DNA of 64,000 nt from contig NC_087250.1 in NCBI RefSeq assembly GCF_037042905.1, forward strand, positions 10,108,001 through 10,172,000, given 5' to 3'. A model generated the notes under the pieces. That model was not told the DNA's origin and did no database searches. It worked only from the letters and a program-made list of their open reading frames with translations. Positions 1 through 64,000 of this stretch are shown here, piece after piece. Position 1 is the stretch's first letter. The number at the start of each line of letters is the position of its first letter. This stretch comes from Lytechinus pictus. Taxonomy: Eukaryota. The position numbers and the translations under genes were made by a program.

Positions 1-320
1 AATGAACAGCTGAGAGGTCTTTGGCGAAAAAAGATGAGCCGGAGTAGCAGATCGTGGGAAGTTTCAGAGCTGACGAAAAATTGCAAATATGTCGTTTGTC
101 TAGAGTCCAGATGGATCCTGCTGTTTTGGGGGCTCTCGACAAAGACCTCATTGTCATGAATTGTACTTAACACATTCTTTATGTTCTCGAATGTGTCGTG
201 TTTCGTGGGAGCGTAGACTAACTTAAATAAGGGGGGGCGTAAGTTGTCATTTGTTGTACTTAGTTTGTGGAATACCGAGGTATTTATAGCTTGAAAAATT
301 ATATTTTTGCTTTAACATAC

Positions 321-437
321 CGTTGTTGATGCATTTGGGTTCCACAAACTCATACCGCAGCGGGCGGTCCCGCGAAGAGCAGTTAGAAGAGCACAGAAAG
401 TCAGTATAACCGAAACGGAAGTTGGAACAGTGATTTG
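321..437 (-). CDS. Candidate 117-nt symmetric exon of an unidentified gene
   Basis: TTTCCAG acceptor, ACG|GTATGT donor, GC-richer than its flanks, open in two frames (NHCSNFRFGYTDFLCSSNC... or QITVPTSVSVILTFCALL...). Confidence 0.4.
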
Positions 438-1337
438 CTGGAAATACAACAAACAAGGCATGAAATTACACAAATATCGTTCCGTCAGCATTGTCATGAC
501 AAAGGTATTTCAAGTGATTAACTGTAAATAAACGCAGATCAAGCAGTGGGGTACTTTGTCATGAGTCAGAAAGCTATGTAAAGACACAAAGTGCCTTTAT
601 ACAGCTCGGGATTCCCAGTAAAAGGCGCGGTACAATATTTTGACAGGGACCCTATGTGGTCCGTTCCATACAGAGTTGCGACTAAACTATGAAATACTAA
701 ATAATATGTTGCTAAATCGGCAGTTTTTAAGAGGTAGCATATAGACAGTATTTTTATTGTCAGCACTCGGGACTCGAGTGGATGGGGGGGGGGGCTCAAT
801 CTAGCACATATGCTTTTTTAGTACTTCAAGTTCTGCAAATGAGCACCCGAAGTGCAGTCCTTATGAAAACTCATAAAAGCAATGATTGCCACTTTATTTC
901 ACAGTGAAACCTTGATTGGGATTGGCTTACAGCTGAGGTACCATAGTTACGATAGTTGTCACCCTTTACAGACCCCACTCGTCTGATTTAAAGAAGAATT
1001 TTGGCTATGACCTGTTTTCTAAATATGAAAATACTCAATAATTTTTCCAAATATTGAAACGTAAACTGAGAACCGTTGCATATAAAAGTTGCCATCATGG
1101 TAACTTTGACATCAAATGGTAAATTGCATGGAATCCTTGATTCTGATTGGCTGTTGATGAGCGTTGACTTTTAGGAAACGGGACACAGGTGTGACAAATT
1201 ACCAATTTCCCAATCGCATTAGTGGTTTACAGTACACCAAGTGGATAGAATTAAAAGTGAAATGGAGAGATAAGAAAAATGAAAGTACATTATCTTTCGG
1301 ATATGAGTCTAGTCCTTACAAAACACTTTAAAGCAGA

Positions 1338-1741
1338 AGGGCCATTCTCTGCAATTATGTGACCAAAATTATGGCAAATCTTGGCATGAATTAGTTATAA
1401 CTCTCAAAAGTTTATAGATTTAGTCATTCAACGTTTACCTGACAGTAACGTGTTTGATCAACTATCATTTGGAAATATTTCATGCTGACAACAGCATGCA
1501 TTTTCAAGGTCAGAGGTAAAAAGTAGTGGGTCACATGTGTGACACTTTGAATCACACACGTGACCCACTTCTTTTGACCTCTGACCTTGAATTACATATT
1601 GTTGTCAGCAAGAAATATTTTCAAATGATAGTTGACCAAATATGTTACTGTCATATAAAAATCGAAATGAATCTATAAACTTGTGAGAGTTATAACAAGA
1701 TTTCTCATAATTTTGGTCCCACACGTGACCAAGAATGGCCC
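1338..1741. mobile_element. Fold-back MITE
   Basis: GGGCCATTCT...AGAATGGCCC termini; the two halves are long inverted repeats. Confidence 0.8.
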
Positions 1742-2104
1742 AGAAAGAGTTTAGAAGGTTGATAAGTTAAAGATATAGGAGGCTTAAATAGTTGGAGAAG
1801 GTTGGCTTGAGTCGGCAATTTAAGTTATAGAGCAGGAGAGAAGACTCAACGTTTCGAGCAGGTTGACTATCCCTCTCCAAGCCAGCCTACGATCACAATC
1901 TCTCCAACTACCTAATTCTCTAATAGGCCATGTAGGGTCCATTATGATAGACACAGATCATACGGTAGCTGTCGGAGAAAAAATCTTACAAGTCCTTGTA
2001 TGATAGACACCTTAGGCACCTAAAGCTCTTAAAAAAGAGCTGGAGCAAAGTTTCTCTTAAAGGTCATTGGGAAATCTTAATATTTTTTTAAATAGCAACA
2101 CATG

Positions 2105-2347
2105 CACTGCAAAAACTCCAGTGTTGATTTAACACCAGCTCGGAATCTATATATGTCCACATTAGAGAAGTATTGAAACAACACCAGTTTGGAATCAAAC
2201 CGATGCAGTTTTAATACTAATTGGTGTTGTATAATCACCTTTCTGGTGTTAGACCAAAACGAAACTGGTGTTTTTTTAACACTTCTCTAGTGTGGACATA
2301 TATAGATTCCAGACTGGTGTTAAATCAACACCGGAGTTTTTGCAGTG
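2105..2347. mobile_element. CACTA/EnSpm-like palindromic MITE
   Basis: CACTGCAAAAACTCC...GGAGTTTTTGCAGTG inverted ends with TG on both flanks. Confidence 0.8.
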
Positions 2348-4763
2348 TGACTTTCTATTGGCATCGGTTCTTGTCTACACATGAATTTCATTCAGCATTG
2401 TTTGTTTGTTTTCGTTACTTTCAGTTTCATTCAGTATCGACAAGAACCAAGTTGAACTTTGGATTGCAGGGGTTTATATCAGGGTTCTTGGGCTTGGAAA
2501 CTCACCGAACATCGCGTGTAACAGTTCAGCAATCTAGTGCCGTGTGCAAGAACTGAGATGAAATTTGCGCATGCTCCAAGACTTAAAAGGGTCGACAGGA
2601 AACACGTGACCATAAAAATCAAAATCTGAAATAATGAAAACAGAATGAAAATGTACCAAGTGGCTTGGGGCCTTAATTATTGGCCTCGACGGTGCAATTT
2701 GGCGCCGTTCCTACACTATTGAATCAAGAATTTACAAATATTACTCATGATCCAGGACATTGATAATATTTATACAAACGATGTATCCTTGGAACGGTTG
2801 TAAAACATTTTGACTGCTTCGAAGGTAAACAATGTGAATAACGCATTTTAGCATCCACTTCGCAGACACTTTCTGCAACGTTCAGAATCTATTGATAATG
2901 CTCGTCAAATCACACTTGGCAGATTAGAGGTCATTGTCGAAAGTTGATGGACCGGGACAGCACATCGTCGTAAGATTCGTACGAGACCAAAAAAATGCAA
3001 ATATGTCGTTTGCCCAAAGTCAAAGACGACACTGCTGTTTTGATTCACCGATTTTCGACAAAAGCTGCTTTGTTATGAAGGGCATTTGGCAAAAGGTTCT
3101 CTGCGTCACAGTAAGCGTCTGTTGAGTGATTGCTTCAATGGCCTAATAACGCCAGAGCAATAGGTGACTTTGCATTACATATTTATAACATGCATCTTTC
3201 CCTTTCTTAAGTTACCGGGTTATTAACTCTTAATGTGCCATTCACTGTAATAAGCGAGTGCCACTTTTTTCAAAGAGTCTATATTTGAATGTTTTATTTA
3301 TATAAAAAAGAGAATCACTCATGAGACAATAATCTTGACCATAAGCTGAACTGAACAATGGAATCACTCATGCATGCAAAGCACTCCTCAAAATGCAATA
3401 GGCATAACAATAGCTGTATGACCATTACACGAAAATATGTTCGTGGCACTCCAGTGGATGCACATATATGTGTTCATGGCACGTTAAGGGTTAACGGGGT
3501 AAGTTTTGTCTGTAATGTTTAAAAATGAAGCCCACATAAGAAATGTGAAATGGATGAAAACTTATAGTAAATAAAGAGGCTTTGATAGGAGGTAGTAATA
3601 ATTTGTAAACAAATTTTCGGCATTACTCCTACGTGTTTAAGATTGCATGCTCGATCTGTAATGAAAATCATAAGTCAGATTAAATGAAAAATTACTTTAC
3701 GTATAAAACGGAGAGGTATACTAATGTTCTCAATGCATACAAGTTTTTAATACATTCCTAAAAATATATAAATATATATTGATTATCTGGATTGTGAACA
3801 TCAAATTTGTATTTTTATTTGGAAATATCCTAGTCAGCATGTACACGTTTTTTTTTGTGGAAACGGAAAACAAAAGGTAAATTTGTACAAAAGGCAAAAG
3901 CAAATTAAAAAATATGTAATATTCTTACCGTCCATGTGTATTTAGAAATCGTAGCAAAGCCACTCAATCCAGTAATAAGGTAAAACTGTGGAATTAAGAA
4001 AATTGTATAATAAATGTTTTCAAAGCGGTTATGAATACTTTGAGACATTGGTTGAAGTACTTTTTTTAAAAGCTCACCCACGAACCAATACCTGAAATAG
4101 ATTTGTGAAGATCTCTCTAACACACATCCTCACCCACACACATATACACACGCAGACGTACACCTTCACACACACGCACACAAACTTCTAAGTGCAGCCA
4201 CGCACACACAGCCTGGCGTTTTGACAATCGGGGACTCGTTTATCATTAATCGATAAAGTTGGGGCATGTGTTCGCGGTCTCATACACACAAAACATTGAG
4301 TTAGATTTTTCGGACATACGGAGCATAGTCCGCCAACTGGGGACGCTTCCTATTCCCTTACACACACACACACACAACCTTGAGAGTAATTGACCGAACT
4401 GGATCTTACGTTTCCTGTGGAAACGATTTGACATGAAATGAGGAAATGATTGTCGGTTATCTGTAGACCGGGGACGTCCGCGGTTGACTGGTAAAATGTC
4501 AGAAAATTGTCAAAGAAGGAGGTCATTACAAACTCACAAATACGCACACACAAACACATGCTTATGCATATGGCATAAAGAGAGAAAGGGGAATAAGAGA
4601 GAGGGGAGTGAGAGACAGATAAAGATCATGGTCCGTATAATTTCTCAGTCAGCTCGAAGAAACATACTCCAAATTGACCAATGCGATTCTTCGTTATTTT
4701 CACTGGCACGCCATGGGTATATTTCGTTGACAGTGTGACTATAGAAGTTTTGACATATCAAAC

Positions 4764-5951
4764 TGGTTTACTCCCAATTGGTCTAAAGCCAATTTGTCCA
4801 ATTACCAACTCGTCTACTATCATTTCGTCTACCATCAGTTCATCCACTATCCACATGGTCTAATTGCCATTTCGTCTAATAACCAACTGGTCCGATATAC
4901 AGTGCGTCCCACAAAAAAACGAAACCGAGATTAACCGATGATTTATCATAACTTAATCATAAATAATATAGACAAATGACCTACCATTGTAAAGCTTAGA
5001 ATCTCCTCTTTCATCTGAAATTACTTAGATTATTTCTCATTCACGCATGAGTGAGCAAAAACAATTTGAAGAGGGGATACCAAAAAGTCGTTTGGCGGGC
5101 TGTATCTGGGCTTCAAAAAGAAAACCACATTTTTAAAAAGTTCAATATCTGCTTTTTAATTTGATACCACAATTACAGAAAATTGTCAAGAAATAACAAA
5201 GTTCTGGTTATTTGATATAAGGCTTAAATTTCAATAATTTCATAAAATTAAGAGGTTCTACAGGCTAGCGTTCAAACTCACTTGACACTCCGTTTTGTTG
5301 ACGATCAGCCATGCATTAAGTCTTTTGTTAACCATGCGATAGCTTCTGTGGGTAACCGGTGAAAACACGTTTATTTAATGAAATTATAGAAATACAAGCA
5401 TTGTTTACTTCTTGACCATTTTTTGTGATTAAAGTATCAAATAAAAGAGCAGATATTGAACTTTTGGCATGTGATTTTCTTTTTGAAATTCAGATATCCC
5501 CCGCCAAATGAGTTTTTGGTATCCTTTCTTCAAATTGTTTTTGCTCACTCATGCGTGAATGGGGAATAATCTAGGTAATATCAGATGAAAGAGGAGATTC
5601 TAAGCTTTACATTGGTAGGTCATTTGGCTATTGTATTTGTGATTAAGTTATGATAAATCATCGCTTAAACTCGGTTTCGTTTTTTCTGGGACGCACTGTA
5701 TAGACATTTAGTCCATATAACGTTTGGTTCAATTGGACTCGGTGTTAATTTGGCGATATGAATGAAAATAGATATTAGACCAATTGATTATGAGACGAAA
5801 TGGTCATACACAAACTGGTGATTAGACGAAGTGATGATTGGAACAAAAGGTTGTTAGTCCAAATGTTGATGGACGGAATGGCATCAGACTAAATGAAGGT
5901 AGACTATTTGAAGGGTGGACGAGTTGGCAATAGACGAATTGACAATTTACC
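4764..5951. mobile_element. MITE built of short TTCGTCTA/TAGACGAA repeats, interrupted by a mariner-like element
   Basis: A second copy lies at about 27528-28179; the left and right halves are reverse complements. Confidence 0.7.
4900..5698. mobile_element. Tc1/mariner-type non-autonomous element
   Basis: TA|CAGTGCGTCCCA...TGGGACGCACTG|TA with long inverted arms. Confidence 0.88.
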
Positions 5952-6910
5952 ATCAAACTTACAAAAGCAAGGGTGAATTCAAGACTGTAGAATCGTGCTA
6001 TTGTTCCACACGTCACCACACCAAATGCAACTAAAGTGAGCACCACAGAGGTAAAAACACCGACCCCGGTTACATCGTAGTTTTCCGATTCCTTATTGCC
6101 CTGATGTGATGAAAAAAAGAAATAGCATTCAAATTTGAGTAAATAAAATTGATAATTAAAAAAAAATCATAAATTCTTAATTATATTCAACGCATAAATT
6201 AGAGCTACTAAAAAGAACACAGTGTCACGCGATGTGTGCTACCGTGTTTCAACAGTGTGCAACGTGTAAAATCACCTTAAACAATATTAAATCTATTCAA
6301 AGCATAGATTAGTGTCCCACAGTGTGTGCTCACATGTGGAACGGGATGTGAAATCAACTTCACACTGTTAAATTGGAGCATTTCAACATGGTAAATCATA
6401 TATTCGCATAGTCGACCATTCCAGCACGCTGTGAACTTTCACACTGTCGAGGTGTTCACAGTGTGAAAATTTCTTGACATTGTTGAATGTGAGCATTTTA
6501 ACAGAGTGAATAATATTTTCACATAGTCCACTATGTGCACACACTGTGATCATACTGTGCGACGCTGTGTTCTTTCCAGCAGGTTTAAGACGCATAGGTC
6601 AGGAAAAAACGAGTGATACGAAATAAATAATTATAAGAAAATATGATCGAAAAAATAAAAAACAAAGGAGAAAAACTATGATATTTGACACCAGGGTCCC
6701 TTAATACATAGAACTTAGCAATATTTTACAGTTTAATAGACTGAATATTGACAATTTCACATTTAAACTGAACGGTGAAAGCATCCGCAATTCTCCAGGA
6801 AGGAAGATGGTCACTGGCGGTTGGTATGGGTCCCATGAATCTCATATATCTCTAGTCTGGATGGCTGTAAATACTACTATAAGTTATTACAGTTTTTTTA
6901 GTTTCCTCTA

Positions 6911-6951
<41 letters not shown>

Positions 6952-7149
6952 GCGTAATTAAACTAGCCTTTGTGCAAGTCCTCGCGCTCTACTTGTCTGT
7001 CGAACACGGTTTGAAAATCATGATCATAACAGGCTAAATCAATGTAATTGTCGTGATCGCCAGAACAAGCCGAGTTTAATTAGGACGAGTTTGAGAAAAT
7101 ATAACAGCATCAAGTTTCTTTGATATAGCCTAGGTGTACACTAACTTAC

Positions 7150-7271
7150 CCAACACACCCATGATGTCCACCTGTGCCAAGGCTTTTCCTCTTCGACTGT
7201 TGCATCTTCAGATCTATTTTCATCTTCAGGTATGTTTTCTTCTTCTGCTGCGTCGCTCATTGCTGGGGTTG
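7150..7271 (-). CDS. Candidate exon of an unidentified gene
   Basis: TCATCAG acceptor, ATG at 7260, MSDAAEEENIPEDENRSEDATVEEEKPWHRWTSWVCW, strong donor TGG|GTAAGT; no family recognised. Confidence 0.4.
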
Positions 7272-7282
7272 CTGATGAATAT

Positions 7283-7590
7283 ATAATGATAATAATAATA
7301 ATCATGATAATAATAATAATAATGCAGTTCTTGTATAGCACATTATGACATAATGTCCAAATTAGCTTCCAAAGGACTTGGATTTTATTTCCCTGGATTT
7401 AGCCCCGCAGCCTTTCCTAGCGCGAAGTAATTTCAAGGAAATTCGGGTACTCATTTACCTCACCTGGGTTGAGTACAGCACAATGTGGATGAATTTCTTA
7501 CGGAAGCAAATAACGCCATTTCTGGAACTCGAACCCACGACCCTCTGTTTCAAAATCAGAAGACTAATCCACTGGGCCACAATGCTCCGC
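7283..7590 (-). mobile_element. tRNA-derived SINE with (ATT)n tail
   Basis: Minus-strand A box TGGCCCAGTGG and B box GGTTCGAGTTCC; core CCACATTGTGCTG.ACTCAACCCAGGTGAGGT shared with other copies in the window. Confidence 0.8.
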
Positions 7591-10500
7591 ACACATATAT
7601 TGTGTGTATCAGAAAAAGTAGTCAATCATTTATTTCGATATGATAAACTACAAAACTTTTCATTAATACTTTACCTAAACCTCGGATGGCCTGAGGATAA
7701 ATTTGTCCCAAATAAATTGATCTAGAGAACAATGCTTCCATGTGTATATAAATTATATACATGCATTTATATGTCTGTATGCATATATATATATATAAAT
7801 ATACAAGAATTATACATCCCTTAAATATAGCAAAGTAAAGCGTCTTTATTAGTATGAAAAGCACAAACTGAAGGGAATTTTTTTTTTGGATAGAATATTC
7901 ACATCAATTAACAAAAATGGAGTTCATTTTTTTAAGAGTAGAGAGGCACAATTTCTTAAGAGACACTAATTATTAAATGATAATACTAACGTAACATGAA
8001 TATAATGTAAACCTATTTTCACTACATAATAATTCATCAAATATCGATATAAAGCAAACGAATTATTTGACCGAATAATGATAAGGAATCAATTCAGATA
8101 TCACATGAACATTGAAAGTTAATCTGATTAGGTCCTGAATTCAATTTCTTTCTTAAGAGTGAATGAACTGTCAACGTCACTTAAGATTTTCATTCAAAAT
8201 CACTCTACCGCGACAGTTTTGAGCGTGTTGAATGTTCTTCCAAAGTGTATCAACTACCATGCCTACACAACACTGGTTGGTAGATAACATTGTCATTGTC
8301 GACTGGGGGCAAAATGTGGTTTTCCCCTTTTCATATTTTGCGATTGTCCTTTTATTTCAGAACATTTCTCTCTGATGTCGTTTGGTAAACACTGATCTGT
8401 TTATGTTGGTTACCAGGATGACAAGCGACGGCTCTGCATTTGACTTTGCGGTTGAGGTATGAAATATAGTAAAGAACTAACCAAAGTTATCTTTCTCACA
8501 ACAGAAGCATGTGTGAGGGTATGTGTGTGCGTGTGTGTCTGTGGGGGTGTGCGCGCGCGTGTGTCAGGGTGCGTGTGTGTGTGCGGGTCGTGATTAGCTG
8601 CGCGCTTGTGGTTTTATCAGAAGTGTAGAAGTTTTCCATCATGATCTTAATAGACGGGTCAATATATGGTTTGACCCGGAACAAATTGCAACAAATGATT
8701 TTGGTAGATTTTTAGTATGTTATTCCTGAGGTCAAATAGTACAAAATACCGTTGAAAAATTATTTGTTGCAATTTGTTCCGGGTAAGGCTATTTTTGGTC
8801 GTATATGGACCCGTCTATAATGCGACTGGGTAAAATAGATGCAAAAAACATATGGTTACCGGCAATTATGTAGATAAGGACATTGTAAATAAAATAAAAT
8901 AGAATGAAGATATCATAGCCACTGATTACTTACGATATTTCAAATCATGCAGATACCTTCCACTGCAAAATATAATGTCGTAACTCCAGACGTAGGCTTC
9001 TGAAGAATAAAACAAATGGCACTGCTATGAAGTCATCTATCGATCTTTCTGTCTGCAGCGTTATGTTGTAGTAACGGACCAACGGAGGGATGAGTAATAC
9101 ATGGTTCTGACAATTGATAAAATGTTGTATTTGTCATGTTACCATTCATGCTTAGCTGTCAATTATTACTTGGCAATGAGCATTCGTGAAGGGCTCATGA
9201 CAGTGCCACTGTGCCTTTCTATTTTTGTTTTAATTATTTTTATATTTTTTAGATTAATTTATCAATTGTTTGATATATTTATTAGTGTAATTAATTTTTT
9301 GTTTGGGGGGGTACAGTAAAGATTAAAAGTCATAAATTAACGAGACATTTAAATCTTACTTATATTTCTTCCCATCTCTCTCTCTATATATATATATTTT
9401 TCATCTTTTCAAGTGTCTGCCTCTCTATCGAGTCTCTCTTTCTATCGTTCTCTCTCTAACTCTTTTTATCTGTCTATCGATCTTTCTATATCTATCTATC
9501 CAGTCATCTGATATTCTTTAGCAGTCAGGTTACTCGATCCCACGTATAGCGATTTTTTCTATTATGTTTTATTAATTTTTTGGGAAGGGAATTTTTAGTT
9601 AGGAGGGGGGTTCGTTTGTTTTTCGGGGATGTTGATTTTTACTAGCATTTCATTGATTTTTCTTTTCAGCTTGGCACTGGCAAAACTGCTTTTGAGAGCT
9701 CACTGCTGAAATGCCATCATTAAGAATACAATGCAACTCGTACGTTCCATACAGACAGGCGCCACCATCGTTTACCATCATGTGAGGTTTGGTAGCTTCA
9801 AAGAGGAAAATCACTATGACATAAATGTTACTGCAAAAATTGCACAAAGAAGTAATAAAGATATTGGTGAAGCTTTTTGGTTCGTGACCTCAAATGCGAG
9901 CAGCTTTCTAATCTAGGTCTATCGTGTACTTAACAAAAATCAATGAAATGTAATTTTGTCTCCCCCCCCCCCCCGCCCTGCCAAAAAATTGTATTGTTTT
10001 TATTTTAACTTCAGTATATGATCTCACACCCACTCATGGAAGAAAAAAAAATCACGAACCATTGGAAATGAAATGTATGTGTTTGATATCACATATGGGC
10101 AGCTACTCGTACATGTATATGACGTCGGTTTTTCCTAAAACCTCAAATATTTTTTTTCTGGTATTTTAGAACAAACCTTAAATGTTATCATGTATTACAT
10201 TTCGTTGTAACATTATAAGTATTTGTTTTTAAATTGGTAAATGAAATAAATTTAAAAAATCCCTTTGTGTGCTGCAATGTAATAAAAGAGCCCTTTTGAA
10301 AAATATACCCTTTCCCAAATAAAGCTGATATAATTAAGATTTCAATGGCAAACCCGAAGATTTAAATGACACACTAGAGAGTTTTCGCTATCACGACGCG
10401 ATCACTCTCTACAACGCACCAATTTATTTGGAAAAATGCAAGTCAAATCACAATGGAGATCTGAGAGGCGCTTTTGTCGAAAGTAGGTGGACCGGGACGC

Positions 10501-10775
10501 GAAATTATTTTTTGCCACCGCAGTTCTGGAAGCCAATCTGAATATTCATGACTTGCGTCTTCGGAACAAGAGTACGCATGCGCGTGGACTTGATTTTACA
10601 AAATCCTAGAGCAGTTCTGGAGATCCACCATTTCAAGACCAACGTTTAGTTCCAGAGTCCCCTATTTTCTTTTTGGAGAGGCACATATGTAATTTGATTA
10701 CCGGGGATTAAAAAAAACGTAGTAAATATATTGTCAAATGTCAGCAAGGAAGTTTTGTCGAAAATTGGTAATCAA

Positions 10776-10958
10776 CAGGGGCCGCGGAACGGTTTTCAAA
10801 GTGGGGGGCTGAGCCAAAAGTGGGGGGGCTGACCATGCAAAAAATCACAATCATATGGTAATTTTTACGTTTTTGTACAGGGTTTTGGAAAATAGTGGGG
10901 GGCTGAAGCCCCCCAGCCCCCACCCCCCCCCCCCTCCCCCCCGCTTCCGCTGCCCCTG
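10776..10958. mobile_element. Short hAT-like MITE
   Basis: CAGGGGCCGCGGAA...TTCCGCTGCCCCTG termini; TSD not clean. Confidence 0.6.
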
Positions 10959-11464
10959 ATCAAAACAGCAGTGTAGTCCTTGATTTTAGACAAAGTTTTC
11001 AATAATCTTCTACACAGACTTCTTAGTTGTTCTTTGTAATTTTACGGCCAGTTTACAATACTATTTTTCCTATTCTTGAATATTCCGTATAGGTTGCGGT
11101 GCTTGCTGTACAAAACTCCTTAATGCCAAAGTTTAAATCAGTTCAGTTTAAACAAGCATTTATTTTCTTCCGATTGTCATTTCATTCAATATCATATAAA
11201 ATATACAAATCAAAAACATGGTAAAAAAAGATGAATGTAAATACAGTATGCAATTTATGTAAATGGAAGATGGCATGAAAACCCTGAAAGCGGGTGCTTG
11301 TTTATCGGGACACGCCTGCTCGGAATGTTTCTTTCGGACTGTTCGGATTGTTTCTATCAATCCATGTCCTCGTTGTTGGTGCCCATCACCGGATCAAAGT
11401 AAAGAAGAACGAAGAGAATGATACTTATACCGCTTTCAGTAACTCGCTGCTCCGGACCAGTCCT

Positions 11465-11637
11465 GGTGGGTGTTTCATAAAGCTGTTCGTAAGATAAGAG
11501 CAACTTTAAGAACGACTGGTGATCCTTTCTTTTGGTAAATGGTATACACCATTGGCGATAGTTTAGTGCGTAAGAAAGGTTCACCAGTCGTTCTTAAAGT
11601 CGCTCTTAACTTACGAACAGCTTTATGAAACGGCCCC
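11465..11637. mobile_element. Harbinger-like palindromic MITE
   Basis: GTTTCATAAAGCTGTTCGTAAG / CTTACGAACAGCTTTATGAAAC inverted ends with CTG flanks. Confidence 0.75.
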
Positions 11638-12011
11638 CTGGGCTAAGTCGTAAAGTGTAGAGTTTATGAATGGCGCGGGCTAAAATAACCCCCCCCCCCG
11701 GCCTTGGCAAGTTTGGTGCTGATTTTATCAGCACCAGACAGGCGCCGGGCCCGCATGCCCGAGCTTTGGGTGATCGTAAAAGTAGCGAGGCTCTGCCATA
11801 ATAGCTGAATGCAATTTTATTTTGTGGTGTGGACTATTTTTAGTGGGCCGGGCCTGGTGGGGACCAAAATAATCACGTGTTACTGAAAACAGTATTAGAA
11901 GGCAATGACAGTAATTTGTTCGTGAAATCCATAATCTGATGAATGCTCATCTCTTTGTTGGTCCATGACGCTTCGGTATCCTGACTAATACGGCCATTGT
12001 GTAAGAACATA

Positions 12012-12314
12012 CACTGTTAAAAACATTCTACTTAAAAAAAACAGAAATTCCTGCAGCAGAGTCTCGAGAATACCTGTAATCTTACATGCATTTGTGTAAA
12101 ATTACAGAAATTTTGTAATTGGTGTATGTAACCTTACAAATAATATATATTGTAATAAAACTTTTCCCCCTTTTTTAAAACAGACATTTTCTGTAAAATT
12201 GTAGAAAAATTGCACAAAATCTTTCCTATTATAGCCATTTACAGGATAATTTGTTATTTATTTCTGTAAAATCGAATTGTTCTTCTGTAAGATCTTTTGT
12301 TTTTTCTAACAGTG
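12012..12314. mobile_element. CACT-ended MITE
   Basis: TA|CACTGTTA...TAACAGTG|TA. Confidence 0.65.
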
Positions 12315-12611
12315 TACGAATCGAATAGGCAAAATGTTCTTCAGATATTTGACTCTTGAAAATATAATTTTTTTTTTCTTCAAAAATAAATCAGATGGCA
12401 ATGACCGTCACGTGTACGTGAATCGATTAACTAACCGAATAATGCCCACTTCTTTGCATAGGTCCTTTATGTTTCGGAATCTTTCGTAAGGCAGTACCCA
12501 TTGACTACGAACATACCAATCGAATAATCGAATAGGCAAAATATTCGTCAGGTATTTGGCTCTTTAAGATATCAATCCCGTTTTCCATGGTCTTCCGAAA
12601 TTAGTTCATAT

Positions 12612-12754
12612 TCACGCACGCTTACTGATCGTCTCTTCGCCTCGTCTTTTGACGAGAACGACTACGACGAGGAGATTGATGACTGCAATGGCATGTATGA
12701 AGCCGATGATGATGAAGACCTTCGTAAAAGATTGGGTGACATCGATGAGGTAAC
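12612..12754 (-). CDS. SLC16-family gene, terminal coding exon 4
   Basis: CCATAG acceptor; GYLIDVTQSFTKVFIIIGFIHAIAVINLLVVVVLVKRRGEETISKRA* fits the MCT G-x-L-x-D-x-T motif and TM12; spliced total 1434 nt = 477 aa. Confidence 0.9.
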
Positions 12755-12838
12755 CTATGGAATGATATCGATAAAATGGAATATGATAAATACAGTAAAA
12801 TAATGATTGCAATAAAAGTTATTTACTACAGCACTTAA

Positions 12839-15800
12839 AGGGGTACTCCAGGCTAAAGTTAATAGGATTTTAAACAGATAAAGAAAAATCAGACAAACAA
12901 AACACTGAAAATTTAATCAAAATCGGACAAGGAATAACGAAGTAATGACGTTTTAAGTTTTGCATTTTCCGGTGAAACAGTTCTAGGCAGTGTTGTACTG
13001 CCTTGATGCTCGGCCTTGGCTTTAAGGCCTACTTTTTCAAAGCCTTGGCCTTGAGAGGGCCTTGGCCTTGAGGATTTTGAGCCTTGAAATATCAAGGCAT
13101 TTTCAAGGCATTTTCAAGGCTTTTTCAAGGTAGCACTAGCTGCAGCAGTAGTAAGTGTACTAGCAGTGCCATCAATTGTAATTATCACCATTATCAAGGA
13201 TTACCATCACATATTTAACAAAGACAACAGCAGTGATGAAAAATAACATTATTTGGTAATGTGCTGTAATCATGACTAATGATGATAATGACCATATTAA
13301 TAATGATAATGATGGCAACAATGATTATGATAAAGATGTGATTTGATGACAAGAATAATTCTGACAGATCTGACTGCAATTTTGACAGCATGATATCATT
13401 ATATAGTCTACAGAATGATATCATGGTTGATTTCTATTCCATTATGATTTTGTTTGGCCAACAAGAATGTTTTTAGTCTGAAATATATTTGAAAAGATTT
13501 GGTAAACTTGAACACAATCTTCAATTTTGTCATAGGTTATGTCAATAGGTTATGGCATGATGAGCCAAAAATTTTGAGGGGCCAAGCTTGGTATGCAGAG
13601 CCAATTTTTTGCCCCAAAAAGTTGAGAGCCATTAAAGCGAGCGAGCGAGCAAAATTTTTCACCCTCTTACTATAAGAAAAGCTAATTTTGTGATAGATTG
13701 TGACAATATGTTTAGAAAAAGATATAACATTTATTCCTTTTTCTTTCCTTTTTTTCTCCTTTTCTAAGTTTATTCTAGGTGGTGGAACTTCTTTTTTTTT
13801 TTTTGGGGGGGGGGGTTCTGATATGGAATGGGAAGAGAAGGAGAGAGGAGAAGGGGGAGAAACATGTGAGGACGTAAGAAAGATGGGGTTACATATTTGG
13901 CTGGTTAGGAAGAATAAACTGCAAAATCAGTTAATATGTTGATAAGCAGTACATCTTTTTCTTAATTGTATATATTTTGTTTTGGGTCTAGTGGCTTAGA
14001 CTGACAAAACAAAGTAAAAAAAAGTGTTTACTTATATTTAATCATATGGTTCGACAGTAAATTTCATTTCACTACAGTTTCAAGGGGATAAACAACGTAT
14101 TTATTTTTGTGTCAATATGTTTCAAAAGAGAACTCTATTTTACTGTAATTAAGATATAACCTCCCCCAACTAAGGGTATGGGGTGCGCCCCGTTTATTTC
14201 ATATCCTTTTGAATATAACTTTATTTTGTAAAATAAGTGTAGAAAATACAAGAAATGATAATTGAAATTGAAAAGTGGTTGTAAGCAGAAAAAATCCATG
14301 AAAACTGACAAGATTCCTCAAAATGACTCATTTTCATGTCAGCATTTGATAATCTCAACTTGTGCTTTGTACTCTCTTGCCCCCCCCCAAAAAAAAAAAA
14401 TATTAAAAAAATACCTTTTTAATAGTAAAACATAATACATTTTAGGTTCGAAAATCACTAAATTTTGGATCGCGCTCGCATCAATTATTGTTAAGTGCGG
14501 TACTAATACTGTTCATGATTACAAAAATGTTTAGAATGTCCAGTTTTCAGATTGGAATATCACAAATTTTTGGCTTTCGTTCTGCACTCGCATAAATTAT
14601 TGTTAAGTAATGTACTCGTTATGTTCCAGTTTAACCACAAAAATGCTTAGAATGTCCATTTTGAGGTTGGAGAATCACAAAGTTTTGAGCTTGCACTTTG
14701 CGCTCGCATTATTTGATTGGTGAGTTATGTATCTTATTTATGAGTCACTAAATGCAGGCCTTAACAGGTTCCTTTTCTGATCAGTATATTACAAATTTCA
14801 GCTCGCGCTGCGCACTCGCGTTTACTCTTTAGTTAGATACACATCTTTTTCATAAAAGAGCTCAGAACAGCTCAGAATATTTAATGTTTATGTCTTATTA
14901 CAAAATGTCCAGAAGTTTGAGCTCGTGATACACGCTGGTAACATCTCGCAAGGATGCCCTTTTAACAGTGATTAGCGCCATAATTGACAAAAAATCAAGT
15001 TTTACGAGTTCAGAATTGATTTTTTTTTCAAAACCGCTTGCTCGCTACGCTTCCTCGCGGAAAAGTAAAGCCTAAAATAAAATATCTAACTTATCAATTA
15101 GAAATCACTTTAAAAAGGCTTTGCTCAACTTAATTTCTGCAAAACACACAACTACTTCACACATTTGATAAATCTTTTTGCACCAAAATGCAAATTTTTT
15201 ACATAAAAGTGCCCTTTTGGGCTTTGACCTCCCCCCCCCCCCCCCCGAAACAAAAATATTTTCTGCCACCCCTGTCCAAGAGAGTGGAGAAAGGCATACT
15301 TTGAGAATGGGCATGGCAGGATCAGATGACATTGGTAATTATTATTGCGATGTAAATCGCCTAGAAAAATAATGTATTTCATGTACGAAGGTAACTATAT
15401 TATAATTTTAATATTATGTCTAAATCTATCATGAAATTATTTTTTTTACATGTACAAGGGTCAAAAATTTTGCTTGCTCACACCTTTTATACATCTTGCC
15501 CTGTGTGTCATGTATGCCGACTAAGCATTGTTGGCTCATTGTTCCATAAATCGGAAGTTTGAAATGCCTTGGCCTTGGCCTTGACCTTGACCTTGACCTT
15601 GAGGTTTTCAGGTTTTGGCCTTGGCCTTGGATTTTCATGCCTTGGCCTTGGGTATTGAAGCCTTGGCCTTGGCCTTGGAGGTTTGGGCCTTGACTACAAC
15701 ACTGGTTCTAGGCATGTCTTCATGAATATTCAATGAGCAAATAGATGATGTCATATCCCCATTTGTTCTTTTGTATTTTATTATATTAAATTAGGTTAAT

Positions 15801-16060
15801 TCAAAAATGTTCCTCCAAGAACTACAAAGATTGGATTCACAACTGATTTAGTGCATTAGATATTCATTGCTGCAACTTTTTCCATTATAATGGAGACATA
15901 CTATTCACACATGTATGAAATAATGAAACAATTAAGATTTCATGTAATGACGTAAGAAAGGGGAAAGTAGGGATGTGACATCATCAGCCAACCTAATGAA
16001 TATTCATGACGACGTGCAAATAACTTTTTACAAAATATTGCTCAACTGTAAAATTCAATA
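12839..16060. mobile_element. Kolobok-like (TTAA) element in SLC16 intron 3, split by a hAT insertion
   Basis: TTAA|AGGGGTACTCCAGGCT start; the sequence resumes after 15712; a similar end sits at about 33470-33555; right terminus not seen. Confidence 0.55.
12988..15704. mobile_element. Non-autonomous hAT element, 2.7 kb
   Basis: CAGTGTTGTA...TACAACACTG TIRs, exact 8-bp TSD GTTCTAGG, subterminal CCTTG(G/A) arrays, no transposase ORF. Confidence 0.9.
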
Positions 16061-16976
16061 AAGGGTATTGTGGTTTGCGATGCATCTCGAATATTTTGTG
16101 GGCAAGTCGTTTTACTAAAACTACATTGTGTCTTATCGTGCCAAGTATCAGTCCCTAGTTCAAAGTTGATTTCTGATTTTATTCACTGAGTCTACTTTAG
16201 TCCCGCCGTTCTCACTGCACCCATAAGATTGCATCCCTGAAATATGTAAATACCCTAAATGTCAGTCAGGAAATGATTTTCTACCACTGACATTTTCTGA
16301 CTGTTGTGGCCCCTTTAAACCGCGATTTGTCTTTAGGTCATCTTAGCAATTACTTCCCAGACGCCTTCCAATTTTTTCGTAAGACAACGTGCTGTCCGTC
16401 CTGCGACACTCACATTCGACAATGACCTCTAATCTTTCCATTGTGATTTGACTGTCATTTTCAGTACATTTTCAACGTTCCAAAAAGCGTCTGCGAAATG
16501 GATGCTAAAATACGCCATTAGATCAATAACGCACGGAACTGAGTGTGTGAGTGGAAATCCCGTACACGTGAGTTTTTTATTCTTCTTCTTCTTGTTATTA
16601 TTATTAACGTTTTAACTGTGGATGGGCGGTTTAAAATTAGTGCACAGTGTGCACCAATTCAAGAACCCAAATTTTTTTCCGTAGGCCTATACTTTTATAC
16701 ATAAGATCGTAAATGTATTATTTTTATAGGACATCGCAGAAAACTCGGGACTCTAAAAGTTATAAGCAATGGTAAAATTTGTGGTGCGTTCCTTCAATTT
16801 TACATTAGCACTGGTCATGTTTTCGGTCCACCTACTTTTGCGTCTTGTGACCAATCGCGATCCTTGAAATGATACATATTTTGTAAAGTGGCAGTGCCGT
16901 TCAAATCTGTTCAGAAGAACAAAATCGTGATACTCAGTATGGAATGGACTCCTGTCATGCCGAAGGCTCCACTTAC

Positions 16977-17930
16977 CTGTCAATAACCCTCCACATGCAA
17001 TGCCGACGCCGCACATGAAGCTGTAAAGCGACAAGGCTATGTCAAAATTCGCCTCGTCACAGACCGCTTTCTTGGACAGGCTGATATACACATTGTCCTC
17101 GATGAAAAAGCAGAGCCCCTGTGTAAATGCCAGGACAGCCCGAATAGGATAATCGGAGCCGATGAAATCCAACAACAAGGAGACAGTACAGATTGTACCT
17201 ACGATGATATACACGACTAAATCATTGGCGCCATGTTTGAGGAGGATCATGAGGACGGAGCGACCAATCACGCCAGCTATACCGCCGATTGTAGATAGAT
17301 AGATAGCTCTGGGTGGAGGAATACCCAACTCCTCGGCATGGGAAACCAGAAACAGCATCCAGGCATAGATTATATAATTCATCAAGAACGCAATCGGAAT
17401 TGAAACAACGAAGATCCTTTCCTGGAGTAGTCCGTGACACAGAACCGCTGGCGCGTTTCGGGCAGGGACAGGCTCGCATTGGACCAACCGTCTTTTCTCT
17501 TGGCAGGTTTCTTTGCAATTCTCATCCTCTCGTTCCTCCCCCTGTGATTCCTCCTCCTTCTTCCCTTCCTCCTCCCAGTGAAGATGCATATCCGTCTCGT
17601 TCATCAATTCGCCATTTTGATTCCCACGCTTGTGTTTACTCTCCGCATTCCCATGGTTGTTGGATCCGCCAGTTCTGCTAGCATCTCCGTTGCCTACCGC
17701 CTTCCGAATCGCAGCGCCGCATACGAGTGTATGAAGTGTAATAGCACCGAGAATGAGGAAGGCACCTTCGTATCCATAAGCTTGAAGCGATTTTTCAATC
17801 ACAATAGGCATCAACATAGAACCTAATGTGTAGTCATATGAAGTTAATGTGCTCCAAAAAACAAAATGTTCTTGAAAGGAGTCGTTCAGTGCGAGGTTTA
17901 ATGGTGTGAAGGTCATTGAAAATCCAGCAC
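16977..17930 (-). CDS. SLC16-family gene, coding exon 3
   Basis: TTTTTCAG acceptor, G|GTAAGT donor, 954 nt phase 1-1; contains YGYEGAFLILGAITLHTLVCGAAIR (MCT TM6 motif), a charged central loop and TM7-11. Confidence 0.93.
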
Positions 17931-18927
17931 CTGAAAAATAAAATGTTGATGAGGGTATTAATAATGATAGTATAATATAATTGATGATATAATAATGATG
18001 ATGCTAATAATAATAATAAGAAGAAGAATATTGCTTAAAAATAAATAACATTAATGATAATGATAATAAATTATAATAATTACAATTATATTATTAATAA
18101 CAATATAGCACCATTTATCGAGAGTCAGAACTAAGAAACCACGTGAAAGGTCAGGTTCTTGACGGTAAAGGTTGGTCTCAGACGTAAACAGTATATGAAT
18201 ATAAAAACATCATGACAACGAGGATAATAAGAATGATAAGAAGAAGAAGGAGGAGGTGAAGAAAATATATAATAATACAAAAAAATACCTATAGTAACAA
18301 TAATGATAATGATAATAAATTATAATTATATTGATTACAATTATAATATTATTAATAACAATGGTATTGATAATTGTAACAGACATTTATATAGCGCCAT
18401 TTATCGAGAGTCACAACTACGAGACCATGTGAAAGGTCAGGTTCTTGACGGTAAAGGTTGGTCTCAGACGTACAAACAGTATATGAATGATACACGTCTG
18501 TAGAAACCCAATAATACACTCACATCCACGCCCACACTCAAATGCCCCCACACACAAGAGCACATTATCCTTCTATGATTATTCTCAATTGCTACCCAAT
18601 ATGTTTTATTCTTCATTATACATGAGCAAATATTCGTGCTACACATAGAATGTGATAAATTATATACAATCTGTAATAATTTTTTTGTATATTCAACATC
18701 CATATTTTACTACATATACCACATGTGTGATAATTATACCACCGGAAGATGAATTACGTATTTTAATCATTTTGGGGGCCTAGAAAGTTTCTATATAACC
18801 TGTGTTTATTTTTTTAATCATTTTTTTGTTATCCATATGAATAATGATAACATATTCAACATTAATCAGCATTCTGGATTATTGTTCTTATTTATCAACA
18901 ACTTTGTCATGTTAACTGAGGTCCTTA

Positions 18928-19089
18928 CACTCTAAGAAACGGAGAGCTAAGTTAGCTCTTAAAGAGCGTGACTGCACTTCCGAGTGCTGATTTGGTTTAG
19001 TTCAAATTTGAACGAGAAAAATCAGCAGTCACTATACACGCTCATTAAGAGCTAAATTAGCTCTTTGTAGCTCTTCGTTTTTTAGAGTG
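18928..19089. mobile_element. CACT-ended MITE close to the SLC16 exon 2 donor
   Basis: CACTCTAAGAAACG...CGTTTTTTAGAGTG inverted ends. Confidence 0.7.
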
Positions 19090-19105
19090 CAAGAAATACA
19101 CCTAC

Positions 19106-19246
19106 CTGCTAGAGCGAGAAAGACTCCGATCGCAATTGTGTTTCTCAGGAAAGCGCAGGCAATAATACATAGACCAGACAAAAGACCCCCTGACATAGCA
19201 ACAGACCGGTGGTTGGCTAGCCGGAGAGCGAGTGTTACAAATGGAC
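19106..19246 (-). CDS. SLC16-family gene, coding exon 2
   Basis: TTAG acceptor, G|GTAGGT donor, 141 nt phase 1-1; (C)PFVTLALRLANHRSVAMSGGLLSGLCIIACAFLRNTIAIGVFLALA matches the MCT TM2-TM4 pattern. Confidence 0.9.
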
Positions 19247-19788
19247 CTAATATTGTGAGAAAATGGACGAGAACACGTGGTACAATAAGCACGACGATTC
19301 ATGAACGTCATTGGGCAAAATGCATATTTGAAGGGTAAATTTCAACTCAACATTGCTTGAAATTTTCCAAAATATTTAGTATGTTTTGCAATTATTTTAA
19401 TCATATTTTATTGACTGCGTAAGTGTTTTTCATGGCAAACTTATTAGTTTTTGTCTTTTTATATATTAAGTTTTACAATTCATCGTGTAAATTTAGTGGT
19501 CTAGACTTACTTGATGTAGTTTGTAGATTTCTATAGGTGTTTTTTCATAGATGTACATTGTCTTCAATTACTGATGTAAGGACCCCATTGGAAATAAGCC
19601 ATCTCGGCTTTCATGGGTAATCCTGTCAAGGTATACACTTCTGTTTATAATTTCCTTGTACTTGTAACATAGTTACCTGACAAATAAAATCAATCAAAAA
19701 CCCAACAAACATGCATGTTCCCATTTTACCCAATATTGGGTAAACTTTTTAGAGTGTTTACAGTAAGTGTAATAAACAGAATTCTTAC

Positions 19789-19984
19789 ATAGAATATACG
19801 TGATGGTCGGCGGCATGCTACAGATTAGTCCTACCGTTGCGTAGTCCGACTGAAGACGCTCGACCATCGTAGGAATAAGAACACCGAATGATTTCTCTAT
19901 TCCGCTATCAATAAACAACATTGTGAACTTGCTTAGAACGATCAAGTATTTCCAGTTTCCAACGCCAGTGTTTGCCTCGGCCAT
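19789..19984 (-). CDS. SLC16 (monocarboxylate transporter family) gene, coding exon 1
   Basis: ATG at 19984; MAEANTGVGNWKYLIVLSKFTMLFIDSGIEKSFGVLIPTMVERLQSDYATVGLICSMPPTITYIL resembles SLC16 TM1-2 (KSFGV motif); donor T|GTAAGA; 196 nt, phase 1. Confidence 0.9.
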
Positions 19985-21499
19985 TTTTTGAAGCTCAATC
20001 CAGAAGCAGTAGTCCCTGAAAAGCACGGTTGTGACCTATAGCTGCCATTCCAAAACCTACAATTAATAAGTCGCCAGATATGATTTTTTTTTTTATAGTG
20101 CTCACTCAAGCACGAGGTGTCCACACTGTGCATAGTTCCAAGCAGCATAGGCCTAATACGCAAAAAAAATGTACTAAACAAACTCTCGTATTTTTTTTTT
20201 TTTTTACTTTTCGGAGACAAGATTATCAGTTTAGCTATTCACAATGAACCTTTCATGGCGATGTATTGTTGGTTGGGGGGGGGGGGGTCACTGGTCACAA
20301 CTGATTGGCTCTCTATGCACCATCATGTAGGCCTATGGCGCAATTTTTTATATCAGTTTTGAAACGTCACGCAGAGTGCACAACCACACAGTACCATTGA
20401 AAATATTTTCAAAAGATGGCTGAAAGTCAGTCAGAGTTTCGATGAAATCAGGGCATCGCTTTTATTATGAGTTGGTAACCTTGGACAATGGTGGACTTGT
20501 AGTTCTACAGTGCGTATAAAAAAAAGTGTACACTTTGAAAAAGCTCTGGGAATTAAAAAATATACAACATGTGGGTAATTTTTTCACATATAATCTTGGG
20601 TTTGGGTCTCATCTATCAAATGAAAGTAAAAGTTTTGACAGAATGTTACACTTGAGTGAGCACTTTCCATTTTTGTAAAGCTCGCAGAAGTCTGTTTGCG
20701 CAGAAATGCTCGTTTTTACGCTTTGTCAAGGGGAAAGGGCGAAATCAAACTTACCTTGCGAAACATTTCTCATACATTTCCCTTGCACTTTCAGTCAATT
20801 GAAAAAAAGCGGATACATTCAAGCATTTTGTAACAATTTTCCACCCAAATTGAAATTTCAACACTTAGTAAGCACAACCTTTACCATTTTTGTGCCAGCT
20901 GGATCTGAGGACATAACTGAATCTGAACAAAAGTTTATATCAAACATCTCCAGCATTTTTTCACTAAGTTTTTATCATTTAAAGTGGGTTTACATTTCCA
21001 TTTAATACCTGTTTCCACTAGCGTACCTAAGGGGGGCAGGGGGCAGACTGCCCCCCCCCCCCCCTGACGAGTCACAAGCAAAAAAAAAGAAGCGAAAAAA
21101 AGGGAAAGAAAAAAGAAAAGAGGGAAAAAAGGGGGAAGGGGAAAAAGAAGAAAGAGGTTAAGAGAAAGGGGAAAACAAAAACTGGACTGCAGACTGTCGG
21201 AAAAAATGATAAACTGTCGAGCACACGGGGCTGTTCCAACTGATTTGTTTTTTAGTTCCACCATCTTTTTCGGTAAATGTCAATTTAACTGTACACTTTT
21301 ATCGGTAAATTGTGATTTTACGCAATGCGACTATTAGAGCTCTCTGTGCATGGACTGGGCTGACCAGGGACAGGAAAAGGGTAGAGAACAACTTTTAGGT
21401 AATATAATTATAACAATAAAAATTTCGCTCGCGCTACGCGCTCTCATCATTTTTTTAGTTGGGTAGTACTGAGTACCTAAGATAAAAGTTTAGTTTTCA

Positions 21500-22760
21500 G
21501 GTTTGAATATCAAAAAATCAATTGATTAGTTAGAAACCAATTTGTTCATGGTTACTAAAAGTGCTTAGAATATCCAGTTCTTAAGTCGGAATATCAAAAA
21601 TTTTAGCTCGCGCTTTGCGCCCGCACGACTCTTTAGATACCCAACTTATAAAACTGCTTAGAATGTCTAGTGTCCAGTTAGGAATATCAAACTTTTAGCT
21701 CGCGCTTCGCGCTCGCATAATTTATTAAGGAAGATACCCATCCTATTCATAGTTGAGTGCACAAAATGTATCGTTTTAGGTCTAATTTTTTAGAAAATTT
21801 CAGCTCGCGCTTCGCGCTCGCATCAATTAATTATTCAGTTAGAAACCAATTTGTTTATGGTTACTAAAAGTGCTTAGAATATTCAGTTCTTAAGTTGGAA
21901 TATCAAAAGTTTTAGCTCGCGCTTTGCGCCCGCACGACTCTAAAGATACACATCTTGTAAAACTAATTAGACGATCTCGTGTCCAGTTAGGAATATCAAA
22001 ATATAAAGCTCGCGCTTCGCGCTCGCATAATTTATTAAGGAAGATACCCATCCTACTCATAGTTAAGTGCACAAATGTATCGTTTTAGGTCTAAATTTTA
22101 AGAAAATTTCAGCTCGCGCTTCGCGCTCGCATCAATTAATTATTCAGTTAGAAACCAGTTTGTTTATGGTTACTAAAAGTGCTTAGAATATCCAGTTCTT
22201 AAGTTGGAATATCAAAAGTTTTAGCTCGCGCTTTGCGCCCGCACGACTCTTTAGATACCCAACTTATAAAACTGCTTAGAATGTCTAGTGTCCAGTTAGG
22301 AATATCAAAATATAAAGCTCGCGCTTCGCGCTCGCATAATTTATTAAGGAAGATACCCATCCTTTTCATAGTTAAGTGCACAAATGTATCGTTTTAGGTC
22401 TAAATTTTAAGAAAATTTCAGCTCGCGCTTCGCGCTCGCATCAATTAATTATTCAGTTAGAAACCAATTTGTTTATGGTTACTAAAAGTGCTTAGAATAT
22501 TCACTTCTTAAGTTGGAATATCAAAAGTTTTAGCTCGCGCTTTGCGCCCGCACGACTCTTTAGATACCCATTTTGTAAAACTGATTAAAATGTCTAGTGT
22601 CCAGTTAGGAATATCAATTTTTTTAGCTCGCGCTTCGCGCTCGCATAATTTATTAAGGAAGATATCCATCCTATTCATAGTTAAGTGCATAAAAAATTAT
22701 CGTTTTAGGTCAAAATTTTTAGAAAATTTCAGCTCGTGTTTTGCGCTCGCACTTATTATT
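21500..22760. repeat. About 309-bp tandem satellite, about 4 copies
   Basis: Repeated ORFs at 21890, 22199 and 22508 give a 309-bp period; GCTCGCGCTTCGCGCTCGCA subunits; degenerate relative at about 14460-15060. Confidence 0.9.
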
Positions 22761-24525
22761 TTCATATAATTTTAGTTATAGGCACGTGCAATTGAAAGTG
22801 AAGAATTTTGGGGGGTGGGGCTTGTCAAATTTTTGTAAACAAAATGTCCCCCTTGAAAATCCAGGATCTGCCCCTGGGTTGGATATAGATGAGTACTGTT
22901 CGTCGGACGTCAGTAATCGGTACTGATATCTGTCGGGTAAAGGCCTCGCTATACCCCTGCTTACACATTCCTCTGGTTATTACCGTCCCCCCTTTCTATC
23001 CTATGTACCTGATCCCAGGCCTTCCTCCGCCTATCTATCTTTTCCAATTTCAATTCCCTCAACCTTCTGACATTCCTGCCAGTGAGTGAGTGATTTTCCT
23101 CATATCTAGTGATATATCATGTTACTGTCGCATATATTTTCACGTTCATATTTTTTTTCATGAGTGAATGGATGCATTTATTTTTGTTTTAACTGTGTAT
23201 ATGGAAATAAAACCAATGCAAATCAATACATGAATACAACTGATTTCACTGTCAAATACCTCTTTTATAACGTCTCCAAATGAGCAGAATTGTGAACATA
23301 ATGTAAATACCTTCAAAGAGGAATAAAAGAAGTATTTTAATATAAACATTGCAATTACCACTTGATTAGTAAATCGATCACGATCCAATACATTTCACTT
23401 CTGGAATGATATACAAAAAATAATAATAATTTCGACAATAAAGTGCAATCGCCCGATAGCAAATATCAGTAGTAGCAAGATCCCAACTGTTTTATCCCAA
23501 TTGATTTATAAGAAGTTTTATTTCAATAATTAATATTATATGCTTTTTGTTCCATTTTAATTCATTATTATTTTTTGATTTTGTTAATGATTTGGGATAT
23601 CAAATATGTTGGAACGAATGATTTGTATGTGATATAATTCGTACTCTTAGCAAATAAGCTTCCATTACTTAACTTGTCGATATTTATTTTGTAAAATTTT
23701 ATACTTAAGTCTAGTATGATATGCTCATTGATAATTATATTCTTAATTTCCTTCATAAATTATGTTGAATTTTGTATTTACTATGTCAATGATATTATAC
23801 ATCTTAATTTATATTTCACAGTTATTGTATTGTCTACAGGATAGTTTTCCCATTTCATTATTTAAAAAAAAAATGAATACGGTACCGATCACCATTCTTT
23901 GAATCACTATTTCCTGTTTCGGCCGGAGAGCAATGGATTTGGTCCACTGATTCTATTGTTCTCTGGCGGAGGCAGGTAGTGGTGAGTCTGGGAATTGTGA
24001 CTGGTGGTGTATTTTATCTTTGAACAATTTTGTATTGGTGATAATTTTGATTTTAAATGTTATTGAATTCACTCATTACTGTACAGAACCCAAGTTACTC
24101 TTTTATCTATTATGTATATATTGTTATTTTATGTTAACAGGACCAGGCTGAAAAACAGTCAATCTGAGCCTGTTATCCTGTATAAAGATATTTTAATAAA
24201 AATTAAAAAAAACTTTCCCACCTTCAGTGCCACTTCTAGACCTACACATCCAAACGTGTATAGGGGGGGGGGGGCTGCAAAATGCAGGGCAACGAGGACT
24301 ACGAGGTGCCCAAATATCCTCGTGTATTGGTAATTTTATGACCGAATGTTTCATATCATGCAAAAAGGCTAAATAATAATTGAAAAAAATGTTCGCTCGC
24401 TCGAAAACTAAAAACTGTGAAGTTGATATTTGGGTAATGATTATCAGCCCCCTTGAAAAATTGTGCCTATACGTCCATGCCTACTACCCCACCCCCCCCC
24501 CCCCCCCTTGCTCATTTTGTCGCTT

Positions 24526-26543
24526 CCCAGGACCAAAATCCAGTTGAAACCAATTAGAGCAAAACCAATTGAAACCAGTTGGCCAACTGGTTTCAATAGG
24601 GAAATTGGAACAACTGGAACCAATTGAAACCAGTTGCCAACTGGTTCCAGTTAAAACCAATTGGGCAACTGGAACCAGTTGGCAATTGGTTTCAATTGGT
24701 TCCAGTTGAAACCATTTTAAGCAACCAGTTGGCAACTGGTTTCAATTGGTTCCAGTTGTTCCAATTTCCCTATTAAAACCAGTTGAATCCAATTGGAGGC
24801 AACTGGTTTCAATTGGTTCCAGTTGAAACCAATTGGAGGCAACTGGTTTCAACTGGATCCAGTTGAAACTAATTGGTTTCCAACTGGATCCAATTGGAAA
24901 TTCCAGTTGGAATGACTTAATTAATGACAAATTAATTAGAATTTGCACTAACTATTGCTCATGCCAACAAAGAAGCAGTGCTATATGTTTATTAATACCA
25001 ATGTAAAGGGCATTGATAAAATAGAATTTCTTCATGTATATATATTTATATGAAAGATCTTCAAATATATGTATTTGTATTTGATGTAATTTGGTAACAG
25101 TTAGTGGTGTACTAATTATCTTATAATCTGTTTTAATTATAATCTATAACATTTATGAACATGGTTTTCACTGCTAAGTATTCTAAACACTTATCTGAAA
25201 CAAGTATGGTACTTGAATTAGAAAAGAATTAAATAGATACATTTTAAATGATGATGAATCACATAAAACATTAATCTGTGCACACTGGCAGATAATATGC
25301 AAATTAACTGGTTTCAATTGGAACCAGTTGGGTAACTGGAAAATTTCCAATTGGAAACCGATTGGAAGTCATTTCCAGTTACCCAACTGGATCCAGTTAG
25401 GATTTCCAGTTACCCAACAGGTTCCAATTAGAATTAATTTCCAGTTAATCACCTTTCCAGTTAGAAGTCATCTCCAGTTACCCAATTGGTTCCAGTTAGG
25501 ATTTCCAGTTACCCAACTGGTTCCAATTAGAAATCATTTCCAGTTACCCAATTGGTTCCAGTTAGGATTTCCAGTTACCCAACTGGTTCCAGTTAGGATT
25601 TCCAGTTACCCAACTGGTTCCAGTTAGAAATCCTTTCCAGTTGGAAGTCATTTCCAGTTACCCAACTGGTTCCGGTTAGGATTTCCAGTTACCCAACTGG
25701 TTCCAGTTAGAAATCATTTCCAGTTGGAAGTCATTTCCAGTTTCCCAATTGGTTCCAGTTAGGATTTCCAGTTACCCAACTGGTTCCAGTTAGAAATCAT
25801 TTCCAGTTGGAAGTCATTTCCAGTTACCCAATTGGTTCCAGTTAGGATTTCCAGTTACCCAACTGGTTCCAGTTAGAAATCATTTCCAGTTGGAAGTCAT
25901 TTCCAGTTACCCAATTGGTTTCAGTTAGGATTTCCAGTTACCCAACTGGTTCCAGTTAGAAATCCTTTCGAGTTGGAAGTCATTTCCAGTTACCCAACTG
26001 GTTCCAGTTAGGATTTCCAGTTACCCAACTGGTTCCAGTTAGAAATCCTTTCCAGTTGGAAGCCATTTCCAGTTACCCAACTGGTTCCAGTTAGAAATCA
26101 TTTCCAGTTAGAAGTTATTTCCAGTTACCCAACTGGTTCCAGTTAGGATTTCCAGTTACCCAACTGGTTCCAGTTAGAAATCATTTCCAGTTGGAAGTCA
26201 TTTCCAGCTACCCAACTGGTTCCAGTTAGGATTTCCAGTTACCCAACTGGTTCCAGTTAGAAATCATTTCCAGTTAGAAGTCATTTCCAGCTACCCAACT
26301 GGTTCCAGTTAGGATTTCCAGTTACCCAATTGGTTCCAGTTAGAAATCATTTCCAGTTGGAAGTCATTTCCAGTTACCCAACTAGTTCCAGTTAGGATTT
26401 CCAGTTGCCCAACTGGTTTCAATTGGTTTCAACTGGAAATTGTTATATTCCAGTTAAAACCAATTGAAACCAGTTGAAACCAATTGAAACCAATTGAAAC
26501 CAGTTGGAAATCCAACTGGTTTCAATTGGATTTTGGTCCTGGG
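24526..26543. mobile_element. CCCAG-ended element with internal CCAGTT/AACTGG arrays (copy 1)
   Basis: CCCAGGACCAAAATCCA...TGGATTTTGGTCCTGGG TIRs with TT on both flanks; AT-rich core shared with copy 2. Confidence 0.85.
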
Positions 26544-27589
26544 TTGCCTCCCCCCTGACGAAATATGCCAGGTACGCCACTGTCTGTTTCTCCACACTTT
26601 TCCCAAGCTTGAAAATGATTAACACAATTAAAATCAAGCCTAAGTTATTTCATGTAATTCACAGCTCAGTGTAAAGCAAATATCGTCACGTTGGCCTCGG
26701 TGTGTGGGGGACTGGGTTGGGGCGCAGTGCATTCTTCGAAGGGTTTTGGGAAAGGAAACAAGTTAAAATTGTTAAAGAGATCTTCAAATCAATTTTACTA
26801 GCTAAATTGCACGTGTTCTTCATGATAAAGGTCTACTTTTATTTGCATAACTATTTCAAAGTTCTGCGCAAATCATTTTACACTAACTTTTCAAAAGTAA
26901 GTGGTGCTCACTCAAGTGGAAATATTTTTCGACAGTTATATCGTCATTTGATTAAATGGCTCTGTACTAATGTTAAAATGTGGAAAAATCTTTAGGATAT
27001 TACAAATGTATAATTTTACAGGAATTTTTCTAAGTATAAACTTTTTTTTGATACGCACTGTATAATAGCTATTTTTCAGAAATTTGAAAAAATGAAACAA
27101 AAGTTACTATACTTTTTTTTTAATGTACCATCAGTGTTTATTAATATCGGGTCGGAAACCTATACATCTGAATAAATGGAATAAAACTCATCATGCAAAA
27201 AAACGCTGACAATTTTATCAAAGTCGACAAATACCGAAGATATTACGTGGGATGATCATGTTATGAACCCTCTATCCGAAGATATAAAATGAAATCATAG
27301 GTCTAATTATTTCATACATGTGTGAATGATATTGAATGTATACGTTGTAAAAAAAATAACTTGCATTAACGATTTTCCTACAGCTTAATAATAGTCGCTT
27401 CATTTTTTTGTTGGTGTTACCACAATATAAAAATGCGAATTGTTGGGCTTATCCCTTTTTATTTTCAATGGTGTGTTCAATGAAGTGATCAAGCGAGAAT
27501 ATATTTTGGCAATTGAAGGGTAAAAGCGGTTTGTTTCCAATTGGTCTATTGCCGATTTATCCAATTACCAACTCGTCTACTATCAACTG

Positions 27590-27811
27590 CAGTGGCGTAC
27601 CCAGGATTTTCCAAGGGGGGGCAAATTCGTCCGCCAAAAAATTTGACAAGCAAAAAAAAAAAAGGTCTTCGAGTTCAATAGAGGGCCATTTGTGGCTCGT
27701 CAGGGATCAGTTGTGACTCGTCGGGGGGGGGGGGCAGGGGTACGTCCCTTGCATGAGTTGTGACTCGTCAGAGGGGGCAGTCTGCCCCCCCCCCCCTTAA
27801 GTACGCTAGTG
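27590..27811. mobile_element. hAT MITE
   Basis: CAGTGGCGTAC...GTACGCTAGTG with exact 8-bp TSD ATCAACTG, inserted in another MITE. Confidence 0.88.
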
Positions 27812-28236
27812 ATCAACTGGTCTACCATCAGTTCGTCCACTATCCACATAGTCTAATTACTTTTTCGCCCACTCACCATTTCGTCTAATAATCAGTTGGT
27901 CCAATATTCATTTAGTCTTTATAGGCCAACCATTTGGTCTAAGTGGACTATATAAAGTCTAAATGGGCGAAATGAAGGAAAATAAAATGGATATTAGACT
28001 AAGTGGTTTTGAGACGAAATGGTTATAGACGAACTGGTGATTCGACGAAGTGATGATTGGGCCAAATGGTTATTGGACCAAATAGTTGTTAGACGAAGTG
28101 TTGATGGACGGAACGGCATTATACTAAATGAAAGTAGACCATGTGGACGAGTTGGCAGTAGATGAATTGGCAATTTACCTTAAAAGCTTTCACTTTTAGA
28201 GCACTTGTTACAGAGGGGATAGAGGGGCCATCTTAA

Positions 28237-28620
28237 GGGACAAGTCCACCCCAACAAAAAGTTTATTTGAATAAAAAGAGTAAAATCCAACGATTATAAC
28301 ACCGAAAGTTTCATCAAAATTGGATTTAAAATAAGAAAATTATGATATTCTTGAGTTTTACTTAATTTGTTTTTAAGAATTATATGCAAATGAGGTAACT
28401 GATGACATCACTCGCTCACTTTTCTTTTGTATTTTATTATGTAAAATATTCTAATTTTCTCCTCATTGTCCTGTGAAACAAATTTTTATTTCTCCCTGAA
28501 CATGTGGTATTACCATTGTTTAAAATTTTACGGTTTAGTCAAGTTGGTCCTAATTGTCAAATCTGTACAAATTGAAATATTGCACAATTCAAACAATGAA
28601 AAATAAAAGAAATAGTGAGT
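28237..28620. mobile_element. Partial Kolobok-like MITE
   Basis: TTAA|GGGACAAGTCCACCCC start; internal similarity to the element at 12839. Confidence 0.5.
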
Positions 28621-29318
28621 AAGTATAGTAAAATTCACAAAGCAAAATGTTGGGAATTTTATCTAAACCAGAAAACAAATAACAAGGTGATTGAATTGTG
28701 AAGTTTAGCAATTATTGTTGGAACAGTTATATGGACGTCATTATGAATATTTATTAGCCGTGCTGATTTATGTATTGTCCCCACTTTACTTACTTAGGGA
28801 TACTGAGGGAATAGACCAGTTCGTAGTTACTCATGGACAATTTTGGTCAAATAACCTTTCATTTCTTTCATTATGATAGGCAGATTTCAAAGCAAAATAT
28901 TACGTAAGCTTGCCTTACATAGCAGGATGAATAAATTGAATAGATTAGAAGACTAGAATAACACACCAATGAACACTTAATGAAGGTATTTGTTGCATTC
29001 CTACTTTGAATGCATATCAGAGCATGTTGCACAATATAATTGGCAAACTGTGAAATACCAGTCGTTCGTGGACGCATTGTTGTTTTTTGTGGATGTAAAT
29101 GAAAACCACTATTCAAAAGAATATATGAATAATCAAGACATCAAAGTTGGTGCTTATCTCATTAGATTTTAAACCACCATGTCACTTTAGTACAAATGAC
29201 CTTCCTCTGATCATGCGTAGAATCTTTTGATCATGCGCAGAAAGGAACTATACGAACTGGCTTATAGAGCTGTCAAGACCCCCATTACTTGCTAAATTGC
29301 AGTCAAATTTGCCATATA

Positions 29319-30151
29319 CAGTGCGTCCCAAACATGTCCCTCTGACATAGGACTGAATTAATTCTAAAATGTGGTAGTATTCTCAAATTAATGTTCATGA
29401 GTAGAAAGCTCATTTCATGATCTAACTTCTATGAAAATTTCATTGGTCGCACTTCAGCGGTTTTGAATACACACTCTGTCACGTAACAGTTAGCCCATTC
29501 CAAGTTTGCAGCATTGATGCATATCTGCATTGTCTATATGGCATGTTAACCCCCATTTTTACATCCAGGATCTGAGCAGGGACATTTCCCTAATCATATC
29601 CAGGCTCATCAAATTGTAAACTTTGGCGCGTGTTTAGAAGGACAAGAAATATAATAAGGGGAATCAGTGCACCAACTTGAAAGAAAATGTGAATGATGGA
29701 TGAGTAAAATAAGCTCAAAAATAAAGGGGAATCCGCAAGTTAAAAACATTGTGCATCTCCCGTTTTCAAACATGCATGAAGCTGTCAAATATTGTTTTTG
29801 CCCTTCTAAACATGCTCAAAGTTGTGATTTGATGAGCCTGGTTAGATCATGGAGATTCCCCTGGTCAGATCAGGGAATTCCTTGGTCAGAATGGTCAAAG
29901 GGGGTTGACATGCTAGAAAGTGCAGAACACACGGTAGTGCTGCATGCATTTAAACTTGGAATGGGCTGAAAAGTTCTTTTACATAATAGACTGTGTATTC
30001 AAAACCACTGAAGCGAGACCAATGACATTTTTATAGAAGTTAGAACATGAGATGAGCTTCCCAGTTAAATACATTTCATTGAGAATAATTTTTATTTTTT
30101 AAAGTAATTTGGCCCCAAATAAGAGAGACATTTTTTCGGGGGGACGCGCTG
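29319..30151. mobile_element. Tc1/mariner-type MITE
   Basis: TA|CAGTGCGTCCC...GGGACGCGCTG|TA with degenerate inverted arms. Confidence 0.8.
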
Positions 30152-30524
30152 TATGTTTAACTTAAGTTCTTAAGAGTATGGTTTTAATATTTTTTTAAAG
30201 TATATTCTTCTATGGATTCTTCCAGTGACAGTTGCAAATCATTGAGGAGTGGAATACAAAGATAAACTGTCAAAAAATAACTTCATAAAATAAGGTACCA
30301 TGCAATAAGTAATTCATAAACATATCCTTTAATCCCCGGGCTTTAATCCATAAATCGGTTTATATAACCATTTATATAATCCACTGAAAGAAATTTTTTT
30401 AATGTAATTCAGAAAATAAAGAAATAAAGAAAACCGTACCCGTACATCGATCCCCAACATCCTCCCCCCCCCCCGGCTCCCTTATTGCCCCCCTGCCCCA
30501 ACAAACAGCCGCCTCCCCTTCCTC

Positions 30525-32306
30525 CCCAGGACCAAAATCCAATTGAAACCAGTTGGATTTCCAACTGGTTTCAATTGGTTTCAACTGGTTTCAATTGGTT
30601 TTAAACTGGAATGTAACAATTTCCAATTGAAACCAATTGGAGCCAGTCAGGCAACTGGAAATCCTAACTGGAACCAGTTGAGTAACAGGAAATGTCTTCC
30701 AACTGGAAATGACTTCTAACTGGAACCAGTTGGGTAACTGGACATCCTAACTGGAACCAGTTGGTAACTGGAAATTTCTTTCAACTGGAAATGACTTCTA
30801 ACTGGAACCAGTTGGGTAACTGGAAAAGGCCTATAACTGGAAATGACTTCTAACTGGAAAGTTGGGTAACTGGAAATGACTTTTAATTGGAACCAGTTGG
30901 ATAACTGGAAATCCTAATTGGATCCAGTTGGGTAACTGGAACTTACTTCCAATTGGTTTCCAATTGGAAAATGTCCAGTTACCCAACTGGATCCAATTGA
31001 AACCAGTTGATTTGCATATTATCTGCCAATGTGTACAGATTAATGTCTTATGTGATTCATCATCATTCATTTCTTTTCATTCCCAAGTGCCTCACTTGTT
31101 TAAGATCAATGTTTAGAATAGTTAGCAGTGAAAACCATGTTCATAAATATTATAGATTATGATTTTAACAGATTAAAAGATCATTAGTACACCACTAACT
31201 TTTACCAAATTACATCAAATACAAATACATATATTCGAAACTCCTCCATATAAATATATTATGTACGAAAGTCTTAATTTTATCAATGCCCTTTATTACA
31301 ATGGTATTAATAGACATATTTCAATGCTTCTGTGTTGGCATGAGCAATAGTTAGTACAAATGCTAATTAATTTGTATCTAATTAAGTTCATTCCAACTGG
31401 AAGTTCCAATTGGAACCAGTTGCCTCCAATTGGTTTCAACTGGAACCAATTGAAACTAGTTGCCTCCAATTGGTTTCAACTGGAACCAATTGAAACAAGT
31501 TGCCTCCAATTGGATTCAACTGGTTCTAATAGGAAAATTGGAACAGCTGGAACCAACTGAGATGCAGTTGCCTAATTGGTTTCAACTGGAACCAATTGAA
31601 ACAAATTGCCAACTGGTTCCAGTTGCCCAATTAGTTTTAACTGGAACCAATTAGCAACTGGTTTCAATTGGAACCAGTTGTTACAATTTCCCTATTGAAA
31701 CCAGTTGGCCAACTGGTCCCGGGGGGGGGGCACTTCCATTGACGAGTGGATACCATGCGCGACCATGGGGTCTCGAAAAGTACCCTAAACACTTTTTTTC
31801 CATATTCTGAAAATGCACCCCTTAACAAGTATTGGCGTCTGATACCCTATACCCTTAACAAGTATTGGGAACAAAACGATACTCTTGGCAAGTATTCCCT
31901 GAAATGAACCCCTAAACAAGTACAGGAATATTTTATTGTTATGTCACGGGTCCTTCGGTCGATGGTTTTACCTTTACACATCATTTGGTTTAGTACAACC
32001 CCACCTTCCACACCTCGTGCAAATCGGACTCTAAACACGTAGTGTTGGGGCAAAATTAAGGACATCATCTATAAAACATTTTAATTTTTTTTTTATCATC
32101 CCCGCAAATTTGACCCTCAACACGTAACTTTCCTACCGAAATAGATACCCTTTTTTCATTATTTTTGTGTTTTTGACACCCTTATCACGTTACGTACGTA
32201 ACGTGCCCTGTCTTGAAAAAGACATCCTTTTTACGTGTTTTTTTTTGGTCGCGCATGGTATCCACTCGTCAATGTAAGTGGCCCCCCTTCAACTGGATTT
32301 GGGTCC
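30525..32306. mobile_element. CCCAG-ended element, copy 2 (inverted relative to copy 1)
   Basis: Same TIR start; core at about 31000-31390 is the reverse complement of 24915-25315; right end split by another MITE. Confidence 0.82.
31718..32287. mobile_element. MITE inserted in the CCCAG element
   Basis: CATTGACGAGTGGATACCATGCGCGACCA / TGGTCGCGCATGGTATCCACTCGTCAATG inverted ends. Confidence 0.85.
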
Positions 32307-32406
32307 CTCTTTGCATGACCCATGCAAGCCCCCGCAAATTTCGGGCTCACGGTATACCCTTTACAAATATGCACCCCCCCCCCCCCCCCCCCCGGTATGC
32401 GCGGCC

Positions 32407-34804
32407 GCGCGTTTCCGTTTTACACCCTGGCGAAGGCAATCTCCGCAAATATAGCTAAAAAGCGACTAGTGAAGAGTCTACGTTTGTGTACATTATCTGC
32501 TGGGCGCGCGATGTAAAAGTCCGCACCGAAGAAATATGAAGAACATATACAAATGCATGTTCAACACGAACGTTTGCCTTCATCATTTGCCTTTGCCGAA
32601 TTGCTGGTAATTTGCCCTCTCACTGTCATGGAAGAAGAATAACATATTCCGTCACCATTGTTGGTATGACACTGCATTATTATATGAGTAGGATGTAAAA
32701 TAGACCTTTGTTTATTTTTAGATGAAAGAAAAGCAATCATTATTATAGGTATAAGACAATGTTTGTTGATGCATTGTAATGTAAGATTAAGATTCTTACA
32801 AGTTTGATGAATATGTGTTCAAATAAAATTTATGTTTTCAGTTGTTGGCAAGAAATTAAACTTTGTTTGATGTAAAGTACTGTAGTTTGAAGATGGTATA
32901 TTCGGGGCATGCAGGTATAGTGAAAGTCCTAAAAAATGACAAAACTTATCAAAACAGTGAATATGAAAAATATATAAATTTAAGAATCTATTTTCTTTTT
33001 ATGCCTCCAGTCTACACCATTAATTCAATTCAATTCAATTTATTATATTGCATTATCAACAGAACAAAGTAATGCATGTGGTCAAAATAGTTACACTGAA
33101 CTTATCATACAGGCAAAATAAATTGAGGCATGTACAATATATGATATTTATCTATAAGTAACAGTAAAACAAAACAGAGTATTAGATATAAGCAAAATAT
33201 CATAACCATTATAAAACAAAATTCTGAGAAAATGGAGGGATCCACTAAAAAGCAGTGCTTTTTATCAGGAACACCTGATAACCATACCGTAAATGTTACT
33301 GCAATAACAGTGATTGGATTTTTTTACTACAGTGAAGTTGCTGGAAGCATCATGTTTTCCATCTGTTTGTGCACCGTTTGTCTGTCCATCTGTTACCAGT
33401 TCTCATTATCGCGACAACAGAACAGCTATCATATTGATGAAACTGGAACTTCATTATTTGTTATCCGATTTTGATCAAATTTTCAGCATTTTGCTCTGTG
33501 AATTTTACTCTATTTATTAAAATAGAAATATTTTCAGCCTGGACGATCCCTTTAAGGGGAAACTAACTGGACAACACTTTTTATGATTTTGTTGATTATA
33601 AATTGCTATACAAGTAGTTTTTACTTTGTTTTCATATTATAATTATAATTAGTTGTAGTGGTGATTATTTTAGTAGTATTATTCAATTAGTTTTATTAGT
33701 AGTCGTCATGGTAGTAGTAGTAATAGTACAATAGAGTAGTTAATGTAGTTATATATTATCGATATTATTATAATTCATTATTATTGTTATTATTATTTTG
33801 ATTATAATTATTATTATTATTATTATTATGTTTTTATCATGTAGTAGAAGTAGTATACTTTATTATCATTAGCATCATTTTGAAACTGTTATTAATTATT
33901 AAGTACATAGTTTGTCAATATTATCATGATTACTATTAATATTATTATCACTATTATTATTATTATTATTGGTAGTAGTAGTAGTAGTAGTATATTATTA
34001 ATTATTTATAAGTATTATTTTTTTTTGTTCTTGTTCTTCTTCGCCTTCGACCTTCTTCTTCTTCCAAGTTTTCTTCTTCTTATCATTACATGTAAGAATT
34101 GTAGTAGTAGTAGCAGTAGTAGTAGTACTAGTAGTATAGTAGTAGTAGTAGTATAGTAGTGAGTAGTACTATGATCGAGTGAGTAGTAGTAGTAGTAGTA
34201 TAGTAGTCTATTATCATCATTGTTATAATTAGTCGTAGTGGTAGTAGTAGTAGTAGTAGTAGATAATCGTTGCAGAAGCAGTATATTGGGATTTTAATTC
34301 ATCGCTTAGAATCATTTTGAAACAATTTAAAACAACTGGACTTGTATGATGCTGTAGATTCTCCTTCGTTTTGTACTATTGTTATTATTCTTGTCTTAAC
34401 ATTATTATTACTGCTTTCTAAATTAATTTTGGCTACTTTCTTTGCCCGAATTGTAGGTTTTTCACCTCCTTGTGCATCGGGATACAAACGCCACTGCAAA
34501 ATATGTTCGGATTTAATCCATATGACTGCTCTCTGTACATTAAGTGCTCTCTGTACATTAAGTGCTCGCGCCAGGCCTAATTCGCTTCGCGAATTAGGGA
34601 ATCCCTCGCTTCGCTCGGAAAGCAGCCGCCAGGGCCTCGACAAGAGGCTACTGAACACTGTGCTATTTTCAGTGGCTGTGTAGATTGCATGCGGTGCAGT
34701 GTTACGTGCATATCTAACCAGCGACGTGTGTAGACTCTTCACTAGTCGCTTTGTAGCTATTTTTACGGAAATTGCCTTCGCCAGGGTGTAAAACGGAAAC
34801 GCGC
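32407..34804. mobile_element. 2.4-kb element with about 75-bp terminal inverted repeats
   Basis: 32407-32481 and 34730-34804 are near-perfect reverse complements; no transposase; no clear TSD. Confidence 0.75.
33640..34265. repeat. (TAG)n/(ATT)n compound microsatellite
   Basis: Directly visible. Confidence 0.9.
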
Positions 34805-35117
34805 AATACGTAACGTAATCCTATTACGGCCCCTGCCATCCCTTCCCCGATGTGCTAAAACGATAGGTATACATCGGATACAATTACATGGAATTCCCAG
34901 CAAGTTAATCGGATACTTTTTTAGTTAACACTTCGATACCCCTCGTCGCGGTGAGTCGATCGGTGAATTGTAACTTTGTAATTATGTAGGTTTTAGGAAA
35001 ATTTCAGATAAAGAATACGTAGTTGGATCATGTTTGATAGTAGAATAGTCCAGCAACATATGTAAGACTATCACCGAGCTTCTTTAGCTTTTGCAGATGA
35101 GATATTGTCGATGATGT

Positions 35118-35229
35118 TGCGAGCCAATAATGGCTGCCATCGAGCGGGAAGTGGGTTATTGCCCACCCCGCCAGCCCGGCGTGGCTTCCGCTGCCGGTCG
35201 TGGCGTGGTTGAGTGATAGGCAGGTGAGC
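35118..35229 (+). promoter_or_regulatory. Probable SLC37A4 promoter and first non-coding exon
   Basis: CpG-rich patch with CCAAT, ATGGCTGCC (YY1-like) and GGAAGTG (ETS-like) motifs, followed by donor CAG|GTGAGC at 35223/35224. Confidence 0.5.
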
Positions 35230-36938
35230 GGAAACGGTTCAGGTTGGAACGGGGTAGATCACGTTAGATTAGACCGAAAAATCAGTCTTTTTCTTTCAGT
35301 GGAAAAATACTTCTCCATAACCCCCTTCTTCTATTCTCTTTTTCTTCTTTTTTTCTTTTGGGTTGGAACTTGGTTGGATTCGAACCTCTCTCCACTCATA
35401 GTCATATATTCAATGATTGAATGAACAACTAAAGGTTGATTTTTCATTTAACCTTGTTCACTGTTACTCTACTAAACTTAAAGTACTATTCCCTGTGTGT
35501 CAAAATAATGTTGGCAATTTTTGGCTTATTTTCGGGGACAAATGCTTGATTTTTTTTACTGTCACGGTCATTTTCCATTGCAACTATTCATCATATTTTA
35601 CTTGGTTCTTAAGTAGGCCCTAAATTGAAGTCTTTTAATTATTTTTTCTGAATTAAAAATAGAGATTGAAAAATGAAAATTTTCTTGAAATTTTACTTTC
35701 CACCAAAAGAGGGCCTGCACAAAATGTGCTCAAAAATTCAAGTTGTTGAGCGCTCCAGTAAATACAACAGTGATCCCTCATTACAAATGTTTTATACTAT
35801 AGATTGCAACTGTATGGAAATTATTAGACAGGAATAACCGTCGTTTCTGGGGATTTAATCAACAATTTCTGACATTTTACTGTATTGGTGAGTGAGCCAA
35901 CGCAGTTCAGGGGAACAACCAAAATACAGAGACTGAAGCTTTTGGTCTAGACAGGAATAACCGTCGTTTCTTGGGATTTCCTTAACAATTTCTGACATTT
36001 CACTATAATCCCCATTCACTGACAGTGGTTCGTTAGTGTGAGCTCGCATGTGTTATCACGTTCACCTATTCGCCGACTAGTACTGTCCAGACTTCAATAA
36101 TTTGTTTTAATCGAATTTACAGTCTAAGGATTTAGAAACTACCTAAATAATGTCTTGAATATATAAAAAATAAGGACATATAAAAAAAAGAGATCAAAAG
36201 GTATGAAAATAGTACTTTACCGATGTTTACTTGTCTTGGTCTCGAGAATCACCCCCAAAATGGCAGCCAAATTAAGAGATATTTACGAACGGAGAGGGCA
36301 TCAACAATTTACGAATATGATATCGATATTGCTTTTGATATTATACGATCTGTTCCATATGCGAGCTAAACCGCTATGATCACAGGTAGCAGACGACATT
36401 CGATATATCGAGACATTGAAAAGTTAATAAGGATAATGACATCATTCAAGATGGCAACTTGCAAGAAAAACCGTCAGCTTAGGTGAAAATGTCTAACTCT
36501 TAGATGAAAGATTTCTCAATCATCCAGAGGAATTTTTTCAATAACTCTAGTCCAAGGTACGCAATTACTTGTAAGTTATTTATATTTCCCTGATAATGGA
36601 AACCATGAAACTGTAAATTTAGCTTAAAAACAGTTTTAAATCTCGACCTATAAAACGTTACTCGTTAGTTCACTTACATGTTGTCTATAGCCACGGGCCA
36701 ACAACTCTTCAGTCCATGTATTGGTGAGTGGAGCCAACGTAGTTCAGCGGAACAACCAAAATACAGAGACTGAAGCTTTTGGTCTAGGAAATTAGTAGTT
36801 TTGGTTACAAAAGTGACGTTTTAATGAATTTTTTAAATGTGTGTGCGATATAAATACTGCGGTCTTAATAGGTTATATTTTGGTAGTAGTACTAATAATA
36901 AGATTGAAATGTTTGTGGGGGTTCTATTTACCTTATAG

Positions 36939-36994
36939 ATTTCTGCCATTGAGTCCCTGTACAGATTGAGTTAGAACTTCGGTCTCTGTAATTG
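36939..36994 (+). other. Candidate 5'UTR exon of SLC37A4
   Basis: TTTACCTTATAG acceptor and G|GTGAGT donor; a related candidate lies at 36691-36723. Confidence 0.35.
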
Positions 36995-37885
36995 GTGAGT
37001 GGAGCCAACGGAGATCAGCGGAACAACTAATATAACAGAGACTGCAGCTCTTGGCCTAGTCAGGGATATGCTCTGCCATGTCCACTGATACTTTGTCTGG
37101 CTCCGCGCTGCGGCATACCCTCCGTCAATAATATTGATGGAGGGGATGCATGCCACGGAGCCAGAGGAAGTTTCAACTCTCAGCGCGCAGTGGAGCATAG
37201 GCTATCCGTGACAGAAATGGACTGATTTTGGAATTTGGGGTCTAATCTAACGTCAGATCTATTATTATGGACAGGAGCCCGTTTTTGAAAACCATGGAAA
37301 GTTAGTCTTAACTTAAAACGTTAATATCTTTATCCGCCAACCACGGACTAACTAAGCTCCAATTAGATGTCGATCAAGACCTACCGGAATGTAGGGTCTA
37401 GATCTAGATCTAAACTAGACGTCTATTTCTTTTTAAAAAAAAATGGAAATCAAATGTTAATGTGTCTCACCTCATTGGACCCTTTTCTTACATTTATCAG
37501 CCAACCTGGACAAGACTGAAAGATTCAGTCTCTGTTTGTCTGGTTGTTTCGCGGGGTCTGGACTACCTCCTTGAGCCGGCAGGGAGCCATGGACGTGGAC
37601 TGGTAGACCTACATGTAACATTAGATCTGCTGAGTTAGGAGTCGGACCACGTCCAGGCCAGGATAGAGTAAAAAAACTAGTTTTAAAATAAGTAACGGGC
37701 GGATTTCAGCTAGCTATCTAGTGCTGGTGTGGGATAATTTAACCTTAGCGTTATAAAAGGGATTGTATGTCTGATAGGGAGTGCTACATTTAGAAGAATC
37801 CATTATGATTTCCCCCTTTCTTTCAGATCAACTCACCATTTTCATCTCCTTGAATACTACTTGTCTTGGAGTTTGTTGCTCAGAT

Positions 37886-38033
37886 ATGGTGATGAATGTG
37901 TACACACAATGGCGCCTCATCAACGTCGGGACACTCTTCATTGGCTATGGTCTCTATGTCTTAAACAGAAAGAGTTTTGTCTTCCTTTTACCAGAAATAA
38001 TAAAAGAAGAAGGCCTCAAGAATAATGATCTTG
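37886..38033 (+). CDS. SLC37A4: Glucose-6-phosphate translocase (SLC37A4-like), coding exon 1
   Basis: MVMNVYTQWRLINVGTLFIGYGLYVLNRKSFVFLLPEIIKEEGLKNNDLG aligns with human GYSLYYFNRKTFSFVMP...DDLG; donor G|GTGAGT; upstream acceptor TTTCAG ending at 37826. Confidence 0.92.
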
Positions 38034-38785
38034 GTGAGTCATACTTTTTTTTCACCCCTGTCATTTGTTTTTAATCTATTTCTTTCCTCTGAAGTCATAT
38101 TATTTGCAACTTTATTTTCCTCCAACTAATTGTTATTTGTATTCTTCTTCTAATTTTTCTCTACTACACCCTCATTCTTACTCCTCATTGTCTTCTTTTT
38201 CTACTTCTTCTCCTTCCTCTTCTCCTCCTTTTCCTTATCTTTCTCTTCCTCTTCTCCTTTATACGCCTCTTCTTAATCTTCAACTTCTTTTTCTTCTTCA
38301 TCTCTTCCTCCTTTTTTTTTTGTTTCCCTTCAATCTTCTCCTTTATTTTACTTTTTAAACTCCAAGTAGAAGAAAACAACAATTGGAGGTCTGAAGAAAA
38401 TCCATCAAGAAACGCAGCTTACCTGTACACAACGTAGTATCATCTCCCCCTCCTCATTCTCTCTCCAATTCTACACCCCCCCTCTATCTCTCTTCAAATC
38501 GTTGACATTCCCTCTCTCCTCTCTCTTTCCAATGTCCACTTCCCCCCCCCCCCCCAGGATGACAGTTTTCAGCTTTTTAGCTGATTTATTGTTTTCTTAG
38601 CTTAATTTCAACTTTAGCTTACTTCTGTACAAAAGTACATGTAAGGGAGCTCTTTTAATTTCAGCTCTCTTTTCCCATCACTCGTCAGCTTTTTTTCAGC
38701 TTTTTATTGTTTTATTTGTGATCACTGTATTATCGCTCACCTCCCTGCTTCTTTCGTCCTCCCAATCTCCCCCTTCGATCTTCAG

Positions 38786-39018
38786 GTACCATTACAAGTA
38801 GTCTAACATTAGCCTACGCCATCAGCAAGTTTATCGGAGGGATTATCTCTGATCAGATCAGCCCTCGAGCGATGTTTCCGATGGGTCTCTTTGTCACCGG
38901 TGTTCTCTCGCTACAGTTCTCTGTCTCAACGTCGGTGGAAAGTTTCATCGTTATGTCGTTCCTGATGGGCCTTGCTCAGGGTGTGAGCTGGCCGGGAGTA
39001 GCCAAGGTCCTGAAACAG
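38786..39018 (+). CDS. SLC37A4: SLC37A4-like coding exon 2
   Basis: TITSSLTLAYAISKFIGGIISDQISPR...GLAQGVSWPGVAKVLKQ; TTCAG acceptor, CAG|GTAAGA donor. Confidence 0.95.
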
Positions 39019-40338
39019 GTAAGAGATTTTAAGGAGATCAATATTTCTTATTCTTATTCTTCCTCCTTTTTTCTATTCCTCTTCCTCTTCCACTTTCTAT
39101 TACTCTCTCTATTCCTGTTCCTCTTTCTATTCCTTTTTCCTCCTCCCCCTCCTTTCTCTTCCTCTTTCTCCTTATCCTTCTTCCTCTCCTTATTCTCTTT
39201 CCTCCTCTTCTCTTTTTCTTCTCCTCCTTGTTCTCCTTCTTGTTCTCCTCTGTCTTCCCCTTTACCTTCTCTGTCCCTTCTTCCTTATCTTCTTTTTATT
39301 TTATTGTACTTCTTCTTTCCCCTCCTTTCTGTTCCTTGGACCATTTCTCTGTCTCTGCGTGTTCTCTTTGCAACCAGTATCACTTCAGTTTTCTGTGTCA
39401 ACGTTTGTGGAAAGTTTCATCGAGATGTCGTTCCTGATGGGCCTTGCTCAGGGTGTGAGCTGGCCGGGAGTAGCCAAGGTCCTGAAACAGGTACATGTAA
39501 GAGATTTTAAGAAGATGATACTTCTCCTTCTTCATCCTCTTTCTATTCCTCTTCTTTCCCCTCCTCCTCCTACTTCTTTTTTTTCTCTTTTTTTCTTCTG
39601 TTTTATTTCTTTTCTTCTATTTCTTCTTTCCTTTCCCTTCTCTTCCTTTGTCTTTTCCTCTTCCTTCCTCCTCCTCATTTCTTCTTCCTCTTCTTTTCTA
39701 TTTCTTTCTTTTCTTCTACTTCTTCTTTCTCATCCTTTGTTTCTTTCTCTGTTCTGCATCTTCTCTTTTCCACCAGCATTCTCTCACTTCATTTATCTTT
39801 CTCAAGGTGGGCGGAAGTTTTATCCCTATGTCTTTTCTCATGGGCGTGAGCTAGCCCGGAGTAGCCAAGGCCTTGAAACAGGTAACAGAGTTCAAGGAGA
39901 TGATACTTCTTCCTCTTCTTCTTTGTCTTTTTCGTTGTCTTCTTATTTTTTTTCTCCTCCTCTTCTTTTTCTTCTTCCTCCTCTCTTCTATATCTTCTTA
40001 TCTTTTTTTTTTACACACACTATGTGTGTTAGAACTAGAAACTACCAAAGCAGTGTGTGACCAGTCACCCCCAAACCTTATCTGTGTTGCCAGTCATCAG
40101 TGTGATCATTTTTTTCAGCTTCCATTTCAGTATCATGAATTACAGGTACCAGTTCTAGATCCACAATAATACAGTCACAATTTAACCTTGTTTTTGCATA
40201 CTCTCTCTCGAAATCAGTGTTTAATGCAGTTACTCTCAATTATCTTTATATGTAATTCTTTTGTGATCGGTCACCAGTGAAGTTTTATTTAATTTGAAGT
40301 TATTCTAAGTGGTATTATATTGTGTCTGGATTCTTTAG

Positions 40339-40474
40339 TGGTATTTGCCATCGGAGATCGGTCTATGGTGGAGCCTGATATCATCTGCTGCTAATGTCGC
40401 AGGGACTCTAGGACCCCTCGGTCTGGCTCTACTTGCCATCAACTTTGGTTGGAGAGGTGCTATGCAGTTCTGTG
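40339..40474 (+). CDS. SLC37A4: SLC37A4-like coding exon 3
   Basis: WYLPSEIGLWWSLISSAANVAGTLGPLGLALLAINFGWRGAMQFC (human [26 protein letters not shown]); TTTAG acceptor, G|GTAAGT donor. Confidence 0.93.
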
Positions 40475-40489
40475 GTAAGTAAAGTCCTC

Positions 40490-40761
40490 GGCCCCCATCT
40501 TTATAGAAGTTACGATTGATCCAATCAACCACAACTATGGCAAGCCAGCAACATCATCTAAAATTCATGTTTGTTCAAAACATTTTCTAAATATGATGTA
40601 TATTCACTCATTCATCATTTTCATGAAAATTTAGTGCACACTTCTCTTTGTTTACAAAGGACATTGTGCCAATGTCCAGTAGAAAAAAATGATGACATTA
40701 ATGGATTTCCATACAGTTGAGATTGATCCGATCAATCGTAACTCTTTGTAAAACGGGACCC
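40490..40761. mobile_element. Harbinger-like MITE (other copies at about 56129-56396, 59443-59725, 59797-60069)
   Basis: TTACAAAGAGTTRCGATTGATCC-type inverted ends and a shared interior; CWG flanks in several copies. Confidence 0.8.
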
Positions 40762-41092
40762 TGGTCTCACTGACCAACGGGCACAAAACGTATTCATAAC
40801 GGATATAGCGGACATCCGCTCCAGACAATGGGCGAACAATGAAATCACAGTGGATGGATATAGAGCGTATGGAACACGTATGCAACGTGTACACAACAGA
40901 TACAATAACGTTTTCCAACAGATGGCAAGATTCTTTTTCGATTTACATCCTCTTTGCATCCATAAGTGCAGTGGGACCAAGCCTTAAAATCAACTTTGTA
41001 ATTAGGCCAAATAGTGATTTGATCTTCAAAAAAAAACCAAAAAAATTACAAACTTAGCTTTATGTAAAAGAGCAATTCTCCTTCTTTGTAAT

Positions 41093-41293
41093 TTCCTTCA
41101 GCAAGAAAGTTATCCACATTGTGCTGCACTCAACCCAGGTGAGGTGAATGGGTACAGGTAGGATTAATTCCTTGAATGCATGAGCACTGAAAGGCAGCAC
41201 AGGCTAAAGCTGGAGTAATGATAATATTAAATAGCACCTCGGAATAGAATATTTCTAGATAGATGGTGCTATGTAAATGCCTATTATTATTAT
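41093..41293 (+). mobile_element. 5'-truncated SINE copy
   Basis: Same core and (ATT)n tail as 7283-7590; further fragments at about 47440-47657 and 53452-53550 (minus strand). Confidence 0.75.
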
Positions 41294-42074
41294 ACCGTCA
41301 AAATTTGATGTTTTAAAGTTTGAGAAATGACAAGATACAAAAGTTTCTTCAACACCACTGCTTGGAAGTTTTCAGCCACCTTGAAATCATCAATGAGTTG
41401 CATGCGAAAGTTCTCTGTAATTGGGCCAAATAGGAAATTGATCTTCAAAAGAAAGTAACTTTGGTTAATGTTAACGAACGATTCTCCTACATACTGTCAA
41501 AATTTGACATTGTAAAGCCGAATAAAAGACAAGAAACGATAGTTTCTTTAACAACCATTTTTTGCAGGACTGCTTGGAAGTTTGACTAAGATTGCTTGAG
41601 TGAACCTGAACTTCAGTCCTTGTTTTCTCATTTTATTCAAGTGCTTGTTGAATTTCTCCTGCATTGAATGAAATACTAAAGTGGGTAATTGTTGATCAAT
41701 TTGATCATTTTAAATTTAGGATGTGTTTTCTTTTTAACTCAATGAAAATCTTAAAGGGTTAGGGTTTTCAATATGGTGTAACGTTAGGTTTAGGGTAGGG
41801 TACAGAGTTGCCAACCCTTACACAATATTAATGAGATGTGTTCTGATGTAAATTCAGTGTTTACTTCCCGATTGAATGACAGAGCGAAAAACTTTTGTTA
41901 TCCCGTTTTGTCTCGTAAGAAAACATTTGGTTCAGCCGTTTAGTTATTCACATTGTAATTTCTTATCTGACTAGTATTCCGTAACGGTTGGCATCTCTGA
42001 GTGTGTAGTATCAAACCTAGGGTTGTAGTTGGAATTTCTAGTGGAATCTATAGCAGTGCAAATTTTTTTTACAG

Positions 42075-42191
42075 CTGGGAGTGCTATTGTTGTCGCTGCG
42101 ACGGCTGGATTCATAATACGAAGCTCACCCACTGATGTCGGACAGCCATCTCTACATGCGAACAGTGAACAATCAAAGAATAATGATACAA
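42075..42191 (+). CDS. SLC37A4: SLC37A4-like coding exon 4
   Basis: GSAIVVAATAGFIIRSSPTDVGQPSLHANSEQSKNNDT (human IHNEPADVG); TTTTACAG acceptor, A|GTAAGT donor; 117 nt phase 1-1. Confidence 0.9.
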
Positions 42192-42779
42192 GTAAGTGAT
42201 GTAGGGTGGAGTCCCCAGATTTCCGGGATATGGAAATTCATTCAGAAATCACATAAACAGATAAAGCTCACATAGTCTCATGGAAAACATATGCCGATAG
42301 TATACATTTGAATTATGACCAATAAAGTGAAAATCATAAAAAGCAAAGCAATCAAGAAAACACACACAAAAAAAATTTACAATTGCTTTATTGTATGTTT
42401 TGTTCATGTCAACGTATATGACGATTAAAACACAAAAAACACAGAAAACACAGAAATTGCATTTCATGAAACAGAAAAACTTTTTTATTTAGGGTTATCT
42501 AGTCTTGCTGTTACTTTTTAATAATCAGCTATCTTCAATTTGAATTAATCTGGTCAGAGCGAGCCATAGTTGTTTTCATTGAATATTTTATTTTTTCCAG
42601 CAAAGTCGTCTGAATCATCAAGTATTTTTGAGAATCTTGTCAGAACGAGTCATAATTGGTTTCATTGAATATGCTATTAAATCCAACAGAAACATCTGAA
42701 TTATCAAGTATATTGGAGAAACTTGTCAGAGCAAACCTTTTTTTTTTGTTTATTTTTAAAAATATAATATCCTTTCCAG

Positions 42780-42950
42780 CAAAAACATCTGAATCAGCGA
42801 GTACTTTTGAGAATCTCAAGTCCATCCTAACAAGCCCAGCACTCTGGGTTATAGCTCTACTCTTCATGATCAGTAACTTTCTTGTTACCGGGATGACAGA
42901 CTGGGGCCAACTCTTCCTGATACAAGAGAAAGGTCTTAGTCATACAACAG
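42780..42950 (+). CDS. SLC37A4: SLC37A4-like coding exon 5
   Basis: KTSESASTFENLKSILTSPALWVIALLFMISNFLVTGMTDWGQLFLIQEKGLSHTT (human TDWGQFFLIQEKG); TTTCCAG acceptor, G|GTGAGA donor. Confidence 0.93.
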
Positions 42951-43002
42951 GTGAGAGATATGGTAAGATTGGTGTGAGAGGTAAGAATGGTGTGAGAGGT
43001 CA

Positions 43003-44287
43003 GACTGGGACCAGTTCTTCTTGATACAAGAGAAAGGTCTTAGTCATAGAACATTTGAGAGATAATGTAAGATTTTTGAGAGGGAAGACTGAAACCAATT
43101 CTTCTTGATACAAAAGAAGGGTCTTAGTCATACAACAGGTGAGAGATAGGGTAAGATTGGTGTGAGAGGTAGGACTGGGACCAGTTCCTCTAGATACATG
43201 AGAAAGGTCTTAGTGATGCAGCTGGTGAGAGATATGGCAAGATTGGTGTGAGAGGTAAGAATGATGTGAGAGGTAAGACTGGGACCTGGGCTCCGTTGCA
43301 TAAAAGTTACTATTTTGGTAACTTTGCCATCCAATGGTAACTGGTAACCAATGGTAATGCTGATCAACAGCCAATAGGAATCAAGGATTTCATGGAAGTT
43401 ACATGTGCCATTGCATGGCAAAGTAACCATAATGGTATACAAATAGCGAATAGGCATGAGTGCGATGGTGCGAGATTTTGCATAAGGTGAAAGAAAGATG
43501 CTCTATAGAGAGTCTCTTTCTTTCACCAAACGCCTTGGAATCTAGCAAAAATACAAAAAAAAACAGAGTTTTCCCCTGCAGTAATCTATGTAAAGGGAGC
43601 AAAAATATTGAAAGCGAAAAGAAAAATCCCACAAGCGTGCATGATCTTGGGCAGCATTGCGCTTTTAGCCAGCATACGCATATTGGTATTGCGCCTTTAT
43701 TTTTACTGAGCGCAATGAATTAAATCGTATTGTGACGTCACTTCCTAAAGCCGTGCAACAGTACATTTTGGACGGTACATTTTGGATGGTACGTCGTGTG
43801 TTCAACGGTACAAATGTTTGACATTCAGTCTCCCATTTGCTAGCGTACAACAAGCTAAGTAGGCGTTGTACAATAACTTTTATGCAACAGGCCCAGTTCA
43901 TCTTGAAACAAGAGAAAGGTCTTAGCCATACAACAGGTGAGAGATAGGGTAGACTGGTGTGAGAGGTAAGACTGAGACCAGTTCTTCTTGATACAAGAAA
44001 AAAGTCTTAGTTATCCAACAGGTGGGAGATAGGGTAAGATTTGTGAGAGTTAGAGAGGGAAGACTGAAACTAATTCTTATTGATAAAAGAGAAAAGGTCC
44101 AACTCATACAACAGGTGAGAGATGGGGTAAGATTGGTGTGAGAGGTAGGACTGGGACCAATTTTTATTGATACAAGAGAAAGGTCTTAGTCATACAACAG
44201 GTGAGCGATAGGGTAAGATTAGTGTAAGAGAGGGTGCAGACTGAGTCAAATTCTTCATGGTACAAAAGAAAGGTCTTGGCCCTACCA
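43003..44287 (+). repeat. About 85-105-bp tandem array derived from the SLC37A4 exon 5 3' end and donor
   Basis: 8 extra copies of GACTGGGACCAGTTCTTCTTGATACAAGAGAAAGGTCTTAGTCATACAACAG|GTGAGAGATA... Confidence 0.92.
43288..43892. mobile_element. Harbinger-like MITE inserted in the exon-5 echo array
   Basis: GGGCTCCGTTGCATAAAAGTTA...TAACTTTTATGCAACAGGCC; splits one repeat unit at a CWG site; a relative lies at about 1073-1185. Confidence 0.8.
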
Positions 44288-44700
44288 TGGATAAACATAT
44301 TAGAGCCGTAGCAACTCATTACAAGCTTAGCATATTAAGGCCAATGCAGTCTCTGATGGTGAATCTGCATAGGCTTTATAATGTAACAGATATTTTCTCG
44401 TCTATCTGTTTCATAAATACTCAATTAATTTCCGTCCGTAGCTCTTTTCCCTCATATTTTCCCTGATGTTTTGGCAAAATATAAGCCCTTGTGGCAAAAT
44501 AAAGATCCGTCAGGGAACTGAAATGTTATATTAAACCTCTAGGAATTCAATGTCTGTATTGTGATTATGAGTAAGTTGCAGTGAAGCATGGATAATTCTT
44601 GGTTTTTGTTTATTTTTTATGGGCCACCCTGTATAACAAAAGGTCAAGAAGATACTTAGTATTAGACAGTAACTTTTGTTATGTTAACTTTGCATTGCAG

Positions 44701-44786
44701 GAAGCTCATTTACAAGTGCATATTCCCTTGGTGCTACCGTTGGCAGTATAACATCAGGATATATTACAGATAAACTTGTAGCAAAG
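44701..44786 (+). CDS. SLC37A4: SLC37A4-like coding exon 6
   Basis: GSSFTSAYSLGATVGSITSGYITDKLVAK (human [29 protein letters not shown]); TTGCAG acceptor, AAG|GTAAGT donor. Confidence 0.93.
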
Positions 44787-44856
44787 GTAAGTTATGCACT
44801 AAGTTCATTGACTATTGCATAATTCACTTGGTGCTCCTATAGAAAGTATAACATCT

Positions 44857-45076
44857 GGGGGATGTTTCACAAAGATTTAAGTATGACTTAGAGTTGCACT
44901 TAAATGCCGACGCATTCATGATGTGTAACGTGCAATCTTATTGATCAATATGCAGTAGTGCGTGCCCTCCTCGCATAATCTGACCAATGCTGTCATGCCT
45001 TTTATATTGCACGCAACTAGGCATTTAAGTGCGACTCTAAGTCATACTTAACTCTTTGTGGAAACCCCCCCCCCCC
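44857..45076. mobile_element. Palindromic MITE inserted in the exon-6 echo
   Basis: TTAAGTATGACTTAGAGT / ACTCTAAGTCATACTTAA inverted arms. Confidence 0.82.
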
Positions 45077-45589
45077 TTTATATATTGCAGATAAACTAGT
45101 AGCAAATGTAAGCTACAGCATCCCATGTCCATTTGGAAAACAGTTCTTCTCTCCTAGGTCCCATTTCATACATTTTTAATGACAAATGTATACTATTTAT
45201 AGCAAGTTTACTATCATTTAATAGCCATCAAATGGAATGATTTCATTCTCAGTGTAGGAATATAATACTTCTTCCACTTGCTTGAAAATCAGTTAGTTTT
45301 GTATAATATGCACATGTTGTATACTTTGATTATAATGTGTTGGCTTCCAGCAAGTAGGGATTTAGGTTTAATTTTAATGATTATTTTTTGTTATTTCTAA
45401 TATTAAAAGAGTACAGCGTAGGCTATCCAATGATGCAAAAAATCTTTAAAAATTTCAAGTCAAACTCAAATATCAGCAAATTAAAAAGGGCAAAATTAAA
45501 AAAATACAATATCTTTAAAAATTTCCCTTAGTCTCTCCTTGAGGGAAGCAGGCGAATTATGAACTATTATATTTTATTGATATGAACAG

Positions 45590-45703
45590 TATGGTCGGAG
45601 GCGGAGAGGAACATCACGGTATCCATGGTTACTGCTAATGGTTGCATTGAATCTTTTATCACTCCATGCCCTGAGAAATTACATCGCTCCAGAAACTTAC
45701 CAG
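45590..45703 (+). CDS. SLC37A4: SLC37A4-like coding exon 7
   Basis: YGRRRRGTSRYPWLLLMVALNLLSLHALRNYIAPETYQ; AACAG acceptor, CAG|GTAAAT donor; 114 nt phase 0-0. Confidence 0.88.
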
Positions 45704-46507
45704 GTAAATTTTGAATGACTTACGCTGAATACAAGTAATGTATAATTGTATGCAATTATTTTGAGAGAAAGGCTTTAAAATAATGATTAATTGTTGCCAG
45801 ACCCCCAGAGATACAGATATAGGAAATTCTGATAAAGTTAACTTCAACTAAATTTTGAAACCATTATTTAAAATGTATTAAAAAGAAAATTTAAAGAATA
45901 AGATCAATTTTCATAAAACCTGGAGAGTTGATAAAAATTAAGAATGATAGAGTACCATTTAAATGTTGGGAGCATTGATGCCATAGAATTCCTCAAGTTG
46001 GCAATAACTACTCTGTGGAATCGATTTCCTCATCGCATTCATAATATTTGAAATGTTTCAAAACTGCTCTCAAAACCCAGATGTTCAAAATTGCCTTCCA
46101 TTTCGTAGTATCCCTTATTTATCATTATTGTTTTTCTTTTATTCTTTGTAACTTTCCTGTACATGGAATATTCTCCTTTCCTTTACATCTTGAGTATGTG
46201 GTCCATGCGGATTGGCAATTTAAAGATACTCTACACTATCATTATTATTGAAAAAAATGATAATGATATTATTAGTATTGTTATTATTCTTGTAATTGTT
46301 ATCATTTATAATTACTACAATTATTATTATTGTTAGTAGTAGTAGTAGTAGTAGAAGTAGTAGTAATACTATTTTATTATCTTTTTTTATTAGGAGCTTC
46401 TATTGGTTAGTCTCTGCTTAGGTAATCCTAATCCATGTGGATTTGGTGCTTTAAAAATACTCTGCATTATTATTATCAGTATTATCATTGTTATGACTCT
46501 CCTTTAG

Positions 46508-46646
46508 GAGCTTATACTACTGATTGGTCTATGCCTAGGTGTTGCCCAGAAGAGCTGTGTGGCATTGTTTGGCATCCTCGCTGTGGAGAACTCTCCCATT
46601 CATTTATCAGGGACAGTGCATGCCTTCGCTGCTTTGGCTTCAAGCG
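46508..46646 (+). CDS. SLC37A4: SLC37A4-like coding exon 8
   Basis: ELILLIGLCLGVAQKSCVALFGILAVENSPIHLSGTVHAFAALASS (human [29 protein letters not shown]); TTTAG acceptor, G|GTGAGT donor. Confidence 0.93.
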
Positions 46647-48218
46647 GTGAGTTGGGACAGTGGCTTCTGACCCCAATTTTTTTTCTCTTTCACATGCGTT
46701 ACGATCATTATCTGATTAATTGGTCTGTGTTTTTATTATGGTGTCATATGCTACAGGCTACAAGTTTTGTGTTTGCGTTATTTACAATCATATTACGACT
46801 TCTTGTGTCCAGCATTGTACAATGGGTGATTTCAAGTTCGGTGTTAGTGTTGGTGTTAGAAGCTGATTTTGATTGCGTTTCCTAGCTCCAAAACCTATTC
46901 TGAGTTAGAACAAATAATGCAGATCACAATATTGACAGCTCAACACCAAGTGAGTGACTTTTCAGGACCATCTTCGTTTTATGTTCGTCGTTTTACTCAT
47001 GTGAAAATTGACCTAACACCAACACCAAGAAGTCAACACTGAACTTGAAATCACCAAATATCCCTGCACAGATTGCACAATATCCCTGCACAGATTGTAG
47101 GGTGCCCTTTTGCTGATTGTATTATGCCTTTACATTGTACAGTTTCTCTGTGCCGATAGTACGATGATTCTTTGTTCATTGTACAATAACTATTCTTCCG
47201 CTTTGTCCGACAAGAGTCACATAAGCAGACTGCCAATTTCGACTCAAGTCACAATCTATTCACAATACACACAGAGTGCATTAAGACGATTGTTCATACA
47301 CACATACACATTGGTGATGTGCGCATCACATTGTACTATGTACACACCAAGCCTTTCTTTACAATAAACTAGTTAAAACCTATTACGAACTGAATTAGCA
47401 TAGTCCTTGCAAAACCCCTCTTCCGGTTGCACCTTGAAATTAATAATAATAATAATAGCTGGATTTATAAATTGCTTTTTGCCTGAGGATACAAAGCGCT
47501 GCTATTATTACCCCGGCTTTAGCTCGAGCTACCATCACCGGCACTCGGTGCATGCAAGGAATTACTCCTGCCGGGTACCCATTCACCTCACCTGGGTCGA
47601 GTGCAGCACATTGTGGATAAATTTCTTGCTGAAAGAAAACACGCCATGGCTGGGATTGTGTGGCGCAGGAGTGATTCTCTCTGTGGCAGACAAAGGGATT
47701 AGGGGTACGATTTTAGAAAATGGTCAAGAAATAACAAAGTTTGGTCTCTTTGAAGGAATTTTTGTCTTTCCATAATTCTATTAAACAAATCTGTTTTCAC
47801 AATTTCCTTCCTGTAGCTTTCGCACAGTTTACAAAAGACTTAATGCATGGCTGGTTAAGTAAAATAGAGCTTTCAGTAGGTGCGACAGCTAGCTTTTAAA
47901 GCATCTTTATTTTATAAAAACTATTGAAATTCAATTTTTAGGAATCCAAATTGTTTTTAGTCACTCAAGCATGAACAAGGAATATTGTATACTAGGTTTA
48001 AGAAGGGATTCTACGCTTTACAATGACATAATTTGTCTGATTGAGTTATGATAAAAATCATCAATAAATTTATGTTTTGTTTTGTTTTTTCTGGGATGCA
48101 CTGAACAGTTCCTGCATTCTTACCCAAGGTGTGGCATTTTTATTATGTAATCTTGGAATTTACTTGTATATGCCATTTTAATACAATATATGCCCTCTCT
48201 CTCTGTCCCTCTCTGTAG

Positions 48219-48376
48219 TGGGTGGTGTATTAGCTGGGCTTCCTCTGACCTACATCTCACAGCATTATTCCTGGTCACACGCTCTCTACTGCATGGAATC
48301 GGTCTCATTTATCAGCCTTTATCACCATGCTCCTTATACGCAGGATGAACATGAGAATTGGCTACCAGTCTCCTAA
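48219..48376 (+). CDS. SLC37A4: SLC37A4-like terminal coding exon 9 (stop at 48376 as assembled; 48389 if one T near 48318-48320 is removed)
   Basis: VGGVLAGLPLTYISQHYSWSHALYCMESVSFISL (human [20 protein letters not shown]); CTGTAG acceptor; apparent +1 frameshift near the end. Confidence 0.88.
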
Positions 48377-48435
48377 AAAATCAGACTAAATTGGAACCCG
48401 CAAGGTCTCTATATGGTTACAATGGCATTGTTATT

Positions 48436-49325
48436 CATGGAGTGAAGCACATTCTCAGCCTTATCATAATGCTCCTTATACACAGGATGAACCTGAGAAT
48501 CGGTTACCAGTCTCCTAAAAAAGCAGACTGAGTTCAAACTCACACGGTTTATACATCATTCTTCATGGAGTGAGCTGATTTTTTTAGCTTTTTCTTAATA
48601 CTTACAATAAGCAGGAGGAACATGAGAATTGGTTACCAATCTCCTAAAAAAAAGCAGGCTGAGTTCAAACTCACAGGGTTTATACATCATTAATCATTCT
48701 TCATAGAGTGAGCTGATTTTTTTATCCTTTTATTAAATGCTGACAATATGCAGTATGAACATGAGAATTGGTTACCAATCTACTAAAAATTCAGACTGAA
48801 TTGGGACACATAACGTTTATATATGGACACAAATTTTTGATGGAGTGAAATCCTTTTCTCGGCCTTGTCATCATGCTCCTTATACGCAGGATGAACATGA
48901 GAATTGGCTACCAGTCTCCTAAAAAATCAGAGTAAATTGGAGCCTGCAAGGTCCCTCTATATGGTTACAATGGCATTGTTATTCGTGGAGTGAAATCCCA
49001 TTTCTCAGCATTATCATCATGCTCCTTGTACGCAGGATCAACATGAGAATTGGTTACCAGTTTCCTAAAAAACAGAGTTCAAACTCACAGGGTTTATACA
49101 TGTACATCAATAATCATTCTTCATGGAGTGAGCTGATTTTTTTAGCTTTTTCTTAATGCTTACAATAAGCAGGATGAACATGAGAATTGGTGACCAATCT
49201 ACGAAAAATTCAGACTGAATTGGGACACATTACATTTATACATGGTTACATATTATTCATGGAGTGAAGTCCATATCTCAACCTTATCAACTGCTTAAAA
49301 TATGCAGGTTGAATGTGAGAACAGA
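48436..49325 (+). repeat. About 130-145-bp tandem array derived from the SLC37A4 last codons and stop
   Basis: 7 extra copies of ...GCAGGATGAACATGAGAATTGGYTACCARTCTCCTAAAAAA.CAGACT... Confidence 0.92.
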
Positions 49326-52300
49326 TGTAAGGTCCACAGTAGAAGCGCTCAAAGAAAACGAGCGATATACAGATGATGAAGATGAATGAAGAAACTAGAA
49401 GTAGTAAGTTGTGGATCCAAAAGTATAATTATGTAGCACAGTAAATTGATCGCTACAGCAGAAAATAAAGCCTCCCATATGAAGTCCTTCTACTGAGTGT
49501 CCTACCTCTAAAACTGTGGCAATGTGTTCCATAAAAACTATTTCATTGGTTGGTCAATAGTTGCTATGCAATGAAAACAAGCATCAAAGGGGAACAAAGA
49601 ATAAAAATTATTTTAAGTTTGAGGTTTTCACAGTTCATAGAAATTTATAGTATTTGTTAGTTTGAGGAGGCCGAGGGCTGAATCACTTTTTATTATACAA
49701 TGTGCTTCCAATATAGAATCAAGTGCCTTGTTAATTCTAATTATGGGCTTGAAGTGCCAAAACATTAACAAAAGAAGTTAGTTCCTCATTCTATCTTTTT
49801 ATTTATTAATTTATTCATGTGCATGTATTTGCTTTTGTTATAATATGTGATCCATTCATTCAAGTATTCCAATTTTTTAGGGGTTTCTTATTCATTTATT
49901 TTTTATTAATTTAATTTTTTTTTGGGGGGGTAACCATTCATTTGAATTTTAAGAAAGTGTTGCTTTTTTATAACTTTTTTTCATCATGTAATTCACTTTT
50001 GTAAAACTTAAATTTATTCATTATTTCTCTTTCTATATTTATATATTTTACAACTGATAATTTTTTTGTTGGTGCTCCCTGCTTATTCCTGTGGAAAAAA
50101 AATGTTTCTTTTGACCCTACTCAGTGGAGTAGCGAATCATGATGGTGCAATAATTACATATTTGATCAATTTATTTTTTAAATAAAATGAAATAATGAAC
50201 TAGATAGTGTACTACTTGTTTTACGACTGTTTTATTATGTGAAAGCGGTCATCTGTGTGATTCTGCAAAATAATTTGATATTTCATCATGTTATTTTTAA
50301 TGATATACAAGAATGTGGACAGACTAGCTAAAAAAAAATATAAAAGGTGTGTGCGTATGTGTGAAAAAAAAGAGCAAGAGAATGTGCGTGTGTCATGGGT
50401 TTGTGTCTAAGCCCCTCCAAGTGTGTGTGTATGACAGAACACTATCCAACCGGGGACATTTTGTAAAATATGGACAAACTCATTTTCTATCATTGTCCCT
50501 GGTTTCAGTTAAATTGTCATTCACATATACACAAATATCCCCCATATGTTGAAGCATTTTATGTCTATTGCTGACAACAAAAACGTATGTGTGCCTGTGT
50601 GTGTTATAAAGAGGGGATGACGATTGGTAAGTATATATATTTATGTTACCGTGAAAGAGAGGAGTATGGGGGGTCACACTGTTTGGTCCAAGTTTCACAA
50701 AGATGCTAATATTTTTACATATCATAAAGGCCTTTGTGCATCATCTTGAACTTTAAAAGATAAACTTATAAATTTTCCCTTTCCATTCCTCTCTGTGCTC
50801 TAAGATCCTCATTAGAGCAGGATCTGTGCGTATTCTCTACACATCTAAACATTGCCCCCCCCCCCCTCCTTCTTGAAATTCTTTAACAAAGTGTTTTTTT
50901 AATTTAGGAAAAAAAGTTTTGGAGGGGAAAGATTCCCACCATTATTTCCATCTCAGTATCCCCCACTTCTCCCTCTCTTTCTCTTTCCCTCTCTTTTTCT
51001 TTCCTTCTCTTTCTCTTTCCCCCTCTCTCCCTATGTCCAACCATCACTTGAGTTAAGACTCACTCATTGGGTGGTATACTGATAATTAAAACCTAGGTAT
51101 TCAAATTCATTTATTTCCCATCTCTAAAAACAAAAAACTCTAGTCTCAACTAGAAATTTTAACCATGCTTCTATGAAATGCTGACATAATACATCTTCCA
51201 TATTTATGGTAATTATAATGTAAATGTACCAATTAATTCATTAATATTCATTATACTTCTTTTTTTATATTTTCCTATTCTTTCCCATTCACAACTCAAT
51301 GTTTTTGACAACTTTGTGCAACAGGATAATAATAATTGCTAAGTGATAAATAAGTTGACAACTGGCACTCCATAAAAGTGTGGTCTAAGGTAACCCTAGT
51401 AAACCATGGGTAGCGTATCAGAATATTAACCATTTGGTATAACTTTCATTAAGTCTGGTGCCCAAATGGTCTAATTTGGGCTTCGTGCCGTATGATTTTT
51501 AACTTTGTCAAATGAAAATTTGGTTTAAAAAAAATCACTAATCATCGGCATAATCAATTGGATACTCTGCATCTCTCACACTAATAGCACTTTAACCTTT
51601 ATGTTTTAAAGAAATAGGCAGCATAACAGAAACAGATTCGATAGGCTCAACATATGAAAGGACTTGAGACTTTATTTGTTGAATATGACAAGAATTATCA
51701 TTTTCAATGAATTGCATACTCAAATTAGTCAATGCCAAAATGGTTCTTCGAAACGAGAAAAAAATCAAAAGTCACATTGGCAAAGTGTAATATGTGCATA
51801 TTAATACATTCCTACTGTTAAAATTACACTGCTTGTTCACACTTTGTACACAAATGTACCACCTTTTTATTGCTCTTTTTTTCTATAAATTCGGACATTG
51901 TCTGCTATAGGGATATATTTCTTACCGGCTTAAAAAGAAAGCATACAGGTTTTAGAGATGTATAAAAACAGGATTTACCTTTGCAGGATATAGGTCTATG
52001 AAAAGACTTACCCAATACAAAAGAAAATACTAGTAGATAGAATATATATCTCATATTCTAAATAGGAGATTGACTTAACACATTTCTAAGCATTCATGCA
52101 AGGCAAAATAGTTTGTAACAAACTTGTTGAATATACTTTAAATAGCAGTTTTAGCTGAGCTACAATTGTAGCCATGTGCGAGAGCTGACCTGGATTTCAT
52201 CCATCTAATTATATTAAATATATCTTTTTGAAGCTAAATAAATACTGCACACTATAATCTATCATTAAATAATTTGGACATATACATGCATTCTTAATAC

Positions 52301-53916
52301 CAATATAATCACACGGGTACAGAAAAACGATGATTGAAAAAGAAACTACCAAAGCTCATCTACCGCTTAAGAATTTCACTACATAAAAAAGAACAGTTTA
52401 AGAAATAAATCCAACAGGCATAACTCTTCTAAAGTTGTCATGTATAATCAATAAGAAAATATATATTTGTTTCTCTCTCCTCGTGAAGCTACAAACGTTT
52501 CTACAAAATATTAGACAAACAAAATTATTGTCTGAAAACATGGTTTGATATTTTTAAAAAAGCATATTGATTTTACAATGACAAAACATTTGCATGATGC
52601 ATGCATCATCAAAGAGAAAAATGTCTTTGAAATCTGCCTTTTCTTCTTTATCTAACAAACACTGTTATTTTCAAATTTCACGAGTGTTATCCATTCAAAG
52701 TTAACAATAAAAGAAACAAGAATGCTGTTCATGATAATCATAATGAATTTTCAATGACGGATAATCTATCAGATTTCTCAATGGGCAGTATACTCAAACT
52801 CAGCCTTCTAAATATATTCCTGCTTTCACAAGTTTATAATCCTGATCACCGATATTATTATTATCATACACAAGATAAAATTACATAACTATAATTCACA
52901 TCATTATTAAACATCGTTTCATTATCTTTACTATTTACTTTATACCAACCTATTTCCTACATCCCACTGTCCTTATTTTACTAATTGAATTATTTACCCA
53001 TAATTCATTGCTGTCCAACATAAATTAAGACCTACAGAAAGCACCAATCTATTCTCATTATTTTGTTACAATTTAGCAAGAAAATACAAAATATTACATT
53101 ACTTATTCAAAACATACACATGTTACGAACCACTTCCCATTAGAACAAAGAAAGCAAAATATTACGTAACTCATTCAAAACATACACAAGTTATAAACCG
53201 TTTACCATAAAAAAAAACAAAGAAAAACGATTCTATATACGGAAGACTATTGAACACCGTCCACACTTGGTTTATAAGAAAACATAATTTCCCATCACCT
53301 GAAGGATATACTAATGTAAACAGATCCTTTTGAAGCATGGCACATGACCATGTTAGTAATATTCATACATGTATTTCTACAGAGAGATGCCAGTCTTTAG
53401 ATTTTCGCCTGAATTCAGACCCTGGCAATTTTCCAGGCTTTTCAGGCTTCATAGCACAATGTGGGTAAATTTCTTTCTGAATGAAAACATGCCATGGCTG
53501 GGAATCAAACCCATGACCCTCTGATTGAAAGGCAAGTGTCAGAACCACTACACCCCCACATTTTAGAGTTCAAGTCTGTAATGGGCATTGTTCGGCATCA
53601 GTAAGGGGATGTGTCAAAAATGCTGCTGAACGTTGTTGCACTATGTCTAAACACGCCATAAGAGAGCACTTATTTTTCGTTGACAAAAACAACACATATA
53701 AATACAAATGTATAAAAATTGAAAAATGTGTTCACATATTTTGTTCCTCCATTTACAAGCACATCTGTATGATTCTCAATTTTGAAATTGCATGAGCAAC
53801 TAATATCTTTCTAGAACTGTCTTGTAATTTTTTTTTTAAATGCAAAGCAGAAAAAACAGTAACATATACCAAATGCAAACTGTATAGGCATATGGGATCC
53901 AAACCCTAGCCAATAG

Positions 53917-54275
53917 ATGATTTGTTCAAGTGCTGCAATGGAAAATATATGTATATGTATAAAATGTCATGTTTTATCAGCCATCCTATTCATCACTCAA
54001 ATAATCAGAGTAAATCAGTAAAAGGATAAATAATGATATAATTAAGAATTTTGGCTAAAAACAGTATTTGCATTGGATTTGTAAACTAATACATTTTTTG
54101 AGCAAGATTTGTTCAAGTGCTGCAATGGAAAATATATGTATATGTATAAAATGTCATGTTTTATCAGCCATCCCTTTCATCACTCAAATAATCAGAGTAA
54201 ATCAGTAAAAGGAAAAATAATGATACATTCATGAATTTTGGCTCAGAACAGTATTTGCATTGGATTTGTAAACAA
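53917..54275. repeat. About 190-bp tandem duplication in the probable vinculin 3'UTR
   Basis: GATTTGTTCAAGTGCTGCAATGGAAAATATATG... occurs at about 53918 and 54106. Confidence 0.9.
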
Positions 54276-54498
54276 ATTAAGTTTGGCTGAATCAGCCCCC
54301 CCCCCCTCCTCCCAGTCTTATTAGGGTTAAGACTTGCATCTGAATGCAACTCTTTCTGCAAAGGGCCCCATATTGATCTATCTAAGTGGAGTAATGCTTG
54401 ATACAAGATTTTTAAGTCTCTTGAGCAACTAATGCTGCCATCGGCACTGTGAGATTTGCAGCAATGGCTTCTTCTTGGGAGAACCTAGCTGCACCTTG

Positions 54499-54648
54499 GG
54501 ACCGTTTCACGAAAGTTGTCAACACTGACAAGTTGACTTTTTTCTACAATTACTAAAGTAACAGTCAGAGGCCAGTGCATCTCAACCAATCAAAACAAAG
54601 GATTTCACTGATATTGTCAGCACTGATAACTTTCATGAAACTCATCCC
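54499..54648. mobile_element. Short Harbinger-like MITE (relatives at about 58457-58563 and 63155-63321)
   Basis: GTTTCACGAAAGTTGTCA...TGATAACTTTCATGAAAC inverted ends. Confidence 0.65.
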
Positions 54649-55385
54649 AGGTCTTTGAAGATCTTCTAACCATCTCATCCTCTGAGGAATTTGACTTAGG
54701 GGTGGGATATCACACAAGATTTTACATAGCACTGGGGCGAATTCAATTTATGGAAGGTAGATGCAAGATGCCTTACAGAACATTGACGTACCTTGTAAAA
54801 GTCGGAGCCGCGTCTTTTGCGCTGGACTCCTGCAAGCACAATTTCATTACCAATTCTCACACTTCACCATAGAAAACACAATAGAGAATGCAAAAAAGCC
54901 ACTATGAAAAGATGCATTCTGCCTTCAGAGAAGGATGCTTGATAAAAGACGCGGCATGGACTTTTGGCAAGGTACCTACATGTAACATTAAAGAACATTA
55001 CAGCAGAGCCTTTTCTAGGATGGACCTACTGACTGGTAGCAAGGTCTTTCACGGACCCACTTCATTTTCCAGGAACTTCGAATTAGGAGAGGGACATAAC
55101 ACAAGCTTTTACACAATCTGATCTTAATATTGCTTTGACTTGCACGAAATCAATTTAAGGAAGGTCAACATAAGGTATCTTTCAGAACATTAAAGCAGTG
55201 GCATCTTCTTGGATGGACCAACTGGTACCAAGGTCGTTGACGAACCCATCTTATCTTCGGAAAAAGTTTACTAAGGAGATGCATTTAAACTGAATATGGC
55301 TTCGACTTGGGCGAAATCAATTTATGAAAGGTCGAGACAAGGTGCCTTAGAGAACATCAAAGCAGTGGCATCTTCCTGGGTGGAC

Positions 55386-55552
55386 CTACTGGTACCAAGG
55401 TCTTTGGCGGACCCATCTCATCTTGTAGCCTGCATCCGTTCTGATCTTGATGGAGGCAGCTTTGGCGGCTCTGACTGTTTCCTTGACGGCTTTCATCAGG
55501 TTTTGGGCATTGCCGACCAGCATCTCTGTGGCTTCCATGTCCTCCTCGGATT
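55386..55552 (-). CDS. VCL: Vinculin terminal coding exon
   Basis: [55 protein letters not shown]; the PWYQ C-terminus is diagnostic of vinculin rather than alpha-catenin. Confidence 0.96.
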
Positions 55553-56429
55553 CTGAGGGACCGGAAGAAATGTATATGTGTTCAAGTATTTTAATGAAAC
55601 ACAGAATGAAAATTCATGATATTTGTACTGTACACTATAGAAGAATGAATTGCCGTTGCATGGAAACTTACTCATCCCCCTTGCAGTTGGGACATAATTT
55701 TGAACACTATGTTTGATGTGAGAACTGAGATTTGGGATGGAATATGATTACTAAATCTGGACTTTTGCACTGGCATTCAATTTTAAGACCTACAACATTG
55801 ATCCACTCATTGATTATCATCAGGTTCTGGGTATTGCCAATGATCCATCTAATATAATGGTTCTTCAGGTGCAATAATGAAAACGGGACAGACTGAATAA
55901 AAAACATAATGCCTCCCGCAACCACGAACAGCTGTTGTTTTTAAGCGCCATTGGGTCATTCTTGACTCCTGGTGACCCCACGGACAAACTTTCTCCATTC
56001 TGTTCTATCCTGTGAATGCACGCTCAGTTCTCTCAAAGACTTTCCAGTTTCTTTAACGGTAGGGGGAGGCAAAACAACGCTGCCAATAGAAGTAAAGGCT
56101 GATCTGCGAGATCTAGAGAAGTTCTCCTGGGCCCTGTCTTACAAAGTTTTAAAATTGATCTGGTGAACCTCAACTGTATGGAAGTCCATCAATGTCATAA
56201 TTCATTCTACAATGAAACTTACAAAATAAACAAAGAGAAGCACACTGAATTTTCAAGAAAAGGACAACTGTATGAATACAGAGTCGAGAGAGAGTATATC
56301 TAGAAAATATGTTGAACATGCATTTTATATGCTGTTGTCAGCTTTCCATAATTGTGGTTGATTGGATCAATCGCAACTCTTTGTAAGACAGGACCCAGAT
56401 GTAATAAGGGTTGACCTTTGACCTCCTAC

Positions 56430-56520
56430 CTTGTGATCCAAGCATGACAGCTTTGACTGTTGATAAGATCTTGAGCTGTGTACTGATGGTAGGGATCCGC
56501 TCACAGACTTGAAGAAGGTT
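56430..56520 (-). CDS. VCL: Vinculin penultimate exon
   Basis: NLLQVCERIPTISTQLKILSTVKAVMLGSQ is near-identical to the vinculin tail; CTGTAG acceptor, G|GTAGGA donor. Confidence 0.96.
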
Positions 56521-59500
56521 CTACAGAGATAATGGCAAGAAAACTTAAATAAAATCAAACCAAGAGTAGAAGTTTCTGGTCCATAAAGATTGTCTTTAAA
56601 TTGATAATAAAAATATTCAGTTCTTGTGTATACTTTTCTTTCCCATTTTGCTATACAAGGTTAATCTTCATGAAAACTCCAGCCAAGTGTAGCTGTAGAT
56701 CCTGGTTCTAAAAAGGTTGCATTAAAATAATAATTCATGCATTCATTTCTTGTATATATATATTTTTTTTATTATTCAAGGTAATCTTTATGAAAACTGG
56801 AATAAAATCCACCAAGTGTAAATATTTCCTGACCCGTAAATTGTATTAAAATTTTGTGATAGTTTTTGACATAATATTCAGAAGCAAAACAATATCTGAT
56901 TCCACCTTGTTTTCCTATCCGTTTATTTTTATCCCTCTTTTATTTTTCTTGGCCGTAAAAATTATTTTCAGGAGGGTCCATGCCCCTACATCTTTATGCC
57001 AGTGGTTGGCATGGGAAACATACAGCTTTGCAAAATGCATTCATGCAAAATATGCATCAGGGTATGCTTTCCTCTAGATGTTCGCAACAATGTGCATGAT
57101 TTACAGACCAATGGAGTATGAAGTGCTAAAATTTAAGTCCAGACATTTTTCTGAGAAATTAACCTATTGGTCAAATCAAGCCAGTCCTGTATTACACATA
57201 CAAAATGTCCATGTACCTAGGCTGAGTAGGTAGAAGACTTGATGCCAATGAGTTTATGCAAATTATGATGGTAATTCAAGTAACAACCCATTATGGAAAA
57301 CAAAGTTTTTGAAGGGACTACATTACAATTAGAAATTCTATGCATATTGAATTTAAGCCAATGGAAATTTCAATTCAAAGTGATTCAAAAATGCATCTGG
57401 CCTTCCATACTCCATTCTCATGTTAAGTCATGAACAGGTTTATGAAACATCCCCAATGTACAAAAAATATGTGCATTATCACCTTTCTTACTGACACTGG
57501 TAACTAAAATAAAACCACCATTATGTATAATTCAGGGATTGAATTATACATCAACTTCGGGTTAACGCAAATCCTGATTCTGGCTGATATCATTCAATAG
57601 CTATTCACTTCAATACTATACATCACTTTTTAGTACATTGGTATGCTGAATTCAATTTAGTTCAGTTTCACTTAACCCCTTTTCTAACATTTTTACAACA
57701 ATATTGGGTATTATTTTCAATTGTGTTCTGGCATGTCATATGTCATGTCATGACAAAATCAAGAAAATGGTTGAAGGTTGATAAGATTTACCCGTCTTAA
57801 AATAAGAAAAAGGGTTTTTGCGACAACATTCAACTTATGCAATGTTTCATACAATGCATATTTTCATTATGTGAATTTGACTTATATTTTCACATATAGG
57901 CCAATTGGACTTTTATTAATATCTACAGTATCTCAAACTGTAAATGCAATATTTTTTGCCACTTTGGCCTATGCCAATCTCATCCAAGCAAACTTGACTT
58001 GTCCAAAGTTTTGACAAATGCTCATTTCCATTCAAGCCTTTATACATGTATGACTGATCCCATATATTTCAATGTTTCTTCTGATGCAATCATATCTAAT
58101 GGATGCAAATTAGACCCTTGGAATCTTTTAGACCAATGTAAATATGACTTCAGCATTATTTGGACTCATTTCGGGTGACTTTTTGTTGCTTTTGGGGTGG
58201 AAGGTCACAATTTGTATAGAATGACATTGCATAAGTTCAATCTTATCAACCACTTTCTTATGCCGGTAAATTTAACTTATGCAAGTCAAAATTTGCACAT
58301 GTGATGACATCGCATAAGTCAAAGCTTATCATCCATTTTCTTATACAGGTATATTTGACTTATGCAAGGTTGCCTCTTATGGACCATTGTTCTGTGATAT
58401 ATGTATAAGGTTTACACACAAGACAACCATGATCAATATCTCATTTGCTTCTTCAAGGGCCTGTTTCATAAAGCTTGACAGCTTTGAAAGCCTTGACCGT
58501 TAAAAGCTACTGAAATGCTTCAATCTCATTGGCTGATAGTAAATTTATTTATGAAATGGAGCCCACAAGGTTGGCAGACATCTCTCCCGTCGATGGCGTC
58601 CCTTCTGGCTGGAGTCGCAGCTAAGCAGTACTGATGTATGAATTAGTCCACACTCACGATAGACGGATACACACTAAAAGTCTGTCACACAAGTCCAAGT
58701 TGAACAAACATTATGGGGATACAAGTCTGTCACACAAGTCTAAGTTGATACACTTACTAAGATGCAACTAAACAATGGGCCTCATTGCACAGAGGTTTAC
58801 AATCAATTACAAAATTGCAACAGCCATTGTTGAAAGGGGATGGTGTCTAGCATCATCTTCAACCAGTCATGATTTTTTTTTATACAAGTGTTTGATTGCA
58901 AATCTTTGTGCAATGAGCCCCTGATTCTACATATGACCATGCAGTATAAATGGCATTATATCATCAATCACAATTATGTAAAAACTGCACTCAACTAAGA
59001 AATAAGCGAATAACATTGGAACTAAAAGGAACCACAACTCAGACATTGTACATGTACATACAGTATAACAAAAAATGTCTGGATTTCAAGAACTTTGATT
59101 CATAATTTCCAGCATGAACAATACGTCAAAATTGTGAAACAATGCCTGACCTAATATTCTAATAGACAATATGAGTTGATAAAATGTTCATGATTACAGA
59201 TTACAAAAACATACAATCAATAGTCATGATGAAGTTAAATTCCAAAGAGAAAATAAATCTATTCATCTGGACTTGCTTTTGAGAAGCAGAGAACAGTTTC
59301 CTCCCGATCCAGGATGCTTCTTCAGAAGTAATTTGGACATTGGATGTTCTTTTTTCCCCAAAAAAAAAATGCAATATCAGACGAGCTGAAGAAGTGTCCC
59401 AGAACGAACGTGATACTAGTCTCCAACCATAAAAGTAAGTCCAGGGCCCTGTCTTACAAAGAGTTAAATTGATCCAATCGATCATAACTCTATGAAAATC

Positions 59501-62500
59501 CATCAGTGTCGTATTTTTTTTCTACAAAAAAATTTGCACAATGTCCTTTGTATGCTAAGAGAAGCGGAGTGAATTTTCAAGAACACAATGAATGAATGAA
59601 TGAATGAATATACATCATAGCTTGAAAATATTTCGAACAAACATGCATACTAGATGTTGACGTTGCTGGTCGTCCATAGTTGCGATTGATCAGATCAATT
59701 GTAACTCTTTGTAAAAAACAAGGCCAAGATGAATAGATTTCTTTTTTCTTAAATCAGGGATTTGACATTCTTCCTGGATGAATAAAAACATACATCAGGG
59801 GCCCGTCTTACAAAGAGTTGCGATTGATCCGATCAATCACAACTATGGTAAGCCAGCAAAGTCAACATATAAAATGCATGTTTGTTCAAAAAAAATTCTA
59901 GATATGAATGTATATCCATAAATTCATTGATTTCTTTCCAAATTGTCGTGTTCTCCTTTGTTTACAAAGGACATTTAACAAATTTCCTGTAGAAAAAATT
60001 ATGACACTGATGGATTTCCATAGAGTTATGATTGATTGGATCAATCGTAACTCTATGTAAGACAGTGCCCAGTTTATGGTGATGAAGTTGTGGCTATTTT
60101 TACAAGGTTTGATGCAGACTTGTGATTTCAGCCTATAGTATTTTTGACTGCATCTTCTTATGATACATGGCTCAATATTAAAATTCTGAATATCATATCG
60201 CTACCATGCTTTGGTCATAATTATAACTAAACACAGATACCCTCACTCTAAAGAAGGAAGGGGATGTCAAGTTTATAAATCGAAAGATGATTAATAAAAG
60301 AGTCTACAGAAATGTTTTGATGAATAAAAGAAGAAAATTAGCTTTCTATATAAAAAAGTCTAAACATCCTTCAGCTTGTGATTATGGTATTGTTTTTCAT
60401 TTTGGTAAACAACATGAAAACCTTGGTTTTGGTAGGCTGTTGTATCTTGGCATTATAATAATGCTAAAAAGACAAAGTAAGTATTTCAATTGTATTTCAA
60501 TTTTGTTGTATGTTTATCTCTTTTATAATGCACATGGAACAATTTCTTCTTTCTTTCGTAATTTTGTGATTTTCTGTAATATTCTGTATGGTTTTTAAAG
60601 TGAAATAAATACAAAAAAGTAATGCAGCATGCCAAATTATATCCAAGAAAAAAAAAAACCTAAACAAAAAAAATGCCCTATGTGTGAGGCTGGTAAAGAC
60701 TTCATATGTGTGCGAGAGAGAGTCATCGTGAATTTAAAAAGTAATTTGGGCATAATTTGTCCAAAATAAGAAAATACAATAACTAATTAAACTTTGCAAT
60801 ACTATATTTTATAATTTGCTTTACTTTGGGAGAAACTAAGAAAAAAATGTATCATTATCATGATAAAAATCAATTCCAATACTGATAACTGCAATTAATG
60901 CAACCAAATTGATATTATCATAATCATTTATGCACAAAGATAATCAATATAACGATATATAAAGACAATCATACACATCTAATACTTAAAGTCCGGACAA
61001 ATCTCTTTTTTAAAGAAAAAATGTGTCATCAGAATAAAAAGCATACAATTGTACATCAAAAGCAAAATAGCATTAGTTTGCATTCATTTCATTTCTCTTA
61101 TTTTCATTTAAGTATTAAAAACAATATTGTTAACAATGCTAATTGTGCATGTTTTGACTTTTGCAAGACTTTATGCTCTCGTGCACATTTACATGAACAG
61201 GTGCGGGGAACACAAGTGCATTCTTGTTAAATTAAACCAAACATGCAATTCAGTGCAAAAAAATGATAGAACATATTAGCACCATAAAAAAGACACATAA
61301 CAAGAGTACCATACATAAAAAGAGGCTATTCACAGAACTGCTTTCATCATTGAAATATTGAAAAAAATAAATAAATAAAGCACTCTGTGATATTACCATT
61401 TTTGTGCATGTTTTTCTTTTTAAAAAGAATATCATATCAAAAAGATATCCGAAGTGACTGCGTTTCAGATGCCCTAATATTCTAAATATTCATATTAAAC
61501 CCAATGGTGAATGTTTGGGGCTGAAGATTTATACGTAGTCCCATGCATGCATTTCTGTGTGGCATGCATGTGAATTTCATTTAAAAATAAAAAAGTACAG
61601 AGAAGATCTGTGCTGTTATCAATTTTGAAGTTACTAAAAGTCATGGTGAAGTGAAAAGATCCTGATTTTTTTTTCTTTCAAAAGTTGGAAGAAAGTTACA
61701 ACAGAAATAACAAAATGGAAGAGAAAGATTAAAAAAAAATTATGCTAAAACCTAGATACAACAGAACAGAACAGACAACATAATGCACAATATCCCAACA
61801 TTAGGATTGGGGAGGAAAATCATAAAACAATAATTAACTGGTCCTGTTGCCTGCGTGGCTAGAATAGTTTGAGAACAATTATGTGACAAACCAATCACTT
61901 TTTCTCCTTTGAAATAGTGAAACACAGCAATGAAAGATTATTTTCTGAATAAAAAAAGTTTAAGAAAACCAAGAGCAACTTTTTTGTGGTTGAAAATATC
62001 GAGGGTGTTTAAATAAAATCAAATACATTTCTTGATCATAATGTTGTGAATTAACGAGTCCTCTATTCAGAACAGTGGACCCATGAATAAAACAGCGTGC
62101 GTAACCAAGGCAACAGGCGTCAATTTGGCACCTGTGACACAAGCGTGCATCAGTATTGGACATTTTTTAATATACGCAGGTTCAACCAATGGTTTTCAAA
62201 ACTACTTTTGTGAATTCGGGCCAATGTTACCAACTTTAAATTTCCAAACAGCTAGTCAAAACATCTTAAAAACTTCAACTGGTCTGTTTTTCCGTAAGTT
62301 TTAAGTGACAGACAATGTCTATCACTACATTACGACTTTTATTTTTCTGAATAAGTGACGGTCAACTGGTCATAACATATCTTAATTATCATAATTTAAC
62401 ATTCACCTAGTTTCCCCCATATTTTTTCACCCATATATCGAGTTGGGTTGAGCAGACCATACAACAAAACTTAAAGGAAAAGAACAAACAAAACAGATTG

Positions 62501-62602
62501 AAAAAATGACTACTACATATGCAAAACAAGAGGCACGGAACAAGCAAAACAAGACAAGAAAGATACAGAATGGGACCACAATGAAATGGGTTACATGCTC
62601 AC

Positions 62603-62726
62603 GTTTTTCATGCGTTTATCAGTACACTGAGCTGCGATTTCTCCGGCAAGCCTGACGACTTCCAGCGACGCCAGAGCGATCTTCTTAGCGATCTCGATTA
62701 ATTCTTTCTTTGACGTTTTCTCACCG
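62603..62726 (-). CDS. VCL: Vinculin tail domain exon (third from last)
   Basis: GEKTSKKELIEIAKKIALASLEVVRLAGEIAAQCTDKRMKN matches vinculin [28 protein letters not shown]; CTAG acceptor, AAC|GTGAGC donor; the gene continues beyond the right edge. Confidence 0.92.
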
Positions 62727-63741
62727 CTAGATAAGGGATGGAAACAAAGCTTATAAATCAGATCTTTGCAAAGTTTGGGGTTAGTCCTTGGATTTTCTTT
62801 GTTGTTGTGTGGACACAGTGCATAGTGCAATCAATGAAATGAACTGCAAAAGTTACAATGGCCTGCCTTGCTGTAAAGGAATGGGAATTTTGGATTCAGC
62901 TTTATTCAAAAATTTAGATAGCAATGAAAGCCCATGCCCCCCCCCCCCCAAAAAAAAAAAAGAAGAAAGAATATAAAACCTATTAATTCATATACATGTA
63001 TATGTCATATTTACCATGACTACCATCTTTATAATATTTCATTCCATTTTCTTATTTGCTTTTCTTGAATTAACTGCCAAACAGAAGTTGACAAATCAAA
63101 ACGTATGCAGTGCATCATCATTGATTATACTATGATAGAATCCAGGAGACGGGGAGCCCTGTTTCACAAAAACTGTCAACAAAAAATCATTCATAATTTG
63201 AGGTATAAGGTAGATATATATACATGTATGTATTAACTACCAATCTTGGCATATGATTGGTTGAGAGCGAATTTGTCAGAAATAAATTTTTGCTGTAGCA
63301 GGTTTCATGAAACAGGGTCCCAATAACAAACAATGATTTGAATAAATTCTCACAGCAAACTGGCTCCCTCTGTTGACAAGATTAGATCCAACTCTCACTC
63401 CTAAACATGACTTGTGCATCATTTAAGTTTATATGGGCCACTATTCATGTTACTAATCATGCTAAACATCCACATGAATAATAAAGTAATTTCAGGAATT
63501 TTTTTTTTTTAAGAAATAATAATTGGGACTATTCTCAAGTTGTCATACAATTTGTGTCCCCTTGTAATAAGAGGAATGTTTTCCCTGAGAGATTCTTCAT
63601 TCAACTTGACTAAGTCATGGAAAAGTCAATCGAAAAATCAGACTTTTCAAAGTGTTGTTGCATTATCTGTTGTATTATCAGTAGTTACTTTTGGGCATAC
63701 ATAAGATGATTATGCATACAGTAAAAACATAAAATACTAGA

Positions 63742-63884
63742 CAGGCCCGTAGCCAGGGTTTTCCATTAGGGGGTTCAAACCCTTCTCTTTCCTTCACTTC
63801 TTATTTTCCTCCCTTATTTTTTCTTGCTTTTGAATATTTGAGGAGGTTGCTTTGAGCTCCCGAACTCCCCCGGCTATGGGCTTG
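63742..63884. mobile_element. Short hAT-like MITE
   Basis: CAGGCCCGTAGCC...GGCTATGGGCTTG inverted ends. Confidence 0.6.
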
Positions 63885-64000
63885 CTAGATATTGTGGTAA
63901 AGCAATTTTAGCGATAATGTACATGTATTACAATTATGCCTTCTTTTCATGCAAACAGTATGCATATAATTTTTGTGAATTTTTCTTTTTCTCAAGGCAA

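Follow-up and report, generated by a model that had tools for sequence, protein, structure and literature searches.

Tandem echoes of exon ends in the SLC37A4 gene and at the vinculin 3' end of Lytechinus pictus, probable neutral scars of local duplication

Segments straddling the ends of exons are duplicated in tandem, several times over, in the SLC37A4 gene of Lytechinus pictus, and once more at the 3' end of vinculin. Both genes lie in the window analyzed here (the whole stretch of 64,000 nucleotides), whose proteins have their best matches in L. pictus. The degenerate copies, called exon echoes below, are probably old, locus-specific short tandem duplications, the product of an ordinary duplication process filtered by selection, and would thus form a neutral scar that is unusually dense at this locus. 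Exon-end tandem arrays are an already known kind of neutral DNA scar, with precedents in human F7 and in a potato gene.

In the window, SLC37A4 was mapped as nine GT-AG coding exons by tblastn with the L. pictus protein P0001:

37886..38033, plus strand, coding exon 1 (100% identity to P0001, GT donor, junction scores of 20 and 20, no echo)
38786..39018, plus strand, exon 2 (source of an array: its 3' half, from about 38886, and its donor)
40339..40474, plus strand, exon 3 (no echo)
42075..42191, plus strand, exon 4 (no echo)
42780..42950, plus strand, exon 5 (flanked by arrays on either side)
44701..44786, plus strand, exon 6
45590..45703, plus strand, exon 7 (no echo)
46508..46646, plus strand, exon 8
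48219..48389, plus strand, exon 9 including the stop (an extra T near 48320 creates a frameshift in this assembly)

The resulting model of 433 amino acids shares 394 identical residues with P0001 and 351 with the S. purpuratus protein P0002. On the evidence of its similarity, which extends over the full length of the annotated SLC37A4 (glucose-6-phosphate exchanger) of related urchins, the gene is identified as SLC37A4. The tail of the model is lost to the 1-nt frameshift in exon 9: compared with P0001, P0002 and the echo copies, the extra T puts the last 68 nt before the stop out of frame, and it is likely an assembly-type error. P0001 and P0002 contain each duplicated segment once, and the nine-exon model uses edge copies only.

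To detect echoes, each junction segment was aligned locally with its surroundings, and the units were aligned with MAFFT. In SLC37A4 this yielded:

39363..39532, plus strand, exon 2 echo 1 (local alignment, 83.5% identity; ACAG|GTA kept; CT-rich simple sequence follows)
39762..39922, plus strand, exon 2 echo 2 (local alignment, 74.3% identity; 12-nt deletion and in-frame stop; GT donor kept)
42547..42725, plus strand, exon 5 acceptor and start, two echoes (86-bp period; units 42547-42632 and 42633-42725; AG retained in both)
42996..43286, plus strand, echoes 1-3 of the exon 5 end and donor (period about 86-104; local alignment, MAFFT)
43885..44290, plus strand, echoes 4-8 of the exon 5 end and donor (echo 8 truncated; local alignment, MAFFT)
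44801..45115, plus strand, echo of nearly the whole of exon 6 with its donor (pieces 44801-44858 and 45076-45115; unit about 100 bp; interrupted by a hairpin)
46390..46423, plus strand, exon 8 acceptor plus the first 33 nt of the exon, weak echo (37-column alignment, score 34)
48440..49340, plus strand, exon 9 end with its stop, echoed seven times (repeat period about 143; placed by local alignment between 48452 and 49340)

The echoes described in the initial annotation are real, and local alignment recovered its counts for exon 2 (two), the exon 5 start (two), the exon 5 end (eight) and exon 9 (seven). With the exon copy included, the exon 2 array comprises three units of the 3' half and donor; ACAG|GTA is found at the real site (39015) and at both echo positions. 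The eight echoes of the exon 5 end lie between 43001 and 44285 at 80-89% identity and make nine units with the exon copy. The real site (42948) reads CAG|GTRRG, as do five of the eight, and a sixth retains a GT donor. The proposal that duplication seeds decoy splice signals holds for both donor arrays. On the other side of exon 5, the local alignments span 42582-42637 and 42682-42723, and the real acceptor is the last, downstream copy. Both flanks of this exon were duplicated independently, with the same 86-bp period. Exon 6 has a single echo, as had been described, which proved larger than described (57 of 68 aligned bases identical, insert left out). The echo claimed for exon 8 was found again, and none of 1000 shuffles reached its score; it is weak, however, since 16% of random genomic 91-mers of the window do equally well against their own upstream 760 bp. 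In the exon 9 array, which is probably in the 3'UTR, copies 1, 2 and 3 resemble copies 5, 6 and 7 (88, 79 and 89%), a pattern suggesting that a block of about 550 bp was duplicated in a second round.

Echoes are 72-90% identical to one another, with differences of 10-30% between copies, and they have picked up stops, frameshifts and inserted elements. Within the exon 5 donor array, exon-to-echo identity (83%) exceeds echo-to-echo identity (79%), as expected if the exon copy was held constant. The initial annotation had stressed that the intact exon stands at the edge of each array. This is no finding in itself, because the remainder of the exon adjoins the edge copy alone; the same geometry follows from any tolerated duplication, and the edge copy of exon 9 is in fact frameshifted.

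The seventh array lies in vinculin:

55389..55552, minus strand, vinculin last coding exon including the stop (Pfam PF01044, E 4e-21; tblastn with P0029)
54731..55257, minus strand, echoes of the last vinculin codons and stop, in the vinculin 3'UTR (55163-55257, 84%; 54988-55068, 76%; partial third, 54731-54783)

About three echoes had been announced here, and local alignment gave two full copies and the partial third. Local alignment at the junctions found no echo at the other two vinculin exons, nor at the four SLC16/MCT14-like exons, for which none had been claimed. By gene, exon ends with an echo amount to 6 of 18 in SLC37A4, 0 of 8 in SLC16 and 1 of 6 in vinculin. A Pfam scan covered 271 of the 297 stop-to-stop frames of at least 55 aa, the 26 on SLC37A4 exons or echoes being left out; outside SLC37A4 it recovered only an MCT-like exon and the three vinculin exons, and so no more control genes. 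Besides the echo-bearing exons, the window contains ten exons free of echoes.

The coding echo units have no copy elsewhere in the window and the arrays share no sequence with one another, in keeping with the independent origin that had been proposed for them. In the DNA runs of a relative, array bins have a single-copy-like depth (23-111), compared with 10^4-10^5 in transposon bins; judged within the window and by this depth, the coding units are not dispersed in many genomic copies. Each echo adjoins its own parent exon in the same orientation. Recurrent local duplication in these gene bodies, as first suggested, is thus supported by repeated, independent events with unrelated, locus-specific units. 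Two arrays were later invaded by other elements:

43295..43888, unstranded, inserted element that divides the exon 5 donor array (perfect terminal inverted repeats of 15 nt; high-copy in DNA runs)
44857-45071, hairpin element inside the exon 6 echo (52-nt arms at 44857-44908 and 45020-45071)

Both inserts have many copies elsewhere, as mobile elements do, and parts of the first recur once more near 1.1 kb of the window. MITE insertions had been announced in several arrays; inverted-repeat insertions are indeed present, in two. A 541-nt contig from a relative diverged by ~8% contains the exon 5 start array in the same arrangement and spans 42456-42947 with 39 differences and 15 gap letters. This sharing and the later insertions in two arrays indicate that the duplications are old. 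Local direct repeats make up 15.1% of the whole window, so that tandem duplication is generally common here. A degenerate pattern for the exon 5 end had no match in metagenome contigs. The literature on sea urchin tandem duplication and Lytechinus pictus assemblies, as judged from search listings, did not contain the pattern.

These features can be accommodated by a simple scheme. In the founding event, a segment starting on one side of the boundary between coding sequence and an intron or 3'UTR and ending on the other would be duplicated, giving units of about 86 to 470 bp. The messenger would be unaffected as long as the copy still joined to the remainder of the exon stayed in use, which for a donor or a stop is the first and for an acceptor the last; the spare copies, sitting in the intron or 3'UTR, would then decay. 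Two copies could grow into minisatellite-like arrays by unequal exchange or replication slippage, a step suggested by the higher-order structure of the exon 9 array. Four factors would account for most of the apparent tie to exon ends: duplications lying wholly within exons would be lost to selection, introns are short relative to unit length, the exon copy would decay more slowly and keep pairs recognizable for longer, and the window was chosen for the pattern. By analogy with human F7 intron 7, the decoy donors are probably silent because the most upstream donor is chosen.

The minisatellite of human F7 intron 7 is the closest precedent. It is a 37-bp VNTR whose first unit spans the exon-intron boundary, with near-identical pseudo-donors in a row behind the authentic one; its pseudo-sites are silent and its copy number is polymorphic (Borensztajn et al. 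2006, PMC1557585). The exon 5 and exon 2 donor arrays are built alike: head-to-tail, with a boundary-spanning first unit and an authentic donor followed by a run of donor-like pseudo-sites. The urchin units differ in being longer (86-470 bp versus 37 bp) and far more decayed, and the urchin gene has several unrelated arrays, including acceptor-side and stop-codon versions. A potato gene with the same architecture is already known, and the duplication associated there with intron gain is an event of the type that formed the exon 5 acceptor array (PMC4974935). In intron gain by tandem duplication (the Rogers model) both copies are partly exonic and a new intron is born between them. In the urchin gene, by contrast, the edge copy alone is exonic and the intron count is unchanged.

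Gao and Lynch, in PNAS in 2009, are said to have described internal gene duplications covering partial exons as common in eukaryotes, with breakpoints in exons and introns, and reportedly laid emphasis on new coding sequence and new introns. Unlike those duplications, the urchin arrays created no new intron or coding repeat, and the spare copies were absorbed into introns or the 3'UTR. Tandem exon duplication leading to mutually exclusive exons was reportedly treated by Kondrashov and Koonin in 2001 and by Letunic et al. in 2002. It resembles the present case in that exon sequence is copied locally beside its parent. It involves an entire exon, open in frame and flanked by its two splice sites, whereas the urchin echoes are partial, with stops and frameshifts, lack one splice site (the acceptor, in the exon 6 echo) and cannot serve as alternative exons. 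A reading of the echoes as alternative exons was rejected, as they are partial and closed by stops.

Some observations run counter to this preferred scheme. The echoes are concentrated in one gene, SLC37A4, which a uniform process does not predict. The arrays detected in that gene also keep to exon ends: the four strong and two weaker non-transposon arrays all touch one, and no purely intronic array was detected. This second observation would fit an urchin germline mutational process of the kind proposed in the initial annotation, duplicating preferentially at exon ends and perhaps tied to transcription, to nucleosome or polymerase pausing at exons, or to break repair. We consider such a process unlikely, and marginally more so in the specific form of a sea urchin germline duplication preferring exon-end-straddling segments in certain transcribed genes. 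In a random-seed model, the probability that all SLC37A4 arrays touch exon ends ranged from 8e-5 to 0.05, depending on assumptions. When echo and transposon/satellite arrays were removed from the controls, a local copy (score 50) was found at 6 of 32 junctions versus 33 of 841 controls (3.9%; p 0.002), an enrichment of about five-fold; against unfiltered controls (195 of 1125, 17%) the same 6 of 32 gave p 0.49. The comparison of junctions with controls, which the initial annotation had named as a refuting test, is thus ambiguous: it favors the proposed link after filtering and shows no enrichment before it. The small p-values carry little weight, because a very large scan had singled out the window for this very pattern. 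The independent strikes on both sides of exon 5 also speak for a bias. However, the exon 9 and vinculin arrays, two of the seven, span a stop codon inside a terminal exon, without a splice site, where the DNA is distinct only by its coding content; this excludes a process linked to splicing as the cause shared by all. Moreover, the junction has no fixed place in the unit, the exon share varying from about 20 to 60%, and the ten other exons of the window are without echo. A link of the duplications to exon ends is not established.

It is more doubtful still that the arrays were kept by selection, with decoy donors aiding upstream exon definition or recruiting U1, or with regulatory units in the 3'UTR. 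The donors retained in six of eight exon 5 echoes (five as CAG|GTRRG) and in both exon 2 echoes, the persistence of the exon 5 start array in the diverged relative and the presence of the 3' arrays in transcript-like contigs would agree with a function. However, GT in six of the seven full-length exon 5 echoes is close to the expectation at about 17% neutral divergence (roughly 0.69), the units differ in length, some being cut short or broken up by elements, and echo-to-echo identity is only 72-90%.

It is very improbable that the assembly created the arrays, whether by falsely expanding repeats or by stacking haplotypes. The extra T in exon 9 is one likely error of this type, and the exon 2 and exon 5 donor arrays had no explicit spanning contig among the longest pieces listed. 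Stacked haplotypes, however, would not differ by 10-30% with indels and separate element insertions. Furthermore, independent contigs match parts of two arrays: those of the transcript-like set X1 are identical to the window at 48570-48901 and 49128-50067 (exon 9 array), and a 3775-nt X1 contig covers 54598-55554 with 4 differences (vinculin array). The relative, too, has the exon 5 start array. X1 contig depth was low in the intron bins that contain echoes (4.5 in 39120-39783) and full in the 3' array bins (55-60).

A capture of exon fragments by mobile elements, which would have scattered them as echo units, is hardly credible: there are transposon-like elements inside two arrays and a high-copy dispersed motif upstream, but the coding units have no other copy in the window, their depth is single-copy-like, and every echo stands beside its own parent in the same orientation. 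The motif is the following:

35880..37068, plus strand, ~80-nt motif containing GGTGAGTG, three copies, part of a high-copy dispersed repeat

Its copies are at 35880-35959, 36717-36787 and 36977-37068, with an inverted partial copy at 37513-37552. It had been taken for the donor of a putative 5'UTR exon. DNA-run depth in the region is 2-3 x 10^5 (position 35911) versus 20-110 in single-copy bins, which rules out an exon and identifies a dispersed repeat.

If the arrays result only from selection-filtered duplication, the reading we prefer, the locus would be a clear natural example of exon-end duplicates absorbed into introns and 3'UTRs. It would also be an urchin counterpart to human F7 for the study of how the spliceosome ignores good decoy donors, of which the exon 5 array offers five to six. 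If exon ends were truly favored, an unrecognized mutational bias would bear on splice-site movement and exon birth. Decoy splice sites and stop-proximal repeats would then be seeded far above chance, as material for splice-site shifts and new exon ends.

In one raw RNA run, depth over SLC37A4 was only 0-2 and no SLC37A4 junction was among the joints listed; the reads came mostly from transposon families. Finally, the public L. pictus protein model P0001 runs past the exon 6 donor into echo sequence, which should serve as a warning for annotation.

In a protein search, the exon 2 translation matched SLC37A4-like proteins of two urchins, Lytechinus pictus (at 97% identity) and Strongylocentrotus purpuratus. 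On the minus strand, a 416-aa frame matched the monocarboxylate transporter 14-like proteins of L. pictus and L. variegatus at 99% and 91% identity, respectively. These matches indicate that the window is Lytechinus DNA, nearest to L. pictus. SLC37A4 comprises nine coding exons on the plus strand, with GT-AG introns throughout. All four exons of the SLC16-like gene mapped at 99.7-100% identity where truly aligned.

Exons in the window. SLC37A4 exons were modelled by tblastn and splice-site inspection.
37886-38033, plus strand, SLC37A4 exon 1
38786-39018, plus strand, SLC37A4 exon 2
40339-40474, plus strand, SLC37A4 exon 3
42075-42191, plus strand, SLC37A4 exon 4
42780-42950, plus strand, SLC37A4 exon 5
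44701-44786, plus strand, SLC37A4 exon 6
45590-45703, plus strand, SLC37A4 exon 7
46508-46646, plus strand, SLC37A4 exon 8
48219-48389, plus strand, SLC37A4 exon 9
62603-62728, minus strand, vinculin exon
56431-56520, minus strand, vinculin exon
55389-55552, minus strand, vinculin last coding exon, with the stop
19787-19984, minus strand, SLC16-like exon
about 19106-19253, minus strand, SLC16-like exon
16975-17934, minus strand, SLC16-like exon
12612-12755, minus strand, SLC16-like exon

The initial annotation had described degenerate adjacent copies (echoes) of half-exons with their splice site or stop codon. The arrays that it named were detected by Tandem Repeats Finder, self-BLAST and an ungapped offset scan alike. 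Echoes were counted by aligning each junction segment with its neighbourhood, by unit-versus-unit alignment and by protein-level search. The reported numbers were recovered for the exon 2 3' half and donor (2 echoes, 83.5% and 74.3% identity) and the exon 5 end and donor (8 echoes, 80-89% identity), and by alignment for the exon 5 acceptor and start (2) and the exon 9 end and stop (7). For the vinculin last codons and stop, about three echoes had been proposed; two were found, the third copy being only partial. The single exon 6 echo is present, but it covers nearly the whole exon rather than its 3' part. It starts at 44801, directly after the donor region, is interrupted by a hairpin element with 52-nt arms and resumes at 45076; with this element excluded, it agrees with the exon at 57 of 68 aligned bases. 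The proposed exon 8 acceptor echo is weak: none of 1000 shuffles reached its 37-column match (score 34), but 16% of random 91-mers from the window, each compared with its own upstream flank, did equally well.

As previously described, the arrays are mutually unrelated, and they also share no sequence with the rest of the window. Inverted-repeat elements were later acquired by two of them. No echo was detected at any of the four SLC16 exons, in agreement with the initial annotation, or at the two vinculin exons other than the last. Altogether, the echo density is unusual, with six unrelated arrays within a single gene of 10.5 kb, distributed over donor, acceptor and stop sides, and one more in its convergent neighbour.

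Stacked haplotypes are ruled out by the 10-30% difference between copies, each of which has its own indels and inserted elements. Moreover, the region 42456-42947 is covered, with 15 gap letters, by a 541-nt DNA contig of a relative about 8% different. This contig includes both echoes of the exon 5 start array, so the array is older than the split. In X1, a sequencing run with transcript-like contigs, the regions 48570-48901 and 49128-50067 were matched with zero differences. A 3775-nt X1 contig followed 54598-55554 with four differences and departed from the window at the vinculin acceptor, as expected of a spliced messenger. X1 depth was about 55-60 across the exon 9 array and on to roughly 50.4 kb, versus about 4 in intron-only bins. 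This is contig depth and not a junction count, but it fits stop-codon echoes lying within 3'UTRs and intronic echoes being spliced out. X1 transcript-like contigs also span 51720-53505 and 54184-55554 (minus strand), with 50408-51071 uncovered. They suggest a vinculin 3'UTR of nearly 4 kb (51720-55552, minus strand), the end of which would be separated from the convergent SLC37A4 transcript end by only about 1-1.5 kb.

Every array would have been seeded by a segment with one coding and one non-coding end. In donor-side and stop-codon arrays the first copy alone is contiguous with the remaining exon, and in acceptor-side arrays the last copy alone. Since only this edge copy is joined to the remaining exon, the intact exon at the array edge, noted initially, is dictated by geometry and is uninformative on mechanism. 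Decay is evident in the spare copies, which contain stops, frameshifts and deletions. In the exon 5 donor array, mean exon-to-echo identity (83%) exceeds echo-to-echo identity (79%), as expected if selection holds the exon copy constant. The exon 9 array has a higher order: its copies 1-3 are similar to copies 5-7, respectively (88, 79 and 89%), and blocks match at a spacing of about 550 bp. This points to growth through a second block duplication or unequal exchange.

In this assembly the exon 9 copy is itself disrupted, by an extra T near 48320 (within 48315-48325; CTT T ATC versus CTT ATC in the echoes, which lack it). The resulting frameshift exchanges the conserved last 22 residues, with their KKxx end, for 18 unrelated ones. 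The conserved tail (...ITMLLIRRMNMRIGYQSPKKxx) is present in P0001, the public L. pictus SLC37A4 protein model, and in P0002, the S. purpuratus protein; the window also encodes it, out of frame. The extra T may reflect either a homopolymer error in the assembly or a frameshift allele. P0001 also extends 11 residues (VSYAQSSLTIA) beyond the exon 6 donor, at 44787-44822, and so enters the first part of the exon 6 echo, where the window reads VSYALSSLTIA and then a stop. It is without the first 15 residues of exon 7, present in P0002. The exon 6 read-through reflects either use of an alternative donor or an annotation misled by the echo.

Local direct repeats occupy 15.1% of the window, 24.3% of the span reported to hold echoes (35880-55430) and 30.4% of the gene. 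Equal duplication density at exon junctions and elsewhere had been named as the result that would speak against a link to exon ends. Density was compared using 100-mers centred on all 32 exon ends, a local-copy score threshold of 50, and non-exon positions as controls. The outcome was split. A local copy was found at 6 of the 32 exon ends, versus 195/1125 unfiltered controls (p 0.49), 132/1039 after removal of echo arrays (p 0.22) and 33/841 after removal of echo and transposon/satellite arrays (p 0.002); significance is thus reached only with full filtering. Selective filtering, short introns, slowly decaying exon copies and post hoc choice together form a simpler account, and probably the correct one. 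A duplication process biased toward exon ends is suggested by the fully filtered comparison and by the fact that, counted by events, all non-transposon arrays within SLC37A4 touch an exon end. With units placed randomly in the echo-free gene, this had a probability of 8e-5 for six events in an 8.4-kb gene, and of 0.05 for four strong events in a 6.1-kb gene with junction detectability doubled. However, the window was singled out for this pattern within a very large scan, and these probabilities, like the p values above, are uncorrected for that choice. Moreover, two of the seven arrays lie at stop codons, without a splice site, the junction position within units is not fixed, and ten of the window's exons lack echoes. 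A bias toward exon ends is hinted at, not established.

Two further repeats lie close to exons. In the SLC16-like 3'UTR, 40 bp past the stop, a 47-bp direct repeat (12319-12365 and 12526-12572) has copies 207 bp apart that share 87% identity; it parallels the stop-codon echoes but is entirely non-coding. A two-copy tandem repeat in a vinculin intron (56551-56798, period about 123-126 bp, 70% identity) begins about 30 bp from the exon end, which it excludes.

The echoes do seed decoy splice sites, as had been proposed. CAG/GTRRG is kept in five exon 5 echoes and a GT donor in a sixth, ACAG/GTA in both exon 2 echoes, and AG in both exon 5 start echoes. Human F7 contains a 37-bp minisatellite whose first unit crosses the exon 7 boundary (PMC1557585), so that identical pseudo-donors follow the real one; these are functional yet silent, the most upstream site being chosen. 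The urchin donor arrays share this layout, with the real donor first and pseudo-donors behind. Therefore our best guess is that the same rule applies, and that the decoy donors would be silent. Junction-spanning tandem duplications were reportedly included in the 2009 survey of internal gene duplication by Gao and Lynch. Such events are also known in the potato RdRp gene (PMC4974935) and in Drosophila intron gains (PMC2891723). The urchin case differs from the latter in having no new intron: intron gain and alternative-exon duplication are both ruled out, because the proteins contain each segment once. The kind of event is already known, and the unusual feature in the urchin is its density.

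The motif initially described as a 5'UTR exon donor echo occurs three times in direct orientation and once more as an inverted, partial copy. Depth in DNA runs at this site was 2-3 x 10^5, with about 70 contigs, versus 20-110 in single-copy bins, which rules out an exon donor echo and identifies a member of a dispersed repeat family. Two SLC37A4 introns also carry very high-copy repeats (40448-41775 and 46424-47751). A tRNA-like GGTTCGAATCC motif occurs in loose read ends at these sites, and read joints connect 41237 and 47503 in opposite orientation, suggesting inverted copies of a tRNA-derived SINE-like family. This family is strongly represented in RNA reads. Large arrays at 24537-26531 and 30610-31727, with 10-, 31-, 40- and 83-nt units and CCAGTTGG/AACTGG-type motifs, lie in opposite orientation about 4 kb apart and resemble the two arms of a single big element. 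Finally, a 309-bp satellite (21516-22752, 4 copies, 92% identity) has a unit partly resembling the 105-116-bp repeat at 14440-14731, which places both in a single dispersed repeat family.
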